The translations under genes were made by a program, and so were the position numbers. A stretch of 64,000 nucleotides of DNA from Trypanosoma brucei (lineage: Eukaryota). Below, piece by piece: positions 1 through 64,000 of the stretch (positions within the stretch are counted from its first letter, which is position 1; every line of letters starts with the position of its first letter). The notes under the pieces are model-generated. The model searched no databases, had not been told where the DNA came from, and saw only the letters and a list, made by a program, of their open reading frames with translations. The DNA is taken from contig CP000066.1 in NCBI GenBank assembly GCA_000002445.1, positions 96,001-160,000 of the forward strand. The letters are read 5' to 3'.

Positions 1-632
1 AGGGGCTTTGTGTGAGATACGCGACGAAACTAACCGATACAGCAGACGACTTTCATTCCTTACATTTCGTACAAAAAATGGAGGAAGCAGCAAAGAAACT
101 CCAACAACGGCAAGCAGCGCTAGACACGGTCCGAACAGCCCACAGAGCAGTAGGAGCAGAGCTCGCAGCGGCGTGGCTTTTGGCAAAGGAACAACAAGTT
201 AAAGAGCAGCAGAGCCAAGTAGCGGCTTCATCACCATCACACCCCAGCAAACCAGCAACGGAGGCAGTGGAAGTGCAGAAAAAAGAATGCGAAGCAATTG
301 AAAAAGATACCGATTGCGACTCCAAGCCTTATTGTACTTACCAAAAAGACAGCGCCGACGATAAGAAGTGCAAATTTAATGCTACCAAAGCTGAAAAAAG
401 TGGTGTCCCTGTAACACCAACTCAAACTGGAGGAACCGAAAATGGAAAAACTGACTCAGATAGGTGCACAAAACACACTAAAAAAGAAGAATGCGAGGCA
501 GAAAACAAAAATGTCAAAGCAGGTGAGAAAGCAGTTTGTGGTTGGATTGAAGAAAAATGTAAAGATTCAAGTTTTGATTTGAATAAGAAATTCACTCTTA
601 TGGTTTCTGCATTTGTGGCCTTGCTTTTTTAA
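1..632 (+). CDS. Variant surface glycoprotein (VSG), C-terminal part, truncated by the window edge
   Basis: ORF 12..632 ends in the canonical VSG C-terminal motif CKDSSFDLNKKFTLMVSAFVALLF (GPI-anchor signal). It has the Cys-rich CTD pattern (CTYQKD, CKFN) and is followed by the AT-rich VSG 3' flank carrying a 16-mer-like element. Confidence 0.8.
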   Translation, partial: GLCVRYATKLTDTADDFHSLHFVQKMEEAAKKLQQRQAALDTVRTAHRAVGAELAAAWLLAKEQQVKEQQSQVAASSPSHPSKPATEAVEVQKKECEAIEKDTDCDSKPYCTYQKDSADDKKCKFNATKAEKSGVPVTPTQTGGTENGKTDSDRCTKHTKKEECEAENKNVKAGEKAVCGWIEEKCKDSSFDLNKKFTLMVSAFVALLF

Positions 633-673
633 TCCTCTCCCCCACCCCTCTTTTTTAACAAAAATTTGCTATT

Positions 674-689
674 TGATATATTTTAATAC
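674..689 (+). promoter_or_regulatory. VSG 3'UTR conserved 16-mer-like element (tgatatattttaatac)
   Basis: Closely matches the conserved TGATATATTTTAACAC motif known in VSG 3'UTRs. It lies about 40 nt after the VSG stop codon. Confidence 0.6.
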
Positions 690-1028
690 CTTTAAATTCC
701 CCGAAAATAGTGTGATTTGTAAAACTGTGATTGTGTTAATTTTTCTAATGGGCTCAAAAAATTTTCCACTACTTTTCTTTGAATTTTTATGGTTAGGTAT
801 TTTTAATGTTTTTAGATTTTTTTCGTTATTTCCCAATTTTTGACCATTTCTCCTCGAGCTATTAGTTTTAATTTTTTTATAGTTCTTTTTTAACTTCTAA
901 AAACTTTCAAGTTTTTTTTGAAATTATTTATTTTTCAATGGGGTTCTTAAATTTTTTCAAAAGTTAATTGATTTTTCGGTAATTTTTCTTTGAATTGTTT
1001 TTTCCAGCGATCCAACAAGGTGGGCGGA

Positions 1029-1134
1029 TGGTTAGGGTTAGGGTTAGGTAGCCCATGGAGGGTTATCCAGGTTCTGGTTCTGGATAAGATCAGGATTAGA
1101 GTTATTCGGGTTAGAGTTAGGGTTCTAATTTTCC
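1029..1134 (+). repeat. Degenerate interstitial telomere repeat tract (TTAGGG)n, G-strand on the plus strand
   Basis: ggttagggttagggttagg, then degenerate units (ggttctggttctgg, ggattagagtta, gggttagagttagggttctaa). The minus-strand ORF 947..1168 reading PNPNPN is an artefact of this tract. Confidence 0.8.
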
Positions 1135-1439
1135 TTTCAAGTATTTTACTAGCAGTGATTCGTCCCAACTTTAGCTTTTTTGTTCTTAGTGATGCAGCGG
1201 CTCTCCTTTGAGGTGACTCCTAACCCTTATTCACGCTGCAGAGGTCCGTGCTTTAATTTTTAATTTTAATATCAGCCGCAATTTACATTTTCGCTCTTGT
1301 TGCTTTTGCGAGTTTCAGCTCTGCATTTCGTGCTGCGCGCGGCTTCAAAATTTTTTGCTTTGAAAGACACTGGCACGCGGCAGTTTCGCTGAGCAAAACG
1401 ATTTGCTTTTCAACAGGCGCTAACAAAAAAATCTTAATA

Positions 1440-1985
1440 TTTGGAAGTTGCAGAATATGGAGTTCGGCAGCTAAAGCCAGCCGACACAGTAGCCTCGAAA
1501 GCTTGTAGAGCGGCACAGCAACCCCAGCCAAAGCAAGTGGAGGCGGCGAGCAGTTAACTGCAGCGTCAGCATGGCAAAGCACGCATAACGCCATGCCACA
1601 ACAGATCCGGCGGCAGCCCTCAAAAGATCTTAATGCAGGGCCCAATAATCACGACGGGAAAAAATTCACAGGAAAAACGAAGAAACGAGCCAACAGTAGA
1701 GAAACAGAATAAATGCAAACTAAAAGACACAACTACAGAGGAATGACCCGAAGCTGACCGCGACTATGATGCCACCAAAAAGAAATGCAAACCTAAACAA
1801 GGAACAGAAACCCCAGCAACAGGAACAGGAGAGACAAGCACTGTGGTAGATTAAAATAAACACCGATCCCAGAAAGCATGTGAGGCAAAAAACAAGGATG
1901 TCAAACAGAGTGAGAAAGCAGTCTGTAAATGGATTAATTTTGTTGATGGTACTGGAAAGCTTCCCAAACACGAGTGCCGCTCCTC
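1440..1985 (+). pseudogene. VSG 3' fragment (hinge and C-terminal domain) pseudogene
   Basis: The plus frame has VSG CTD-like Cys/Lys-rich sequence (KKKCKPKQGTETPATGTGETS...CEAKNKDVKQSEKAVCKWI...CRSSSFLDN). It is interrupted by stop codons and has no N-terminal domain or start. Confidence 0.45.
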
Positions 1986-2214
1986 CAGTTTCCTCGACAA
2001 TTAAAAATTTTCTCTGAGTATGGCTACTTTAATGAGTTAGGTAATATTTTAAATTTTAAAAAATATTGCTAACTTTTAAGAGAAAATGAAAAATTTAGGA
2101 AAATATTTATGATAATGGTCTATGGGTGTAAAGCAGTTGAGTGATGGGGTATGAAAAATTAGTGCAATTTTGAAATTTTCTAATTCGGTTTATTTTGTTT
2201 ATTTTATGGATATT

Positions 2215-2300
2215 AGTTAGTGTTATAAAATAATAATAATAATAGGAGTGTACTGTAAGTGTGTGTATACGAATATCATTCATGGTGGTGAAGAATACTA
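2215..2300 (+). repeat. VSG-associated 70-bp repeat
   Basis: taataataataatagg agtgt...gtgtgtatacgaatat matches the 70-bp repeat consensus. That consensus is a (TAA)n run followed by GAGTGTTG...GTGTATATACGAATATTATAATAAG. Confidence 0.7.
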
Positions 2301-2750
2301 AATAGACGGAAAAACAAAAGAAATAAAATAAAGGAGAAGGATTTAGTGTGAACATGAAGATAATTAGAGAGGAAACGAAGAATATAATTGAAGAAAAGGC
2401 AGAAAGAGAGGTACAAGAGTTCAATTCGAATATTTTCAGATTTAAATACAGTTATGACAAAAAGCATTATCATGCATGGGAATATTATGGAAGACAAATG
2501 ATGGTAAGATGAATTACACTAGACAAAGCACTAAATTTCTTCGTCATCTGTAGAAATAAGATCAATATAAGCATAATATTCATGTTTTAGATTTAGATAC
2601 AAAGCTGTATGTTTTGTGATTGAATTTTTAAACTTCTCGAAAATAAAAATATACGTTGTGATGAGACTTACTATATTCTTAACCTTTCTACCTTTTTTGT
2701 TAAAACGCTGTCAAATTGTAAAAGTGTGTTAGTGCATGATATTTTAAACC

Positions 2751-3770
2751 ATGAGACCTTTACTATTACTGTTGCTATCACATTTAGTGTGTGTAAGCGC
2801 TATAGCCCTTCAATATATTGGTGTAAATAACATAACAAATATGACGGAGAATAAAATTAAGAAACCGAGGGTATTTGTGGTTGTCGTTCAAACTCATGCA
2901 ACACAAGGATGGTGTAGGCTCATAGTAAGTGCGAAACTAAGCCATATTGAAATTATTAGAACTGCGATTGGAAGTTTGTATAAGCATGTTAAAAGGCCTA
3001 AATGGGTTATGTAATTTTTAGAGATACAGAATGCAAGTGATGAGGATCTTATAATTCATTCAGACGGATCGGATGTTATTGTTTCTGAACAAGAGAAGTA
3101 TGAGAATGCAGTAGAGTATTTTATGCAGAATGCCGCTGCAATGGAAAATAAGTTTAGTGAAGATGAAATAGTGAAAGGAAATCAAATATCTCCGATTCAG
3201 TTTATAACAACTGCTGATTGTACTGCACCTCAGTTGGACTTTATAGTTTTTTCGGATCACAAAGAACATACAGAACGCTGTCGATGGTTTTTTCAGATGG
3301 CAAGCAAGACGGAAGAAGAGAAAGGCCTACCACCTCTACTAAATTTTCCCGACACTGGAAAACCATACCTCGGGGGTGGTAATTTAATAGCAAGAGTGTG
3401 GGCATTTAAGAGGTTTAAAGCCGCCTTCGATGAAGTGCTTGCAGTGGCTGATGAATGGTGGTCAGAGCAAAGTATTTATATTCCCTTGTTGTTGTGGAGT
3501 GTGAAACGAGAAAAAAAAGTAAGCAGTAGATTCGTTTTGCCAAGAGGTCTGATAGGGTTAGATTACGAGGAGCGGTTTTTCTCAGTACCTTACGAAACTT
3601 ACCTCGGAAAAGCTGCGTTCCTTCACTTTCCTGGCCATGCGCTAGCATGGGAGGCGAAGGCCAGAAAGATTATAGCAAACCTTACTTGGTATAAAGAGTG
3701 GCAAGGAAAGAAATGTAGCACGACAGATTTGGGTGAAATTCAAGCTTACGCAGTATCTGGAGAAAATTAG
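2751..3770 (+). pseudogene. ESAG3-like secreted protein pseudogene (tentative), frameshifted
   Basis: ORF 2751..3014 begins with a clear signal peptide (MRPLLLLLLSHLVCVSA). A second frame, ORF 3123..3770, continues the coding sequence, so there is a frameshift. Combined length is about 340 codons, which fits ESAG3-family pseudogenes known to be scattered through VSG arrays. The family assignment is not confirmed. Confidence 0.35.
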
Positions 3771-4000
3771 ATTTTATGTATGAAACAATTTGTGTTGAAA
3801 AGCTTAAGGATGATGATTTGTTTAGAGCTAATAAATTGTAGTTAAAGTTACTTTGCAAAGGCCAGGTATCGCTAAAAAGCGGCAGAACAACATTGAAATG
3901 CACACTGAAACTGACCGCAAAGCACTTTTCTAGAAGCACGACCAGCAATCCAACTGTCAAACCGCCTTGATAGTACCCTTCTCAAATACCATAGTAACCA

Positions 4001-5380
4001 ATGAAATCAGCATTAGTAACGTGGATACTACTCGTTTTAGCACATTCCTTGCAGACAGTCGAAAAGGCAAAAGCAACAGCCGGTGACACACACGCAGACT
4101 TCCTTTCTTTATGCCACGTCTACCAAGCAGCACTGGTCATGGCAGCCGTACAACCAAAGATGCCAGCCATCGGGACAACCCTTACCGACCTGGAAAATTA
4201 TAATATGACGGCCGCGGCCCCGGAATGGCAAACGATCTTCGACAAAACTGGAAGCGACGCCGGGTGGGAGGGTTATATCAAAAGAAACAGCGGAGTAGAA
4301 AGCAAGTACAACTGGGCCGAACAGTGGCCGGCATGGGAGAATGCAAGAAAACAGACAAAAAATCCTAACGCGGGCTGGCCCAAACAAAACCCGCGTGCAA
4401 CCAAGATCAAGGAGCTGCAAGCGCTCAGAGGCTTCGTCAACGAAACGGCCAACTACGCAAAACAACTCGCGTCGATAGCAACATCTCCACCGGCAACAGA
4501 TAATAAGCCAATAACAGCAGCAATAAAGGAGCTCGTCCAAGAAGCACTTTGTGGCCCGGTAGCAGCACAAAAGGACGGCGAAGTGGACTGCAATGAGCCA
4601 GGCGTGAGCAAAAATAAAGAAACCGTTTGCTCAACAGCAAACTCCGGCAAAGGAATTCTAACAGATTTGGTGTGCCTCTGCTTCGCACAAACTGGCGACC
4701 AATGCACCGGAACGGCAGTCACCGGCTTCCCAGCGGTTACAACAAACTTCAAAGCCGACACACTAGGCGCCGCCAAATCTGAGTGCGGCCCAATAGACAA
4801 CAAAATGGATCCAGCAACAGCACTCACGGCAGCATTAGGTGCATTCAGCGCCAGACTAGGAAACAGTAAAACTGACGGCACTCACAAGATGGTATTAGGG
4901 CCGACACTAAACACGGACTGCACTAAGACGAACAGCAACTGCGTAGACTACACGCAGAGGATCAACGGCAATAACAAAGGGGTAACTGCAATCGAATGGT
5001 ACCAGAAACTGCAAGAAGCGCTCAAGCTCCACGCGGATCTGCGTAAAAAGGAATCAGCGGCAGAAAATGCAGCGCTAAAGCTACTCGGCCTGAAAGCGGC
5101 ATTGGAACGAGAGCTAGAAAGACCACTTCCAGTGGCAGTAGCAACGGCCACATCAAAAGACGCGGAGCAACAAAACAAAAAAATTACCGAAACGGACTGC
5201 ACCAACCTCAAAACCAACGCAACCTGCACAGCAAATAACTGCAAATGGGATAGCACTACAGAGGTTAAAGGAGAACACTGCAAACCTAAAGATGGAGAAG
5301 CACAGAAAACCCAAGGAACAGGAACCGGAACTGCAGGAGCAACAACAGATAAGTGCGGTGCGACCGAAAACTGTGAGTAA
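4001..5380 (+). CDS. VSG (459 aa) whose stop codon separates the CTD from a downstream GPI-signal remnant, so probably a pseudogene or mosaic donor
   Basis: It has an N-terminal signal peptide (MKSALVTWILLVLAHS), a Cys-containing NTD and a CTD (CTNLKTNATCTANNCKWD...CKPKDGEAQK). A TAA stop at 5378-5380 is followed in frame by ...KFKDSSFLFNKKLALMGPAFMSL, which is GPI-signal-like. Confidence 0.8.
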   Translation: MKSALVTWILLVLAHSLQTVEKAKATAGDTHADFLSLCHVYQAALVMAAVQPKMPAIGTTLTDLENYNMTAAAPEWQTIFDKTGSDAGWEGYIKRNSGVESKYNWAEQWPAWENARKQTKNPNAGWPKQNPRATKIKELQALRGFVNETANYAKQLASIATSPPATDNKPITAAIKELVQEALCGPVAAQKDGEVDCNEPGVSKNKETVCSTANSGKGILTDLVCLCFAQTGDQCTGTAVTGFPAVTTNFKADTLGAAKSECGPIDNKMDPATALTAALGAFSARLGNSKTDGTHKMVLGPTLNTDCTKTNSNCVDYTQRINGNNKGVTAIEWYQKLQEALKLHADLRKKESAAENAALKLLGLKAALERELERPLPVAVATATSKDAEQQNKKITETDCTNLKTNATCTANNCKWDSTTEVKGEHCKPKDGEAQKTQGTGTGTAGATTDKCGATENCE

Positions 5381-5611
5381 TGCGCTGCAGTGACAGGCAC
5401 CCCTCCTCCAGGCAAGACGAAAGTTTGTGGGAGGATCGAAGACAAGTTCAAGGATTCCAGTTTTCTCTTCAATAAGAAATTGGCTCTGATGGGTCCTGCT
5501 TTTATGAGTTTGGTAAAATTTTATACTTCCAGGATTTTAAAAGACTTTTGTTTAATTTTATGAAATTCATGAAATCTGATATTTTGAGAAGAATGATATT
5601 TTTAAAAAATT

Positions 5612-5627
5612 CAATATATTTTAACAC
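5612..5627 (+). promoter_or_regulatory. VSG 3'UTR 16-mer-like element (caatatattttaacac)
   Basis: Matches the TGATATATTTTAACAC consensus apart from its first two bases (ca for TG). It sits about 230 nt downstream of the VSG stop. Confidence 0.55.
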
Positions 5628-5774
5628 TTCTCGATAAAAATGTGATAACTGTCGAGGTTTGTTAATGTACATGATTATGGCATATTGGTATAAAGTCTTT
5701 GTGTGATAGGAAACGGAAAATAAGTGATATTCTGAAACCGTTCTAATTTTGTTTGTTTGTTTATAAATATCAGG

Positions 5775-5875
5775 AGTAAGTTGAAGCTATAATAATAATG
5801 ATGATAGTAATGATAGTAATAGGAGAGTGTTGCAAGTGAGTGTATATACGAATATTATAATAAGAGTAGTGGTGG
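5775..5875 (+). repeat. 70-bp repeat
   Basis: ataataataatgatgatagtaatgatagtaataggagagtgttgcaagtgagtgtatatacgaatattataataagag. Confidence 0.75.
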
Positions 5876-6563
5876 CTACTGTACGAAAGGCAAAATAGAA
5901 GTATTTGAAACGACAGCGGAGGTTAAATGACGGTATTTAAGCGAGCGGTAGGGAGAGTAGGAGGAATATAATCAGTGAAAACACAGAAAGGGAAAAATGG
6001 AAGGAGATGTAACATGTTCAATTTCAAAAACAAGTATGACAATGAGCTTCATCATACACTTAGATAATAATGGAGAAGATAGTGAAAAGAAAAAATTTCA
6101 GTGGAGAGGCCAAAAGAAGTCAAAAATCATCAACAGAAGAGGTAATAAAAGATGAAAGAGAATGAAAGATCATATTTAATACGGAGACAAAGTCGGAGCA
6201 CACCACAGAATAAAATATAGGAAAAAGAATTTGCGCTCCAAAACCAGCACAGATATGGATAGACGCTTAAGTGCAGATGGTAGCAACTGTGATTTTTTAA
6301 TGTGGTTGCAGTTCTTAATTTTAAGCGGAAAGGTTGTGGCGTGGTTTTCACCTCCACGCCATGTTATTTTTGGTAAAATGTAGAAAATGATAACGGCAAT
6401 TTGCAAAATGGGGGTGCGTTTAGGTCTGAATTTGTAAAAAAAATATGAAGCTGAAATACAAAAACAGAATAAGACAACAGTTAGAGCAAATTAGAAACAA
6501 AATCAAACCTCCCCTCATCACACCTCGTTTAAAGCTGGAAACCGTAGACCCTTTTACTCAAAC

Positions 6564-8150
6564 ATGGCAGCAGTAAACGAACAACACCGCAACGTGGTAA
6601 GATTCTTACCGGCCCTCATGATATTATTGGCGATGCCGACGGCATTACAAGGAACTAGTCCAGCACACAGCGCGGCAAAAGCTGTCACCGACATTTGCTC
6701 AGAGGTCCAATACATTCTTAACATTGTGGCGGCGTTAGAAAATAGGGTAACAGCAGCAGAAGAAAACCTAAAAAAAAACTAACTGACGACAAACAGATGC
6801 TTTCGCTGGCGACAGCGGCAAGCTGGCCAGGGCCCAAATACGCAGCGTATGCTGCATTAACGGCACTGGCGACAGGCCGGACGCTAACGGCTGCCACTGC
6901 GCTGCAAACGAAGGGGCAGCAGCTGAGAAACGCAGCAGAAGCAATCCGCAAAAGGGCCCACCAACTGCAGGTGTTACAGGCAGTAAACCCAGAAGCGGAA
7001 CCCGTATAGACGGTCACTGGCGGCGGATCAACAAGCGCGGCTGGGACGTTCGGCATGGCAACCCAAGTGTGTACGTTAACGACGCCAGCCGAAATCGGCG
7101 ATAACAGCGCCTGCGCGGCAGAGCTGGCAAACAAGCAGGACCTCGCAAATGCCGCGGCAGAAATCGAAAGCGAAATAGCAATCAAAGTAACAAAGGATTT
7201 AATGTTCGGCCGCCGAGGCCAAACGCTCAAAGCAGAAGCAAAAGGCCAACCGGCAACAGCCACCGGGGCAAAAACAAACGATGGACACTGCGGAACGTCG
7301 GGCTCTGCAAGCGCCAGTGCAAGCCACGGACTCAACGCCGTACTGAGATTCACCACAGCAACGGACACCAACCTGGAAGACCAAGACATCAAACGCCAAC
7401 CAACCTCAGGGGACGGCTGCGGCGAGGAGCCGGCCGACAATAAACTGCTGACCGTGAGCAAGGACCGCCTCGCTTATACGATCTATAAAGCACGGGGCAT
7501 CAAGATCCAATCATCAAAACAAGTCACTAAAGAAACGATTGCAAGTCTAAGCAAAGACCCTCAAATGCAAAGAATCGCGGCAATTTTACTGGCACAAAAA
7601 GCTGTAGACAAAGAAGTGGACATAACGGAAGCCAACACACTCGCCATTCTAAAGCAAGCGTATGGCCGCAGCGAAGACTCCCTAGAACAGAACTTTGTAA
7701 AACCCCTAAGCGAAGGAAGCACCACAATAAAAATAGGGAGCCAAGAGGCCACAGGGCCGATTTCCGAACTCTCCAAAAAAAAAAGCTTTGCACACACTCT
7801 GGCCTTCTTTACTGCAAGAATTCATAGACGCCATGCCACAGCAGAAAACAAGCAACAGCAGCTACCACCAGGGGTGACAGACGTTTGCAAAGGTGAAGCC
7901 GAGAAAGAGAAGTGCAACAACACCACAGGGTGAAAATATAATGATAAAGAAAGCAAATGCGAAAAAGATTCTGCACATGCTGCAACAGCACCCGACGCAA
8001 CTTCAAAGTGTTCCGAAAAAAAAAGCAAGGAGACTGCAAAGATGGATGCAAATGGGATGGAAGAACTTGCAAGGATTTCAGTTTTCTCATCAATAAGAAA
8101 TATACTGACTACTGCGGCTTATATGAGGTTGCTATTTTTGAAAAGTTTTT
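6564..8150 (+). pseudogene. VSG pseudogene with frameshifts
   Basis: Consecutive plus ORFs 6564..6782, 6797..7009, 7055..7933 and 7957.. lie in different frames. Together they read as signal peptide, NTD and CTD, ending with CKDFSFLINKKY (GPI-signal-like) and no proper stop. Confidence 0.75.
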
Positions 8151-8227
8151 GAGAATTCGGAGGTTTTTTTTGCTCAATTTTATAGAATTTTATGAAAATT
8201 TGATATTTCAAGATAATATGCTAACAC

Positions 8228-8246
8228 GTGATATGTTTTAATACTT
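8228..8246 (+). promoter_or_regulatory. VSG 3'UTR 16-mer-like element (gtgatatgttttaatac)
   Basis: Motif similarity to the conserved VSG 3'UTR element. Confidence 0.5.
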
Positions 8247-8334
8247 TTTGATAAAACTGTACAAATAAGTAAACAACTAAAGAATATGCACTACGTGCGT
8301 ATATTAGTAGAGTTAGAAAATTAATAATAATGGT

Positions 8335-8475
8335 AAGAGCAGCATAAATTATTATTACGATGATAATGATAATAATAATAATAATAGAAATAATAATAAT
8401 AATAGAAATAATAGTGATGATAGGAAAGTGTTTTGAGAGTGAATATACTAATATTATAATAAAAGTTGTGAAGAC
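8335..8475 (+). repeat. 70-bp repeats (about two units)
   Basis: (ata/taa)n runs, then ggaaagtgttttgagagtgaatatactaatattataataaaag. Confidence 0.75.
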
Positions 8476-9460
8476 CGAATGGACAGGAAAAAGGGAAGTG
8501 CTCACAACTTTTTTATGGGTTCTATGAAAGTAAGTGAGAGCGATGGGAAGTATAAGGGGAAGTAAGAGCAGGCATTAGTACTGTTATTATTTAAAAACTA
8601 CCGGACAGACGAACGCAAACAGTAGCTGTAATATACACACTTTCATGAATAAAGATGATTATGGGAATCAAACTATACATATGAGGGATACCTCTGTAAA
8701 GAAGGGATAGGGTGCATCGCACAGAGCAAATGGTCTTCCTCCGTAATATGCAGCAATATTAGCAGCAGATGCGATAGACCACCTTACAATGAAAAATAAG
8801 CAAGTTAAGAATAAGAAAGTGCTTATGAAAGAGTACAAAAGAGCTTTATGAGGTACAGAAAGTTTCAAGTGGCATTGTGAATACCCCTACTGGCTTAATT
8901 TCAAGAGCTTGAAACAATTCAAGGAACAAATAATTCACACAAGAATACACACTGAAGAGGCATTGGTGGATCGTATAAAGAAACTTCAATGCCAAAGTGT
9001 GAAATCATGAGCGTAATTGCGGAGCAATAGGCGCAATACAAAGACACTAATCTATGATAACAGTGCAAATGCACAAAAAGAGGCGTCCTGGCGAGACGTT
9101 GGAGTTACATCTTCAATGAGGATATATCAACACAACAGAAGTGAAAAAGCACTAGATGGCCACAACAAACATAAATGATAGGTGCTTCAGATACAGATGT
9201 ATAAAGTTTTTTTAAAATACCATTTTAGTAGGCAACCGCGATCGCAAATAAAAATAAACTTAAATTTTATAGATGTATGACAAGGGTAATTAGACTGTAA
9301 ATTCTAACTGGACTAACATTACCGCTTCAACTGGCTGACAAATTACATCTCGCTGTAACGCTCCGTTTTAAATACCAACCAGCTGCGCACGTATCGCTAA
9401 TCCAGCAACTTTCGAAACCCAGCATTGTCACCCTCAGACCCCCGCAGAAAGAAAACCACT

Positions 9461-10990
9461 ATGCACACAATTTTCCCGGCTGCGTTGCTAGCAGGTTACG
9501 TCGTAGCCTTCGTTGCCGCCGACGCCACCAACACGCTAGCTCATGACAGCACGCTTTGGTGCCACGACATACAGTACCTGGAAGCGATTCTAGCAGCGAT
9601 AGACAAAGAAATGAACAACCGGCAAAAGCAGCTACAAGTTGACGCTGAATTAATAGCCAAATGGAAGCTGGCTGAAGCAGCAGCGGAACAATGGCATGAA
9701 CGACGGAAGTACACGGCACTCTCGGTTGTAATAGCAACATTAGCAAGCAAAAACAGCGAAGCCGCAACTGAATACCTCAGCGCTGCAGCAGAAGCCAAAA
9801 AAGCAATAAACCGGCGCCTTGAGGCCTTGCAGCTAGTGGCTCGGACGACATCAGCTCTGAAGCAGACAGTAACAGGTGCGCCGCAAGCAGCATCAGCGAA
9901 CGCTGCGTGCCAGGGGTCAACCGAGTACGCGAGTGAAGCCGAATTCACATGCGCGCCACCAGAAGCAGGCGAACTAAAGACGGCAGAAGTGCAAACGAAG
10001 CTCCACACCGCGACGCACATCAAGCTTACCAGCTTTAAAGCGCTAAACGAATTGGTTGCGGCTCCAAAAATAACGATAACCGCCACGGCCGGTACAACAC
10101 CGTTTGCAAGCCCGGGACAAACGCCGGGAACTTGCCAAACCAGCGGCGGGCAGAACATCGCAGCAGGAACCAACCATGTCCAGTACGCGGTAAGCTCAGC
10201 AACTGTGCTGAAAACCCAGACGCCAGCGGCACAACCAATCGACTCTGACTCCGAAAGACCAGAGGAACCAACAGCCAAAAAGGCAACTGTAACCGCATGG
10301 CTGGACATCAAGTTTGTGACCGCAGCCTTGAAGAACCTGAAGACCGCCTATAACCAAAAACAGATAGACTTAAGCCAAGCGACTCATAGCACGCTAGCGG
10401 GGCTAGCTGGCTTCAAAACCGTCATAGCAAACCTGTTTGTCGGCGCCGAACCTCCTGCAAACAACCAAGAGACAGAATACAACAATAAAATAGCAGACAT
10501 AATCAAGCAAACCTATGGCCCCGAACCGGGGGACTTCAAAAGAAAATTTGTAACCGAACTAGCCAACCAAGACGTCAAGTACACCAAAGCAGGCAACGAA
10601 CAAGAGAAGAAACTTGGTGCTCTAAGTAAAGGTGCCGACTTATCTATTGCACTTAGTTTTATAATTAACAAGCGCCACGAATCTCAATTACAAAAAGCAG
10701 CAAAAGCTGTTTCGACAGTGCCCAAACAAAACTGCACAGGCAAAACAAAGGAAAAGTGCAAAGACGCCTGTGAGTGGAAAGGCACTGATGACAAAGGGGA
10801 GTGCAAACCTAAAGATGAAGAAGGACAGACAAACGCAGCGGGAACACAGGGCGCTGAAACAGAAGGCAAAGATGACAAAAACAACACAAACACCACAGGA
10901 AGCAATTCTTTTGTCATTCATAAGGCCCCTCTTTTGCTTGCAGTTTTTGTTTCGATAATTTATTTTCTAAAAATTTCTGCTCAATTTTAA
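9461..10990 (+). CDS. VSG, apparently intact (509 aa from MHTIFPAALLAG)
   Basis: It has a signal peptide, an uninterrupted about 1.5 kb ORF and a CTD with Cys pairs (CTGKTKEKCKDACEWKGTDDKGECKPKDEE). It ends in a hydrophobic GPI signal (SNSFVIHKAPLLLAVFVSIIYFLKISAQF). The start was chosen at the second Met (MHTIF) because the upstream MSPSDPRRKKTT is not signal-like. Confidence 0.85.
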   Translation: MHTIFPAALLAGYVVAFVAADATNTLAHDSTLWCHDIQYLEAILAAIDKEMNNRQKQLQVDAELIAKWKLAEAAAEQWHERRKYTALSVVIATLASKNSEAATEYLSAAAEAKKAINRRLEALQLVARTTSALKQTVTGAPQAASANAACQGSTEYASEAEFTCAPPEAGELKTAEVQTKLHTATHIKLTSFKALNELVAAPKITITATAGTTPFASPGQTPGTCQTSGGQNIAAGTNHVQYAVSSATVLKTQTPAAQPIDSDSERPEEPTAKKATVTAWLDIKFVTAALKNLKTAYNQKQIDLSQATHSTLAGLAGFKTVIANLFVGAEPPANNQETEYNNKIADIIKQTYGPEPGDFKRKFVTELANQDVKYTKAGNEQEKKLGALSKGADLSIALSFIINKRHESQLQKAAKAVSTVPKQNCTGKTKEKCKDACEWKGTDDKGECKPKDEEGQTNAAGTQGAETEGKDDKNNTNTTGSNSFVIHKAPLLLAVFVSIIYFLKISAQF

Positions 10991-11040
10991 GAAATAGTGA
11001 AATATGCGATTTTGAGAGATTTTACTAAATTACTAATATT

Positions 11041-11056
11041 TGATATATTTAAATAC
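11041..11056 (+). promoter_or_regulatory. VSG 3'UTR 16-mer-like element (tgatatatttaaatac)
   Basis: About 50 nt after the stop of VSG 9461..10990. Confidence 0.6.
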
Positions 11057-11254
11057 TTTTAGGTGAAAATTTTATAATTAGTGAAATATATGAAAGTTTG
11101 AAATTTTTGTAAAACCAGAAAACGTTAGTAACATACGTATTACTGTGGCCTGTGGGTGTAAAATAATATGGTGATAAGGTATAAAAAAATTAGTGTTTGT
11201 CAAAATAATACTTTTTTGGTTTATTTCTATTTATTTATGGATCTTTGTTAATGT

Positions 11255-11325
11255 TATGATAATTATCATAGGAGTCTGCGGTGAGTGTGTATATACGAAT
11301 ATTATAACAAGGGTGATAATGTTTA
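11255..11325 (+). repeat. 70-bp repeat
   Basis: taattatcataggagtctgcggtgagtgtgtatatacgaatattataacaagggtgataatg. Confidence 0.7.
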
Positions 11326-12300
11326 AAACAGAATGGAAAGGTAAAATAAAAGTACCCAAAGAGATGACAAGGGTGCTATGGAGTCAGTAAGTGGTGCAGT
11401 GCCTAAGAGTAAAACAAAGGGAGATGGAGTATGCTCAGTTTCATACACAAATATAATGCTGCCATCACTATCATACAGAAGGACATGAGGGAGGGGACAA
11501 TAAGGAAGAGGAAGAGTGTTGCGTACAGGCCAAATTTGTTTGCTATACTACAGGCAGAAGCGGTGACAGGAGAAAGAAAAGAATGGAGAATACCGAATGA
11601 AACAAATAACCCCCGAACAGCACAGCGCATAATATGGTGATACATTAGAGGGAGGTGATACCAATATTTGACACGTCTATTTCTGAGTGAAGCGATTGCG
11701 GAGATATTTTGGGGGCAGCAGTGAGTTTTAATCTGATGGTGGAAACGTATGCCAAGTGGTGAGAGCAGAGTGTTGCAAATAGTAGTGTGTCCAGTATTTT
11801 TCAGGGGGTCAACATGTGGCCAAAAGGGTATAGAGGCAGAAGGAAAAGGAAGGTGTTTTTTCGTACTTCATAAGGAACAGGGCATCATTGACGGAGTAGC
11901 GTAAAGTAAACCCAGAGTCTGTGGATTCTTGATGACAATCTACAACCCAAACTGATATTTTCCAGCAAATTCTGGGCAAAAAAACGTCTGTGCAATAAAC
12001 GGATAGGACTCTGAACAATGCCTAGAAGGCGGCACCGAATAAATTCTGGACACGATATACGGCCCCCCCCCAAAAGACAACGCGGTATGTTATACCACTT
12101 TCAGCATTACATCGAAAATTCGAAAATAAAAAACAGCCACAACGGCGCCAACCGAGCAAGAAGTCACACACTCTGCCCCAGCGCCGCGAGGCCAAAAAAA
12201 ATAAGATACTACCCCGCAACAGTTGTCACCACAATCGCCGACATTTGCCCCTTTCCTTAATATAGTGCAGAAAAAGCTGTTGCAACCACCGTTCCTGGCG

Positions 12301-13852
12301 ATGCCACAACAGGACCCAGCCAGAATAGGACTAGCGGCGCTTTTTTTGCTACTGCGCGCTAGCTTCAAATCAACAGAGTCAGCTGAACCGGCAGCAGCAG
12401 ACAACGCCGAAGCCTACGCAACGATCTGCGCGCTCGTAGCCATAGCGAAAACGCCATACAGCGGCCCTAAAGACGACATAACCGACAGCGACATAGTAGA
12501 TGTCATATCAGCAGTAAACCTAACCGCAAGCGGCCAAAGCGTAACAGCAGCGGCAATAGAAGCGCTAGAAAGGGAATATGCGCAACTAGATGAATCAAAC
12601 GGCGCAAAACAGGCATGCACACACAAAGGCTGGGGCTTCTGCAAAAAAAAAATGCAAAATACAACAAAAATCATAACGGAAACGAGGTGTTACTAAAGTG
12701 GGCGAAGCGGAAACTCAAGAGAGAACCGACTAATCAACTTCACAGACTAGCACGCGAAGCAGTACTTTTAGAAGACGACATAGCCAGCACAGACTTTTCA
12801 AAAGACGTCCAAACGGTCCGGCAAAAACTAAAAGAGGCATTAATCGGAAAAGAAGCCATAGATTCAGTTGCTAAAACTATTCCGGACGGCAAAACAAGGG
12901 CCGGAACTTGTAGCAGCCCGGGCGGGACAAAAACGAACAACAATGCCGGGGCAAGCCTCCAACAGGATGTGATGTGCCTTTGCGGCATGCACACGGGAGA
13001 CACCGAAGGTGGTCTTAAAGTGTGCGCAAAACTTGACAGCGATCCAACTGTTGCGCTCATCTCGAACACAGACACTCAACAGGACTGGGTAAAATTCCGG
13101 GACCACTGTGACAGGGTATCAAACACAATGCATTTAACTAAAGAAACAATAAACACGGCACTGCAGAACTTTATCAAGTTAATATCTCAGCCACAAACAA
13201 CCAGTTTCGACAAAGCCTTCATTTTGGGGAAGATACACGGCACCGGCAACACAGGGTGCGACGGCGACGGCACGTCCAACAACAATGGTCGCTGCGTCCA
13301 ATACAAAAAGGCATATACAACAGAAGCCGGGACAACAATACCTTGGATAGTAGCAGTCGGACAGGCGGCGGCAGCTGTGGATAGTGTCCATAAAAAGGCG
13401 TACCAGCGCCACGCCATAAGCATGCGGCTGAGGAGCTTAAAGTAAGCTCTATAGACACTAGCAGCCGACCCCGATAAAACCACCGCCACACAGTCTGCAA
13501 CAAAACCGCAAAAAACAGCGCCCAGCGCCAAAGCTTGCGGGCAGCACATCAGAAATGAAACCTGCACAGAAAATAACTTCAAATGGGATGGAAATACTGA
13601 GGACAAAGGCACATGAAAAGTAGATGAAAGTAAAGTTAAAACTCAGACCAATACAGGAGAAGCAGGAGGAGAAGCAGGAGAAAAAACAACGGGGTGTGCA
13701 GCGCACTTCAATGATAAAAACGCTTGTGAAAAAATGAATGAAGGGAAGGGGAAACATGTATGTGCGTGGAAGAAAGACGGTGAAGGTGACAAGAATAAGG
13801 ACGAGCTTAGGTGCCGAAATAGTAGTGTTCTCGTAAATAAAAAATGGCTCTG
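12301..13852 (+). pseudogene. VSG pseudogene (frameshift plus in-frame stops in the CTD)
   Basis: ORFs 12223..12696 and 12615..13445 overlap in different frames. A signal peptide starts at MPQQDPARIGLAALFLLLRA. CTD-like sequence at 13500-13850 (CTENNFKWDGNTEDKGT*, SSVLVNKKWL) is broken by stops. Confidence 0.7.
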
Positions 13853-13949
13853 ATAGCTTCTTTTTTTATGTATTTGGTAGAATTCTATTATTATAAACTT
13901 TTTTCTCAGTTTTGTGAAATTTATGAAACTTTGCCACTTTGAGAGAATT

Positions 13950-13965
13950 TGATATGCTTTAACAC
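13950..13965 (+). promoter_or_regulatory. VSG 3'UTR 16-mer-like element (tgatatgctttaacac)
   Basis: Motif similarity to the conserved VSG 3'UTR element. Confidence 0.5.
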
Positions 13966-14139
13966 TTTTAGTTAAAATGTGCAAATTAGTAAAACTTTTG
14001 AGAAAATGAAAATAATAAATTTTAGTTGATAATGGTCTATAAGTGCAAATTAATAGTGTAAAAGAGTATGAAAAATGGGTGCTGTTCTAATTTGGTTTAT
14101 TTGGTTATTTTTAAAATTGATTGATATTTGTTGTGGTTA

Positions 14140-14225
14140 TAGTAATATACCAACAGTAATGATGGTGGTGATAAGAGTGTTTTGTGATTATTTATATACT
14201 AATATTATAATAAGAACGATTGTGA
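14140..14225 (+). repeat. 70-bp repeat, with no intact VSG downstream of it
   Basis: taatgatggtggtgataagagtgttttgtgattatttatatactaatattataataagaacgattgtgaagac. Confidence 0.7.
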
Positions 14226-16649
14226 AGACTAAATTGAAGATAAAAATGGAAGTACTCAAAGCAATAGCAAGGGTGCGATGAGAAAGAGAAAACACGAAGA
14301 ATATTATTAAAGGAGAGGAAGAAAGACAGAAAGGGAAGGAGATAGAATATGCACAGTTTCAAACACAAATAATACGACTGGCACCATAATCAGGGATGAA
14401 GTAATACCCCCTTTTCGCTTAAAAATGGGTAGGTGCGGTAGAAACTCTAAAATGGTTGAATCTGGTTTCAATCGGATAGTGGATTCAAACGTTCAGTATG
14501 AAGCAGAAGCAGTAGAAATAAGGGATTGGGTAAGTGTAAGTTAATGCCAAAGTGCTCTACACGTCAGGTATAGTAATAGTGGCAAACATTTGTGGGAAAC
14601 GATATAATATTATTGTTTAAATATTTTAAAACTACGACTACAAATGGATTGCTCTGGATATAAAAATAAGAACAAAAACCCGGAAACTGCTTAAAATAGC
14701 GCATATTTGAACGGTGGAGGGAACTCTGTATGATCAGCAAGGGGTTGCTAGGATTACTTTGCCGGTTTCATATTGTCACAACGCTACGCTGTTATGCGCT
14801 TTGAAGAAGCGGGGTTCTTTAGAAGGATGAGGGCTGGTGAAGCTTTACTGGGGCACATGAAGCATGGAGAAAAGAAATTCAGCATGCAGCTCAATATATA
14901 TATATATTCAATTCTTGAGCGCAAGGGGAGCACCCACGCACAGGATTTGAAACCCAAGAAGGTGAACCGTGTTGGTGAAAAGCAGCGCCATTGCTTTGCT
15001 ATTTCAACCGCGCGTACTAGATATGAGAATATGGAAAATAGAACAAATTAAAAACTAGAAATATTAAACGTTTAAGTTGTATATAGAGAGAGGTTTTCAA
15101 TATATCATAGAAATAGGGGAATCTCGTGATAGGGGCGGTATATAGAAATTTTTATAAATAACCGACTCGATCCGTCAGGATGCTTTTGACTGATATAACA
15201 TACAAAGCAGAAGTGAGGCCAAAACAACAGCGACGGTGGCTACCGCCCGATCGCAGAAATCTAATACGCTGGCTTGTGTAACCACATCTCAAGAAAAAGT
15301 GGCCGAGAACCCCTGACTTCCAGCATAAGGTCGAAACAGTAGCGGCGCCAATCTTTTTGTGAGTCTGCCGCTGAACCCCTAACACGAGGGATGCAAATCC
15401 TTCTTTTAAAGAACCGGTATTACCAACTGCAAGTAAGAAAGAGGTTGAAAGTAACACACCTCAGTAAAAAACCAACGTTATTACTTCACAGCCATCTCAG
15501 GTGTTATTCAAATAATAATAATAATAATAGGGAACTCGCTGCAATTTGTGGCAGTGACAATAATTGCATCATTAGCTGTCGAGAGAAGTGTATTAACAGC
15601 AAAGATCCTTCAAACAAGGGCCTTCTAACAAACATTAAAGAGGCCGTCCGTACTGAAATACTACCAGGCGTACGATGCTCGCCTTCAAGCCAACTTTTTC
15701 TCTCTTCGTGAGGAATTACTTATCCGCGGCTTACGGTACCTGCTTACTTGCGAAACACACGGTGAGGAGTGCAAGGGATGTGCAAACATTGTATGTCACC
15801 CACCGCATTCCCCCTGTCAAATATATCGCACAATCATGCAGAAGCTCTTCGCTGTCGAAGTAGAAAGACAAAGGGAACCGCTACCACCAGCCACCCTAAC
15901 TTTCTCCTCCAGTTTTTTGTCACATATAACACTATCATCGGACGTGCATGCCGATTCGTATGACGGCGTTCAGCTTGAATTATGTAAGAAATTGATTGTA
16001 AGGCACTACCGTGCAAAGGGAACCCAACTAAATTCCATGCCGCATTTTGAAGTATGAGCAGACGGATCTGTTTCCTTAGGAATAAAATCAGGAGCTGCCT
16101 CAACGACATATAGGAATGACAATCCCATCTCGACGGTTCACTGTGGAGCCGGAACAATAGCGTGTAGCTACCGACCCGAGTGCATAGTAATGTTCGAGGT
16201 TTTGCATAAAATGATAAGCATATTACAACCGAAGGGAGCTCATCCGTGTAAAATGTCTCTTTCTACTGACCGGCGGTCGCTGTTCGAGGCACTACGAATG
16301 GGAAAAACAGCGGTAAAGGCAGGAATTTTGCGGCAGACTTGGATAGCACTCTTGGGTATCGGATATCATAGCACCAGCATCTGCCTTCAGTTTATTTTTG
16401 GACATTGTGTAGAAAAGAATGAATTGACGAACACAAAAGCGAGGGCACATGCAAACGTTCCTCAACAAGACGTTGGGTGAATACCCGACATCACTGCCTT
16501 GGAAAAGTGACACCTCAGGGTGAGCAGAGAGAAACTGAAGACACACAGGTTGGAAATGACCGGTGAATGGCAACCAACTAAAGAAGATTTGCCACTAAAC
16601 CGATAGAGCAGGTGAAGTCGCCAATTCCGCATTGGGACATCGAACACAT

Positions 16650-18560
16650 ATGGATGGTTGCTGCGGAGGATAAACAAAACAGTTCCTAACAGGTGCAGAT
16701 GGTGTGAAACCCATCTCTGCGCACACTGCGGGAAAATAAATTCCGATAGAGCTCACGTAGTGTTTCATACGAACCGAATGCACGGTGCACCCTACCATGA
16801 GGCATTGCGCCGGTTGAAACGTGCTGCACACCCTGGTGATGCTGGCCACATCAAGGTGGTGTCAGAGTCCAGTACCCCGTCTCATCGGGGGAAGCCAAGA
16901 GCCAGCAGCGTTCTTCTCATGGGGAACACTGCTTTGCTTCGGCTACAGCGTCATACAGCACAGGGATCAGCAGCGTCTTTCTGGGACAGCGTCTTTTATT
17001 TGTCGGTCCCTGGGCACGTGGCAAGCGTGCCATCAGCAGTATCATCCGCACTAAGATGCTGCAGAACTTGGGTTGGTGCCTGAAATTTCACCCTATAACC
17101 CCTGCCACATCCACCGAAGTCGTATGTGATCAGTGTCTGTAACAAATCCTATGGAAACAAAGGAGGGCTCGCATGGCCCAAAACTCGATGCCTTCACGGC
17201 AAAACGAGAAAGTTAGACGATGAAATGTCGGAGAAGCGGAAAGAAGATGAAAATATCAAACAGCACAAATTGGTTTGCGCAGAACGTGGCTTTCAATCCA
17301 AGAGCGCAGGTGTACTAACATTGCACAGGCCACAGAAACACTACATGACCAACGACAGTCCCTTTCCACCCCACACTGGCGGAACCATAATCCACACTGA
17401 ATATGATAAAAAACACACTCCAGTGAGGAATCTGTGGGTTCAAATTGATTTAGCAGAGAGGCTCGACAATGCGTCATGGAATAAAGAGCAGAGGTCAGCT
17501 TTAGCACATCATTCCAGTGGTGGAGAAACGGATAGGCACACAAAGTGAAAACCGACCGCATCAACCCCACACCAATGAACAAAGTGATAACACCACCAGT
17601 TCAACCTCTGGAGAAAATGAAGCGATATATGGACCTCGCAGCTATATATTTCACACGTAAATTGGACTAGTGATAAGTCACGGGATGAAATACTGCGAAG
17701 TACAACCGCAAACGGGGTCGCGAGGAATAAAGAGGCAACGGGAACTCGAAGAGAATGCAAGTATTCCAACGAAGAGCTCCCGAGCAACGGAAACGAGAGG
17801 GCATCCAGTGAACGACCCAGTAGGCACATCTGACCCGCTACAATGCACGCAATGTGGCTTTGTATCACAATCAAAAGGGGGAACAACACCAAACACCAAG
17901 ATTCAGCACCGCAGAGGCCATCCCCTGGATAGTAACGCTGGTACAAAACGGAGCCGTTCCATCACAGAACAAGAGGTATCCCTCATTTGGAAAACGGTAA
18001 CTATAGGTGTAAATGACACCTGTTGCACGCAATGCCGTCATACGCATGTACCAAAAGACAGCCTGATGGAGCACTTCGGGGGAATGCATAGACAGCATCC
18101 CTTCTCCGTAGCAAAAGAATCTCCACCACCGCTCCGGAGCTTCAACGTCAGAGGGTTTCATCTACACTTCATGTTCGTAAACAGAAATAAGACGTCCCAC
18201 TCAACATCAGGTTCATCTATACATCGCCATCAAAAACATGAAATCTGCGTTGAAAGGAAACATACATACTCCAACGAATGCGAAGAGAATCCCACCCACA
18301 TACTCGTGCGCTCGAGCCTAAAGTGCTCCGCAGTTACTTCGGGCTTGAGGGCGAAAATATGCAGAAGATAGTGTTCACCAAGAACCTTGCACAATTCCTC
18401 CTAGAAATCGAGAAACCCCTCATTCTCTTCCAGCCTGTACTTTCTTCATTCGAGAGGAACACCCCTATAAAGGAGAATAGACTACACAAAAAGCTGCCCA
18501 CTCCTCTGAATGAAAATTGTAAACTCCACTATGCTCTTCTACGTTTGGGTCAAAAAAAAA
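16650..18560 (+). mobile_element. Degenerate non-LTR retrotransposon relic (ingi/DIRE-like, 3' part) with C2H2 zinc-finger ORF fragments
   Basis: Plus ORFs 16658..17083, 17126..17548 and 17670..18371 carry C2H2-like motifs (CRWCETHLCAHCGK...H..H; LQCTQCGFVSQSKGG...HRRGH; CCTQCRHTHVPKDSLMEHFGGMH). Reading frames are broken. The segment ends in an A-run (aaaaaaaaaagaagagg at 18548-18565), as expected for a poly(A) retroelement 3' end. The family was not verified. Confidence 0.35.
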
Positions 18561-20510
18561 AGAAGAGGCAGAAGCCTTTCACTCTCAAGTAAACTGTTTT
18601 CGCAATTAAGGAAGACCGAGGACTAAAAGCTGAACGTTTGCAACTGGTCACGCATAATTAGTTGGGAAATAACATAAAATAGTTCCTCTGGAAGCAAATA
18701 TGGTGCGCTCTGACCTAGATGGCAATTCGTTGAGAGCACGTCCCGTACAGAGCACGATGTACAAAAAGAAAGGATTACTTTTCCCCGAATGAAGTATATA
18801 AACACTAGTGGGGAACAATTATCCTTTTTATATTGCCTTGGAATCGGGAGTGTACAGCTCATTTGGGAGGGTAGGTTTCCAAAATCAGCTTTTTGCAGGG
18901 ACCCGCTTGCTGCCAACAGCCTTCTGTTAAAAAATACTAATTTTTTTTTTCTATAGGCGGAACGAGGTTGGTATTACCGTGGAACTGAGAATAGATCAAC
19001 GTAATGGAAATTACGCCCCGTTCATTATAATTTTGCAGTCTTCTTTAACTCCCCTTTTAAAGGATCCGATTTTTTAGCACTATGAAGTAAGCCTGAAGAT
19101 GTTTTAATGCATCCATGCACTGAAATGGCTCTACACCTAGGGCACATGGAAACGACAATGCGCTATTCCGAGGATTTTTTATCGCGAACCTCACGCGGTA
19201 GCTATTAAAGCGGTGAGTGAAACAAAAAGAGCCGCTACTCCCAGCAAGATTAAATTTTTGTAAAGGAAGGGTAATACTGCCATTCTATCAAGACAACATT
19301 TGAGTGGAGTTGTTGAAAGCTTTGCTGGTGCAGCGGATCAAGTGAAAATACCGATCCATGGTGCTGTAACCCGCTGATACGGCGCCATGGTAAATACAAT
19401 GTTTGTTTCATTCCTGTAAATGAGGGGTTAAGTAGAAATGATAGTTTTCGAAGGATCTACCACAGTGCCACACAACTTGTGCCAAAAGACCACCTTGATT
19501 TCCGGCACAACCGCTACATTGTCCTTAAATGCAGCAACCTGAAACGCGTTGCTACAAATGTGTGGGTGATGCCCCGCGCTTCCCCAATATATCTAACCGC
19601 ATCGCTTTGGAAACAACCCAGTGAAATGTTTCACTCGTTTCCACCGCTTCCCCGTTATTCCAATGTTTGTCACCGTTCCCACATATACTTCGCAACTTTA
19701 CCTCTGAGGTGCTGTCCCTCGATAGAGGTTTAAATAATTAAAAACCTTTCAACAAAAGCTAACAGTAAGAGGCAAACGCGCATTACGCATATGCACATGC
19801 GTGCACAAACTTCCATCTTTATTCTAAAACACCTCCATTTCACAAAAGAGACAACGGACATCTTTCCCCTAAAAAGGATTTTGCTTCACTCGACGCACTA
19901 GGCGTTACATCCAGGGTTATGATCCCCTCGTTCAGAAGGCACTCCAAGCCCTCTTCACACACCACATCCGCTGTTCTCTACCCTCCCTTAAGGCCACCTT
20001 ACAAACGCACCGTTTTCACCGTGTTTTGACTTCACTGAAGGGCGGTGGTTTGGTAATGAGCGTCCTCTTAATACTCCAAGGATGGGCACCTGAAATGTAA
20101 ACGATGGTGTTGGTCATGTGTGTACCGTCTTTCTTATAGCATGTCGCCCACTGGCAACTCACATTTAAGCCATAGGTCACAGAGGAAACAACTCAACGCA
20201 GTAACTGAGAAGCCACTCTTCCACCAGTGCTTCATTTCTATATCCTACAGCCTTTTCCAACTCCTAGAAAAACAGAAAGGTTCTGAAAGTTAAGCAACCG
20301 GTAAGAACATTGCTTCATACACACAAAATGTACATACAAGCATCTTAGACATTATAAAACCACCGCTGCACAAGGTTTCGACTTTTTCCACGTAAACACA
20401 GCATGTTAATACACAAAAAATTGTTAAGCACATGGGAGCCGCAAACTCGCACAAAAGCATGTATATAAACACATATGTTTGTGAAGGGAAAATGTATATG
20501 AACATGTTTG

Positions 20511-21503
20511 TCAAATGGTGGAATTAGTATTACTCACATTACCAGCAACACCAATGTCAAGTAGCAGCGAAGTGAAGTTTCCATGGACCCAGTTAAAGTG
20601 GGAATTGAGGGAAGTAATATTTGCCATCATATCCAGAAGCGCGAAAGGCGGTTTCCCAGCAGCAAAAGGTGTGATGAGGGTGGAGAAAATTTGCTGTATC
20701 TCGAGCGTCAGTTGAAAATAGAAGGCACCATGCCGGTCTTCGCCTCTCCACTCCAATATTTTTCTTGAACTCTGCACGGCGCCACTCCTATATAAGTTGT
20801 CCCTCAGTCTATTAAGGCATTCGCTTACGGAACCATTTAGTATCGTTATTGTGAGACAGCCATCCTTATACTTTTGAAGGGAACTCTCAGTCACGCTGTT
20901 TTCTAGAGGACAGGTTTGGTCACCACAACTAGCCTCAAAGTTTTCAACGGCGCTAAACTCTTGACGGCTACATTTAGCCATATCGGAATCCAGCCCTACT
21001 GCCTTCACGTCATTCCAAACAGTCTTTGTAATCACAGCAATGGCTGTATAGTATTTATTCGCTTTGATGAGAGTATTGGGTAATTCGTTCCTGACTTCCC
21101 TCACACTCTCATTAACCTCAGCAAATAATCCACCCACCTTAGCTACAAGGTCCCCCATTTCATTTCCATAGGATATAAGTTTTTCCAATTTATCATTTTG
21201 TTCTCCCATTGAGCTGCTGAAAACACTCAAGTATGTTGTGCTTTCGCCTGTTTTCCCTTCCATATCATCTAATATACGAGACGCATTTGCGTATACTTCT
21301 TCATTCACAAACAGCCTCTGCTCTCCATCAGTGTATAATTTGTTTAATGCATTTGACAAGCAATGTAGGTAGCATAACGAAACATTTATGTGTGCAAACC
21401 CCCCGACGTCCGCCACTAACCTGCATTTGCCGCCCTCTTCCTCTCCACCAATGCAAATAACAAAAAAATATAAGATAATCAACTCCACAGCTACGACTTT
21501 CAT
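20511..21503 (-). CDS. ESAG-like surface glycoprotein (ESAG1-family-like, tentative), 330 aa, apparently lacking a C-terminal membrane anchor
   Basis: It has an N-terminal signal peptide (MKVVAVELIILYFFVICIGG) and many N-glycosylation sequons. It is a paralogue of 24686..25789 and of the fragment at 24149..24562. It ends NTNSTI without a hydrophobic tail, so it is possibly truncated. Confidence 0.5.
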   Translation of the reverse strand: MKVVAVELIILYFFVICIGGEEEGGKCRLVADVGGFAHINVSLCYLHCLSNALNKLYTDGEQRLFVNEEVYANASRILDDMEGKTGESTTYLSVFSSSMGEQNDKLEKLISYGNEMGDLVAKVGGLFAEVNESVREVRNELPNTLIKANKYYTAIAVITKTVWNDVKAVGLDSDMAKCSRQEFSAVENFEASCGDQTCPLENSVTESSLQKYKDGCLTITILNGSVSECLNRLRDNLYRSGAVQSSRKILEWRGEDRHGAFYFQLTLEIQQIFSTLITPFAAGKPPFALLDMMANITSLNSHFNWVHGNFTSLLLDIGVAGNVSNTNSTI

Positions 21504-21548
21504 TGTCTACAGCCCTACACAAAAGAGGAAAAAAGTAAAACACAAACG

Positions 21549-21764
21549 TTATTCAAAAGCATAGGTTGCCAAAGGTACACAGAAATAATGGAGAAACAGT
21601 TCTCCCGACACTAGGAAAAATCGCATAAACAATATTTCTTCAAGAGCCATTAAACCAGCTACCATGTGCTTTTTCATTGTGGTGAATCCCTCATCATCTA
21701 TCATATAGTTGGCAACCTCACTTCCCTTGTGCTTTCTCCCCCTCCACCTGAAACACTCACGCAC
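21549..21764 (-). pseudogene. C-terminal fragment of another ESAG1-like family member
   Basis: The sequence ...YMIDDEGFTTMKKHMVAGLMALEEILFM parallels the C-terminus of the 367-aa paralogue (DMIDEEGFTMRKQHTLIGLIFFAAILVM). Confidence 0.45.
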
Positions 21765-24096
21765 GGTCGCATTTCAGGTCAGCAATTATCTTAATTTTCC
21801 GTTTCGTAAAGCCACTTAAATGGTTGATTTAGTTTGTTGTTTATACAGTGACGGACTTGCACCCACCCCTAATCGCTCTGTATTTTATGATGCAAGAGGC
21901 CTCAGCATCCTCTGAAACTGCGCCTGTACTAGAGTATTTATAGTACGCGAGAAACCGCTAGTAGCCTACACTGCAAATGATCTATACACGGTAACTGCAA
22001 GATATTCAACGTTCGTAATACCGAAGTTCGCGTTTTCACCGATCGTCAACTCAGCTGCGTTGGCATCCGACAAAATTATTTGGTTTTACTATTATTCCCG
22101 TATGTGCCAATATTCGACCCATAATGCAAAAGAAGAGTGCATAATGGATTAGCAGTACACGACACCCTTAGCATATTGGTGTGGAAACATATTTTTGAAC
22201 TCTTCATCTCTGGTCCTTTTGCCGTCGATATGTTTTTGATGCAGAGCACTGATTTATATAATTCCCTCCTCTATATGGGACGTTCTGGAAATTTCCCTTC
22301 GCACAAAGCTACCAACCTCTCATTCCGTACTGGAGTAATGTTATTGGACGGTAAAGCTTCTCATCACAGGAACAGGTGCTGTACACCGTGTTTAATGGCA
22401 ACACCGTATTCGATACATGTTTGTGAATGTGAGAAACGCGTCAAGCATGCAGAGCTCTTTCCATTCCCACTTCACGCACGGTCCATGCATTAAGGTCCGA
22501 CCATGACGGCACAAAGATTTGCGCGAGTACGGCCCACCAAGTCCAATTTTTACTTCGCATACAAGGTACACAGATACATCCACACTTGCACAAGCGAGCA
22601 CAGCAACAAAAAGGTGAGTTAATTTCGTGAACACACATCAGACAGACAGGACCGATGCATCCACTCATAGGTCGTACATTAGCGCGTGCCGGAGCAAGTA
22701 TGCACTTATATTTGGGAACTCAATCGTAAAAAAAATGTAAAAATGCAATTAATAAGATGTGGAAATACCAACTTTGTCGTCGGTAAGGTTGGCATCGAGT
22801 AGCAGCGAAGTGAAGTTCTTGTGGATGGCATGAAGGTGAAAGTATAAAACCTTTACTTCTTTAAGCAGGGGATAAAGAACGGAGGGCAGTAAAAAGGCAG
22901 CAAAGGATTTGACCAGAGGGGCGAGCATTCTGCTTACGCCGATCTGAAGACTGAAAGAGTAGCAGTCCTCCCTACCTCTGTTGGTGCTCCATCATAAAAA
23001 GTCTCCCATATGGTGGCCATATAATCACGTGACAACGCATTTTTGTAATATTTACCCAATCAATGACGGACGCTTTGTTTATATTGCTCTTAAACCAATA
23101 CTAACCGAGGGCAACTTAACCCGATGAAAAAATGCCACCCTAACCACTACCACATCATTTCTATTGCGTGGTCAACATGCCTTACCTCCAATGCGAAAAG
23201 TGCAGAAACATTAAAAAATTTCATCGGGGCCATCAGTCAGCATCAATAGTTTAGACATATCAACGTTTCATTACACATATAGCTGCAGTTAAAAAACTGT
23301 ACTTCTTACTAAAGGGTAAACTTCACCAGCAAATACGCCTCATATTAATATTCATTCTCTCATCTTAATTATTCATATCCACAATCTTAGATGTAATCAC
23401 CAACAGTAATGACTTTAAAGAAAATTATTCTTCCGCGCTTTCCCTCCGTCGAAAGAAATACCACGCCTCAACAATATAGTTACTTGTCGACAGCATAAAA
23501 AAATATTCCTCTTGCGATTATAAAGGACTCGAACCCCCGGAAGAAGGCAAAGAAAAGGAGTGGTTGGAGTAATTATAGTTCAAATAAACCCGCGAAACGT
23601 ATCTAATCCAACACAACCTGTCACAAACTGCGTAACCCCAATACTGCCTGAGATGAAAAAAGTGACGTTGAAGCACGAATACAGTAAGGTTATGTTAGAC
23701 ACCGCTTCGAACGGCACAAAAGATAGTTGTCCGGTAGCAATGGAAACGATAAAGGAGCTGAAGATGCCCTGTACTTTAATTGTGAGGGCGAGAGCATGGC
23801 CATTCATCCATTTAAGTACATCACTTGAGTCTTTTACAGCGTCACTAACATAGGGGACATTCCTAGGTGATTGGTGGAAGAAGTTTATAATACGGCTATG
23901 CACAACATTTATTTCAAGACAGTCATTCTTGTATTTTTTGGAGAGCGTCTTCGCTCACACCACCTAGTAGTGGACACGTATGGGAGCTACACGTATATTG
24001 AAACACTGCGGTATTTTTGACTCCCTTCAGGTCGCACTTGCGATTATCTTCAGATACTTTTCGTCCATCAACCCCTCAGACCGTTCCTGTAATCTC

Positions 24097-24562
24097 AGCA
24101 ATGGCTGTATAGTATTTATTCGCTTTGATGAGAGTATTGGGTTATTTCCTACCTCACTGCTCTTACATTCCCATTAACCTCAGCAAATAATCCACCCACC
24201 TTAGCTACAAGGTCCCCCATTTCATTTCCATAGGATATAAGTTTTTCCAATTTATCATTTTGTTCTCCCATTGAGCTGCTGAAAACACTTAAGTATGTTG
24301 TGCTTTCGCCTGTTTTCCCTTCCATATCATCTAATATACGAGAAGTATTTGCGTACACTTCCTCATTCACAAACAGCCTCTGCTCCCCATCAGTGTATAA
24401 TTTACTTAATGCATTTGAAAGGCAACGGAGATAACATACGGACTCACTTAAAGGTGCGTCACCGTGAGAATCTGTTATCAACGTACACTCACTTTCCTCC
24501 TTCCCATCAATACAGATTACAGAAAATAACGAAACAACCAATTCCACGATCGTAACTTTCAT
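24097..24562 (-). pseudogene. Truncated duplicate (N-terminal 137 codons) of the ESAG-like gene at 20511..21503
   Basis: Nucleotides about 24097-24425 are about 95% identical to about 21041-21370. ORF 24149..24562 (MKVTIVELVVSLFSVICIDGKEE...) matches the N-terminus of the 330-aa protein. Homology stops abruptly at 24097. Confidence 0.7.
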
Positions 24563-24685
24563 TACCTACAATCGCATGTGACGAGAAGCATGAGAGAGAA
24601 GCATACACACCATCAAACGAAAGCGATGGGTGCCACAAGTGTATAGCCTCAATAACAAAGATGTTGCATACAACATAACATTGAA

Positions 24686-25789
24686 TCACATAACCAGAAT
24701 TGCTGCAAAGAATATTAAACCAATTAGGGTATGTTGCTTCCTCATTGTGAATCCTTCTTCATCTATCATATCGTCGTCATCGACACTTCTCTTGCGTTTT
24801 TTCCCACTCTCTCTGAAATACCTGCGCACCATCGGGCTCTGAGTTAACAGTTCTTTTAGTTTATTTTCATACTCCACAAAGGAGGTAAGAGTTGGCTCTA
24901 CATCACGGTACTGTTGTGCAATACTTTCATATCCGTTTCTAACCAAAGTGTAATTGATGATAAGTTTGGGCACCGTGTCACTAGACATTATGGTAACGGC
25001 AGCTTCTTTACGATAGGTAACAAATCCTCCAGTAGTTCCCACTATGAAGGATCCAGCCCCCCCATTTGCAACATCTTCCGTACCCATGATCCAGCATTTT
25101 GTGTCGTTATTGTCTGTAAGTTCAACTCTCTGGTCAGTTTTATATTTATCTAGCGCAGCCAGTACACCATCATCTGACATATCTTTTATAACGGACATAT
25201 TACACTCATCTGGAGCCTTTGCTGCTTTGTGCCCAGCATCATCACTTCCACATCCATTTTCTGAAGGGGCAGACTTCTCTTTCACCAAACAACACCAATC
25301 GTTTTTGTCACCCTTTGTTTGCTCAAACAACACTACTAGATCCCTCAACACTTGTCCTATTGACAGTGATGCATTCACAACATGATAGGAAACTCTTACA
25401 ATGTTTAAAAAACTAGTATCCATTAACTGAATAGCTTTATCTGTATTGTTCATTACTTTTTCCATTTCCACATATGTTTTCTTTATATTTTCCATATCAC
25501 TTCCATTAACAACCCCTATCTTCTCCAAACCCTGCACTATTGCCTTCCATGTCCTCCCCTTTACACCATGCCTATGTCGCCACTCCCGAAACTTATCTAC
25601 CATTTCTGTAGCATTTTGGTGCTTCTTCAGAATCTCAGTGCTCACAACCCTCAAGGCATGACTGAGATTGCATAACGTTTTGGCTCCCTTGAGTGTCATG
25701 GCCTTGCCGGAAGGCTGCCCCACAACTTCCCCAATAAGGGAACCCAGCACTGTCAGACACACTGCAAGAAAAAGTGATATCACCTTCAT
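24686..25789 (-). CDS. ESAG1-like surface glycoprotein (tentative), 367 aa, with signal peptide and C-terminal hydrophobic anchor
   Basis: It has a signal peptide (MKVISLFLAVCLTVLGSLIG) and multiple NxS/T sites. An acidic stretch (KRKRSVDDDDMIDEEGF) precedes a terminal hydrophobic segment (TLIGLIFFAAILVM). It is distantly similar to 20511..21503. Confidence 0.55.
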   Translation of the reverse strand: MKVISLFLAVCLTVLGSLIGEVVGQPSGKAMTLKGAKTLCNLSHALRVVSTEILKKHQNATEMVDKFREWRHRHGVKGRTWKAIVQGLEKIGVVNGSDMENIKKTYVEMEKVMNNTDKAIQLMDTSFLNIVRVSYHVVNASLSIGQVLRDLVVLFEQTKGDKNDWCCLVKEKSAPSENGCGSDDAGHKAAKAPDECNMSVIKDMSDDGVLAALDKYKTDQRVELTDNNDTKCWIMGTEDVANGGAGSFIVGTTGGFVTYRKEAAVTIMSSDTVPKLIINYTLVRNGYESIAQQYRDVEPTLTSFVEYENKLKELLTQSPMVRRYFRESGKKRKRSVDDDDMIDEEGFTMRKQHTLIGLIFFAAILVM

Positions 25790-25970
25790 TATTTATCTAA
25801 AAACAAAACATGTTTATATGGGATAATTTAATACAGTTACATCTCATGAGGAGCTAGCACACACATGAACATAGATACACATATATACTATACCATTTTA
25901 CATACAACAACAAAGAAACGAAACAACATGACATAACATAGTATAACATAAATAGTAATGTAGAATTAAA

Positions 25971-27335
25971 CTAAAACACACAAATAAGAGATAAAATTAA
26001 TAATGTAAACCCCCCAGTTTCCACATTCAAATGAGTAAGTCCATCATTATTTACTTCAGCATTGCCACCTTCATCATCACCCTTACCTTGGCTACTTTTC
26101 CATAGCTCCGCATCACCACCAAGTTTCACCTCAAGATATATTTCCTCTGCCTCATGTTGGTACTCTTCCAACTCATGAAGATGACTGTCAGCTTCTTTGG
26201 CATATTTTGTCATTTCTTGTAGCTGCTCGGTAGCATTAGTAAGGCGGTTGTACCATGGAATTCCACCATTTTCAAGTGTGTGATTGTAACTGACACACGT
26301 GAATCCAGCAGTATGGCCCGTGCATGTGCGATTTTTGTTTTTTCCCGTTCTCACATAACCAAAAATACCCTTCACCTGATATTCATCCTGTTCCAAATTC
26401 ACTAATGCATCAAACTGAGCTAGTGCACTCTTTAAGGTTTTCACATTCGATGCAACATTTTTGTACACACAAGCTTTACTAATCACATCCCATGCCTCAG
26501 TGTGGTTGTATTTTATTTTTGCAGGATCACAAATTCGCCCGTCCCCATCGCAATGTTCAGCCATCATTGTCCAGTTACCATTTTCCGGCCTTCTTATTTC
26601 ATCTCTACAAGGACAATTGAACCCATTATATATATTATTATTACCTCCATCCTCTTCAAGGTTTTCTTTCCTTTTGATCTCTTCAGTTATAACAATGGCT
26701 TCTCCCACACATAGACAGAAAAAGTCATTGATTAACGTCTTTCCAACTGACTTGTCTCCATAAGAACCGCAACTCGTACCTGCATTATCAATACTATTGA
26801 ACAGCAGTGACTTGTTTCCCCTCATGGCTTGCTCCAGAGTTTTATTCTCATTTCTTGCAACATCCACAGCATCGCCATACACAGCCCTCAGCATATTTTC
26901 TTCAGCAGACCGACCAGCATTCAAGGCTTTCGTCCTATTCATTTCCATTTCTTCCTTCAGCGCTTTCGCCTTCTCAAACAGTTTCTCTATATTCTGATAC
27001 GCCGTCGTGCTCTTAGCTGATTTATTGGAACCTTTATTAGCACCCGCAGCTTCTGCCTCACTGACCATTTCCTCCAACTTCTTCACAATCTCACCCTCCT
27101 TTTCACGATTCTTAAAGGAAGGTTGTGGGGCTTCTGCTTGCGTAATTCTGTAAATCTTGCACAGTGTCTCGAACTCGCCAACGTTATGGTACTTATAGCC
27201 GTCACCGATATAGTCCGTAATCTCACTCCAGTCAACCGACTCTGTTGTCCATCTCCCCGCATCCAAATCGCCCTGAAAGGAGGGAGACAAAACAGTCACA
27301 AACAGCCCAACAGTAAACACTATTTCATACCTCAT
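25971..27335 (-). CDS. ESAG2-like / VSG-related GPI-anchored surface protein (tentative), 454 aa
   Basis: It has a signal peptide (MRYEIVFTVGLFVTVLSPSFQG) and a Cys-rich, N-glycosylated extracellular domain. Its hydrophobic C-terminus (GGFTLLILSLICVF) is typical of a GPI signal. It lies between the ESAG8-like and ESAG1-like genes, as in a bloodstream expression site. Confidence 0.5.
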   Translation of the reverse strand: MRYEIVFTVGLFVTVLSPSFQGDLDAGRWTTESVDWSEITDYIGDGYKYHNVGEFETLCKIYRITQAEAPQPSFKNREKEGEIVKKLEEMVSEAEAAGANKGSNKSAKSTTAYQNIEKLFEKAKALKEEMEMNRTKALNAGRSAEENMLRAVYGDAVDVARNENKTLEQAMRGNKSLLFNSIDNAGTSCGSYGDKSVGKTLINDFFCLCVGEAIVITEEIKRKENLEEDGGNNNIYNGFNCPCRDEIRRPENGNWTMMAEHCDGDGRICDPAKIKYNHTEAWDVISKACVYKNVASNVKTLKSALAQFDALVNLEQDEYQVKGIFGYVRTGKNKNRTCTGHTAGFTCVSYNHTLENGGIPWYNRLTNATEQLQEMTKYAKEADSHLHELEEYQHEAEEIYLEVKLGGDAELWKSSQGKGDDEGGNAEVNNDGLTHLNVETGGFTLLILSLICVF

Positions 27336-30300
27336 TGTGATTATGTTTTTACTTTTATCAGTTAAGCAAATTGGGGCAAAAGCTTATTATCACAGTCGTT
27401 ATTGTTATTGGTAGACACATTCAACAAAATATACACATTAAAATATCAAAACAAAAGCCAACAACTGGCACAAAACAATCACAGTAGCACCCAACAAGGG
27501 GGGAAACACATCCCAAAATACATTCACATGGGTTCTCTCTCCTCAAGTTGGATATCAACATTAAACACCCTCATAGTTGTTTTCCCATTGGTTACCTCAC
27601 TCTTCCTAATTTCTAAATTCAAAAAATTCACTTTCTTAATCTTCATGCTAGTTTCCTCACTTTCCCAACTGAGCTGCGCTGCCGCTTTCTTGGTTTCCTC
27701 AATGAGTTTATCCACTACCATAATGAGTACCGGCACATTCATCTTACGTTATTTCCAAACCCTCTCTCGGTTTCATTAGCTTCAGTTATTACTTTATGAC
27801 TTTATTGGCTAGCACATTACGCGCTTTATTTGCATGCATGTATTACCCTTCTCTATTGCAATCAACTCTACTGCTGGGCCTCATTTAGCATATCATCCCT
27901 TCTTTATACATGTGCTGACAACACTCTTCGTTGCCCTCTCTGCGTGCTTGCACAGCTCCTTGCCTCCCATTTTCTTAAATCACACACTAGTAAAGATAAA
28001 AGTTGGATTTTCAAAACACTCTCATTGGACACCTCTGCTCGTAAATGAGGCCTTTGATCGCACTGTGACATTACGGGATATTATGTCAGTCACCAACACA
28101 CAAAACAGTCCCAGAATAAAGAGTGGCCTCCCCTGTCAGCACCCTCATTTAGATTATTTGCCACTCACCATAATTACCATCCTTATAGATACACTCGTAA
28201 CAACGGAAGTTATATACGTAGCTACCCGTCCTATCAGTAAACTCTTACCACCCTTAATTCACATGCAAAGTGCGTTAACACACTCCACCACCCAAAACAT
28301 AGATGATGGAGGGATAGTCATATTTATAATAACTCACCAATAAGATAACTCAAACAGGAGCACCTCGACAGAAATATATGATGAGTTAAGTAACGTTCTC
28401 TCCATTCAACCGACCTTACCAGATGTCAAACCCAGGACGACCAACATGGCAAACATCAGGCTGGTGCAGCGAAAGGTGTTATACGACTTGGAGAGTGTTC
28501 AGTGGCTAGCACCGATGAAGACTGGCATAACACCATTCCCTAAGTGCGGACAGCTTCTTTTTGGTGCCAAGATTTAGCACAAGATAAGTTTCAAGATCGA
28601 AAGTTACAACCTCCACAGATGAAATTGCCACACCGAGATCGGCGCAGCCATGCCATGGAAATGCCATAACTTCCCATCCAACAATTTGTTGTATCGCCCA
28701 TACAACGTAAAGGGCAATCGCCGATTCGCCTTTGTGTACGGAAGGCTGAGAAAAACGGTATATACAGTCAGTAGTTTGTTGCAATTACGTCAATATAATC
28801 ATCTGTAACTGAACCCGTGGAGTCTTTAAAGCCATAATGCGCCTTAAAGTTTTGTCTGACAGCGTTTTTTAGTCGCTTAATAATCTCTTTTCCCCCCTTG
28901 ACCCGCTGCCGTGAAGTCTCCGTGACGTGGTGTGTCTGAATGCACTTCTTCCCCCTTTCCTAAGGTATCCCAATTGCACTTTTTTAAATGTGCCCCATCA
29001 ACTCCCACCCGAGTGAAGTGCAGTAGTCGTATCAAATCCGTGGGTCTGTAACCTGAGTGTATCCATGTTGGATGGAGAATAGAGGAACAACAGGAGGCAA
29101 CACCATAACACGCCTTCCTACTAGTAAGGTATAAGTGGAGGACTCGCACCGCCCACCTCTTGGTCCCCTATCTGGACGATACTACCACCCTTTCCCAGCA
29201 ATCCTGTCCTTGTGGAACGCTTTTCGCGACGAAAACTCCCAACACCTGGGGTTGGTTCCTTTTTTGAAGGGGCGAACGTTGGCAATCTTAACAGAAGGGA
29301 AAACGGTTGCGGTGTTGGCGCCGTCTTCGGTAACGCTGAGTTCTGCTTTGTAACAGACAAGTTTGGCGGGTTACTTTTCGTGCACGTTCAGTCGCTTAAC
29401 ATACCACCTCCCCTTTCATTCGAAGGGAAGTCTACTTTCCAAGTTAACACAACAACTTCCCTTATTTTTCAGTGGTTCCTGTTCTCATGTTCAGTGTGAC
29501 GATTTCACGTTCCTTCTCCGAAGGATCACTTTTGACGTCACCCGCTATGGTGCGCATCCGATACCCCCACTGATTTTATTTGCTCCAGCAGACGCCTCTC
29601 ATTACCCTTTTGACGACCTTAACAGCGCACCGTTTCCATAATTATGGTCAATTTTCTCTGCGCTACGGTAGCAGTAACCCCCTGAGCTCGAGGTGTACAC
29701 TTCCATTGGTATAACTCGCCAAATCCATCATCGAATCTATCCAGCTTTGATTGTTATTAAAGTTACTCACGACCATATACGCTACCACATCGCCATCCCC
29801 AAAGCTGCAGATATCAGAAAAAATATATACTCTCATTCAGAGTGAGCACCCCCAGAAGTTTCACATGTGCCACGACCCGTGAAACCCGAACAGGCATCAA
29901 ATAATGCCTCCTTTTTGAGTTTTTTTAGGCCATTACAGCGTTTTGAGTCCGTTGTTGCTGTGTCCATCGTTCTAAGACGGATAGATTCCAGGCCCTCAAC
30001 ATCGACAACCCTGTTATTCACTAATTTTCTGCCCTACCGCATGGGGGCTCACCCCTTTCTCGCCCACTTCACCTCTTTACAACCAATCTGATAACAGGAA
30101 GAAAAAGACGCATTTTAGGAGTTTGTTAAGCACCAATGAGTGCAAATGAAATAAACACAGGAGAGCCTTTTCTCTCGTGGACACTGATACGAAATCATAA
30201 AACTACTGTATAAATAAGTGAAAGTATATGAGGTATTATCGCATAAAAGAAGGATGTTAGGAGAAGAGGGGTAGAAATTGACACTAGGCTATGTAAGTTT

Positions 30301-30587
30301 TTAAAGGCCGCGGGTAGTGTCCCCGCTAGCTCAGAATATGCATGTATTTTGGATACCCGCGACATGTGCTTATATGTGTGACCTTCCTTATCATTTTATT
30401 TAATTACAGTGTATATTATTATACTTCCCAGACACAGAATATGTATCTCTATGGTGGAAAATATTAAGTTAATTGCATAATAATTTTTACAAACACTACC
30501 CTAGTCGTGGTGTAGTATTAATAAAAGAATATTAGACGACAAAAGAAGATAGTTCCCAGTGGGATTTTGAGTCTAGACGATCGTCGC

Positions 30588-32708
30588 CTACATATATTCA
30601 TCATCCATCCTTTTAACGTAGCAAGCATGAGTTTCATCTGTTACTTCCACATCAACACCTCTGTCCATCAAACCCTCAACCAAATTCCTGTCTGCATTGT
30701 TGTCATCGATGTAGAGAACACACAGGCGTGGGAGATTCATGAATTCGACAATACCATTCCTTATTGTCCCGCAATTCCGTAAATCGAGAGTCAGCAACCC
30801 CCTGCAATCTCGCTGTCCATGAATGTACCATAGTCTCGTGCAATTCCGCAAATCAAGCGTTCTCAAGTTGCCGCACCCATCCAACCACAAGTCCGTGATA
30901 TTTTCACAGTTGCTTAGGTAAAGGTTTGTGAGATTCCGGCACTCGCACCCATTCAACCAAACCTCCCTCAGGCTCACACAATCGTTAAGCTCCACTGTCA
31001 TCAGATTTGAGCAGCCACTTAACATACTGAAATCATCTATTTTGCTGCTCCCTGTAAGCCTCAGCGTCTTCAGATTCTTGCATGCGCCTAAAACACTCAG
31101 GTCTGGATTCCCTCCACAGTTGCACAAATTTAGTGTCTCTAAGTTCGTGCAACCACGGAGTGCACTGATGTCTTCCAACGTTTTACAATCAATCATCTCT
31201 ACAGTTGCAAGCTTCTTGCATTCCTCCACACCAGTAAGGTGTTTCAGTCTCGCGCACTCCGAAAGATTCAACATTTTCAGACTTCCACAATTCCTTAATG
31301 GCCTCAAATCGGACAAACTGATGCACCCGGTAAAATCCAATGTGGTGATATCCTTACACTCCCTTAGCAGCGTGATGTCCTTGACATTTTTACATCCTCT
31401 GAGTATCAATGTCCTCAATCTTGTGCACCCATCTAGAGCGTACAGTCCCTTCATCCTTGCACATCCAGACAAGTTCAGTGTGACGAACCCTTCGAATTCA
31501 CGCAGAAACATAACATCCACATCCCTCACAACCACACCACCCAAATTGAGCCCTGTTAGCTTCGGGTTCCCGCATACTTGGCGGACGCCAACCTCAATAT
31601 TGCGACTCCCTCCAATTGAGAGGTACTCCAGAGTCTTCATTTTCGCCAGTGGTTGAATATCAGTAACAGCGAGGCAATTTTCGCAGTTCAAATGAACCAG
31701 TTGCTTGAATGTACTGACTTTAATGACACACTCATCATCAATGCATGTACTGGCCAAATTCAGTTCCCTCAAGTTCGGAATCGCAGCCAGCTCCTCCAGC
31801 CCCTCCTTCATGTTAATGCACTTCTCAAGCGACAACACCTCCAGCGGACTAATTTTTCCCAATGCTTTTATATCAGAGATATTCATACACTCACTGCAAT
31901 CCAAATCAGCCAAATGCGTACTCCCGCTGAGACTCAAGATGCACGCGTCGTTAGCCGCGGTGCCTCTCAAACTCAACTTCCTCACGTTGGGCAGTGCACA
32001 AATGTGTTCCAAACCCTTTTTAATATTTTTACAACCCGATAGGGAGAGCTCCTCGAGTGTTTTTATCTCTGCTACAGGTGAAATGTCCGTGATATGATGG
32101 CAATTATTGCAGCTCAGATGCAAGAGTATCCTATTACTGCTGATCTCAACGACGCACTCATCGTCCAACTCCGTGTTGTCCAAAGTCAATTTCCGTAAAT
32201 TACTCAACGTCATAATATGCTCCAAATCAGTCTTCAACTTGCTATATCCGCTGAGATTGACTTCCTCCAAAGTTGGAACTCCAGAGAGTGCCCGAATTCT
32301 TGACAGATCCACGCAATTTTCCAAATCCATCACAGTCCAATTACTCTCCTCTGCTTTAAGGACCTGCTCATATATTTTGGACGGCACCTTTCCTCCCATT
32401 CGCTTCGTTAATTTCACAGGATCCACACTGCCGCTACAATCCTCACTCCCGATAAATGTTGTAGCGACTGAGCTTCTTCTTCTGCACCTCGCAAACCGGG
32501 TGTTGTCCAACTCATAACGGAACGCAGGCCGACGGGAACATACGCTTATATCGCATAGAGGACACACTGATAAATCGCGATAGCACGTGCTACACAGAAC
32601 GTGCTCACATGGCAACACTTCAATGGGAACCGCACACTTCATTAGGCACTGGGGACACCCTACTTCTTCCCTCACTGGGCATTCCGTCACCCAGGAAATC
32701 TTCACCAT
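30588..32708 (-). CDS. ESAG8-like protein: N-terminal C3HC4 RING finger plus a long leucine-rich-repeat array (about 706 aa from MVKISW)
   Basis: RING motif CPQCLMKCAVPIEVLPCEHVLCSTCYRDLSVCPLCD. More than 18 tandem LRRs of about 23 aa (LxxLxLxxCxxIxDxxxL). The long ORF 30588..33089 has a non-conserved-looking 127-aa N-terminal extension. The start was set at Met128 by codon counting from the ORF end, with ±3 nt uncertainty. Confidence 0.7.
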   Translation of the reverse strand: MVKISWVTECPVREEVGCPQCLMKCAVPIEVLPCEHVLCSTCYRDLSVCPLCDISVCSRRPAFRYELDNTRFARCRRRSSVATTFIGSEDCSGSVDPVKLTKRMGGKVPSKIYEQVLKAEESNWTVMDLENCVDLSRIRALSGVPTLEEVNLSGYSKLKTDLEHIMTLSNLRKLTLDNTELDDECVVEISSNRILLHLSCNNCHHITDISPVAEIKTLEELSLSGCKNIKKGLEHICALPNVRKLSLRGTAANDACILSLSGSTHLADLDCSECMNISDIKALGKISPLEVLSLEKCINMKEGLEELAAIPNLRELNLASTCIDDECVIKVSTFKQLVHLNCENCLAVTDIQPLAKMKTLEYLSIGGSRNIEVGVRQVCGNPKLTGLNLGGVVVRDVDVMFLREFEGFVTLNLSGCARMKGLYALDGCTRLRTLILRGCKNVKDITLLRECKDITTLDFTGCISLSDLRPLRNCGSLKMLNLSECARLKHLTGVEECKKLATVEMIDCKTLEDISALRGCTNLETLNLCNCGGNPDLSVLGACKNLKTLRLTGSSKIDDFSMLSGCSNLMTVELNDCVSLREVWLNGCECRNLTNLYLSNCENITDLWLDGCGNLRTLDLRNCTRLWYIHGQRDCRGLLTLDLRNCGTIRNGIVEFMNLPRLCVLYIDDNNADRNLVEGLMDRGVDVEVTDETHACYVKRMDDEYM

Positions 32709-35700
32709 TATGGGAGTGGGGTCAGCTAAACCGTTAACACACGCAAACGGAGAGAATGAGACAGTGTAAAAGCACAGCAATACTACTTTATTTGTTCGTC
32801 TGCAGGCGCATGTGTAGGCGTATGTAAGTGTGGATGAATTTATATTGATACACGTGCCCGGATTAAATATGAAGTAAGGGTTGGCAACAAAGCATTTACA
32901 TGTGTTGTCCGGTAAAAGCGTTGGTAGTAGGAGGAGTTGGTGTAGTTTTACTGCTTTGAACAGGGCATGACACGAATTGAAGGCTGGGAAGCCACTGCAC
33001 TTAGATGTGGTAAGTGTACACGGTGTCAAGGAACTTTTTGATAGCAGAGTAACTGTGACAGCGGTCAGAATTGCCCTGTAGACATACATTCACATATGCT
33101 TCCTCCAGACGTCGGTTTGGAAAATCAAGCCTCCTGTGGGTTTCTTTCTGATTTCCGAATCGACTTCGTTGGTGCATGCTTTTTACCCGAAGAGCGTCTG
33201 GTGTCTGGTTGCGAAGCGTTTTTATCTTTCCTGGCCCCTCAAAGTTTTTCAATCTACCCCTACATTTCTGATGAACGGCATCTCTTTTTATTGGACTGAC
33301 CCCAGCATGCTGTTGCACCAAAAGGTTACATCGTGTTTACAGTGTCAGTCTTTCCTGGGTGGACGATGCTTCACCAAATCTTCTTTGAAAATTCTCCCCT
33401 CCATATCCAGAGAGTTTTGATAAGAATATGATTACAAACTCTCTGGATGAACACTTCACTCCTGCGTTCCCTATTCTCAATTTTAATCGCATTTGCGACT
33501 GACCTCTCTAAATCTCCACTTTCGCTTTGACCCTCGTCAGCCGTCTCCTTCGTATTTATTGCCGAGTTTCTCCTTTACAGCAATATCCCTCCAGCAAATC
33601 TGGTTGTGCATGAGAGACAAGTGGCCCTTTTCAAGTTTTCCCTTTCTCTGCGGGTTTGGCCGGTTTTCTCACACGGCGCGTTTAAGTCTCCACTCCTTTC
33701 TTTTCTCTGACTCTCATTTACAGGACCTCTCCTCCCTTCGTGCATTATGAACTCTTATCGCCGTGGATCCTCCTCACCCATTGATTCGCTATCTCCCCGA
33801 TGGACGCCGAGGCAAGCTGGAATCAAATCCCAATCCTCCTTGTCCTGTTGGTAGCCTTACCCCAATCGAGCACACTTTCGAAGCACATAACACGACACAT
33901 TTGACCCCCTCAGGAGTCCTAAGTTAACCAAAATACGAACCCTTAGAAAGTTAATGCATTCATAAACCTTAAACCCCGCTGGCAGCATGAGCACACTTAC
34001 ATATCGAAACCACTTAACCTCTCGCAGCCATTGAGCCATTCCACCGTGGCTCAACATTACCGCAAACAACAAAGAGAAAAATCTCCCACTTCCTTGCTAC
34101 TTCCCCTTATTTTGTGTCACGTAACTATCACCTACAACGTCCACACTGCCAAGAAACCGCTTCCAAGCCCTCCTACATCTGCATGCGACTAATTACCCCT
34201 TTCTTACACGCATCTATATGGGTATAGTTCCTCCCACCAAATTAAGAGATCAAGAAAACCCCACACCCTCCACATCCGAACACCCTCGCATATACAAAAA
34301 ATAAACTGCCTGCAGTCCCTGCTCGACCCTTTTCTATGGTTCCAAACAATAATCCTGCTTAGTCTCCGCGATGTAACGAAGTTCCTCTCCTATCTCCCTT
34401 CTCCATCTTCCAGATCCTCCTCCCTTGACCCAAGCTATGCTTTACTCTCTGCCTTTCCTCGCACACATATTCTGAGGTGCGCACCACGACTATCAACCAC
34501 TGGTAACCCTGTCTCACAACCACATGTATGGCATTCCCAACTTCATACACAGGACAGAACGTACACCCCTAAAGTGAAAAAAAAACCTTGTGCACACAAT
34601 TCCTTCACAATGGTGATTGTGCTTACGCCCCTCAACCGCTTCTCTTGGCGGCCCTGCGTTGAAGTCCGCTCTCACCAAACTCTGCTCGCACGAGCCCTTC
34701 CTAACCAAAATTAAACTTCACAAACACGGGGAGTAGGATATGTTGCTTCTCATTGACCATTTCCTCCGCCTTCCGACTAACATCTGTCCCCATATCCCCA
34801 CCACACCTAACACTAAATACGAGGAATTTTGCATATGTTCTATGAGTCCGCACGCCTTGCATCTAATTGCTTATAATTCAACCCACTTCATCACGCTCAA
34901 TCCGAAAAGTCTAGGAATGCGACTCCAAAGTGTGGCACCACCTCCTTCCAGGTTATACACCCTCTTTTCACTTGAAGGAAGGAGCTGATGCCGCATAAAA
35001 ATAGTTTACTTTGGGAAATTCTAGACGACAGTATTGTGATCGTCGTCATTGCTGTTACCGTGTCTCCACTACTGTCTCAGCGCTTTGGACGTGAGCTCGT
35101 TTCACCTACCGGTCAGACGCATCTGGTAACGGCCATACTGGCGCTTGTAGCGTTGGGTGTTGCCCCATGCTCTTTATATCACACAAACCTGGCAGTGAGT
35201 AGTTTCTGCTAATATGCAATGAATCCTCGAGGCAGCTTCCGTTGCTGCTGTGCCTCAGCTGTTGTTGTATGCGTATATCTTCCGTGATTATTTTTACCGC
35301 CTGAGAAAGGAAATCTTTGCAGAAAAAATGTTTGGAAGCTTTGCTCATGCAAGCGACATCAGGTAGTAACGTCCGACTTGGCTACGACTACACCACGGTT
35401 AAAAGGCTATTGTCCCGATTCATGCCGGGTACGCAGAAGGTGCACCACGGGGCAACCGTCACCATTGGAAACCCTTAGAAAACTGCAGATGGGCGACCAC
35501 CTGGAGCTTATCATCTCCTTCCACACCCTCACTCGTGATGTCATCATTCCAAAAGCAGTGGAAAAGAAGGTATAGTCGGGAAGCGGAGCTAATGTAGAAT
35601 TCAAACTATCAAACATATAGTGTAAATTTTGGTCCAAACGCTTAACGACCCAGTGCACATACGCACAACGGCGCGTCACCTTCGCAACACCGGTCAAGAG

Positions 35701-36746
35701 AGAGAGATGTGCCTGCCGACTGCATCAAAGCAGTTGGCACAGTAGGCAACAAAAAGATAATACGCGGAAAGCGTAAACTAGATATTGAAGGTTTGCCCAC
35801 CCACTTCACAACCGCATTCCCCACGGAACAAGTGGCAGCGGCCCATTTAGACACATCGCCCGGTAAACGAGAATAACTAAGTTGAGAATAGGGACGAGCG
35901 ACAGCGCTCGATCCTCAGTTGCTAACAAATGCCCTGAGTCCCTTTCCCTTCCCTTACTAAGCGTCCCAGGACACGACCGCCGACCTCCAACACAGGTTCT
36001 CTACGGAAGGATAAACGATGAAGAGCAGGGACGCGGATGACACTGCAAAAAGGATTGGACACTGCGACTATGATGAGAATCCTCCAAGGCTTCGAGCAGC
36101 TCGTTGAAAACGAGACGTGGAGCATTTTGGAGGATGCTTTAAGGACACTCTGATACTGACGCCCAGCGACGCCCGCTTCGAAATGAACTTATATTCCTCC
36201 CGACAATTTATTGGTGATCCGTGTTTTGTGACACCCATGGAAAACATGGCGGATGTTGCGGGAAGAGGCGCTGGCAGCCGACACCACCGATCACACACCG
36301 CTTGAACATCCTAGCCCATTTCCACGCAGAAGTACTCCGTACTCAACTAACGAACAACCAGGTTCTCACTACCAACAGTTGACACCCTGACCTTCTCGCT
36401 AACATTGTTGGCTCATAACGGCGTTGTTGTCGAAGCACCCTCCCGACCACAGCTACTTCCTATTCTTTTTCTCCACAGATATGGAACACCAATAAAAATA
36501 AAGCTGATGCACAAATTATGAACACCGGTGACGAAGCGGTGAGAACACCGACGCAAACACCTTTTTAATGCACTAGATGTAAGCGCGCAAATAGGCATCT
36601 AGCAAACTCAAAGTGTTCATAACAACGCACTATTAGAGCGTATGTGCATGTTTGCATACATATGTTAAAGCAAAGAAAACAAAAGAGCAAACCATCTCTG
36701 TCGACGTACCAGTCCTTTCCTATGCGTTGTTGTTACTGGAAACTTT

Positions 36747-37100
36747 TTAATCCCGAGCGTCACCGATGCACTTCACCGACACGACGACTAACACTAATAC
36801 CATCGAAACGACTCCCATCCATGCCAGGAGCGCAGCACGAGTCGAGAGCTCCCCCTCTCCTGCTTCTGAACTTCCAAAAGTGGGGCACTCAATTCCACAA
36901 ATATATGTGTGATCGCCATACATTTCGTCGTCGTCTTTCGGGCAAACATCATTACTCGGATTTGCAGCTGTGACTGCATCCGTTGGTGCCGCAGCAGCGG
37001 AGCCGGGTGAGCCCGGTACGGCTGAAAAGGGGTTTGGGTTGACTTCATTCTCCGCCGTGGTGACAGCATTCGCCTCTTCCGGTTTGACGGCTGCGGCCAT
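36747..37100 (-). CDS. Small hypothetical protein with C-terminal TM segment (117 aa)
   Basis: The ORF is Ala/Pro-rich with an acidic stretch and a terminal hydrophobic helix (LLAWMGVVSMVLVLVVVSV). It is isolated in an ORF-poor region and may be spurious. Confidence 0.25.
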   Translation of the reverse strand: MAAAVKPEEANAVTTAENEVNPNPFSAVPGSPGSAAAAPTDAVTAANPSNDVCPKDDDEMYGDHTYICGIECPTFGSSEAGEGELSTRAALLAWMGVVSMVLVLVVVSVKCIGDARD

Positions 37101-40100
37101 CGTATGAACTTTCTAATGCCTTTGGGAATACGAATGTCCTATAACACGCGCAACTAACGGCAAAATGGAAGAGAACGATGTAGCAAGAAAGAAGCTTAAT
37201 ATCATGCTTTCCGAAAAAAAAAAATATGGTACTGTTTCCGACGTTATTGTAGAAGGATAACCGACCAAAGTATGTATCAATGTTGAAAAGACCCTCCACC
37301 TTTTTCAGTTGCGCCTATCGTACACGTTCGCTTGTCGTTTCCCCGAAGTGGTAACTGATTCAAACTTTTGTGTCTCAAAACCTCCAATTCCTTCAACTTA
37401 TACACGCACCGAAAACGATCTCCACGAGTTTGTTACCGACCTCAGGCCTCCCCATGATCTCTTTTTTCCCGTCAGTCAGATTCGATAGACGCGCTCGTGT
37501 TGGGTTAATAATAAAAAAAATCAGGTTTCAAAACAGTGGAGAACGAACGAGACCCGCGCGCGATAATTCCACAACACTATATGTACACCTTTTAGGTTTC
37601 CTCATTTGGGGTTAAAAAGCATCCTCATTTTCACGACCTCAGTACTTAACGCACTCAAATCCGGCACCACTAAACGTAAAAACAGGGCAAACCGCCATGT
37701 TACACCTTGCCCCCCACCCACACGCACTTTGAAGACGTCTCACTGCCATCGAGATATAATGCCTCCAACCTCATCTGCATTACATCGATCTTCCCAAACC
37801 TTCGCCCCTAACAGCCATCTCACTGGCTTTAAAAAAAAATTCCACATTCTCGCGAGCCCCTGCATATATCTTCTACTTTTTCGCACGCCCTCAAACCCGT
37901 CCATCGACATGCATTCCAACTTCGGTATTCCCTTCAAACCCTCCATATTTGCCAGGTACCAACGGACCAAGAAATTTACGGGACAAAAGACTTCGCTGCT
38001 ACGCTCAAGAACAAGATAAACACATTTCCCCCTCAGACAGATAAAATCCCCTGCGATTCCAAATCTCACTCGCAGCCTTTATGATATTTTTTGGAAAGCG
38101 CCTAGTTGCACCACCCCTACGACGCGCAGAAGCCGTATCATTCCTACACTGTCATTTACTCTGTCCTGATTTCTCAGCTACCCATTTCTTTTTCTTTTTT
38201 CGTTTAGCGTTAACACTAACCACAACTAAATTTGGTAGTACTCCCTTCCCTTCCACATATCCGTCACCTTTCATCAATCCTGCAACCATTGCTACTGCTT
38301 GTAGTTGGGTTCCCCCCCCTACCAAGGGTACAGTGACACAACGCAGCTACTTGGCTACACGAGCACCTATAGCATATCTGAGGCCAGTCAGTTCTTCTTT
38401 TGGATCGGTTGATCCTCAAAACAACCACCATCGTTCTTTCTCTTCTATCTGACCTGAATCCCCCTACGCACGAACAAACATCCGTGTGTGCAACTGAACA
38501 AACACATCGTATATGTCTAAAACAACCATACTCCCATTTCACCTCTTTTTGGCGACACAAACTGCCGTCCCTGGTGGCGAGCACAATCCCCTGAAGTGTT
38601 AAAAACAAAGACATCGATCTACTGTTCCCCTTTCCGAGAATCAGCATTTCAACATTGCTTCATAACATCCTCAAAACAACCACTCGCCTTATTATTATTT
38701 TCCTTTATCTCGCAGCTTGACAACGCAAACATTTCTTTCTATACTCTGCTCTACACCCTGCTTATACATAACGGGACTGAACGCCAACCCACCGAAGCGT
38801 TGACGCTTTCCAAGCAAAGGGGGCGTCTAAAACCATTATCCTTCACCTTCGTAAGGTTGGAAGGGTTATCACCGCACCGTTTCGCCAACGTTTACTCAAA
38901 TGCGTAACAGCAATAACCCAAGGAGCGCGAAGCACAGCCACTGCTGCGAATTGTCTCCACACACGTCGTGTCACTAAAGGGAGGGAGGGACCTCTCCTCG
39001 GTGTCAGCCTATATTAATCCATACCCTTAGAACTTGACACCCCATGTATGGGAAAAACGAGCCATCAATTCTTGTTCACTTCAAATCACCGTATTATCAA
39101 CAACAGCTGTCTGATGTTATGACGACAGAGAAGTTTGGAGTCTCGGTCATATTGCTGTTACAAAAACTTCCGCTACGATTGTGTCTCAAAATATTTTTCT
39201 AAGCATATTGGGTGATTTCCCACTTTGACATATAAACGATCAATGTGTCTGTGATCCAAACAGTGGAACAACATCATATCTCCGTAGAGAATGGGCTTCA
39301 CTACCCTCTCGAGGAGGTAAGCACTTACATTCCTCAGCAAGTAAGATCTTCATCGCATCCAAAGTCTGAATATAATTTGTTAGCCGCAGACGATTTCCTG
39401 TGTTTCCACTTGTTGGTTGTGCTCTTCCACGACTTCAGAAGGTGCAGGAACACGCCTTATTAAAGCAGAGACACAAGTTCCCTCTGTCTACAGGTCCCGC
39501 TTCTGGGTAAGGAAGTTCCAAGGAATATAACCAAGGGGATTTGATACATGCACCCATTATTCACATCATCCTGGTAATATTTAACTTTTCTCTCCACTTC
39601 TCAGCATGGGAAGTGAACTGGATACTATATCTCCTTTCATGAGCAAAGTAAAAAAAAAAAGATGTGTAAAACGTAAAATGATGACCTATGCAAGCTGCTC
39701 GCTCGTCCCACCCAGCATCACACTTACACTGTAAAATACTTATCCCTCCATGCAATAACACGTTTGATTCTTTTACCCAGGTAATAAGGTTTACCGTGCA
39801 GCAATAGCAGAGCGCACTGCTCCAGTGTAACACTAGCAGAACAGCGTGCCGATACAACTGCCGTTACCCACGCGACCTAAATGTTCCCCCCCAAATCATT
39901 TTGAGTGGGAGCTTCAGTAGAACGAGCAGCAGTCTGTCCAACTCTAATGGGACCCATCTCCCAAAAACGCTATTCCATTTCTATCATAAGCATCGCCGCT
40001 GTTCAAAATGCTCCATCAGTTGCTGGGTTGTGAATCCGATATTCATACGATTCCCTATGCTAGCTCGTGTTTTTTTATTTCTACTCGTGACGCTTAACTG

Positions 40101-42287
40101 CCCAGTTCTTGGGACAGTGCTAAGTTGCACAGACGGCTTCATCCAAACGTGTAGTCGGAACTAGAAGAGAATACACAGCAATGCCAAACAGTGGTTATAT
40201 ATCAAGGGGGAAAGGTGTTCCCTTTCGCACTCCACCTGCTTGAAAAATGGGCATGTCACTCTCGCCTGTATCGTTTCGGCACAACGGCCTTCCGCACATG
40301 ATCTCACAGTTTGCTAGCTAGTTTATACGTTTCATAATGCATCCAAGTTGTGTTTCTGTTCTCTACTTTTCTGTAGGACGGAATTAGGACAATGCTTTCG
40401 TCCTTCCAACTGTCACAGGGGGTTTTCTCCTTGCCTATTTCTTTTTTCTTTAACCTAAGCGCGTCACCGCCAGTGTCGGATTGTTTGTATCTAATGAACC
40501 TGTAAGTGACGATAAGTAAGTGCGCGGCGCCATATACCCCAATTCTGAGCTGCTACCGAGCTTTAAGCGTGGCGAAAAAGTGTTTATATGGGGAAGATGG
40601 GTTCTAAGCTTCGGTTTCAGCGCATAATAAAAGTCTTTCTGACACCCTGAAGATCAATTGCTTTTTAAAAGACGGTTCGTGAAATAAAACAAAATTGTGT
40701 GCTAAGCAGTGGACGAGTTATCATACGAACAAAACATAAGGAAGCTTCCTCGAACAACCATAACAAGCAATAGTTAGTGTATAATTTGCTTATGCCATCA
40801 TTTTTATTTTAAATATGATCATCCCCTTTGCCGCACAGATCATTTTAAATGTGTATCACTTAAAAAGAAAACCACTGCTCAAATAACGACGAAAAGAAAG
40901 TTTGTATAACGAGTTACGTCACGGTGATACAAACAAAAATTATGAATACCATTTCGATCAAAAGGCAGTTATGTTCACAGCTGCTGGAAGAGTGCCAGGC
41001 TGCGGCGAGAGTTGAAAGCTTTAAGACGGTCGCAAATCATTATAAAACCGTTTCCTCATTGGCACCTGAAAGCTCGGAATCCCCTTTTACTTCCTGCAAT
41101 GTTTCTCCCGTTTGTCATTAGGGGCGAAAAGTAAGGTATTAGTGCAGTACCAAATTTAATATGGTTTTGCTAAATAAAAAAAAATCTTTTGAAACGTTCA
41201 GAATGTTCCCCACATGGTTACAAGCGACCTTTTCTGGATGTACTAAAATACTCATCTTTCCAATTACCTTAACACGGGTGAGCAGCAACGCCATCACTTT
41301 CATCCATGTGCTGCAAATAAAGGTTCGTGTTTTCTACATGAGTGCACCCCTATTTTCCCCTTTTGTTCTCGTGCATCAAACTGGATTGCATATCTGAGTC
41401 AATATACCTCTTCTATTCCACAATTTGTCACAACACCCCCATATTTTGAGCTGATAAGTATTTAGCTATCTGCACCACTCTCTTTTTATTTCTAAGTACA
41501 GGTGATTATTCATCTGTGATATCCCCAAGTCTTTTGTCTTCTTAACCACCCCCAACAAATTTTAATAGTGTGCGCTAAGTTCGGCACATGCACGGCCTGT
41601 TCCCTCTCACGTCATTCCTTCCACTTCAAGTTATTCCCTTTGTGCGAAATCGTTCGTTAAGTACTTGCACTTTGAATACTTGAAAGGCAGGTGTACGAGC
41701 ATGGGAAGTGGCGATATTGGACCATCTGCCACTCAGTTCATCCTCTTAACAGTAGTTCCCATCATGCCACAAAACTAACGAAATGACTGTTCCCAGTAGC
41801 ACATTTTTTTTCTCCGTGTCGCCTGCTGCAAAAGGGGAAATGGTTTCAATACCTAAAAAAAAGTGCCACATGTTAACGTGTTGGAGGTAGACGTAAAACA
41901 AATCTCCCTACGACATCAACACTTAAAATAAAAAATTAATGCCCCCGTCCCCATATGCCGCCGAAACATCACTGCAGGATACTTGGCTTCCCAACCGTTG
42001 TGAGAAAAGTATGTTCAGTTCCCTTGCACTTTCGCTGCCAAACCGTGTCGCGAGCAGTCAGTTTCCCATAGAGGGATGCAAGGCCCATGATGCTGCTAAA
42101 TGCCGCGACACCGCCAGTGAAAGCTTCAACCGCCGGATGGCCCGTTTGGTTTTCTTTACCGCCTTTGGGCCCTGTCTTATGAATCCGTCACCAGCCTCAT
42201 ATTCGGAGCCGATGCGTGTCCCGGGCCCGACTCTGAGAGCCGGGTTCGTTTGAGTATCACATCATGCGGAACAATACCGCCTCCCCT

Positions 42288-42294
42288 CCACACA

Positions 42295-42334
<40 letters not shown>
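42288..42334. repeat. (CA)n dinucleotide microsatellite
   Basis: acacaaacacacacacacacacacacacacacacacacacacacc. Confidence 0.9.
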
Positions 42335-42336
<2 letters not shown>

Positions 42337-45300
42337 ATCATGTGATCCCCGCGACGAGGTTAGTGAACTTGAAAACGCTGCGGCCCAAAATCAGTCAGGC
42401 GCAGCACCTCTCCCTCTTTGAAGCGACCCCTTCCCTCAAGTGCGATCAGGGTGTGGGGAACACCCCCCTTTGCCACACTGAATGCAGAAAGTCGGCCAGG
42501 GTCCTCACCCTTGTGGAATTACCGTTGGGTCTGAAGCGTTCATAAAGGACTCTGCCGTAGGTAAGGGGAAGCGAAAACGCAAATGCGGTCCACTTTTCTG
42601 ACACGGCTGCCGATGAGGTGCGCATCGCCCGCCAGGCTCCCACTGAGAAACCAAGCGACGATGGCAACATGTCACATCTGGAGGCAGGCCGGCATCCGTT
42701 CTGGGTTGCGGCAACTCGCTGCTGTTCATTGGCAACTGCTGCGCCAAAGTCCGCTGAATGTTGCGCATTAAAATTTGGCTACACGGTTCCCCAGCTCGAG
42801 CTTTTCTGCGAAAGGGTATCCTCAATCCCGCCTCCTTGGTGCGACCCGCCACGACTCAACTTTTTCCGCGCTGTCGTGCACAGGGGCGGGTTACGCGCCA
42901 CCCACACTTTCAAGGGCTTTTTGTACGGCTTGGCGTAGCCAATCAGACGTGTTCGAGCTGGTAGAAGACGGCGGGACGTTTTTTTTTTTTGCAGATGAGT
43001 TGGAGAAATGGGCCAGAGATTGGTCACAGGGAACCCTGGTGGCGCTGGATGAAGGTTTTGTTTCGGCGAAGTCCCCGAATTCCAGCATTAGCGACGCTAG
43101 GTTAAAGAACCCATGATTCGGCGCCGTTGACAACTGCGTGATGGCTGTGTCCGTGCCCTATACTTCTCAGTTTTGCACTCCAGCGATTTTGTTTGGGTGA
43201 GGTTCGCATGCTGGCGACTCTTCTCCGATTGGAGTGGGGTTAGCGGCGCCTCAGTTATGGAAAGGGCATCAGGAAAGGGATTGTGCTACTCGTGGGGCAT
43301 CTGCCGATCCCTTTAACCTCCGTTATCTGCCACCACTGCCATGGGATTTGGCCCAGCAGAGGGCGGCCTTTTGTGTGCTTGTGTGCGAGTCGGTGCCTGT
43401 GTAAACTGACTTAACCCGCTGGCCGTCGTTGGTATTGAATTTAGCGGATGAATACTTCAAGTCTTCATTTGGTTACCTGTGCAACTTTTCTGTCAGGGAG
43501 CGATTTAGGATAATGTTTGTGGCTCTTTAAGACATGCGGATCCAAGGGGAGATAGATTGAGAGATGCTCACACGCGCGTTTTTGCTACACCACGAACATT
43601 AACTTTCGAAGCTATAAAGGTATTGTTAGAAATACAACCGCTCCAGATGTACACAGTCGTTTTTCTATTTGATTTACTTTCTTCAGTGACAGCACCTCTC
43701 GGTGCGTGCCATGACACTGAGTCTTTACTGCACAGCTTGTTTGACCACTGAACACTGGATCAATCAATCGAGCAAGATAGTGATATATGTGTTTTCGCCC
43801 GCTAATTGCTGATTTGTTTTTAATAAATAAAACATTCATGTTTTTTGTTGTGTTTGTGCAGTCATACTACTCATTGACAATCTTATGTTTGGGTATTCAC
43901 AGGATGTATGTATCGTCGTCAGTGACTCTCCTGGTATTGTTGTCCTTATCACTGCAAACCACAGACCAGGCAAGTACGATCATCAAAGTGTGCGTTCACA
44001 CTGTTACAGGTTTTTGACGGGAAATGTTGATGCTGGTGTCTTTATTAGTTATTGCGTTGTTACTCTCTCATGTGTATTATAAAGTAATCGTGAAAGTTGT
44101 GTACGAATCGGTTTTACCAACTTTGCGTTGCGCTGAATTACTATCTTCGCGCCCGACAGCACCATTGTCGATCCTGGATGTATTTTATGTACGCTTACGT
44201 GATACCGCAAATATGTGTGAGAAATCATTGTAAAAGGGTCGATAACATTTATTTAACGTCGTTGACAGTGCGATGCTCATGATTTTTTCGGACTGAGAAA
44301 CTAAACTTAGAAACAGTATTGTGACTCGTATATGCCAACGAGTGAAGTTGTTGCTTTATTGGCCCTCCTTCTGTCGTAATTGTTAGGTGCTTAGGCCACG
44401 CTCTGAAAGGCATGGATTATGACAGTGTTTAACGTAACTGATATTCCTCGTTCTGGTAGGACCGAGGATTACCTCCTTTGGCAAGTTACTGGCAGTTCGT
44501 GGATTACATTAAAGTGGGATATCCTTTCCCTTACGTTGAGGTTGGTTAAATGCAGAGAAGATTATCTTAGTACTTTTTGTCACGGTAGTCGGCAAAAGCA
44601 TCCGTTTTCATTTCAGGGGCATGCGCCTCTTTGCTTTCGTGGTTCCAACATTTCACATGTAATCTCGAGCGTGTCGGTTTAGCACGCTCTTTTCAGCATC
44701 GTGAGCCTTCAAACACGACACTTCTTTAAAGACTGAGCAACCCAATTTTAAAACCGTGGCGAGTGTGAGCTCTGTGCTCTATTTCTGTCATTTGGTTGTC
44801 ACATTAATGGAATGGAACATAGCAGGGTAACAGCAGTAAGCGGTACGAATTGGAACAATACTCATTCATCGGGATTGTGCCGCATCCGAGGGCATAACTT
44901 CACTCTACGAGCATTGCTCTGCAGTATTGGGTTACTGGCTGATTCAATACCATCAGCACTCTTGATCACACTGCTATGAAGCTGTATGGTTGTAAACGAT
45001 GAAGATGTTAGTCATTCCATCAAATCGAACGACATTTTGGCATCACCATCTATCGTAAATGAGTTCCGCCGCTTACCGTTTGTACCTTAGAACACTTCAA
45101 GTAGCGTGAATGTTGGTGCAACTGCAGGTTGACAGTTTATCATAAGGAAACATTTTATTAATGTGTACGGTGGTGCAATACCATTCTCTGTAAAAAAAAG
45201 GGGGGGAATGTATTACAGGAGATGTAGCAATGACAGAAGGAACGGCTGTAACTGGGTTGAACGAGCAGGAAATGGTCGATCAGCGCTGGTCTCCCTGCTG

Positions 45301-48300
45301 CCGCGAGGGGTTGAGGTTATTTGGGTTTCTACTTCCCAATGTGCGCATTTGCTGCTTGGAGTTAAATCAAAAAATACTGTGATGATACCAGCCCTGAATG
45401 ACCCCCTGTGTTCTGCCGCTTGTTCCAAGACAACCCCTTGTACGGGGGAGAGTAGCGGTAACGGCTGTTAAAGCGGATAAACCACACACAAAATAACGTA
45501 ACTTGGCATCCCGTTTACCATCCCTACTTTCCAGCGACTGATCGGGTAGGTTACGTGCATACTCTTGGGGGTCAACACTCTCCCATTAGATAATAAAGAG
45601 ATAACCTACTGTTTCACAAACCATCTGCGTTTTCTGGCTACAAAGGTTTATGTTGGGTAAACATCTGCACTATTGCAGTACAGACTTCACATTTTACAGG
45701 AGGCATATTCGCGGGACGAACAAGCGTAACGCAAGTCATACACTGGTAGAATGCCACTGCAACGGCACGGTCCTCCATAGGAAAAGTGTCGATACTGGTT
45801 CGCCACATCGCAAGGGAGAAGCAGACAGGAGCGAAAGACACTATTCTCATAGAAAAAGAGCGATTGAATAGCTTGCCAACAAACTCGGGTGCGCGAGGCA
45901 AAGAATGGCTCGAGCGTGCCCCAAAGAAACTAGGAATATAAAGGAGGTTACGCTATTGTCTCCGGTAAGAATGGAAACACAGACGACAACACCAAAAACA
46001 GATACACTGGCGCAACACTTCTTGAGCAAAGAGCTGAAAATCTTCTAAATGGAATGACGTTATGTGACAATGTAAGCGGAAAAGTAGCGGAGAAACATAA
46101 GGTGAAAAGTGCGATCAAAGGAAAGACACAGAGTGATGGAGAGGAAAAACATTTAAGGCAAGAACCACAGAAACAGCAGCCATCAACTCAACCAATCAGG
46201 AATTCCCACCGAGGTTACAAAACACGCAAGAAATAATTGTCACCAGGCCATTGCCGATAAAGGGACGGCTGCAGCTGTAATATCACCGGGGGCTGAGGAA
46301 GTAAGGACATATTATTTCCATGGAACAAGCAAACTAACGCGCAGTTACAGAGCATAAACTGTGCAATGAAAAGTGGATTCGAATCACTCGTAGGTGCCCC
46401 CAGGAATGCATCGAAAAAGTGGGAAAGTAATAGCATTTACCAACTCGTTGTCCCGGCCCGTTGTCTCTCACAAAACGGAGACCGCGAGTATCAATGAGGA
46501 AATCCCGTAGCTCAAATTAAGAAACTCCGTATAATTAACTGGAAGAATGGTAAACCCAACGTTTGAAACTGTATTATTACACCGTAGTGAAATACAAACT
46601 GGTGAACCGGCATGAAAAGACAACTTGGTGCCACAGCAGTGCTCATTGCGGAAGACGGGCGTTATTAAAGCTGTGATGGAGTGGAAACCAAAATGAAGGA
46701 AATCAATTTGAAAACACACAAAATTCCAAAGTGTGCCCCGACGAGGAATCGTATGAAACGCATCCGCCCCATGCTGAGGGGGATATCTCTCTTTGCACGA
46801 AAAAAGGTTAATACTGATCCGGTTTCGGAGAAGGACAACAAGGCATTTGTGTGGCACATGACAACAATATGGAAAAAAGAGAACGGACAACATCAAATAC
46901 AAACGGTGTTCTGTTGTGAACATTGACAGCCCTCTTCAAAAGTTTTTGTTGCAATGGACGGGTGACCGGCCCCAAAGCGCCATCGCGGCCAAGTGCAATG
47001 CGACAAAAACTTACTCATATGTCCAGTGCACTTTATTATACAAATGCGACGTGTTTTAGCAACTGACCGAGCGATAAACAAGCATCAATGGGAAAGGAAA
47101 AAGAACATGGAAAGGACTCCGAAAAGGAAACAAAACACAGATAACATACAGAGTGGACTCTAACTTCCATGCATCTATTGTATTTTATTTTATTTCGAAC
47201 AAATGCAATTGGTATGGGAATGCGTGCCACGACGCTTCTGAGGGAACCTTCCAGACGACCTTTTAGAAGCAAAAGGGAGACCTATCTGAAGAAACGGTGG
47301 AGAGCAAGGAAAGGAAAAAGGCTAAATTGACCCTTTCGTCCACCAAGCGTACCAACTGGGTGGGTGGTTGAGGAAGCGCAACGACACAGGTCATTCAAAC
47401 GGGGGCGAACAGAAGGCGCGGCCAAAAGCCCAAAGGACATATCACCAGGAAAATATGGCGGGGATGTGGAATTTCAAATGAGCCCAAGGAATTTTAAGCG
47501 AAAGGGGGAATTGGCATGTTGCAGGTGCAACAAACTGGATCACCGTGTCAAAAACCGATGGCACAGTCATGCAAACAAGTTGAAACCAAAGTTCCCCATT
47601 CGCCACAACAAATGCGGTTGACACTGGATAACGGGGCACTCGAAAAGCGACAACCCGAACGACCGAAGGAGTACCAGCGCCATGTTGTAAAAAAAGAAGC
47701 GCAGGCACAATTAAAAGGATGATTAAGAAAACGAAGCGCGAAAGGTAAAGGATGTGATCGCAGAAAGGAACGTGAAGGATGACAGCGAAAACACTGTATT
47801 CCTTGAAAAATTAGAGATGGTAATGCAAAAAAGGGCGGACTGAAGCGCAGAGTAGAGCACGGTACAAGATGTCGATGGTGCGATTATTAGCCTGTTCACT
47901 TGTCAGAATTGATTTTACACACCAGGAACAAACACTTCGATAAAAATGCAATGGGAAGAGATTGAGAAGCGGAGCGTTCCTAGTATTGAAGACGGTTCCA
48001 AAGGATCTCCAATGTACGCAACACCCGACAAAATGTATGGAACAAGGTACCCTCATCGAGCACTTGTAGCACTGGCGTGGGCACAAAATAGAGGGCTGCT
48101 GTGACGCTCTAAGAGTAGGGTGAGTGGAAACTCCCACACACTTACTACAATGAATAGCCCCTGAGCACTAAGTGGATAATGTGGCTTGATTAGACCCGAG
48201 AAAAGAGGTTAACGGCTTCGCGTAAATGTGGAAATTTTCTTGGTAAAGTTGTTTAGGCCCGACGATGTAGAGAAGGAAGCGCTACCTCCCTCCGATGCGG

Positions 48301-51111
48301 CACACAGAAATCCAAACAGCAAGGTTTAAAGGTATACGTTGGCTGAAACCATGGCACGTAACAATGCAACTAAATCGGAAGATGCCGGTGGCATCACTGT
48401 TGCCAGCGCGAACAGACCTAACGCCGCAGTGGGTGAAGTAGTAATGCAAAGTCGACCGCTAGCTAAAAGATGTCAAACAAAAAGTAAACATAGGGAAATG
48501 CTAGGTACTTAATCGATGGGTGGTAACAAACCCAAACAAAAAGTAGAAGATATCGTTGAAGCAGGCAGATACTGAACAGGCAACGAAGAACAAAGGGGCT
48601 ACCGGCTTGCAGAAATAACAGAAAGCAAAGTGTGGGGTAAGGTGTGGAAAAACAACGGGGAAACTGACTTTTTTGGTGTTAGTTGTGGTGATATTTTCAT
48701 ACACCTAAAGAGGGTGGTCGAGCCAAAGAAAAGGTGGCAAACGCGCAGAGGAACCGCGTAGCTGCATTGACCTGTGTGAAAAGAAAAAAAAATACTTTAC
48801 CAGCATCCGAGGGTTTGTATATTTTGTGTACAAACGAGGGTTGAATTGTGATTGTCACGGGAGTCCGCGGGAACTATAAGAACAAAGTAGAATTAGTAAT
48901 GCATTCAGCGGGCTGCGCGTTAGTGCCCTAGAACATGCTTGCACTCAATACTTTCATTCCCATCACCGTATCTATCGTCGTTTTCATTGCTCCCCCCCTA
49001 TATTCCCGTTATTCCAAGCTCCTCTCTGCGGATTTGCTTGCGATTTAACGCCTTGCTCCCGTCGCATGGCCTTACAAGTGAAACATCGATGAGAACACGC
49101 AACTTCCCCTACGATAAAAGTTGAAAATGCAAGGCATCACACAACCTGCCGACACTTGTGTATTCCATGGCTTCGAAGGGGAAAAACACGTTTCCCAACC
49201 AACGTGAAGAATATTTTTTCGAAACGACAGAGAAGCAAACAAAGCAGATTGTTTCCCCACTGAATGTGATATTCCCCGGAGTTTTCTTTGTGCAGGTTGT
49301 GGGTCGTGAGGGCCCACTTAGTTCGATTCAGGGCATCTTTTTCCTTCCCCGGGGCTGGAGATCGCGTGAAACAAAGGGCGCGGTCACTACCACCAAATCC
49401 GCTATTTAATCATCCCATTTATTAGGAGCATGTACGTACGATGAAAAGAAAAGAAAGTAAATTAGCACGTGCATTTATACATGTGCGTGCCTCTCCCCCA
49501 TATTCCCTACTGCGTTCCACGTGTTGCGTAATTGCCTTTTTTTGACCGTGTTTTATCCCCTCGCGTAGCCTCGTCGATTGCTACATTTTACCTGAAGGCG
49601 AGGGGTGAACCGCATCCCCGGGAACGTGTTTTGTAGGTTCGTCTGATGGTTTAGGTGTAAAATATCTCGCCTCCGGCCGCTCTCGTTGTGCGCTGCGTCT
49701 AATCGGGCGTTTTTCGAATTGGAAGGGCGTTAGCGCTCTTTTGGTGTTTTTCACTGATGTGCAAAAAAAAAGTGGGTGCTTTAGGAGGTTTGGTTTTTGT
49801 CGTTTGCCACCGTGCTTCGTCCAGTTGAGACGCTGGTTTGAATGATTTTACAACCTGAGTGGCCCTCGGTACCTCTTTTTCCGAACCCTAGCCACTTATT
49901 TTCCGCTGTTTTACCACGTATCGCACATCAGATTTTTGAATCCCTGATAAATGTGGATGTGAAACGTGGGACCCGAAAGCGCCTTGGAGGACATGAGCGT
50001 GATGATGAGACGAGCACAGCAACGACTGGTCGCGCATGAGGCAATGGAAATTACACGCACTTTTCCATCGCTCGTATTCCGAGTTAAGGGGCAGGTTGGG
50101 TGGGTGCTGCAGCGGCTCGTAGCCATCCTCTTTTCAGATATTAAAAAAGGGACACGAAAGTCGAGGCAACTGCAAATGGGCACGGAAACCCGGCGACAAA
50201 TTGTGCTTCGATGTCGCCCTACACAAGCCATATTATCTCACCTTGTGTGATTTCATCAGAGCGCTTCCACCGCAGAGTCCCAACCAATGATGTGTGCAGC
50301 TAAACCAAACACGCCAGAGTACAGAGCAGAATAGGTTGCAACACAATACAATGGTCGCGACACCGTAGCGCATGGCGATGGACAACGGCAGACGCACTTC
50401 ATTCGCAAACGAAGAAACTGGTCCGAAACTTGCTGCGGCCGATGCGTGTCAGCATCCAATATTACGGGACTTTATCAAGTTATCGATTGCTCGGAAAGGA
50501 AACGAGACCTCGTGGCGTCAAGAACGACATGCTGCGGTGTAATTTTGTGCTGTTTGTCCTGCTAATAAACTCAATGGCTCCATTCCGGGGACGCTTCATT
50601 TCAAAACCTTTTTCAGTCAATGTCAGAAAAAATGTGAAAACCCCGAACGCGATTTATTTTATTGTCCACGGAACCAAACACACAAATACCCCGTCAAGAG
50701 AGTTGGTGTTTTCAAGAGAGAGATTAACCTCAGTTTCGGGAAGAATATTGAACGAAAAGTCTTTTCCCTACGAAGTTGTTCAAAGATTTAACTCTTTTTT
50801 TTTCTTTCACCCTATCGCGTGCGTGGGGAATTGAATTAATCCCCCATACTTCGGAAGCTAAAAATGGGGAAGATGGGTACCACTGGCTCACCCTCGCTTT
50901 TCTTTTGATTCCCGACCCTACACGCTGAAGGTCGGTGTTCTTTTTGGTAGCGCACAAGAACGGCAGTCCACTCACGTGCGCAATCCTTGTTTTCGTCACA
51001 GAACTTTCCAGTCCCGTTTTAACTTCAAAATTTCCGTCTTTTTTCTTTACACTTTACTGTAAGCGCGGTATCAAAGGGACTAACCATCGGTTTAAGGCAG
51101 TCATAAAAGTA

Positions 51112-52503
51112 AGAATGATGCTCGGGTTCGAATCGGTTTCTGAGTTTACAGTCTACATCACCTTTATATTCTTCGGAATGTCGGCGGTGGTGGTGACAAC
51201 TTCCATATTTTCGATTCCATTCTTTTTTATCGAGTACTACAAGTATGCGCAGGGGGATCCCAATGCAGAGGCGGAGGATCAAAGGTTTTGGAATAACGTC
51301 TTCACGTACTACAATGCCACGACGTTCCTTGTGGAGTTCCTTCTGACTTTATTCATGCTGACAAATCTTGGAAGGCGGATCCCTCTGGCTGTTCGACTCG
51401 GTGCCGGTCTCATCCTCTCAATTTTGGCAGTTTTCGTCGTGATAATGGTCACCATAATAAAAACAACAGAAACCGGCGCCAAGGTAACGATTATGCTCGT
51501 CGGTGTGATCAATGGTGTTGCGGCAACACTTTGTGACACCGGAAACGGTGCCCTTATTAGCCCGTTCCCTACAAAATTTTTCAGCGCCGTTGTGTGGGGT
51601 GTCGCAGTTTGTGGTATCATCACATCGTTCTTCTCTATCGTAATAAAAGCATCTATGGAGAGCAACTACGAAAGCATGTTGACACAGTCCCGAATTTTCT
51701 TTGGCTTGGTTGTCCTTCTTGAAGTGGTTTCCTGCATCCTCTTGGTGCTTCTGAGGAAGAACCCATACGCCATGAAGTATGCAGCAGAGTTTCGGTACGC
51801 CGCAAGGGAAAGGACCAATGCTTGTGAAAACAAAGAAAGTGGCGCATCAAATGGCCCAGCAGAACAAGATGAAGACTCCGTGGCGATTGATAATAACACC
51901 ACGAAAGGGAACGTGATGACGGTCACCGTGGACCCCGACACCATGAAGGACACGGACCAAGTGGAAGACATTACAAACTCGCAGCAAATGCTGAAGGCGA
52001 AGGTATCTGTGGTGCTGAAGCGCGTCTGGCCCATGCTGGCGGCGGGTTTCCTCGCCTTCTCCACCACATTTCTCGTCTACCCTGGTGTATTCTTCGCCGT
52101 CAAAACCGATGTGCCAAACGGTTGGTATATGACTATTACTGCGGCGATGTTTCATTTCGGTGACTTCCTATCGCGCCTCCTCCTTCAGTTCAAGCGGCTG
52201 CAGCCTTCACCACGTTATGTTGTGGTTGGGACATTTGCACGTGTCTTTCTTATAATTCCTCTTGTTTTCTGTGTGCGCGGTATCATTGGTGGCACTCTTC
52301 TCCCTTACATTCTTTCATTTCTTTGGGGCCTCACGTACGGATATTTTGGCGGGATGGCGCTAATACACACGCCACGCACCGGTTCACTGACAGCAGCTGG
52401 TGAACGCTCTCTTGCTGCCAATTGTGCCGTCATTGCGATTCTGTGCGGTCTTTTCTCCGGCTCCATGCTCGCGCTTGCCGTCAAGGAGGGACTTCCTCAA
52501 TAG
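51112..52503 (+). CDS. Equilibrative nucleoside/nucleobase transporter (ENT family), about 463 aa
   Basis: Topology is 11 predicted TM helices with a large hydrophilic loop between TM6 and TM7 (...RKNPYAMKYAAEFRYAARERTNACENKES...). The N-terminus MMLGFESVSEFTVYITFIFFGMS resembles kinetoplastid NT/AT transporters. The longer ORF from 50935 has a non-TM leader, so the start was placed at MMLG. Confidence 0.6.
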   Translation, partial: RMMLGFESVSEFTVYITFIFFGMSAVVVTTSIFSIPFFFIEYYKYAQGDPNAEAEDQRFWNNVFTYYNATTFLVEFLLTLFMLTNLGRRIPLAVRLGAGLILSILAVFVVIMVTIIKTTETGAKVTIMLVGVINGVAATLCDTGNGALISPFPTKFFSAVVWGVAVCGIITSFFSIVIKASMESNYESMLTQSRIFFGLVVLLEVVSCILLVLLRKNPYAMKYAAEFRYAARERTNACENKESGASNGPAEQDEDSVAIDNNTTKGNVMTVTVDPDTMKDTDQVEDITNSQQMLKAKVSVVLKRVWPMLAAGFLAFSTTFLVYPGVFFAVKTDVPNGWYMTITAAMFHFGDFLSRLLLQFKRLQPSPRYVVVGTFARVFLIIPLVFCVRGIIGGTLLPYILSFLWGLTYGYFGGMALIHTPRTGSLTAAGERSLAANCAVIAILCGLFSGSMLALAVKEGLPQ

Positions 52504-55500
52504 CACCGCCCTTCATGGGAACCTCATTGGGCTTTTGGAGCCATATCCGTAAATGAGAAAAATTGCAAGCAAGTACACAAGAGGTGCTTGCTAGCGAATA
52601 TAAACTTGTGGTAACCGAATAAAAAAAAGAAAGAGTGTGTTTGGCACGACCGAACATACGTGAAAGCAAAAAAAAAAAAGCCGTGAGGTGACGTGGTCAA
52701 AGGCGAAGTGAGGCAAGGGGAAGCGCAACTAAAAGAAAGGTTGGGACTTGTAGTCCGGGTTTCAAGAAAAGTCGGGCCACAAGGGACGTGCGCGCGACCT
52801 CCAAAAAGTTATTCTTTGGCTAATTTCCCCCTTTGTTTGTTATTTTTTAAAGTTTATTTATTGTTATTATTATTACTATTATTATTTTTTCCGGTCCCTT
52901 CACAGACACATGCCCACCGTTCTTCACGATATGGATATCACCCGTGTAAACGGAGAGGTGTTTCTGTTTATTTTCATAAGATTTTATTACCCAAGCCCCC
53001 CTCCACTAACAAATTATTTTCTCATATTTTATGGCGGTGCTTTCACTCCACAATACCTGACGCCTTCCACTGGTTATACATCCCACAAGAACGTGTGGAA
53101 AGAAATGCCATTCAGTGTGGAGAATAGCCGAACATATTGGTAGGTTATATCTTTTTTTTTTTTACTCAACTTCATTCTTACGAAAAATTTTTTACTCTGT
53201 GTCCTAAAAACGGGGAAGTGGGGTGAGGAAAGAATATGGGATGGCACTTAAATATACTACTCCATTCTCCTAACTTTCGTTCGTGCTCCACACTCACAAA
53301 AACCAAACCGCGGAACCTTTCAAGGAGTTTTTGTGGTCCATATCGAGCCTTCAAACCATGCAAACCCATTTTTTTTTTTACCTTTTCAATGTTCATTTAT
53401 GTATGAAAAGGAAACCTAGAGTTTGAATAAGCAGCGAAGGAATAGCACCCGTCGCACTGGCTACGCATCTTTTGGTGCAAGTTATGGAACTTACGGCATG
53501 AATTAGAAGGGGCCCAACCCGAAGTGTTGATCATCAACTGATACTCAATGCACGCAAAGTTTTGTTTTTCTAATGATGAGGGTTCACATGCCGCATGTTG
53601 GCGGTGCAGTCGACTGATTGAGATGTCAATGGAACAAACCTCGTTTCGACGCCCAATGGACGGGGGAACTATGCAGTCCGGAATTCGAAATCGTCGACTT
53701 CATGGTGAAGCTGCATCCGTTTTACTCCCACGTCGTCGCAGTCATTGGTGATGCGCGGGGGCACTTAATCTTCACCCACAAACCCCGAAAGCTCAGAGCC
53801 AAAAACGGAAGGATTGAAATTGACGTATCTTGCCAGGTTAGTGGAATCAATGAGCATACTACTTCCGTACTGCAGTTAGCGTAAATAATGTTTTTATTAT
53901 CATGAAGGGAGGAAAGAACATACACGTGAACCTCGTACCGTACACGAAAAGGCGTTGCTGGCGAAATAACGGCACAATCGAATCGGCACCAGCACCACAG
54001 CAGGAAATAAAGCGGGGAATGCAGATGGGACCGGGTATCAGAAGCAAGATGTGACGCACACTTTAGCTGGGTGTGGTCGCGAAAGCAAATCACATGTAAT
54101 TGCAATTGCGGAACTCACCGCAAGCAATACGGAAAACTTAAGCCCGAGACGCACCGATGGAACTTCGTGAGCTCACCTTTTTGGGAAGGTTGAGCTCATC
54201 ACGAAAGCAAGGGCAGGCGACCCATGACAGCTGGTTGTCTTCAGGCAGTTGGAAAAGTTTAAAACCGGAAGCGCCGAGTGAACTGTTTAATACGGCTCCG
54301 CAGGAGGAACTGACTTTACTTTTTTTTAAAAATCCTACACAAACGATACCAGCACCGACAACAATGTTGCCAGGGAAACACGTTCCAACGAGTTCCCACG
54401 GGAGTTGGGGCCTCTCGAGTGGAAGAAAGGGTCCACGTGCGCTGAATCAAGAAAACTCCTTCCTTTATTGAGGTTATTGAGTCTAAAAACCCAAATCTCT
54501 CGAAGTCAGCCTTATGTGGGAGATATGTGCGTGCACCGGGGTGGCAGAACTGAACCTTCCCCCACTGCGCAGGCGTACTAAACAATATCGATTCAATTGG
54601 AATGCTTCTGCGCCTTCGAATTTTGGCTTTGTCATCAATATGCCGCGCCAACGCCTCGGACGCGGCGTAGCCTGATATTAGTAGTTGCTCTCAATCAACT
54701 AACATTAGCCACCTTGAGAGTATGGAGGAATTAAACTAAACATTTCAAACCTCAACGAGGCCACGAATTCTAGTCGCTGGACATGACGAACACGCAAATT
54801 TCAGATACGTTACTTTGAGATCAGCAGCGGGTGTTTAAATTGGAGGCGGGGAGGTTCAATGGGTGTTATAAGAAATCACAGGCATTACGGTGTTGGGTAA
54901 AGTCATGACAATTCGGAGGGAGGCATCACGACACCTTTTTTGTTTTGCCGCAAAAAGTGGTTTTGGATGACCTTTTCAGCCATCAAAGTTCTGATGGATC
55001 AACACCTCAGGAACGCGAAACTTTGCACGTGGGGACTCTGCCGTATTGAAATGGCTGCACGGAGGGTGCCATATGTTATTTTACCCTCTTTAGCTCCTCC
55101 TCTGTTGGAGGGACTTAAAAAAGAAAAAAAGGGAGTTTTCGCAGCGAGCGCGTGTTGAAACACTCACTTGACGCGACCACAAGGGATAACTTAAATTGGT
55201 TTCAATTCACATTTTTTCCGGAGTATTTCTGAGAAATGGGGAGAAGCCAAACTCGCCACCAGCCCTCACTCGTTCGGGGAGAGGCATTTGGCCGCTTTCT
55301 TAACGGTCACTTGCCGCCACTCCGCCATTGCGCACAAAAATCCACCAGGCAGTGGCGTCGGGTTAAGTTATAATGCGGTGCGTGATGAAGACCGATAGTC
55401 CGCCATCCTTTAACGGGAGGCGTTATTTTTTTTTTTAAGTTTTATTTGTTCAGCTACAACTCACTCATTCGGTTGCAAGTGAATCTCAACAATCCAATAT

Positions 55501-56523
55501 CGCGCAATTCGTCACAGCACTCATTTCCATGAACTATACGGAGCGCTGCCTCCCACAGCAATGGGCGGAGAATAAAATCCAAATGTTTTTCCCATCATCC
55601 GTTACATAATGTCCTTCGGGCGAATAAACTCCTGACCGTTTATGTTCAAAATCAATTAATGATGGTGCTGAATAAGTTCCGCCCAATTCCGTTCATTTCC
55701 AAAGACGCCATTTACAAGTGCCCACCGCACGCAGCCGAATTTTACCGGCAGCTAAACTTCACCTCTTTGTTAAAATACGAAAAACTTTAAACAGTAGTAA
55801 TGGAATAATGCCTCCAGCCTCTACAAACGACAGCCGATGCTAAGGCCTTTTCTACTTGTTTTATGCGTGAGAATTTATGGAGAGAGCAAATAACCGAAGT
55901 TGTGAAATAGCGTAGATGGCAGTCGTAACGCAACATCACGGGAATATGAAACGAAATAGCGAGTCACAGCTATCACTTTCTTTATTAAAGCAAAAGGAAA
56001 AAAATCAAACCAGGAGCAAATGCAAGTTGAAAATAAACCTGGTGGTAGAGTGGTATAACTGCCCTCTCCCACTTTTGAGATTGAGAAACAAAAAAAGCAG
56101 CAACAACATATAGTCATTCCCAATTTCTTTAGTAAACTTGCGTGCCACTGTACGTTTCGCAAATATTAAAATCTATTCACTACTGACTCAGGTCGAATGT
56201 TAAATATCATCGTAAAACGCCATTCGGGGCAAATGGCGTGTTTAAAGCTCGTTCAAAATATCCTACAGGACATTCTCCCCCTATGGTTCATATAATTCAC
56301 AGCCCCGTAACGATTTGAAGACGGTTATACCATTATTAGGAAATAACATACTGTAGGAATTAGAAGCCCGTTGAAAGTGCAGGTGCCACGGATACTGCGG
56401 GGATATATTCGCACACATAATCAAGGGTGGATTAATTCACATAAGTGAAAAAGACATAATATTAACGTTGTCGAAAAGCATATATTGATTGCGGATGGAG
56501 GGACCAAATGACGCCTCATGCAC

Positions 56524-57222
56524 CTACAGGGAGAATAACAATACTGAATATATTGTGTTGTAAATCGATCGTAGTGGCTGTTCAGAAATACTTCCCTGTT
56601 GCTCAGCCGGCCGGGATGGACCCTCAGATTCAGTTGGAGCGTTCACTTTCTTATTGGAACCTGCAACTTGTTTTGCGGGTGCGTAATTACCATCACTTTG
56701 CGAAACCTTTTGGCTGGGTTTATTTTCTGTCGAATCATCACGTTTTCCCGCTGGACTGCCAATCCGTTTCTTCTCTCCTGGTGGTGATGGGGCCGAGTCG
56801 GGACTGTCAACAATGTTGTCTCGAGCCTCTGGACCTGATGGAACCCTCGGCTCCGGATTCGTGTCACCATTTTCTTTCACTTCTGAACCCTCCGGATTTG
56901 CGACATTTAGTCCGAAATAAACGGCAAGGAGGGCCCGGTTGCAAGTGTATGTCCACGGACAGCCCAAGCCGCCGATGCAGACGGTGCAGTTTCCTGGTCG
57001 ATCTCTTATTCGCCACTCTTTTTTCACTTCTGTGCAGTTGGCCCTTGCATACTGAGCTAGCTGCCGCTTTCCCTCGGAAGTGGACAGGAAGTTACTTCCG
57101 CCAAAGCTTGGGCAATCAGACACGTGAGCTGTTAAAAGCGGTAAGTTGGATGTAGAAGCGTGCACTAAACAAAATGTCAAGACAAACAAAATTAGCACGC
57201 ACCAAGCCCCAAACCTTGACAT
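56524..57222 (-). CDS. Hypothetical secreted Pro/Ser-rich protein (232 aa from MSRFGAW)
   Basis: Signal peptide MSRFGAWCVLILFVLTFCLVHAS. A Cys-containing N-terminal domain is followed by a low-complexity P/S/E/K-rich tail. The plus-strand ORF 56508..57155 is antisense to it and is probably spurious. Confidence 0.45.
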   Translation of the reverse strand: MSRFGAWCVLILFVLTFCLVHASTSNLPLLTAHVSDCPSFGGSNFLSTSEGKRQLAQYARANCTEVKKEWRIRDRPGNCTVCIGGLGCPWTYTCNRALLAVYFGLNVANPEGSEVKENGDTNPEPRVPSGPEARDNIVDSPDSAPSPPGEKKRIGSPAGKRDDSTENKPSQKVSQSDGNYAPAKQVAGSNKKVNAPTESEGPSRPAEQQGSISEQPLRSIYNTIYSVLLFSL

Positions 57223-60133
57223 CGCTTTATGATGTATTACCTTAAAAGAAGATAAGCAAACATTGAAAAAGATTATTTTCGATGCAAAGCAACTCAATTT
57301 TTATCCAAAGATGCCTCCTTAACAACTCCCTCTATATTAAAGAGTCACGCTCACACCTGTGTCATTCCAGCAATTCCACAGAATATGAGAGTGGCAAACG
57401 GTATTTGTTTAGATTGAAATCTCATCCATTTGCACCCGCTTGACAACTCCAATCTTACGGTATTTACGATGAGAATCCTTTGGGAAATGGCGAGGTGCAA
57501 TAATGTTACGTCCTTCAGTGCTGTTGAACACAGTTGGAGCTCTAACCACAAAAACATAACATTCAAATAAAATCAACAGCCCTCTGATGCTTGCGGAATA
57601 TGTATGTAGAAAAAATAACTTAAAAATTTAAACAAATTAATACCTCAGTAATTGTTTTCCTTTTAATTTTTATTCATGACAAAAATGAAATGTGCTTCTC
57701 CTGAGGATCGCAAAACGCCGCCTTGTCATTCGAGTGCATATCCGATGAGATTAACCTCTTCAGAAACGGGAAGTTACTCATATTTACACTGAGCTCTCCG
57801 TATGAATGCGCCCCCACATGCATCGGGATGCCTTGACATGAACTCAAGTGATGAACCCTAAAAATTATTTATCAGCAAAGTCGTCTCAGTTTCATAATTG
57901 AGATGCCAACGTGAGCAGGACGAAGTGGTCCCACTCAAAATGAGAATTCAGTTGAAATAAATAATAGTGACGAATTTCGTCTCGCGATAATTATCCCCAG
58001 GCGGAAATCCTCACATAAAACTCCACCCCCAAAAGAAAACCAAAAAAATTTTAAACATATTTCCCTGTTCTTCCTTCACGAACATCTTTTCGCATCCGAG
58101 CCGTTGAGATGTTTCATTTTAGTTGCATTCACATCCGACGCATTCATTTCTACCATTTCTATTTGCACTTGGGCTGCTTAAAAAGAAAAAAAGAATTTCA
58201 ATGCAAATTTTCCCAACCTTGTCTATAATAATAATCATAATAATTACATTGGTTTTCCACCGACCAAATTGTCAACCTCCAATAGCGCTAGTTTTATTTC
58301 AAAGGCAAAACAACGCACTGAATTAAATTATGTACTGAAAATATATAACTCTGTGGTGACATTTTTTAAAATTGTTTTTATTGCATTCCTCCACATTTCC
58401 ACCTGAAAAGGCACAACTCCGCTTTCTGGATTCAGTTCTGCTCAGTGCTTGGGAGTTCCGCAAACATGAAACAATTGCTCCCTCCATTCAGTAACGCAAA
58501 CATAACGGGGAGGTTCAGTGATAAAATCCTTGAGCCCATGCATCAAACAGGAAAGAATTTACAACATAAAAGATGATTCGCACGAAATTACAAACGTTTA
58601 ACTGTCAAGGTGCAGTGACATTAACTGGTGTCGACTCAACGTAAGCTTTCAACAATGCCCCTCTTTTTCCTCTTTTTTTTTTGTTAATTCAGGGAAATCA
58701 TAACATAAAAGTGGCCGCTGCGAGTCACTTTGCAACGGAAAAACATTACTATTAAATAAATTTCTCAACATAACTCACAGATGCCGCTACCAAAAGCGAT
58801 GGGAATTGTGCTGAAACGTCACATCTTGTGGTATAAATTCGTGAGATATTCCCTCCTGACGTATAAAAACGGATATTTGTGCATTCAACAAACTCGTAAT
58901 GGTTCCTCATGAATAGTTTTCGAAAAGGTTCAAATAATCACCAACGTGAGCACAACGCCTGCAGTGATGCGAGTATTTATAAACGTCCCATGCAAAATTT
59001 AAGTTAACTGTGTTGAACTGTAATAAAGTTAAATTCAACCGAATGAGTTGAGGTTATTGTGTGGAGGTATTCATCACTCGTAACATCATGAGGAATTCGC
59101 CACACCTCCAACGTAATCATTTAAACTCCGCATGTAATTTGATAGAGAGTTATGTATGCAATTTAAAGTTGCTTCAACTGCCTTTTCTTTTCCCCCCCTC
59201 TCTCCTTTGAAATTGACTGATTCGTATATATTTTATTAACCCTCTCGCCCCATGAGGAACTCGGGCACTTCCGATAACAACAAATCAAACACCATTGGCG
59301 TAACGCTCAGGTGGTTTCAATGCGAAAAGTTTCTCAACCGGGGAGTATTCGGTATTGTAAACTCCGTTTCTTTCGTCCTTAACGTTAATTAATGGAGTTA
59401 TAATTCACAGGTCAAAACAAACAACATAACCAACGCCATTAACACCATTTGACTTTTTATTCCTTTCTTTCTTATTTAGCCTGCAAGGGAGAATTCAAGT
59501 GAGTAAAGGCATGATGATATCAATAGCCCAGAAACCAAAACAAATAAATGTGTGTTATTTGTGTACCTGAGGTTTCAGTTTGTTTTTAGCTTATAAAAGG
59601 AGAGAGAGAGGGAGGAAAAAATATTAAAATGGCACAACTCACACCAAATATGGTGCGTAGGAACATAAAGAAAAACATCTTCTAAAAAGGGCTGCTTAAA
59701 TAACTTAACTGTTGAAGGTTAATATCACCAATCACAGTGTTCATTTTCCCGCTGATAAACATGAAGTGAAAAAACAACAATCCAACTGAATATCAGCTTA
59801 ATTTTAGTCAGTGTACCTCAAGCGGATGCACACGTAACATTCCCCTCGGAACCCCAATATTACAAACGCTTCTTTTTGTTTTTACCCCCCAAGTTAACGC
59901 AACTTTCCATGAGGAAAAAAAAAATCCCTCAACTCATCTTAACAATCATCATCTTTTCACCGAATTTACTGCAAGCGAACAACTGGATAAAACCCCGTTG
60001 ACACCAATTCATTGACCCAACACACACGTAAACCCAAACAAACATCAACTAACACATCATATCTGCGTGAATGAACCTGAATCAAAAAAAAAACGAAGAG
60101 GAAACTTCACATGGCCAATATTTAATTTCTTTT

Positions 60134-60694
60134 TTAATTCCACTCCAATTCATCAGGACGCACCGGTGTGGAAAGGGGAATGACACTACTTTTCGTCCTT
60201 TCCTTATCTCTGGGCATTGCCTTTCGCATGTCAAGTGCATCTTCATTTTCCTTAAAAGGACCTTTTGAGCCACTGCCGTGATAATAATCCAATACGCGTC
60301 TATACACCACATATCCAAGTCCTCGATACATATCTTGTGCAACTTTATTACTTTGTCTTACAAAAAGATCTACAAAATACGCATTGTGAATATATTCAGT
60401 GGTTGCCTCAAGTTCTTTCATGAGTGTTACACCCAACCCAAGTCGTCGGAAGGTTGGCGCTACCGTAACTGCTGATACGTGTCCATGGAAATCTTCAGCT
60501 TCACCTTCCGCTTTTCCGAGTGTATAAGCCATCGTAACACCTGTAGTCGGATGAATGCAAATGCGTTGATACTCGGGCCAATGCGTTACATATTCTCCAT
60601 AAAAAGAGGAATTATATGTTTCAGTTAACTGGTCCATGTTGACAAAGTTAAAAGACATAATGTCCACTAAGTTGAAATCCCTAAAAGTGGTCAT
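60134..60694 (-). CDS. NAA20: N-alpha-acetyltransferase 20 (NatB catalytic subunit, GNAT family)
   Basis: MTTFRDFNLVDIMSFNFVNMDQLTETY...WPEY...HGHVSAVTVAPTFRRLGLG...FVDLFVR.SN.VA..MY..LGY.VYR.V..YY is a strong match to eukaryotic NAA20/Nat3. The GNAT acetyl-CoA motif RRLGLG is present. The start was set at Met38 of the ORF, matching the orthologue N-terminus MTT.R.F. Confidence 0.85.
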   Translation of the reverse strand: MTTFRDFNLVDIMSFNFVNMDQLTETYNSSFYGEYVTHWPEYQRICIHPTTGVTMAYTLGKAEGEAEDFHGHVSAVTVAPTFRRLGLGVTLMKELEATTEYIHNAYFVDLFVRQSNKVAQDMYRGLGYVVYRRVLDYYHGSGSKGPFKENEDALDMRKAMPRDKERTKSSVIPLSTPVRPDELEWN

Positions 60695-61054
60695 GGCAAT
60701 ACGGACTGTTTCTCTCTTCCTACCAGTTGTTGTTGTTGTTGGTAGTTGTTTTGCGTGAGAATTGTAAAAAAAGAAAAGAAAGCGAAGAGACGTCACAAAC
60801 AACAAAAAAAAGTGTGTGTGTGTATGTGTGTGTATGGAGGGTTATTGTGCGACAATAATCATGCTACCGATAGCATTTACTCATGTTCAAGCGATTAGGT
60901 GGGGAAGTTACGGAACCGTGGAAAAACAAATGTGCCCAACCAGTATGCACATCGGTTTACCGCCAACGGCGCCTTTTCTTTATATTCGACTCGTCACTTC
61001 CATTTAAACGGTTACAGAAAGAAGATGTTTCTCCTCATCATCATTTTCCATGAT

Positions 61055-63481
61055 TTAGGCATCGAATTCAGTAAATTGCTGGTGTTTATATGTTGGACCC
61101 TCCAGTTTCTTTTTGTTTTCATACCAATCCCTCGTAACTTTGCGTTGCTTTTGAACCACTGTGCTCCTATAGCGGTCATCATGTGGCACCTCCGTGCGTA
61201 GCACTTTTCGAGGCCGCTCACTGCCATCATCCAACACAACTGATGTTGTTTCTCTTGCCACTTTTCTATCTTCCTTAATGAGTCCTTGCAACTGTGAGCG
61301 AACTTCGCTGGGTCTTTTGTCAATACCAAAGTTTTGAGCGACATGACCCAAATGAAGGGCATCGGAATTGAAGAAAAGACGCTTAAGTTCCCTGGAATGA
61401 CCGGCGTATGCTCTTATGTATGACTGATAGGCGAATAATGCAAGTCTGGTGATGTCATCAGTTCTGCCGGTGCTTTCATCATTCACATTTTCTTCGTTTG
61501 AATGCCGCTTCATAACTAGTCGGCATATGGCGCGCTCCAAAGTTGCAGTGCTCTGAGCCCACATGTGATTGGCTTTGGGATCCAATTTAGTTAAATAAAA
61601 GAGGAATGACTCATATTTCCTTTCCTCTATGATTCCTGATTCGGCATTGGCACCTTTCGCCATGGAACCTAATTTGGTTTCCTTTGCTAAGAAGTTACTC
61701 AAATAAGATGCATACCCCTCCTCGTGTGGCATGAGAAATAACATGGAATCCCCCGTGTTACCAATACGTGCTGTGCGGCCAATGCGATGAATGTAACACG
61801 GCGCATCAGTAGGCGGATCATAATGCACAATCCAATCAACATTAGGCATGTCAAGCCCCCGCGCGGCAACGTCTGTGCAAAAGAGAATTCCCTTTTTGGA
61901 AGGTTGAACGCTGCTGTCCATATGTTTGAAGGCATGGAAAACAGAGGCTCGATCAACTTGTGACATATTACCGTGCAGTTTAAATATGTTAACGTCAAGA
62001 ACAGCATTTTTCTCGGATAATTCACTTACTTCAGTCGGATCCTCATCATCCGAGTCATCATCAAAAGTGACAACGTCCTCATCTCGACCCTCGTGAATGT
62101 GCCTATTGGCTTCCCCAATACGCTTTTTTAAGCTGTAGCGATTTGAGTTTTTTTGAGGTGCGCCAGCGCTTCTGCCACTGTTTGTCTTGCCACGAAAAGG
62201 TGACTTCAATCTGGACAACAAATAATAATGAAATTCAGCACTGTCTGCAGTTGAAACAAAAACGATAAGTCTTTGAGCTCCAGCGTCCAACTGCGACCGA
62301 AGAAAGCTTATGAGTGTTGCCAGGCGGTGCTTTGTTGGTACCAATACATAGTGTTGCCGCAACGATGAAGGAATAGAAAAAGTGTCCTCCGTCTCACCAA
62401 CGCGAACAATATTATCCCGTAGCGCAAAATGAGAGAGTCGTTCAACAGCCGCCGTTATGGTGGCCGAAACGAGAACTCGTTTAAACGAGGATTGCGCGTC
62501 CCCGCCGCCTGTTTGGTGTGCGTCCCGTTTCTTCGCTACTAACAAATCCATAACCTCACGAATAGTCTTTTCGAACCCCATATCGAGTAACCGATCAGCC
62601 TCATCCAACACAATAGTTTGCAACTCCTCTACTCGAAAGGATGATGTGGCCTTGAGATGATCCAAAAGCCTTCCAGGCGTCGTTGCCAAAATTGTTATTC
62701 CTTTTCGTAGTCTCGCCTTTTCCTTGTGCCTATTCTCACCTCCATGAATCCCGCCTACCGTAAGGAAGAGGGCACAACGCGTAAGAATAGTGAGTACATC
62801 CGACACCTGTACTACCAACTCTCGAACTGGACACAAAACAATAATGACAGAACCGACGTCACGCTTCAGTGGCCGGGTGTCGCAATCGCAGAGCAATTGA
62901 TGAAGCAGAGGAAGCGCATACGCTAAAGTTTTACCGCTTCCCGTCTCGCTTCTGACGAGAACATCACGTGTTTTATCAACCATGGGCATCCAACTAAGTT
63001 TTTGTATGCGCGTCAACGAGTTAATGCACAAAACTTCTGTTAAGGGCCGAATCAACTTCTTGTGCACAAGTTCTGCTATGGGAGGAAGTGATTCGGCTTC
63101 ATGGCTTACACTATCTGCTTGAAACGCCACGGACTCCGCCTCAACTTCTTTCGGCACCGGCACTACTTTTGAGGCTGTTCGTTTTACGGGAACGTCACTT
63201 GATTTTTTCACACGTCCCACCGTTCCACCGTCGGGTTTCTGCTGCTGAACTTCCGAAGAACGTTGAGTCTTTTTGTCTTTTATAGATTCGCTAGAATTTG
63301 CACATTGCGTTGCCGCTTGGTTTTTCCTTTTGGCAGCACCCTTCACAACCACTTCGTCACTAATATCAGTTAACTGAGATGAACCGGTAGCAGAGAGTAA
63401 ATGCCGAAGTGCGTCTTGTTCGTCATTTTCCGTAAGGCCGTGAACACAGAGATGAGCCCTCTCGGAACCCGCTAGTGACAT
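61055..63481 (-). CDS. ATP-dependent DEAD-box RNA helicase (about 809 aa)
   Basis: Helicase motifs are GSGKT (motif I), PTREL-like VRELVVQ, VLDEADRLLDMGF (DEAD), SAT, and HRIGRTAR (motif VI). The poly-Leu N-terminal extension in the ORF track is probably untranslated. The start was set at MSLAGSE, downstream of a polypyrimidine tract. Confidence 0.8.
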   Translation of the reverse strand: MSLAGSERAHLCVHGLTENDEQDALRHLLSATGSSQLTDISDEVVVKGAAKRKNQAATQCANSSESIKDKKTQRSSEVQQQKPDGGTVGRVKKSSDVPVKRTASKVVPVPKEVEAESVAFQADSVSHEAESLPPIAELVHKKLIRPLTEVLCINSLTRIQKLSWMPMVDKTRDVLVRSETGSGKTLAYALPLLHQLLCDCDTRPLKRDVGSVIIVLCPVRELVVQVSDVLTILTRCALFLTVGGIHGGENRHKEKARLRKGITILATTPGRLLDHLKATSSFRVEELQTIVLDEADRLLDMGFEKTIREVMDLLVAKKRDAHQTGGGDAQSSFKRVLVSATITAAVERLSHFALRDNIVRVGETEDTFSIPSSLRQHYVLVPTKHRLATLISFLRSQLDAGAQRLIVFVSTADSAEFHYYLLSRLKSPFRGKTNSGRSAGAPQKNSNRYSLKKRIGEANRHIHEGRDEDVVTFDDDSDDEDPTEVSELSEKNAVLDVNIFKLHGNMSQVDRASVFHAFKHMDSSVQPSKKGILFCTDVAARGLDMPNVDWIVHYDPPTDAPCYIHRIGRTARIGNTGDSMLFLMPHEEGYASYLSNFLAKETKLGSMAKGANAESGIIEERKYESFLFYLTKLDPKANHMWAQSTATLERAICRLVMKRHSNEENVNDESTGRTDDITRLALFAYQSYIRAYAGHSRELKRLFFNSDALHLGHVAQNFGIDKRPSEVRSQLQGLIKEDRKVARETTSVVLDDGSERPRKVLRTEVPHDDRYRSTVVQKQRKVTRDWYENKKKLEGPTYKHQQFTEFDA

Positions 63482-63574
63482 AAATATTTTCTTTTCCGCT
63501 TTAACAGTTTCCTTTTCCTTAACTTTTCCCCGACAAACCCCTTTGGTTCCCTCTGTTTTTAGGATGGTGAAGAG

Positions 63575-63625
63575 AGGAGGAGGAGGAGGAGGAGGGGGGA
63601 TAAAAAATAAAAAAAAAAGAAGGCC
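63575..63625 (-). promoter_or_regulatory. Polypyrimidine tract (minus strand), a candidate trans-splice acceptor signal for the helicase mRNA
   Basis: The plus strand reads gaagagaggaggaggaggaggaggggggataaaaaataaaaaaaaaagaagg, so the minus strand is CT-rich. It lies about 100-150 nt upstream of the helicase start. Confidence 0.4.
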
Positions 63626-64000
63626 AGTAGATGGTGAAATGTAATAAATTGCACGATAATGGGCAATCGCATGTTCGGAAACACTGACGGGTTTCAACAA
63701 CAACAACAACAATAGCACCAACAGCAGTAACAAAGATTATGTATAGATGTGCGGAATAAGCATTTGAGCTTACAAAAATGACAAAACACAAAACCCGTTC
63801 TTTACTTTTGTCATCGTCTCATCTTTCCTTTTTTTTTTTGTAATTGCACTTGTTTCCCCCTCGCCCAATTCCCATCATCGCCGTTACCACTATTTTCTGC
63901 CTCACCGTAACATGTGGTTCCCCTACGCATCCTTTTTTCCCCGCTCACTCTGGGCTTTACTGCGTCGGATTTGTTGGCAAAGAAGCTCTAACTTCACCGC

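What the first reader, a model, noticed from the sequence alone, without database searches (positions are those of the whole stretch)
20290..33100. Inverted expression-site-like ESAG block (ESAG8-like, ESAG2-like, ESAG1-like in several copies) abutting the VSG array
On the minus strand the order is RING/LRR (ESAG8-like), then a 454-aa GPI protein, then a 367-aa anchored glycoprotein and further paralogous copies. This mirrors the ESAG8, ESAG2, ESAG1 order of bloodstream expression sites, but ESAG3 and ESAG11 are missing. The block is transcribed away from the plus-strand VSG array, and a retroelement relic lies at the convergence. It is a candidate relic or chromosome-internal copy of an expression site, and a possible source of ESAG recombination.
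Basis: partly seen in the sequence, partly recalled or inferred. Interest (0 to 1): 0.6.

Follow-up and report, generated by a model that had tools for sequence, protein, structure and literature searches.

The report
Non-telomeric ESAG gene cluster, T. brucei chromosome 3
This is the already annotated cluster of expression-site-type genes (an ESAG8-like RING/LRR gene, then ESAG2, ESAG11 and ESAG1 copies) where the chromosome 3 core meets a silent VSG array in Trypanosoma brucei; the genes are intact and conserved, so it is not a decayed expression site.

Summary
The window is T. brucei TREU927 chromosome 3. On the minus strand it carries:
- a RING+LRR gene annotated LRRP (706 aa). It is collinear with ESAG8 but only 28-31% identical.
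- ESAG2 (454 aa).
- ESAG11 (367 aa, 86% identical to a named ESAG11 protein).
- a broken ESAG1, two small fragments, and an intact ESAG1.

No expression-site hallmark is present: no ESAG3/4/5/6/7 relics, no 50-bp or 70-bp arrays, and no same-strand VSG or telomere.

The block is syntenic in T. b. gambiense and T. b. equiperdum. dN/dS is about 0.2. The ESAG2-11-1 part is a dispersed cassette, also found on chromosome 7, with patchy gene-conversion-like divergence. The LRR gene evolves like a single-copy core gene.

Verdict: a known, functional chromosome-internal ESAG-family cluster, not a relic. An ancestral "proto-expression-site" linkage remains possible.

The parts
30588..32708 (-). RING (C3HC4) + leucine-rich-repeat gene, 706 aa, annotated 'LRRP, putative' in TREU927. 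Most likely Tb927.3.580, the ESAG8-related chromosome-internal LRRP. The open frame runs on to 33089, but that extension looks like translated 5' UTR.
   Evidence: exact match to the annotated 706-aa protein; collinear with BES ESAG8, aa 28-687 against 21-629, 28% identity, RING aligned; 50% identity to the chromosome 1 LRRP; the RING motif occurs only in this protein, the chromosome 1 LRRP and the ESAG8s among 200 collected proteins. Jackson 2013 on Tb927.3.580. The gene ID is inferred from numbering.
28263..30587 (-). Spacer downstream of the LRR gene, with no detectable coding relic. It is the position ESAG3 occupies in a BES.
   Evidence: no minus-strand open stretch longer than 96 aa; no Pfam hit; tblastn with the ESAG3-like sequence finds nothing, even at E 10; 97-98% identical to T. 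b. equiperdum, the background level.
20272..28262 (-). ESAG2-ESAG11-ESAG1 cassette including about 0.9 kb of 5' flank. It is a dispersed segmental unit also present near the left end of chromosome 7 (locus L004).
   Evidence: 28262->24094 aligns to L004 at 79%, and 21363->20272 at 71%; the L004 437-aa gene is the Tb927.7.180 orthologue; elevated, clustered divergence begins at about 28.27 kb.
25971..27335 (-). ESAG2 (454 aa; XP_843653), with a b-type VSG-like domain and a hydrophobic C-terminal tail.
   Evidence: VSG_B, E 2e-25; exact match, and the 93%-identical orthologue is named ESAG2; dS 0.189, dN/dS 0.20.
24686..25789 (-). ESAG11 (367 aa; XP_843652).
   Evidence: 86% identical to Q9Y021 'ESAG11 protein', and 97.5-98.6% identical to the T. 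b. gambiense and T. b. equiperdum orthologues; unrelated to ESAG1; dN/dS 0.25.
23667..24562 (-). Broken ESAG1 copy (frameshifts and stops), probably Tb927.3.540 'ESAG1 pseudogene'.
   Evidence: Pfam ESAG1 hits on both ORF pieces. N-terminal 141 aa are 78% identical to the intact copy, and the rest 33-47%; annotation of Tb927.3.540.
22776..23015 (-). Isolated ESAG1 C-terminal fragment.
21624..21797 (-). ESAG11 C-terminal fragment (aa 310-367) just upstream of the intact ESAG1. It is a remnant of a second cassette copy.
20511..21503 (-). Intact ESAG1 (330 aa; XP_843651).
   Evidence: PF03238, E 3e-117; 97% identical to the T. b. gambiense orthologue and 88% to T. b. rhodesiense 'ESAG Im'.
21374..24087 (-). 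About 2.7 kb present in TREU927 but absent from T. b. gambiense and T. b. equiperdum, which each have one hybrid ESAG1. The breakpoints lie in a 351-bp tract that is 93% identical between the two ESAG1 copies (24088-24438 and 21027-21376).
15944..17062 (+). Degenerate ingi/DIRE-type retroelement fragments in the convergent zone between the ESAG block and the VSG array.
   Evidence: 16811-17062 matches the first 74 aa of an ingi endonuclease ORF (85% nt), and 15944-16705 is 39% aa-identical to the ingi region downstream of the RT domain.
17685..18368 (+). 228-aa ORF (XP_843650, 'T. brucei spp.-specific protein') belonging to a dispersed repeat family.
   Evidence: its >=90%-identity cluster has 21 members on many chromosomes; no Pfam domain.
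36747..37100 (-). Small conserved 117-aa ORF with a C-terminal hydrophobic segment, on the same strand upstream of the LRR gene. Probably part of the same transcription unit.
   Evidence: exact match to proteins annotated in T. equiperdum and T. b. equiperdum.

Best explanation
This is the annotated, non-telomeric ESAG-family cluster at the left core/subtelomere boundary of T. brucei chromosome 3. It consists of functional 'GRESAG-type' genes and is not a dead expression site.

It has two parts with different histories.
1. A single-copy RING+LRR gene, the LRRP that is one of the two closest non-ES relatives of ESAG8.
2. A dispersed ESAG2-ESAG11-ESAG1 cassette, partly duplicated in tandem in TREU927. 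The cassette exchanges short sequence patches with paralogous cassettes elsewhere.

Shown here: gene identities, order and orientation; synteny in three subspecies; purifying selection; cassette boundaries; clustered divergence; and one unequal-crossover polymorphism.

Inferred:
- The genes form the telomere-proximal tail of an RNA polymerase II polycistronic unit. It starts in the gene-poor 33-51 kb stretch and ends head-on against the silent plus-strand VSG array.
- They supply bloodstream-stage ESAG-type proteins independently of which telomeric site is active.
- The patches come from gene conversion.
For: Identity:
- Exact matches to TREU927 proteins XP_843650-843653 on the 1.65-Mb contig.
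- The LRR protein is exactly the annotated LRRP.
- Pfam ESAG1 and VSG_B hits. ESAG11 is 86% identical to Q9Y021.

ESAG8 relationship:
- The alignment with BES ESAG8 is collinear and includes the RING, at 28-31% identity.
- The RING occurs only in this protein, the chromosome 1 LRRP and the ESAG8s among 200 collected proteins.
- This agrees with Jackson 2013.

Not an expression site:
- No tandem arrays in or above the block.
- No Pfam domains in six-frame fragments of 33-51 kb or of the spacer.
- No ESAG4 or RT relics and no ESAG3 relic.
- No telomere repeats near the block.

Conservation and function:
- 11.7 kb is collinear at 96% with both T. b. equiperdum and T. b. gambiense.
- dN/dS is 0.18 (LRRP), 0.20 (ESAG2) and 0.25 (ESAG11).
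- Published data show Tb927.3.580 mRNA enriched in bloodstream forms.

Cassette dynamics:
- 79% nt homology to the chromosome 7 cassette ends at 28262.
- ESAG2 dS is five times the LRRP dS.
- Mismatches per 100 nt have variance/mean 5.85 in the cassette (0 of 10,000 Poisson simulations reach this), against 0.92 in the LRRP CDS.
- There is a 2.7-kb copy-number difference at a shared 351-bp tract.

Literature:
- Internal ESAG2/ESAG11 clusters at convergent strand-switch regions are up-regulated in bloodstream forms.
- Significant PHI recombination statistics are reported for non-ES ESAG1, ESAG2 and ESAG11.
Against: - The polymerase, the transcription start and the stage regulation of the ESAG2, ESAG11 and ESAG1 genes at this locus were not tested. 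Only the LRRP and the ESAG1 pseudogene appear in the expression tables I read.
- I could not compare ESAG2 or ESAG1 directly with Lister 427 BES copies, because no BES DNA was reachable.
- The ESAG3 reference is identified only by its positions in a T. b. equiperdum ES-like contig, not by name.
- Clustered mismatches could partly reflect old allelic polymorphism rather than conversion.
- Random placement does not explain well why a RING-LRRP and the cassette sit in BES order. My rough estimate of that chance is below 1%. This leaves room for a historical link to expression sites.
Confidence: 0.8

Rival explanations
1. Proto-expression-site module. The linkage RING-LRRP - ESAG2 - ESAG11 - ESAG1 on chromosome 3 preserves the ancestral chromosome-internal arrangement. 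The telomere-proximal half of the bloodstream expression site (ESAG8-2-11-1) was copied from it. ESAG8 then diverged rapidly, and ESAG3 was inserted later in the expression sites.
For: - Same order, and same orientation towards the nearest chromosome end, as in a BES.
- The chromosome 3 and chromosome 1 LRRPs are the only non-ES proteins with the ESAG8 RING+LRR architecture. Jackson 2013 calls them possible ESAG8 progenitors.
- Only the chromosome 3 LRRP is linked to the cassette. The chromosome 1 orthologue has none within 10 kb.
- In a neighbour-joining tree the one named ESAG11 reference available (Q9Y021) groups with the chromosome 3 ESAG11.
- Chance adjacency in the right order looks unlikely (own rough estimate, below 1%).
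Against: - Bootstrap support for the Q9Y021+chromosome 3 ESAG11 grouping is only 60%, against 40% for the alternative.
- The LRRP is closer to the chromosome 1 LRRP (50%) than to ESAG8 (31%). ESAG8 is about equally distant from RING-less LRRPs.
- Homology with the chromosome 7 cassette stops 0.9 kb upstream of ESAG2. The LRRP and the cassette have different evolutionary dynamics, as expected if the cassette was inserted next to a resident gene.
- No flank homology was seen between the LRRP 3' spacer and the ESAG8 3' flank in L001.
- Published trees put non-ES ESAG2 and ESAG1 in clades separate from ES copies, without singling out chromosome 3.
Confidence: 0.2
2. Decayed relic of a former bloodstream expression site that became internal, for example through telomere healing and addition of a VSG array.
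For: - BES-like gene order.
- One broken ESAG1 and small ESAG1 and ESAG11 fragments.
- Retroelement debris and a VSG array next to the block.
- ESAG11 is 86% identical to a named ESAG11 protein, and ESAG1 is 88% identical to a T. b. rhodesiense 'ESAG Im'.
Against: - The LRR gene is far outside the tight ESAG8 clade, whose members cluster at >=90% identity.
- LRRP, ESAG2, ESAG11 and one ESAG1 are intact, and the three genes tested are under purifying selection.
- No relics of ESAG3/4/5/6/7, and no 70-bp or 50-bp repeats.
- The adjacent VSGs are on the opposite strand.
- The position is conserved in three subspecies.
Confidence: 0.05
3. Coincidental juxtaposition. A mobile ESAG2-11-1 cassette happened to land next to an unrelated resident LRRP in a recombination-prone boundary region, so the resemblance to BES order has no historical meaning.
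For: - The cassette is dispersed (chromosomes 7, 1 and 11) without a RING-LRRP partner elsewhere.
- There is a sharp cassette boundary, and the LRRP and the cassette have different dynamics.
- Both gene kinds favour strand-switch and boundary regions.
Against: There are only two RING-LRRPs in the genome. One of them sits immediately upstream of the cassette, on the same strand and in BES order. Under random placement this is improbable (own estimate, not a computed statistic).
Confidence: 0.3

Closest known systems
Bloodstream VSG expression site (BES), distal half ESAG8-ESAG3-ESAG2-ESAG11-ESAG1 (Hertz-Fowler et al. 2008, PMC2567434)
   Same: The order and relative orientation of a RING/LRR gene, ESAG2, ESAG11 and ESAG1 are the same, and both are transcribed towards the nearer chromosome end. 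The 'ESAG2-11-1 cluster' is a recognised unit. Duplications and pseudogenes also occur within BES.
   Different: This block is not telomeric and has no same-strand VSG. It has no 70-bp or 50-bp repeats and no ESAG3/4/5/6/7. The LRR gene is only 28-31% identical to ESAG8. ESAG11 is intact here, whereas it is usually a pseudogene in BES.
Chromosome-internal ESAG2/ESAG11(/ESAG1) clusters at convergent strand-switch regions: Tb927.1.4890-4900, Tb927.1.5100-5120, Tb11.01.6230-6250 (Veitch et al. 2010, PMC2837033), and the chromosome 7 cluster (L004)
   Same: The cassette content and order are the same, and so is the location at the end of a transcription unit in a convergent region. It shares 79% nt homology with the chromosome 7 copy, including the 5' flank.
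   Different: Only this copy lies directly downstream of a RING-LRRP. It carries a TREU927-specific partial tandem duplication.
LRRP genes Tb927.3.580 and Tb927.1.3670, the closest non-ES relatives of ESAG8 (Jackson et al. 2013, PMC3605285)
   Same: The window's LRR gene is the annotated chromosome 3 LRRP. It is 50% identical to the chromosome 1 gene and shares the N-terminal C3HC4 RING and the LRR body with ESAG8.
   Different: The assignment to the ID Tb927.3.580 rests on gene numbering, not on a direct ID look-up.

Membership tests
Bloodstream expression site (BES) | Telomeric: a terminal VSG on the same strand, followed by TTAGGG repeats | tested here: not met
   The only TTAGGG-like run is 1032-1122, about 19 kb from the block and behind an unrelated VSG 3' end. 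The VSGs next to the block are on the opposite strand.
Bloodstream expression site (BES) | 70-bp repeat array between ESAG1 and the VSG | tested here: not met
   TRF finds no array between 13.7 and 42 kb apart from a 31-bp repeat at 24574. TAA-type repeat runs occur only at 2.2, 8.4 and 15.5 kb (within or just beyond the VSG array) and at 52.9 and 58.2 kb, outside the block.
Bloodstream expression site (BES) | 50-bp repeat array upstream of the promoter | tested here: not met
   No such array anywhere in the 64-kb window.
Bloodstream expression site (BES) | RNA polymerase I BES promoter | not testable with these tools
   No reference promoter sequence was available in any reachable collection.
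Bloodstream expression site (BES) | ESAG7/6/5/4 upstream of ESAG8 | tested here: not met
   No Pfam domain in six-frame fragments of 33090-50934. No tblastn or tblastx match to ESAG4 or to the gene upstream of it in L001.
Bloodstream expression site (BES) | ESAG3 between ESAG8 and ESAG2 | tested here: not met
   tblastn with the ESAG3-like sequence (window 2751-3767) finds nothing in 27336-30587, even at E 10. Caveat: the reference is called ESAG3 from its positions in L001, not from a database name.
Bloodstream expression site (BES) | Gene order ESAG8, ESAG2, ESAG11, ESAG1 | tested here: met
   compared with the published order.
ESAG1 | Match to Pfam PF03238 over its full length | tested here: met
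   330-aa ORF: E 3e-117 over profile positions 1-227 of 227. The broken copy hits the same profile in two pieces.
ESAG11 | Full-length similarity to the protein named ESAG11 | tested here: met
   86% identity over 367 aa to Q9Y021 'ESAG11 protein', and 74-78% to other annotated ESAG11 genes. That Q9Y021 comes from an expression site is my recollection of Redpath et al. 2000 and was not checked.
ESAG2 | b-type VSG-like domain, about 455 aa, hydrophobic C-terminal tail, placed directly upstream of ESAG11 | tested here: met
   VSG_B E 2e-25. Sequence and position. The 93%-identical orthologue is named ESAG2.
ESAG2 | Direct similarity to ES-borne ESAG2 copies | not tested
   No ES ESAG2 sequence could be retrieved. 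The search that would have returned one failed.
ESAG8 sensu stricto | N-terminal C3HC4 RING followed by an LRR body | tested here: met
   The RING at aa 18-52 aligns with the ESAG8 RING, and the alignment is collinear to the C-terminus.
ESAG8 sensu stricto | Membership of the tight ES clade (ES copies cluster at >=90% identity) | tested here: not met
   28-31% identity to BES ESAG8. The ESAG8 representative ranks about 13th among phmmer hits, behind ordinary LRRPs.
ESAG8 sensu stricto | Nuclear localisation signal | tested here: inconclusive
   Only one short basic run (RRR at aa 76-78) was found by a simple pattern. No NLS predictor was available. Jackson 2013 reports an NLS for Tb927.3.580.
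Chromosome-internal ESAG2/ESAG11 clusters | Non-telomeric, at the end of a transcription unit in a convergent strand-switch region, not syntenic outside T. brucei | tested here: met
   Convergent with the plus-strand VSG array. Core genes start at about 51 kb. Synteny outside T. brucei was not tested.
Chromosome-internal ESAG2/ESAG11 clusters | Bloodstream-form enriched mRNA | not testable with these tools
   Literature only: Tb927.3.580 is enriched in bloodstream forms. I found no data for the chromosome 3 ESAG2, ESAG11 and ESAG1 genes.

The most novel reading that the evidence does not exclude
The chromosome 3 block is a surviving 'proto-expression-site' module. On this reading, the ancestral chromosome-internal linkage of a RING-LRR gene with ESAG2-ESAG11-ESAG1 was copied to a telomere and became the distal half of the bloodstream expression site. 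The papers I could search name Tb927.3.580 as a possible ESAG8 progenitor, but they do not mention that it is physically linked, in BES order, to an ESAG2-11-1 cassette.
Probability: 0.2. Interest if true: 0.6.

Novelty: already known. Interest (0 to 1): 0.3.

Why it matters
As it stands, this is an annotated locus made of known gene families. Non-telomeric ESAG2/11 clusters, recombination among non-ES ESAGs, and the kinship of this LRRP with ESAG8 are all in the literature.

Its residual value is evolutionary. It is the one place found here where an ESAG8-type gene and the ESAG2-11-1 cassette are linked outside a telomere, in expression-site order. That makes the question of how the expression site was assembled testable with existing BES sequences.

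The locus also offers a compact natural contrast. A single-copy gene sits next to a recombining multi-copy cassette, with a sharp boundary at about 28.26 kb. This could be used to study patchy gene conversion among ESAG families.

Tried and rejected
1. The look-up of encoding contigs on the TREU927 proteins found nothing on record. It did work for the T. b. equiperdum and T. b. gambiense assemblies.
2. My third homologous-protein search used a chimeric query: ESAG2 plus X-linked six-frame fragments of the spacer. It returned nothing, not even ESAG2 itself, so it is a technical failure and not evidence. It cost me the direct comparison with ES-borne ESAG2.
I pasted stop-free fragments instead. 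No domains turned up in the spacer, in 33-51 kb, or in 15.6-19.7 kb.
4. Rfam at gathering threshold found nothing in the window.
5. I first read window 2696-2987 as an ingi 5' end. It is really the N-terminus of an ESAG3-like pseudogene that an ingi interrupts in L001.
6. Polypyrimidine tracts upstream of each ORF were no different from background, so I dropped them as evidence.
7. Checking which allele matches the chromosome 7 paralogue at variable sites (89%) is close to what ordinary mutation would give. Only the clustering of differences is informative.
8. The ESAG11 tree does not resolve whether the Q9Y021 ESAG11 reference is sister to the chromosome 3 clade (60% against 40% bootstrap).
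9. I considered a centromere link, because the chromosome 1 LRRP flanks the chromosome 1 centromere. The chromosome 3 centromere is at Tb927.3.3410-3430, far from this window.

Full report
**What the window is**

Three of the flagged ORFs match proteins of Trypanosoma brucei brucei TREU927 exactly. The proteins are XP_843651, XP_843652 and XP_843653, on a 1,653,225-bp contig, which is the size of chromosome 3. The neighbouring 228-aa ORF is XP_843650.

- A plus-strand VSG array occupies roughly the first 13.6 kb. It gives VSG_B and VSG C-terminal domain hits, contains a frameshifted VSG, and shows typical VSG C-termini.
- Housekeeping genes begin at about 51 kb: a nucleoside transporter, a GNAT acetyltransferase and a DEAD-box helicase-like ORF.
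- Published tables name Tb927.3.540 as an ESAG1 pseudogene and Tb927.3.590 as an adenosine transporter.
- The block therefore corresponds to roughly Tb927.3.5x0-3.580, at the left core/subtelomere boundary. The IDs are inferred from gene numbering.

**Checking the observation**

All the ORFs exist at the stated coordinates. The identities, read along the minus strand from high to low coordinates, are:

| Coordinates | Feature | Evidence |
|---|---|---|
| 32708-30588 | RING+LRR gene, 706 aa, annotated 'LRRP, putative'. The 833-aa open frame only adds a low-complexity extension. | |
| 30587-27336 | 3.25-kb spacer | |
| 27335-25971 | ESAG2, 454 aa; VSG_B domain; orthologue named ESAG2 | |
| 25789-24686 | ESAG11, 367 aa; 86% identical to Q9Y021 'ESAG11 protein' | |
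| 24562-23667 | broken ESAG1 | |
| ~23015-22776 | ESAG1 C-terminal fragment | |
| 21797-21624 | ESAG11 C-terminal fragment | |
| 21503-20511 | intact ESAG1; Pfam E 3e-117 | |

- The 367-aa protein is not ESAG1-like. It has no significant similarity to ESAG1 (E 0.18).
- ESAG11 is therefore not missing.
- The block runs towards the VSG array, not away from it, so the two are convergent.

The retroelement relic is real. Degenerate ingi-type pieces lie at 15944-17062. Next to them is a 228-aa ORF whose >=90%-identity cluster has 21 members on many chromosomes.

**Comparison with an expression site**

The published BES order is ESAG7, 6, 5, 3, 4, 8, 3, 2, 11, 1, and the authors speak of an 'ESAG2-11-1 cluster'. 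The block reproduces 8-2-11-1. It also points towards the nearer chromosome end, as a BES does.

Every other BES hallmark that I could test is absent.
- There are no 50-bp or 70-bp arrays.
- There are no telomere repeats near the block.
- No coding relics are detectable by Pfam in six-frame fragments of the spacer or of the 17.8 kb upstream.
- There is no match to ESAG4 or to an ingi reverse transcriptase taken from an ES-like T. b. equiperdum contig.

For ESAG3 I had no named reference. An ESAG3-like pseudogene sits in the window's own VSG array, at 2751-3767 on the plus strand. Its homologues in the T. b. equiperdum ES-like contig occupy exactly the two BES positions of ESAG3: upstream of ESAG4 and just after ESAG8. 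With that sequence as query, nothing is found in the spacer, even at E = 10.

**The LRR gene**

It aligns end to end with a Lister 427 BES ESAG8, aa 28-687 against 21-629, and the C3HC4 RING is included. Identity is only 28-31%. Identity to the chromosome 1 LRRP is 50%.

I searched the gene against 1.84 billion representative proteins. The ESAG8 representative ranked about 13th, behind ordinary Trypanosoma LRRPs.

This reproduces Jackson et al. 2013. They name Tb927.1.3670 and Tb927.3.580 as the RING/NLS-bearing closest relatives of ESAG8 and as its possible progenitors.

**Conservation**

The syntenic loci of T. b. equiperdum (L003) and T. b. gambiense (L006) are each collinear with window ~35770->24090 at about 96% identity over 11.7 kb. 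They carry LRRP, ESAG2, ESAG11 and one ESAG1, followed by the 228-aa ORF and an opposite-strand VSG.

Both subspecies lack about 2.7 kb that TREU927 has (24088->21373). The junction falls in a 351-bp tract that is 93% identical between the two TREU927 ESAG1 copies. This is the signature of an unequal crossover or a partial tandem duplication.

Between TREU927 and T. b. equiperdum:

| Gene | dN/dS | dS |
|---|---|---|
| LRRP | 0.18 | 0.038 |
| ESAG2 | 0.20 | 0.189 |
| ESAG11 | 0.25 | 0.057 |

These genes are being maintained by selection, not decaying.

**Two parts with different dynamics**

Homology to another internal cluster runs from 28262 to 24094 at 79%. That cluster is L004, near the left end of chromosome 7 next to the Tb927.7.180 orthologue. 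The homology resumes over ESAG1 down to 20272. It defines an ESAG2-11-1 cassette with about 0.9 kb of 5' flank.

Divergence between subspecies is 1-2% upstream of about 28.27 kb. It rises abruptly inside the cassette. There the mismatches are strongly clustered.
- Cassette: mean 5.2 mismatches per 100 nt, variance/mean 5.85; 0 of 10,000 Poisson simulations reach this value.
- LRRP coding sequence: mean 1.33, variance/mean 0.92.
- ESAG2 dS is five times that of the neighbouring LRRP.

I read this as short-patch gene conversion from diverged paralogues, confined to the cassette. It agrees with the published, significant PHI recombination statistics for non-ES ESAG1, ESAG2 and ESAG11. I did not identify the donors. 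The chromosome 7 copy is not the donor of the main patches.

**How it most likely works**

Shown: an intact, conserved, selected cluster of ES-type genes at the end of a minus-strand gene run, meeting a silent plus-strand VSG array head-on across retroelement debris.

Inferred:
- The run is an RNA polymerase II polycistronic unit.
- It starts in the gene-poor 33-51 kb stretch. GC skew changes sign at about 42-44 kb, and a (CA)23 tract lies at 42289-42335.
- It includes a small conserved 117-aa ORF.
- It provides bloodstream-stage ESAG-type products whichever telomeric site is active.

Published transcriptomes show Tb927.3.580 enriched in bloodstream forms. They also show other internal ESAG2/ESAG11 clusters at convergent strand-switch regions strongly up-regulated in bloodstream forms. 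I found no equivalent data for the chromosome 3 ESAG2, ESAG11 and ESAG1 genes.

**Rivals**

- Decayed expression site: disfavoured, for the reasons above.
- Ancestral 'proto-expression-site' linkage: not excluded. Only the chromosome 3 RING-LRRP is linked to a cassette, and the chromosome 1 orthologue has none within 10 kb. Chance adjacency in the right order seems unlikely. The support is weak, however. The ESAG11 tree puts the Q9Y021 reference with chromosome 3 in only 60% of bootstraps. The LRRP is no closer to ESAG8 than RING-less LRRPs are by raw identity. The sharp cassette boundary suggests an insertion next to a resident gene.
- Pure coincidence: this is the third option.

**Novelty and verdict**

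The genes, their families, the existence of non-telomeric ESAG2/11 clusters, recombination among non-ES ESAGs, and the ESAG8 kinship of this LRRP are all already described.

I did not find one point stated in the searchable literature: that the RING-LRRP and an ESAG2-11-1 cassette are physically linked here in expression-site order.

I therefore score the finding as already known, with modest interest.

Noticed in passing
window 2751-3767 (+): An ESAG3-like pseudogene (339 codons, one in-frame stop, signal-peptide-like start) sits inside the VSG array. No Pfam family matches it. I call it ESAG3 because its homologues in the T. b. equiperdum ES-like contig L001 lie upstream of ESAG4 and directly after ESAG8.
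   Followed up: partly
window 3-632 (+) and 1032-1122 (+): A VSG C-terminal end with a GPI signal and a 16-mer-like 3' UTR motif is followed, about 400 bp downstream, by an interstitial run (TTAGGG)2.5 plus degenerate copies. It looks like a remnant of a once-telomeric VSG now buried in the array.
   Followed up: partly
window 17685-18368 (+): A 228-aa ORF (XP_843650, 'T. brucei spp.-specific protein') with two C-x2-C...H-x4-H-like motifs. Its >=90%-identity cluster has 21 members spread over many chromosomes, including one near the chromosome 1 LRRP. This behaves like a dispersed repeat or mobile-element ORF, but it has no Pfam domain and no clear ingi match.
   Followed up: partly
window 33090-50934: A 17.8-kb stretch with almost no coding signal lies between the LRR gene and the nucleoside transporter. 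GC skew changes sign at about 42-44 kb, and a (CA)23.5 tract ((TG)n on the minus strand) lies at 42289-42335. It is a candidate divergent strand-switch and transcription-start region.
   Followed up: no
window 21374-24087, against L003 and L006: TREU927 carries about 2.7 kb (the 3' part of the broken ESAG1, an ESAG1 fragment, an ESAG11 fragment and the 5' part of the intact ESAG1) that T. b. gambiense and T. b. equiperdum lack. The breakpoint lies in a 351-bp tract that is 93% identical between the two ESAG1 copies.
   Followed up: yes
window 18400-21373 against L003: The intact ESAG1 and its 3' flank are only 63-90% identical between TREU927 and T. b. equiperdum, while the T. b. gambiense ESAG1 is 97% identical at protein level. 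The T. b. equiperdum copy therefore seems to have been replaced by a different paralogue.
   Followed up: partly
L001 (T. b. equiperdum CM010679.1, last 23 kb): An ES-like contig end carries ESAG4 and then ESAG8. An ingi retrotransposon is inserted into the ESAG3 copy just downstream of ESAG8, and a VSG-domain gene follows on the opposite strand.
   Followed up: no
window 50935-52503 (+): The nucleoside transporter gene (probably Tb927.3.590) is the only clear plus-strand gene between the minus-strand ESAG unit and the minus-strand core genes at 56.5-64 kb. Its longest ORF starts at a GTG well upstream of the likely Met (MMLGFES...).
   Followed up: no
L005 (T. b. equiperdum chromosome 1, LRRP orthologue of Tb927.1.3670): The chromosome 1 RING-LRRP also lies in a gene-poor region with ingi and DIRE fragments upstream. 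The literature places it at the edge of the chromosome 1 centromeric strand-switch domain.
   Followed up: partly

What the first reader, a model, noticed from the sequence alone, without database searches (positions are those of the whole stretch)
30588..33089. ESAG8-like RING/LRR gene with unusually long LRR array and an ambiguous N-terminus
The LRR region has at least 25 repeat units, whereas canonical ESAG8 has about 18. The continuous ORF adds a 127-aa N-terminal leader rich in Cys (CTLTTSKCSGF...CKCF...CININ). The translation start and the copy-number expansion need to be determined. ESAG8 is a nucleolar regulator linked to differentiation control.
Basis: partly seen in the sequence, partly recalled or inferred. 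Interest (0 to 1): 0.5.

Follow-up and report, generated by a model that had tools for sequence, protein, structure and literature searches.

The report
Known ESAG8-like gene, disputed start codon
This is the already annotated Trypanosoma brucei gene Tb927.3.580, a published chromosome-internal relative of ESAG8; its repeat array is only two units longer than ESAG8's, and the one real loose end is that public gene models disagree (833, 706 or 580 residues) on where translation starts.

Summary
The 833-codon ORF at 30588-33089 (minus strand) is real. The window is T. brucei TREU927 chromosome 3, 96,001-160,000, and the gene is Tb927.3.580, 'LRRP, putative'. The ESAG8 relationship holds. One collinear alignment runs from the RING to the C-terminal cap (28% identity, E 1e-64). 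Among 282 fetched proteins only ESAG8 matches the RING/linker region. Jackson et al. 2013 already named this gene as one of ESAG8's two closest relatives. 'Unusually long' does not hold: counted the same way on AlphaFold models, this protein has 24 LRR turns and ESAG8 has 22. There is no DNA-level tandem duplication. The 127-residue leader is most likely untranslated. It has no homologue or domain, no Glu, and intergenic-like codon statistics. It shows 0 synonymous and 4 non-synonymous changes against T. b. equiperdum. Jensen et al. 2014's major spliced-leader site falls at least 278 nt downstream of its ATG. I favour Met128. It is the first AUG after the proximal splice-site interval for four of five candidate AGs. 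The RING segment also evolves as coding (pN/pS 0.28). Verdict: ordinary and already known, with a useful annotation caveat.

The parts
30588..33089 (-). Full open reading frame: 833 codons plus stop. Equals chr3 126588-129089 of Tb927_03_v4, gene Tb927.3.580.
   Evidence: ORF. (100% identity to XP_843654.1 over 706 aa; 833-aa model RHW73682.1). (the coordinate offset of 96,000 is proven by four published uORF intervals that are exact ATG..TGA ORFs).
32709..33089 (-). 127-codon 'leader'. Best read as untranslated 5' sequence that happens to be open.
   Evidence: No Pfam hit. No homologue among 282 proteins. No Glu, and rich in T/P/F/Y/C. Coding score -0.02 bits/codon against at least 0.07 for every CDS window. 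0 synonymous and 4 non-synonymous differences from T. b. equiperdum. It lies 5' of Jensen 2014's major SL-site bracket.
33919..33920 (-). AG of the distal spliced-leader acceptor implied by the TriTrypDB v4.2 5'UTR (UTR starts at 33918, 1587 nt long).
   Evidence: Vasquez 2014 supplement gives location 126588-129918(-) and 5'UTR 1587 nt. An AG lies immediately 5' of 33918.
32741..32780 (-). Polypyrimidine tract (75% Y), the strongest within 900 nt upstream of the RING.
   Evidence: 70% Y in the 50 nt before the AG at 32726-32727.
32726..32727 (-). Predicted proximal trans-splice acceptor AG. It would give a 17-nt 5'UTR before Met128.
   Evidence: Sequence. It lies inside the 32683-32810 interval to which Jensen 2014's major SL site can be bracketed. 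The exact site is inferred and was not read from data.
32706..32708 (-). ATG of Met128: start of the 706-aa GenBank/RefSeq model and the favoured start.
   Evidence: It is the first AUG after 4 of the 5 AGs in the bracket. It places the RING 18 residues from the N-terminus, compared with 10 in ESAG8 and 5 in T. vivax RING-LRRPs.
32553..32657 (-). C3HC4 RING finger: C-x2-C-x12-C-x-H-x2-C-x2-C-x6-C-x2-C (residues 18-52 of the 706-aa protein).
   Evidence: Pattern match. Pfam zf-C3HC4 19.6 bits against a cut-off of 21; ESAG8 scores 23.1. It aligns with the ESAG8 RING.
32475..32534 (-). Basic linker RR-x13-RCRRR (706-aa residues 59-78), a candidate bipartite nuclear localisation signal.
   Evidence: Sequence. 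RR aligns with ESAG8 RR at 51-52. Jackson 2013 states that the gene has an NLS. Function not tested.
32328..32330 (-). ATG of Met254: start of the 580-aa TriTrypDB v4.2/v5 model, which omits the RING and linker.
   Evidence: CDS length 1742/1743 nt. uORF 4 of Jensen 2014 ends on the A of this ATG.
31491..32342 (-). LRR 1-12: four 71-residue triplet super-repeats (23+24+24 residues), the type shared with the trypanosome LRRP family.
   Evidence: AF2 strands, pLDDT 80-97. Unit table, with identity peaks at lag 3 and lag 6. Best hits are trypanosome LRRPs and ESAG8.
30729..31490 (-). LRR 13-23: eleven uniform 23-residue units, as in the C-terminal half of ESAG8.
   Evidence: ESAG8 is the best trypanosome match and is in register to the C-terminus.
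30588..30728 (-). LRR 24 / C-terminal cap (LPRL...GVDVEV), a 17-residue tail and the stop codon.
   Evidence: The cap motif is shared with ESAG8 and other LRRPs.
20511..27335 (-). Downstream neighbours on the same strand: ESAG2 (25971-27335), ESAG11 (24686-25789) and ESAG1 (20511-21503). Together with the LRRP they follow the order of the distal half of a bloodstream expression site.
   Evidence: Pfam VSG_B and ESAG1 hits. Gene names and order Tb927.3.560/.570/.580. BES order from Hertz-Fowler 2008.

Best explanation
The feature is Tb927.3.580, a chromosome-internal, bloodstream-stage-enriched paralogue of the expression-site gene ESAG8.

Shown. It encodes an N-terminal C3HC4 RING pattern, a basic linker and a 24-turn leucine-rich-repeat solenoid. 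The solenoid has four 71-residue triplet super-repeats, then eleven uniform 23-residue units, then a cap. This arrangement is collinear with ESAG8 end to end. The mRNA is about 47-fold more abundant in bloodstream than in procyclic forms and is poorly translated.

Inferred, about 0.65-0.7. Translation starts at Met128, giving the 706-residue protein. The 127 codons upstream are untranslated sequence that stayed open by chance. They contain the polypyrimidine tract and AG of the proximal trans-splice site.

Inferred, about 0.35. The protein acts in the nucleus as a RING-type ubiquitin-ligase-like adaptor, with the LRR concave face binding the partner. This is by analogy with nucleolar ESAG8, which binds a Pumilio protein. 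mRNAs spliced at a distal site carry about 17-20 upstream ORFs, which would explain the very low translation efficiency.
For: Identity. 100% match to XP_843654.1 on the 1,653,225-bp chromosome 3. Four published uORF intervals for Tb927.3.580 are exact ORFs at window+96,000. Neighbours match Tb927.3.560/.570/.590.

ESAG8 kinship. The exhaustive HMMER search recovers ESAG8 at E 2.8e-60. A single collinear BLASTP HSP covers query 28-687 and ESAG8 21-629. The RING/linker segment hits only ESAG8. ESAG8 is the best trypanosome match for the uniform C-terminal array. Published by Jackson 2013.

Repeat count. 24 against 22 turns.

Leader not coding.. Jensen 2014's uORF list omits the closed 24-nt uORF at 32811 but includes the one at 32682. 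With their 'no minimum size' scan from the major SL site, this brackets that site to 32683-32810.

Met128. It is the first AUG after 4 of 5 AGs in the bracket. The only strong polypyrimidine tract precedes the AG at 32726-32727. Segment 128-253 has pS 0.036, equal to the LRR body, and pN/pS 0.28. In every RING-LRRP recovered, the RING starts 2-18 residues from Met1.

Expression..

ESAG8 biology. Review PMC6562600.
Against: TriTrypDB v4.2/v5 places the start at Met254 with a 1587-nt 5'UTR. I could not see the evidence behind that model.

Bloodstream RNA coverage over that 'UTR' (27.6 RPKM) equals the CDS (25.4). Transcripts containing the leader therefore exist, or precursors contribute to the signal.

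Footprint counts are too low (0.89 and 0.68 RPKM) to locate initiation.

The SL-site bracket is deduced from a uORF list, not read from the 5'UTR table. That table was truncated in the held copy.

Substitution counts are small: 4, 6 and 22. Fisher p = 0.04 for leader against the rest.

The RING scores just under Pfam's cut-off and AlphaFold did not fold it (pLDDT 25-40).

No localisation, partner or ligase activity is known for this protein.
Confidence: 0.72

Rival explanations
1. The main product is the 580-residue LRR-only protein starting at Met254, as in TriTrypDB v4.2/v5. The RING/linker segment is then 5'UTR, or is used only in a minor isoform.
For: Two independent studies used this model. 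Curators may have had SL or profiling data that I could not see. Jensen 2014 kept Met254 as the main start even though their own major SL site lies upstream.
Against: A ribosome scanning from any mapped SL site meets Met128 and/or several other AUGs first. The segment keeps all eight zinc ligands after divergence to 28% identity from ESAG8. It shows a coding-like pN/pS of 0.28, with pS equal to the body. Jackson 2013 treats the RING and NLS as part of this gene. No polypyrimidine/AG signal was examined or found just upstream of Met254.
Confidence: 0.18
2. The full 833-residue protein is made. The Cys-rich, hydrophobic-start leader would be a real N-terminal extension such as a targeting sequence, translated from the distally spliced mRNA.
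For: The frame is open in both TREU927 and T. b. equiperdum. The chance of this is about 0.001 per gene. The distal 5' end at 33918 puts ATG 33089 on an mRNA, and RNA coverage there equals the CDS. The first 17 residues are hydrophobic (sequence).
Against: Eleven upstream AUG-initiated ORFs of at least 9 nt precede ATG 33089 on that mRNA. There is no homologue or domain. The leader has no Glu, a pyrimidine-driven composition and an intergenic-like coding score. All 4 substitutions are non-synonymous. The gene is absent from Nilsson 2010's table of N-terminal extensions. Jensen's major SL site lies 3' of the ATG. The RING would sit 145 residues in, unlike every relative.
Confidence: 0.05
3. Alternative trans-splicing yields two or more isoforms with different N-termini. 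The distal site gives a uORF-laden, translationally repressed mRNA. The proximal site gives an efficiently read Met128 mRNA, and there may be an LRR-only form. RING content and protein output would then be stage-regulated.
For: Two different 5' ends are reported for the same gene: 33918 in TriTrypDB v4.2 and 32683-32810 in Jensen 2014. TE is 0.035 with 17 uORFs. Alternative splice sites are widespread in T. brucei (Nilsson 2010).
Against: The two ends come from different studies and pipelines, and one may simply be wrong. No isoform-resolved data were available. The gene is not listed among the alternatively spliced or N-terminally extended proteins that I could search.
Confidence: 0.2
4. The gene is a decaying relic of an ancient expression-site-like block. 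It is transcribed but makes essentially no protein and has no function.
For: Very low translation efficiency and footprint density. It is embedded among VSG pseudogene-like ORFs and ESAG relatives. Jackson 2013 describes it as T. brucei-specific.
Against: The 2.1-kb frame is intact in two strains. pN/pS is 0.16 over the LRRs, with substitutions 2/8/18 by codon position. Jensen 2014 flags it as not a pseudogene. The mRNA is robustly bloodstream-regulated in four data sets.
Confidence: 0.08

Closest known systems
ESAG8 (expression-site-associated gene 8; e.g. P26337, CAQ57457, CAQ57303)
   Same: N-terminal C3HC4 RING with identical ligand spacing except loop 1 (12 against 13 residues). A basic linker. 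Triplet-type LRRs followed by uniform 23-residue LRRs. The same C-terminal cap. Collinear over 660 residues. Both mRNAs are bloodstream-stage enriched.
   Different: Only 28-31% identical, whereas BES copies are 95-97% identical to each other. It is 76 residues longer: 12 triplet-type units against about 9, and 11 uniform units against about 12, for a net +2. It has a 17-residue C-terminal tail. It lies about 128 kb into chromosome 3 next to housekeeping genes, not in a telomeric Pol I expression site. Its RING scores below the Pfam cut-off while ESAG8's scores above it.
Tb927.1.3670 (the other chromosome-internal RING/NLS LRRP named by Jackson 2013)
   Same: Reported to share the RING, the NLS and closest-relative status to ESAG8.
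   Different: I could not retrieve it with the tools available, so no direct comparison was made.
Trypanosome LRRP family without RING (LRRP1 1448 aa, Tb927 537-aa and 735-aa LRRPs, T. congolense and T. vivax LRRPs)
   Same: The 71-residue triplet LRR super-repeat and the C-terminal cap. 31-34% identity over LRR 1-12.
   Different: They lack the RING and the long uniform 23-residue array. Their match to the C-terminal half is weaker than ESAG8's.
T. vivax RING-LRRPs (P0003, P0057, P0058, P0064; 1235-1289 aa)
   Same: A complete C3HC4 pattern at the extreme N-terminus followed by LRRs. About 26% identity over 67% of the query.
   Different: Nearly twice as long, with an acidic spacer of about 200 residues. 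Their RING region does not align significantly with this one and does not reach E <= 0.01 in Pfam.
LRR-plus-E3 ubiquitin ligases in other lineages (human LRSAM1; bacterial IpaH/SspH effectors). Named from general knowledge and not tested here.
   Same: An LRR recognition domain coupled to a ubiquitin-ligase module. This is the working analogy for the mechanism.
   Different: Different domain order or a different E3 fold. No detectable homology beyond generic LRRs. The fold search returned only generic LRR solenoids such as Roco, internalin A and TLRs.

Membership tests
ESAG8 (sensu stricto, BES gene) | N-terminal C3HC4 RING finger | tested here: met
   All eight ligands are present with ESAG8-like spacing. 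Pfam zf-C3HC4 scores 19.6 bits against a cut-off of 21; ESAG8 scores 23.1.
ESAG8 (sensu stricto, BES gene) | Nuclear localisation signal and nucleolar accumulation | not testable with these tools
   The basic motif RR-x13-RCRRR aligns with ESAG8's basic stretch. Jackson 2013 states that an NLS is present. No localisation data were found.
ESAG8 (sensu stricto, BES gene) | LRR array of ESAG8 type (triplet units, then uniform 23-residue units, then cap), collinear with ESAG8 | tested here: met
   24 against 22 turns.
ESAG8 (sensu stricto, BES gene) | Located in a telomeric bloodstream expression site between ESAG4 and ESAG3 | tested here: not met
   The position is chr3:126,588-129,089. The gene is flanked by an adenosine transporter and a DEAD-box helicase on one side. 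Jackson 2013 calls it chromosome-internal. The downstream order ESAG2-ESAG11-ESAG1 does mirror a BES.
ESAG8 (sensu stricto, BES gene) | Membership of the tight BES ESAG8 sequence clade | tested here: not met
   28-31% identity to ESAG8, against 95-97% among ESAG8 copies.
ESAG8 (sensu stricto, BES gene) | Interaction with the Pumilio protein PUF1 | not testable with these tools
   Known for ESAG8 only.
Trypanosome LRRP family | 71-residue triplet LRR super-repeat and conserved C-terminal cap | tested here: met
   Annotated as LRRP in GenBank.
RING-type E3 ubiquitin ligases | Cross-brace zinc-ligand pattern C3HC4 | tested here: met
RING-type E3 ubiquitin ligases | Profile score above the curated family threshold, and a confidently folded domain | tested here: inconclusive
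   19.6 bits against 21. The AF2 pLDDT is 25-40 over the RING with a shallow alignment.
RING-type E3 ubiquitin ligases | E2 binding and ubiquitin transfer | not testable with these tools

The most novel reading that the evidence does not exclude
The chr3 block LRRP(ESAG8-like)-gap-ESAG2-ESAG11-ESAG1 is a chromosome-internal counterpart, either progenitor or relic, of the distal half of a bloodstream expression site. Its ESAG8-like gene is controlled by a choice between a distal trans-splice site (uORF-laden, TE 0.035) and a proximal one (Met128 is the first AUG). That choice would set whether, and how much, RING-containing protein is made in bloodstream forms. The current TriTrypDB-style 580-aa model would then hide the RING from genome-wide screens and tagging designs.
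Probability: 0.2. Interest if true: 0.5.

Novelty: already known. Interest (0 to 1): 0.22.

Why it matters
There is little here for discovery. The gene, its family, its ESAG8 kinship and its stage regulation are all published.

The practical value is an annotation warning. Three public models (833, 706 and 580 aa) differ on whether the protein has a RING finger at all. The model used in at least two translatome/transcriptome studies omits it. Anyone tagging, knocking out or classifying this gene, or asking how ESAG8 arose from internal LRRP genes, needs the right N-terminus.

The collinearity of the locus with the ESAG8-3-2-11-1 end of expression sites is a small extra clue about expression-site origin. 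I did not find it discussed in the papers I could read.

Tried and rejected
1. Word-indexed protein searches with the full protein, the N-terminal half, and an ESAG8+query alignment. None returned ESAG8 or Tb927.1.3670. Only the exhaustive HMMER search did.

2. Foldseek against the PDB. It returned only generic LRR solenoids and gave no functional lead.

3. Tandem Repeats Finder on the gene and on the whole window. No DNA-level repeats were found, so recent unit duplication is rejected.

4. Direct splice-site coordinates. The Kolev 2010 supplements have no entry. The Siegel 2010 supplements are not held. Nilsson 2010 lists only regulation. Jensen 2014's 5'UTR and start-codon tables are truncated in the held copy. 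Parsons 2015 is not held. The proximal SL site is therefore bracketed indirectly.

5. Kozak context. T. brucei has no general consensus, only a +5C bias in abundant mRNAs. None of the three AUGs has +5C, so this is uninformative.

6. Pfam on ORFs in the 3.2-kb gap between the LRRP and ESAG2 and in the 17.8-kb region upstream. Nothing was found. An ESAG3 remnant could not be tested for lack of an ESAG3 sequence. The tool refuses frames with stop codons.

7. Leader as signal peptide or Cys-rich domain. Considered and rejected on composition, lack of homology and the substitution pattern.

8. Met150 as start. Rejected because it would cut the RING after its first two cysteines.

Full report
WHAT IS THERE. 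The coordinates delimit, on the minus strand, an uninterrupted ATG-to-stop frame of 833 codons. Pfam finds a long leucine-rich-repeat region (LRR_4, E 1.7e-35, 11 stretches) and a weak RING signal near the N-terminus.

IDENTITY. [quoted passage not shown] That protein lies on a 1,653,225-bp contig, which is chromosome 3.

Jensen et al. 2014 list four upstream ORFs for Tb927.3.580 at Tb927_03_v4:128682-128620, 128556-128512, 128515-128414 and 128371-128330. After subtracting 96,000, each is an exact ATG...TGA ORF on the window's minus strand. The window is therefore chr3:96,001-160,000 and the gene is Tb927.3.580.

The neighbours agree. ESAG1 (PF03238), an unassigned 367-residue ORF and a VSG_B-domain ORF lie downstream on the same strand. 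These match the annotated Tb927.3.560 ESAG11 and .570 ESAG2. A nucleoside transporter lies upstream, matching Tb927.3.590, the adenosine transporter.

IS IT ESAG8-LIKE? Yes, and this is published. An exhaustive HMMER search of 1.84 billion representatives gave 37,339 LRR hits. The top ranks are trypanosome LRRPs, and the ESAG8 cluster (P26337, plus BES copies CAQ57457 and CAQ57303) appears at E 2.8e-60.

BLASTP against ESAG8 gives one collinear alignment, query 28-687 to ESAG8 21-629, at 28% identity and E 1e-64. It runs from the RING to the C-terminal cap.

When the protein is split, the RING/linker segment (1-122) matches only ESAG8 among all 282 proteins fetched. LRR 1-12 match trypanosome LRRPs generally, with ESAG8 at 34.4% identity, the highest of the named hits listed. 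For LRR 13-24, ESAG8 is the best trypanosome match and is in register to the C-terminus.

Both proteins have the pattern C-x2-C-x12/13-C-x-H-x2-C-x2-C-x6-C-x2-C. Pfam zf-C3HC4 scores 19.6 bits here and 23.1 for ESAG8, against a cut-off of 21.

Jackson et al. [quoted passage not shown]

The gene is not an ESAG8 in the strict sense. It is 28-31% identical, where BES copies are 95-97% alike, and it is not in a telomeric expression site.

IS THE ARRAY UNUSUALLY LONG? No. An AlphaFold2 model has pLDDT 80-97 across the solenoid. It shows concave-face strands at 24 regular positions (residues 126-664 of the 706-aa protein) plus a cap strand. ESAG8 modelled with the same alignment shows 22.

The units fall into four 71-residue triplets (LRR 1-12, with identity peaking at lags 3 and 6), eleven uniform 23-residue units (LRR 13-23) and a cap. 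ESAG8 has roughly three triplets and twelve uniform units. The net difference is two units, which matches the two one-unit gaps in the pairwise alignment.

The motif scan gives 26 hits because LRR 20-22 each contain two LxxLxLxxC half-motifs. The '18' for ESAG8 was not counted in the same way.

Tandem Repeats Finder sees no DNA repeat in the gene and no two units exceed 54% identity. There has been no recent expansion. Other family members are much longer (LRRP1, 1448 aa).

THE N-TERMINUS. Three public models exist:
- 833 aa in T. b. equiperdum (RHW73682.1).
- 706 aa from Met128 in GenBank/RefSeq TREU927.
- 580 aa from Met254 in TriTrypDB v4.2/v5. Vasquez 2014 give location 126588-129918(-), a 5'UTR of 1587 nt and a CDS of 1742 nt. 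Antwi 2016 give an ORF length of 1743.

Evidence against the 833-aa reading:
- The leader has no domain and no homologue.
- It has no glutamate and a pyrimidine-driven T/P/F/Y/C composition.
- Its codon-usage score is -0.02 bits/codon. That is below all 14 CDS windows (at least 0.07) and within the intergenic range.
- It shows 0 synonymous and 4 non-synonymous differences from T. b. equiperdum. The rest of the gene shows 17 and 11 (Fisher p 0.04).
- Upstream of ATG 33089 the strand is purine-rich, at 25-47% pyrimidine.
- On the distally spliced mRNA, whose 5' end at 33918 is preceded by an AG, eleven AUG-initiated ORFs of at least 9 nt come before it.
- Jensen et al. scanned from 'the major SL addition site' to the CDS start with no minimum uORF size. 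Their list begins at 32682 and omits the closed 24-nt uORF at 32811. Their major site must therefore lie between 32810 and 32683, at least 278 nt 3' of that ATG.

An open run of 127 codons has a chance of about 0.001 per gene. That is odd for one gene but expected several times per genome.

Met128 against Met254. The bracket contains five AG dinucleotides. Four lie 5' of the Met128 ATG. The one at 32726-32727 follows the only strong polypyrimidine tract (70-75% pyrimidine) and would leave a 17-nt UTR with Met128 as the first AUG.

The Met128-Met253 segment keeps all RING ligands despite ancient divergence from ESAG8. Its pS of 0.036 equals that of the LRR body, and its pN/pS is 0.28. Its coding score is 0.066.

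In ESAG8 and in the T. vivax RING-LRRPs the RING begins 2-10 residues from Met1. Here it begins at 18 from Met128 but at 145 from the first ATG.

I therefore favour Met128, at about 0.65-0.7. I could not see why TriTrypDB chose Met254, and ribosome footprints are too sparse to decide: 0.89 RPKM over the CDS and 0.68 over the 'UTR'. Kozak context is uninformative in this organism. The existence of two reported 5' ends leaves alternative trans-splicing open.

EXPRESSION AND LIKELY ROLE. The transcript is real and stage-regulated:
- 3.2-fold up in cultured bloodstream against procyclic forms.
- Almost absent from procyclic tag libraries.
- 'Robustly up' in long slender forms by spliced-leader trapping, together with its ESAG2 and ESAG11 neighbours.
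- 25.4 against 0.54 RPKM in the Vasquez data, with translation efficiency only 0.035.

[quoted passage not shown] By architecture, this paralogue most plausibly works the same way. A RING module and a basic nuclear-targeting linker are attached to an LRR solenoid that holds a partner, possibly as a ubiquitin-ligase-like adaptor. That step is inference. No localisation, partner or activity is known for this protein. The RING is sub-threshold in Pfam and was not confidently folded.

CONTEXT. On the minus strand the order is LRRP, a 3.2-kb gap, ESAG2, ESAG11, ESAG1. Hertz-Fowler et al. 2008 give the conserved expression-site order as ESAG7, 6, 5, 3, 4, 8, 3, 2, 11, 1. This internal block is therefore collinear with the distal half of an expression site. 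It ends at a convergent switch opposite plus-strand VSG-like ORFs. I found no discussion of this in the papers I could read. I could not test the gap for an ESAG3 remnant.

VERDICT. The finding is a correct sighting of a known, annotated and published gene. The claim of an unusually long array does not survive like-for-like counting. The N-terminal ambiguity is real and affects whether the annotated protein has its RING finger. It is an annotation issue that existing SL-seq tracks or one tagged cell line could settle. Novelty: already known. Interest: low.

Noticed in passing
window 20511-33089, minus strand: The gene string is ESAG8-like LRRP, a 3.2-kb ORF-poor gap, ESAG2, ESAG11, ESAG1. This is collinear with the distal half of a bloodstream expression site (ESAG8, 3, 2, 11, 1). 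The LRRP, ESAG2 and ESAG11 genes are listed as bloodstream-upregulated. This suggests an internal counterpart of half an expression site.
   Followed up: partly
window 27336-30587: This gap is where a BES would carry ESAG3. It has no ORF above 169 aa and no Pfam hit. An ESAG3 remnant could not be tested because no ESAG3 sequence was obtainable.
   Followed up: partly
window 33090-50934: This 17.8-kb stretch lies between the LRRP and the adenosine transporter. It has no ORF above 151 aa and no Pfam hits. GC skew changes sign at about 43-44 kb, and a (CA)23 microsatellite sits at 42289-42335. It is probably a divergent strand-switch / transcription-start region. TriTrypDB's distal 5' end of Tb927.3.580 (33918) lies inside it.
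   Followed up: partly
window 32331-33918, minus strand: The annotated 1587-nt 5'UTR carries 17 uORFs by Vasquez 2014 (20 by my count). None is scored as translated. The gene's translation efficiency in bloodstream forms is only 0.035, even though the mRNA is about 47-fold higher than in procyclics.
   Followed up: partly
window 30801-31007 (LRR 20-22; residues 568-636 of the 706-aa protein): Each 23-residue unit here is two 11-12-residue LxxLxLxxC half-repeats. The AlphaFold model places extra beta-strands every 11-12 residues (pLDDT 71-86). This is an unusual local variation of the solenoid that is not seen in the ESAG8 model.
   Followed up: no
proteins P0003, P0057, P0058, P0064 (T. vivax): These T. 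vivax LRRPs of 1235-1289 aa carry a complete C3HC4 RING pattern at residues 5-39. The RING-plus-LRR architecture is therefore not confined to T. brucei, although their RING region does not align significantly with this gene's.
   Followed up: partly
window 4001-5380, 12615-13445 (plus strand) and 9425-10990: VSG_B-domain ORFs, one of them truncated, lie on the plus strand facing the ESAG string. This implies a convergent strand switch near 18-20 kb. The 521-aa ORF at 9425-10990 has no Pfam hit.
   Followed up: no
locus L001 (T. b. equiperdum CM010674.1) against window 20588-43089: The orthologous locus is syntenic (LRRP, ESAG2-like, 366-aa ORF, ESAG1). The sequence 3' of the LRRP gene diverges 2-3 times faster (2.7-3.4%) than the gene and its 5' flank (1.0-1.4%).
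   Followed up: no
P0067, P0265, P0266 (T. b. equiperdum): Several LRRP-family proteins in the T. b. equiperdum assembly are labelled 'paraflagellar rod component'. Their TREU927 counterparts are labelled LRRP, so this is likely automated annotation transfer.
   Followed up: no

What the first reader, a model, noticed from the sequence alone, without database searches (positions are those of the whole stretch)
33100..51000. About 18 kb region with no substantial ORF between divergently oriented gene blocks
Trypanosome core DNA is normally densely coding. Here the longest ORFs are about 150 aa and overlap on both strands. The region separates minus-strand ESAGs from the plus-strand NT gene, so it is a candidate divergent strand-switch and transcription start region. 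It contains a (CA)22 microsatellite and GC-rich patches (about 42500-43100, 49300-49800). It could hold ncRNA genes, decayed pseudogenes or repeats. This is the least explained part of the window.
Basis: inference. Interest (0 to 1): 0.55.

Follow-up and report, generated by a model that had tools for sequence, protein, structure and literature searches.

The report
Divergent transcription start region, non-coding transcripts
The 18 kb "empty" stretch is an ordinary divergent transcription start region of Trypanosoma brucei chromosome 3, already shown in a 2010 transcriptome study to produce six processed, mostly non-coding RNAs, one of which probably encodes a small unannotated membrane protein.

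Summary
Between the LRRP start codon (32708, - strand) and the adenosine-transporter start codon (51115, + strand) there are 18,406 bases with no ORF longer than random sequence would give. There are no repeats, no tRNA or Rfam hit, and no Pfam hit in the 300 longest stop-free ORFs.

The window is T. brucei TREU927 chromosome 3, positions 96,001-160,000 (v4 coordinates minus 96,000). Kolev et al. 2010 list six trans-spliced, polyadenylated "novel transcripts" in this gap. Tb3.NT.1-3 lie on the - strand (32842-40660) and Tb3.NT.4-6 on the + strand (44298-50964). They diverge from a 3.6 kb centre. The same paper lists Tb927.3.590 as a one-gene unit with a "Divergent" start. All 13 published splice-acceptor positions I checked follow an AG in the window.

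The centre holds the (CA)23 repeat, which reads (TG)n on the leftward sense strand. It also holds the GC-rich patch, the G-C skew switch (42911) and GT-rich runs on each sense strand, as described for T. brucei GT-rich promoters.

Five transcripts have no conserved ORF. Tb3.NT.2 carries a 117-aa ORF at its first AUG, with a coding periodicity signal, intact in three taxa.

The parts
30588..32708 (-). Left flank: LRRP gene Tb927.3.580 (706 aa, RING plus leucine-rich repeats, ESAG8-like). It is the first annotated CDS of the leftward unit.
   Evidence: Exact match to the annotated 706-aa TREU927 protein. The gene is named in PMC3605285.
32842..35531 (-). Tb3.NT.1: trans-spliced, polyadenylated transcript of 2,690 nt at 0.57 RNAs/cell. 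The longest sense ATG-ORF is 80 aa.
   Evidence: Kolev 2010 Table S7, chr3 128842-131531. An AG precedes the 5' end. No period-3 signal.
35631..37153 (-). Tb3.NT.2: transcript of 1,523 nt at 2.89 RNAs/cell, the most abundant of the six. It carries ORF117.
   Evidence: Table S7 and S12, chr3 131631-133153, predominant splice site 133153. A polypyrimidine tract plus AG lies upstream.
36747..37100 (-). ORF117: candidate small protein gene of 117 aa with a C-terminal transmembrane helix. It starts at the first AUG, 53 nt below the splice site.
   Evidence: No ATG in the 5' UTR. Period-3 signal of 4.1-5.4, within the range of real genes. Intact in T. b. gambiense and T. equiperdum with 3 synonymous and 1 non-synonymous change. 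Annotated in T. equiperdum as TEOVI_000838000. No other homologue and no Pfam family.
37249..40660 (-). Tb3.NT.3: transcript of 3,412 nt at 1.59 RNAs/cell, the first processed RNA of the leftward unit. Its longest ORF (127 aa) starts 2 kb from the 5' end and is broken by indels in T. equiperdum.
   Evidence: Table S7 and S12, chr3 133249-136660. AG at both reported acceptor sites. ORF not conserved.
40661..44297 (.). 3.6 kb centre without a listed processed transcript. I infer that this is the bidirectional RNA polymerase II initiation zone.
   Evidence: It is the gap between the 5' ends of Tb3.NT.3 and Tb3.NT.4. Table S14 lists a 'Divergent' start for Tb927.3.590. The skew and GT-element polarity switch here.
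42289..42335 (-). (CA)23 on the + strand, which reads (TG)n on the - strand. This is a GT-rich element on the sense strand of the leftward unit, 1.6 kb upstream of its first splice site.
   Evidence: TRF and the sequence. It accounts for 12 hits on the - strand to the coding-strand 10-mers of Wedel 2017 Dataset EV1.
42336..43100 (.). GC-rich core (about 55.5% GC) containing the cumulative G-C skew minimum at 42911.
42978..43858 (+). GT-rich runs on the + strand (42978-42991, 43187-43199, 43839-43858), upstream of Tb3.NT.4.
   Evidence: There are 7 Wedel 10-mer hits on the + strand and none on the - strand in 42983-43849. GT fraction is 0.52-0.58 in 42.5-45 kb.
44298..45600 (+). Tb3.NT.4: transcript of 1,303 nt at 1.59 RNAs/cell, the first processed RNA of the rightward unit.
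   Evidence: Table S7 and S12, chr3 140298-141600, predominant acceptor 140387. AG at 44298 and 44387.
45646..49448 (+). Tb3.NT.5: transcript of 3,803 nt at 0.48 RNAs/cell, purine-rich on the sense strand, longest ORF 80 aa.
   Evidence: Table S7. AG at the 5' end and skews. The 151-aa antisense ORF inside it is broken by indels in gambiense.
49569..50964 (+). Tb3.NT.6: transcript of 1,396 nt at 1.26 RNAs/cell, ending 99 nt before the NT splice site. It contains the 130-aa ORF that the gambiense annotation calls a gene.
   Evidence: Table S7. It shows no period-3 signal and 1 synonymous to 2 non-synonymous changes.
51064..52503 (+). Right flank: adenosine transporter Tb927.3.590. The splice acceptor is at 51064 and the CDS is 51115-52503. 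It is the only annotated gene of the rightward unit.
   Evidence: Exact protein match. Table S12 gives the acceptor at 147064 with a 5' UTR of 51. Table S14 lists a one-gene unit.

Best explanation
The region is a divergent strand-switch region of T. brucei chromosome 3 (v4 positions about 128.7-147.1 kb). It sits at the border between the subtelomeric VSG/ESAG block and the chromosome core. I infer that RNA polymerase II starts in both directions inside a 3.6 kb centre (window 40661-44297). That centre carries a GC-rich core flanked by GT-rich and G-run elements on each sense strand, including the (TG)23 repeat on the - strand.

It is shown that the two primary transcripts are cut by trans-splicing and polyadenylation into units arranged like ordinary trypanosome genes. 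There are three per side, separated by gaps of 45-120 nt, before the first annotated genes are reached: LRRP on the left and the adenosine transporter on the right.

Five of the six RNAs have no conserved reading frame. They are best read as long non-coding, or simply 'spacer', transcripts that occupy the roughly 10 kb-wide start-region chromatin. The sixth, Tb3.NT.2, most likely is an mRNA for a 117-aa membrane protein specific to the Trypanozoon group.

Shown: the transcripts, their strands, their splice sites, the absence of coding or repeat content, and the compositional polarity. Inferred: the exact initiation sites, H2A.Z-type chromatin, promoter activity of the GT-rich elements, and translation of ORF117.
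For: Locus identity: five window proteins match TREU927 chromosome 3 proteins exactly. The offset of 96,000 is fixed by two genes. NT has its acceptor at 147064 plus a 51-nt UTR, giving an ATG at window 51115. ARD1 has its acceptor at 156719 minus 25, giving an ATG at window 60694.

Six novel trans-spliced, polyadenylated transcripts cover 14,127 of the 18,406 nt, three on each strand, pointing away from the centre. All 13 published 5' ends or predominant acceptor sites that I checked are preceded by AG, most with a polypyrimidine tract.

Table S14 of the same paper lists Tb927.3.590 as a unit of its own of type 'Divergent'.

GC skew is negative from 19 to 43 kb and positive from 43 to 49 kb, with the cumulative minimum at 42911. 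G runs of 5 or more are 11:3 in favour of the - strand left of 42.5 kb and 7:2 in favour of the + strand to the right. The 10-mers that Wedel et al. 2017 found enriched on the coding strand at start regions hit the - strand at 39895-42337 and the + strand at 42983-43849. That paper shows such GT-rich elements drive directional transcription and H2A.Z deposition, and that start regions are about 10 kb wide.

Non-coding nature: ORF lengths match random sequence. Period-3 signal is absent except at 36.3-37.8 kb. There is no significant Pfam hit in the 300 longest stop-free ORFs. The window's own VSG, ESAG, LRRP and NT proteins find nothing, and there are no internal or external repeats. There is no tRNA and no Rfam family. 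The longest ORFs are broken by indels in sister taxa. The region is colinear in T. b. gambiense and T. equiperdum at 95.5-98.3% identity, so it is not an assembly artefact.
Against: I could not see chromatin data or 5'-triphosphate reads for this locus, so the initiation zone is placed by inference. Table S14 lists the rightward unit but no leftward partner unit starting at Tb927.3.580.

The Wedel 10-mer hits are few. They are dominated by overlapping hits in one microsatellite, and similar densities occur elsewhere in the window (for example 12-13 kb and 59-61 kb), so they are consistent with a promoter but not specific to one.

Long polypyrimidine runs (14 nt or more) are more frequent on the antisense strands of both arms. 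This follows from the G>C skew but is not what a simple splice-signal count would predict.

The transcripts were mapped in procyclic T. b. rhodesiense only.
Confidence: 0.85

Rival explanations
1. The region is a graveyard of decayed genes (RHS, VSG, ESAG, retroposon or other). These have lost their reading frames but are still transcribed and processed because their splice and polyadenylation signals survive.
For: The layout is gene-like: six units of 1.3-3.8 kb with 45-120 nt spacers. The region lies next to a subtelomeric block rich in pseudogenes. Weak period-3 values (2.5-3.4, above the 99th percentile of shuffles) occur at 37.5-38.7, 42.6-44.7 and 47.7 kb. LRRP itself is a pseudogene in T. 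b. gambiense.
Against: There is no significant Pfam hit in 300 ORFs; Pfam does recognise the neighbouring ESAG1, ESAG2 and NT proteins. tblastn with every ORF of 100 aa or more from the rest of the window found nothing. There is no repeat and no similarity to the rest of the window. ORF lengths match random sequence. The weak period-3 values come from mononucleotide shuffles, which ignore low-complexity sequence.
Confidence: 0.07
2. The transcripts are functional long non-coding RNAs that regulate their neighbours, for example the developmentally regulated transporter Tb927.3.590 or the ESAG-like unit. They are not passive spacer RNA.
For: T. brucei has more than 1,400 trans-spliced, polyadenylated lncRNAs and at least one (grumpy) has a proven role (PMC9200285). 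Tb927.3.590 is a one-gene unit and is strongly regulated during development and after bromodomain inhibition. Tb3.NT.1 and NT.2 DNA (33-37 kb) is as conserved as the LRRP CDS and free of indels against gambiense.
Against: Abundances are low (0.5-2.9 RNAs per cell). No Rfam family or embedded snoRNA was detected. Most of the region diverges at the rate of other intergenic DNA, 95-97.7%. The low divergence at 30.5-37 kb may simply be a haplotype block that also includes LRRP.
Confidence: 0.12
3. The long gene-free stretch serves mainly as a chromatin boundary or replication-related element between the silent subtelomeric VSG/ESAG compartment and the transcribed core. The transcription is a side effect.
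For: Its position fits: a VSG array and ESAG-like genes lie to the left, and conserved core genes (ARD1, a DEAD-box helicase) lie to the right. Its length is unusual for a start region.
Against: There are no tandem or AT-rich repeats of the centromere type. I saw no data on ORC binding, cohesin or Hi-C boundaries. The simpler start-region reading accounts for every feature.
Confidence: 0.08

Closest known systems
Divergent strand-switch regions / RNA polymerase II transcription start regions of T. brucei (Siegel et al. 2009; Kolev et al. 2010; Wedel et al. 2017)
   Same: Genes and processed transcripts diverge from a central gap. There is a G>C skew, and GT-rich and poly-G elements lie on each sense strand. 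No focused promoter motif is present. The start-region scale is about 10 kb. The locus itself is listed as 'Divergent' in Kolev Table S14.
   Different: The CDS-free span (18.4 kb) is long, and start-region chromatin would lie entirely over non-coding transcripts rather than over 'the first few genes'. The rightward unit holds a single annotated gene, and the leftward unit runs into ESAG-like genes and a VSG array.
Trans-spliced, polyadenylated novel or long non-coding transcripts of T. brucei (Kolev et al. 2010 Table S7; Guegan et al. 2022)
   Same: Spliced-leader acceptor with polypyrimidine tract and AG, poly(A) tail, low abundance, no conserved ORF, intergenic position.
   Different: Here six of them lie in a row and fill a whole strand-switch region. 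None has a tested function, and I could not check whether they are in the 2022 lncRNA catalogue.
Small-ORF mRNAs found by transcriptomics and ribosome profiling in T. brucei
   Same: Tb3.NT.2 has a 53-nt 5' UTR without an AUG, and a 117-aa ORF at the first AUG with a transmembrane helix. The ORF is conserved in sister taxa.
   Different: No peptide or ribosome-footprint evidence was seen here. There is no homologue outside Trypanozoon. Alternative splice sites inside the ORF are implied by the large acceptor-site dispersion (195 nt).

Membership tests
T. brucei divergent strand-switch / Pol II transcription start region | Flanking protein-coding genes point away from each other | tested here: met
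   LRRP, ESAG2, ESAG11 and the ESAG1-like gene are on the - strand and NT is on the + strand.
T. brucei divergent strand-switch / Pol II transcription start region | Processed transcripts on both strands diverge from a central gap | tested here: met
   Tb3.NT.1-3 (-) end at 40660 and Tb3.NT.4-6 (+) begin at 44298. AG precedes all checked acceptor sites after coordinate transfer.
T. brucei divergent strand-switch / Pol II transcription start region | Experimental evidence of initiation (5'-triphosphate or SL-less poly(A)+ RNA at the site) | tested here: inconclusive
   Kolev 2010 Table S14 classes the unit starting at Tb927.3.590 as 'Divergent'. No coordinates of the initiation tags are given, and the leftward unit is not listed.
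T. brucei divergent strand-switch / Pol II transcription start region | Enrichment of H2A.Z, H2B.V, H4K10ac and BDF3 over about 10 kb | not testable with these tools
   No ChIP-seq tracks or coordinate tables for chromosome 3 were available.
T. brucei divergent strand-switch / Pol II transcription start region | G>C and T>A skew with GT-rich or poly-G 10-mers on the coding strand at the 5' end of each start region | tested here: met
   The skew switch is at 42911. 10-mer polarity is and G-run polarity. Caveat: hits are few and low-complexity, and similar densities occur elsewhere in the window.
Trans-spliced polyadenylated long non-coding RNA | Spliced-leader acceptor and poly(A) site mapped; length over 200 nt | tested here: met
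   Table S7 and S12 entries. AG and polypyrimidine context.
Trans-spliced polyadenylated long non-coding RNA | No conserved or translated ORF | tested here: met
   Met for five of the six: longest ORFs are 80-130 aa, far from the 5' end, without period-3 signal, and broken by indels or without excess of synonymous changes. Not met for Tb3.NT.2. Ribosome association was not testable.
Decayed RHS / VSG / ESAG / retroposon pseudogene | Residual protein-level similarity to the family in some frame | tested here: not met
   Pfam on 300 stop-free ORFs of 38 aa or more gave a best per-protein E of 0.00087, which is chance level for 300 queries. tblastn with the window's own gene products gave nothing below E 0.01. 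A proteome-wide frameshift-tolerant search was not possible, because the concatenated query failed its positive control.
Centromere or repeat island | Tandem AT-rich repeats, retroelement copies | tested here: not met
   The only tandem repeat is the 47-nt (CA)n. There are no dispersed repeats. GC is 46%, above the window mean.
Structured small RNA genes (tRNA, snRNA, snoRNA) | Match to a covariance model or tRNA fold | tested here: not met
   ARAGORN found none. Rfam gathering found none. A permissive Rfam search gave only three chance-level hits with E of 0.59 or more. Trypanosome snoRNAs are poorly covered by Rfam.
Small protein-coding gene (ORF117 in Tb3.NT.2) | ORF at the first AUG of a mapped mRNA, coding periodicity, frame conserved in relatives | tested here: met
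Small protein-coding gene (ORF117 in Tb3.NT.2) | Peptide or ribosome-footprint evidence | not testable with these tools
   Tb3.NT.2 is absent from Kolev Tables S8-S10 as far as the text search shows. No other data set was accessible.

The most novel reading that the evidence does not exclude
The run of non-coding transcripts is a regulatory module rather than passive spacer. On this reading it sets the chromatin state and output of two unusual units at the core-subtelomere border: a one-gene unit for a developmentally regulated adenosine transporter, and a unit that reads into ESAG-like genes and a VSG array. ORF117 would add an unannotated Trypanozoon-specific membrane protein.
Probability: 0.1. 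Interest if true: 0.55.

Novelty: already known. Interest (0 to 1): 0.15.

Why it matters
It matters little beyond annotation. The locus is a textbook-type T. brucei divergent start region whose transcripts were catalogued in 2010.

Two small points have some value. First, the GenBank record of TREU927 lacks a probable 117-aa membrane-protein gene that is annotated only in T. equiperdum. Second, the locus is a clean natural example of a start region that lies wholly in non-coding DNA and drives a one-gene unit. That could be convenient for promoter dissection or for asking whether polymerase II units in trypanosomes can be regulated individually.

Tried and rejected
I replaced it with two sets of 150 stop-free ORFs, which found nothing.

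2. tblastn with all ORFs of 100 aa or more from the rest of the window, and blastn of the region against itself and against the rest of the window, found nothing.

3. For ORF117, a word-indexed search found only the T. equiperdum orthologue. An exhaustive HMMER search added one hit at E 8e-6, to a bacterial-type protein made of many tandem repeats. I rejected it as a repeat-inflated chance match.

A 4,840-aa version returned no hit at all, not even the known identical T. equiperdum protein. The positive control therefore failed, and the result says nothing.

5. I tried to fetch the paralogous LRRP locus on chromosome 1 to look for a shared upstream region. Only a 4.1 kb contig was available, so I dropped this.

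The Wedel 2017 supplements carry no chromosome 3 coordinates. Siegel 2009 and Cordon-Obras 2022 are not held. The Guegan 2022 supplements are not held. No paper mentions Tb3.NT.1-6 or gene IDs between Tb927.3.580 and .590 in its main text.

7. Counting long polypyrimidine runs by strand as a direction marker gave the opposite polarity to the mapped transcripts. I judge this a by-product of the G>C skew.

Full report
**What the window is.** Five proteins encoded in the window are identical to proteins of Trypanosoma brucei brucei TREU927 chromosome 3, a contig of 1,653,225 bp. They are an ESAG1-like protein, ESAG11, ESAG2, a putative adenosine transporter and the ARD1 acetyltransferase subunit. 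The 706-aa LRRP also matches its annotated protein exactly. Published text names the two genes that bracket the finding: Tb927.3.580 is the ESAG8-like LRRP and Tb927.3.590 is the adenosine transporter.

The layout of the window is as follows:
- VSG genes on the + strand (1-14 kb).
- An unidentified stretch of broken ORFs (15-19 kb).
- ESAG-like genes and LRRP on the - strand (20-32.7 kb).
- The gap.
- The transporter on the + strand (51115-52503).
- Core genes on the - strand (56.5-64 kb).

**Check of the observation.** The gap from the LRRP ATG (32708) to the transporter ATG (51115) is 18,406 nt. Only one ORF reaches 150 aa. The longest stop-to-stop frame is 176 aa, and shuffled sequence gives 149 +/- 19. 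The (CA) repeat is at 42289-42335 with 23.5 copies and one interruption. The patch at 42500-43100 is 55.7% GC and is the GC-richest non-VSG DNA in the window. The patch at 49300-49800 is 48.5% GC and unremarkable. The region is colinear and of nearly equal length in T. b. gambiense DAL972 and in T. equiperdum OVI, at 95.5-98.3% identity. It is therefore not an assembly artefact.

**What is not there.**
- There are no tRNA genes and no Rfam family at gathering score. A permissive Rfam search of the region gave only three chance-level hits.
- There is no tandem repeat other than (CA)n, no dispersed repeat and no DNA similarity to the rest of the window.
- The 300 longest stop-free ORFs (38 aa or more, all six frames) gave no meaningful Pfam match. 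The best per-protein E-values were 0.00087 and 0.0031, which is chance level for 300 queries. Pfam does recognise the neighbouring ESAG1, ESAG2 and transporter proteins.
- tblastn with every ORF of 100 aa or more from the rest of the window, including the VSGs, ESAGs, LRRP and transporter, found nothing better than E 0.013.
- A Fourier test for three-base periodicity gives a mean signal of 7.8 (minimum 4.1) inside known genes and a median of 1.05 in the region. One gene-like peak of 4.1-5.4 stands out at 36.3-37.8 kb.

**What is there.** The supplementary tables of Kolev et al. 2010 (PLoS Pathog 6:e1001090, PMC2936537) give chromosome 3 coordinates.
- The transporter's predominant splice-acceptor site is at 147064 with a 51-nt 5' UTR.
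- ARD1's acceptor is at 156719 with a 25-nt 5' UTR.
- Both place the start codons exactly at window 51115 and 60694 if 96,000 is subtracted.

With that offset, all 13 published 5' ends or predominant acceptor sites that I inspected are immediately preceded by AG. They comprise nine for the novel transcripts and four for annotated genes. Most also have a polypyrimidine tract upstream. The chance expectation is 1 in 16 per site.

Table S7 lists six 'novel transcripts', all trans-spliced and polyadenylated, inside the gap:

| Transcript | Strand | Window coordinates | RNAs per cell |
|---|---|---|---|
| Tb3.NT.1 | - | 32842-35531 | 0.57 |
| Tb3.NT.2 | - | 35631-37153 | 2.89 |
| Tb3.NT.3 | - | 37249-40660 | 1.59 |
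| Tb3.NT.4 | + | 44298-45600 | 1.59 |
| Tb3.NT.5 | + | 45646-49448 | 0.48 |
| Tb3.NT.6 | + | 49569-50964 | 1.26 |

For comparison, the transporter mRNA is at 8.04 RNAs per cell. The six transcripts cover 14,127 nt and are separated by 45-120 nt, the usual spacing between a poly(A) site and the next splice site in trypanosomes. They point away from a 3,637-nt centre (40661-44297) for which no processed transcript is listed. Table S14 of the same paper lists 'Tb927.3.590 to Tb927.3.590, +, Divergent' as a putative polymerase II unit.

**The centre.** GC skew is negative from 19 to 43 kb and positive from 43 to 49 kb. The cumulative G-C minimum is at 42911, inside the GC-rich core. In the known genes of this window the sense strand has G>C, so the skew says 'sense = minus' to the left and 'sense = plus' to the right, as the transcripts do.

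Wedel et al. 2017 (EMBO J 36:2581, PMC5579346) report four relevant points:
- T. brucei start regions are about 10 kb wide.
- The 5' ends of start regions carry GT-rich and poly-G 10-mers on the coding strand, with (GT)n-type words among the most enriched.
- Synthetic GT-rich elements drive directional transcription.
- The same elements drive H2A.Z deposition.

Scanning the window with their 157 10-mers gives hits on the - strand at 39895-42337, twelve of them from the (TG)n repeat, and hits on the + strand at 42983-43849. GT fraction on the + strand is 0.42-0.46 at 38-39 kb and 41.5-42.5 kb, and 0.52-0.58 at 42.5-45 kb. Runs of five or more G favour the - strand 11:3 left of 42.5 kb and the + strand 7:2 to the right.

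These features fit a bidirectional start zone centred near 42.4-42.9 kb. They are not specific, because similar 10-mer densities occur elsewhere in the window.

**Coding potential of the six RNAs.**
- In Tb3.NT.1, NT.3, NT.4, NT.5 and NT.6 the longest sense ORFs are 80-130 aa, and most lie hundreds to thousands of bases from the 5' end.
- The 127-aa ORF of NT.3 and the 151-aa antisense ORF inside NT.5 are broken by indels in sister taxa.
- The 130-aa ORF of NT.6, which the gambiense annotation calls a gene, shows 1 synonymous and 2 non-synonymous changes and no periodicity.

Tb3.NT.2 differs in several ways:
- Its 53-nt 5' UTR has no ATG.
- The first AUG opens a 117-aa ORF (36747-37100, - strand) that coincides with the periodicity peak.
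- The ORF ends in a strongly hydrophobic 19-residue segment.
- It is intact in gambiense and T. equiperdum, with three synonymous changes and one conservative change at the penultimate residue.
- T. equiperdum annotators called it a gene, TEOVI_000838000.
- It has no other credible homologue among 5.8 billion clustered proteins or 1.84 billion representatives and no Pfam family.
- The large dispersion of its acceptor sites (195 nt) implies that some RNAs start inside the ORF.

I rate it about even odds that it is a real protein.

**Mechanism.** The most likely account is as follows.
- Polymerase II initiates in both directions within the 3.6 kb centre.
- The nascent RNAs are cut by coupled trans-splicing and polyadenylation at ordinary signals into three RNAs per side.
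- Polymerase then reaches LRRP and the ESAG-like genes on the left and the transporter on the right.
- The rightward unit ends within about 4 kb, where it meets the converging core unit (Tb927.3.600 onward, - strand).

The non-coding RNAs occupy the space that start-region chromatin usually shares with the first genes of a unit. The transcripts and their polarity are shown. The initiation sites, the chromatin and the promoter role of the GT-rich elements are inferred.

**Rivals.**
- Decayed genes remain possible only as an ancient origin beyond detection. I could not run a proteome-wide frameshift-tolerant search, because the concatenated query failed its positive control.
- A regulatory role for the RNAs is not excluded. 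The transporter is developmentally regulated and functional lncRNAs exist in this organism. However, abundance is low and most of the region diverges like other intergenic DNA.
- A boundary or origin function is untested.

**Comparison and novelty.** This is a member of the known class of T. brucei divergent strand-switch and transcription start regions. Its RNAs are members of the known class of trans-spliced, polyadenylated novel or long non-coding transcripts. Both were already catalogued for this very locus in 2010. No main text in the searchable library discusses the locus individually.

The only loose ends are the probable small gene, which is missing from the TREU927 GenBank record, and the indel-free, CDS-like conservation of 30.5-37 kb. 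That conservation may be no more than a haplotype block. Interest is low.

Noticed in passing
window 30588-32708 (-); L002: The LRRP gene Tb927.3.580 carries one premature stop codon in T. b. gambiense DAL972 and is not called as a gene there. It is intact in T. equiperdum (13 synonymous, 6 non-synonymous differences).
   Followed up: partly
window 30500-37000: This stretch has no indels at all against gambiense and is 98-99% identical. The non-coding Tb3.NT.1 and NT.2 DNA is therefore as conserved as the LRRP coding sequence, while 37.5-46 kb is 95-97% identical with indels. This could be constraint or a low-divergence haplotype block; undecided.
   Followed up: partly
window 21078-21377 and 24140-24439: A 300-nt direct repeat at 92% identity, with an adjoining 70-nt stretch at 90%. 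It suggests a partial second copy of the ESAG1-like gene between that gene and ESAG11.
   Followed up: no
window 15600-18600 (+): A chain of frame-shifted ORFs of 110-236 aa on one strand, one with Cys/His-rich motifs. It looks like a decayed large gene or retroelement. No Pfam hit, so it remains unidentified.
   Followed up: partly
window 50442-50834 (+); L001 9328-9720: The gambiense annotation has a 130-aa 'hypothetical protein' just upstream of the transporter. It lies 874 nt inside transcript Tb3.NT.6, has no coding periodicity, and shows 1 synonymous to 2 non-synonymous changes. It is probably a spurious gene call.
   Followed up: yes
window 25971-27335 (-): ESAG2 is far more diverged between TREU927 and gambiense or T. 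equiperdum (about 94% identity, with indels) than its neighbours ESAG11 (98.6%) and LRRP (98.6-99.1%).
   Followed up: no
window 52504-57240 and 57367-59480 (-): The transporter unit ends at poly(A) sites around 53232-53297 and meets the converging core unit within about 3-4 kb, forming a convergent strand-switch region. Another published non-coding transcript, Tb3.NT.8, lies at 57367-59480 (-) between Tb927.3.600 and ARD1.
   Followed up: no
Kolev 2010 Table S14 (chromosome 1): The only close paralogue of this LRRP, Tb927.1.3670 on chromosome 1, is also listed as a one-gene unit with a 'Divergent' start. The two ESAG8-like genes may sit in similar promoter-proximal settings. The chromosome 1 flank could not be fetched.
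   Followed up: partly
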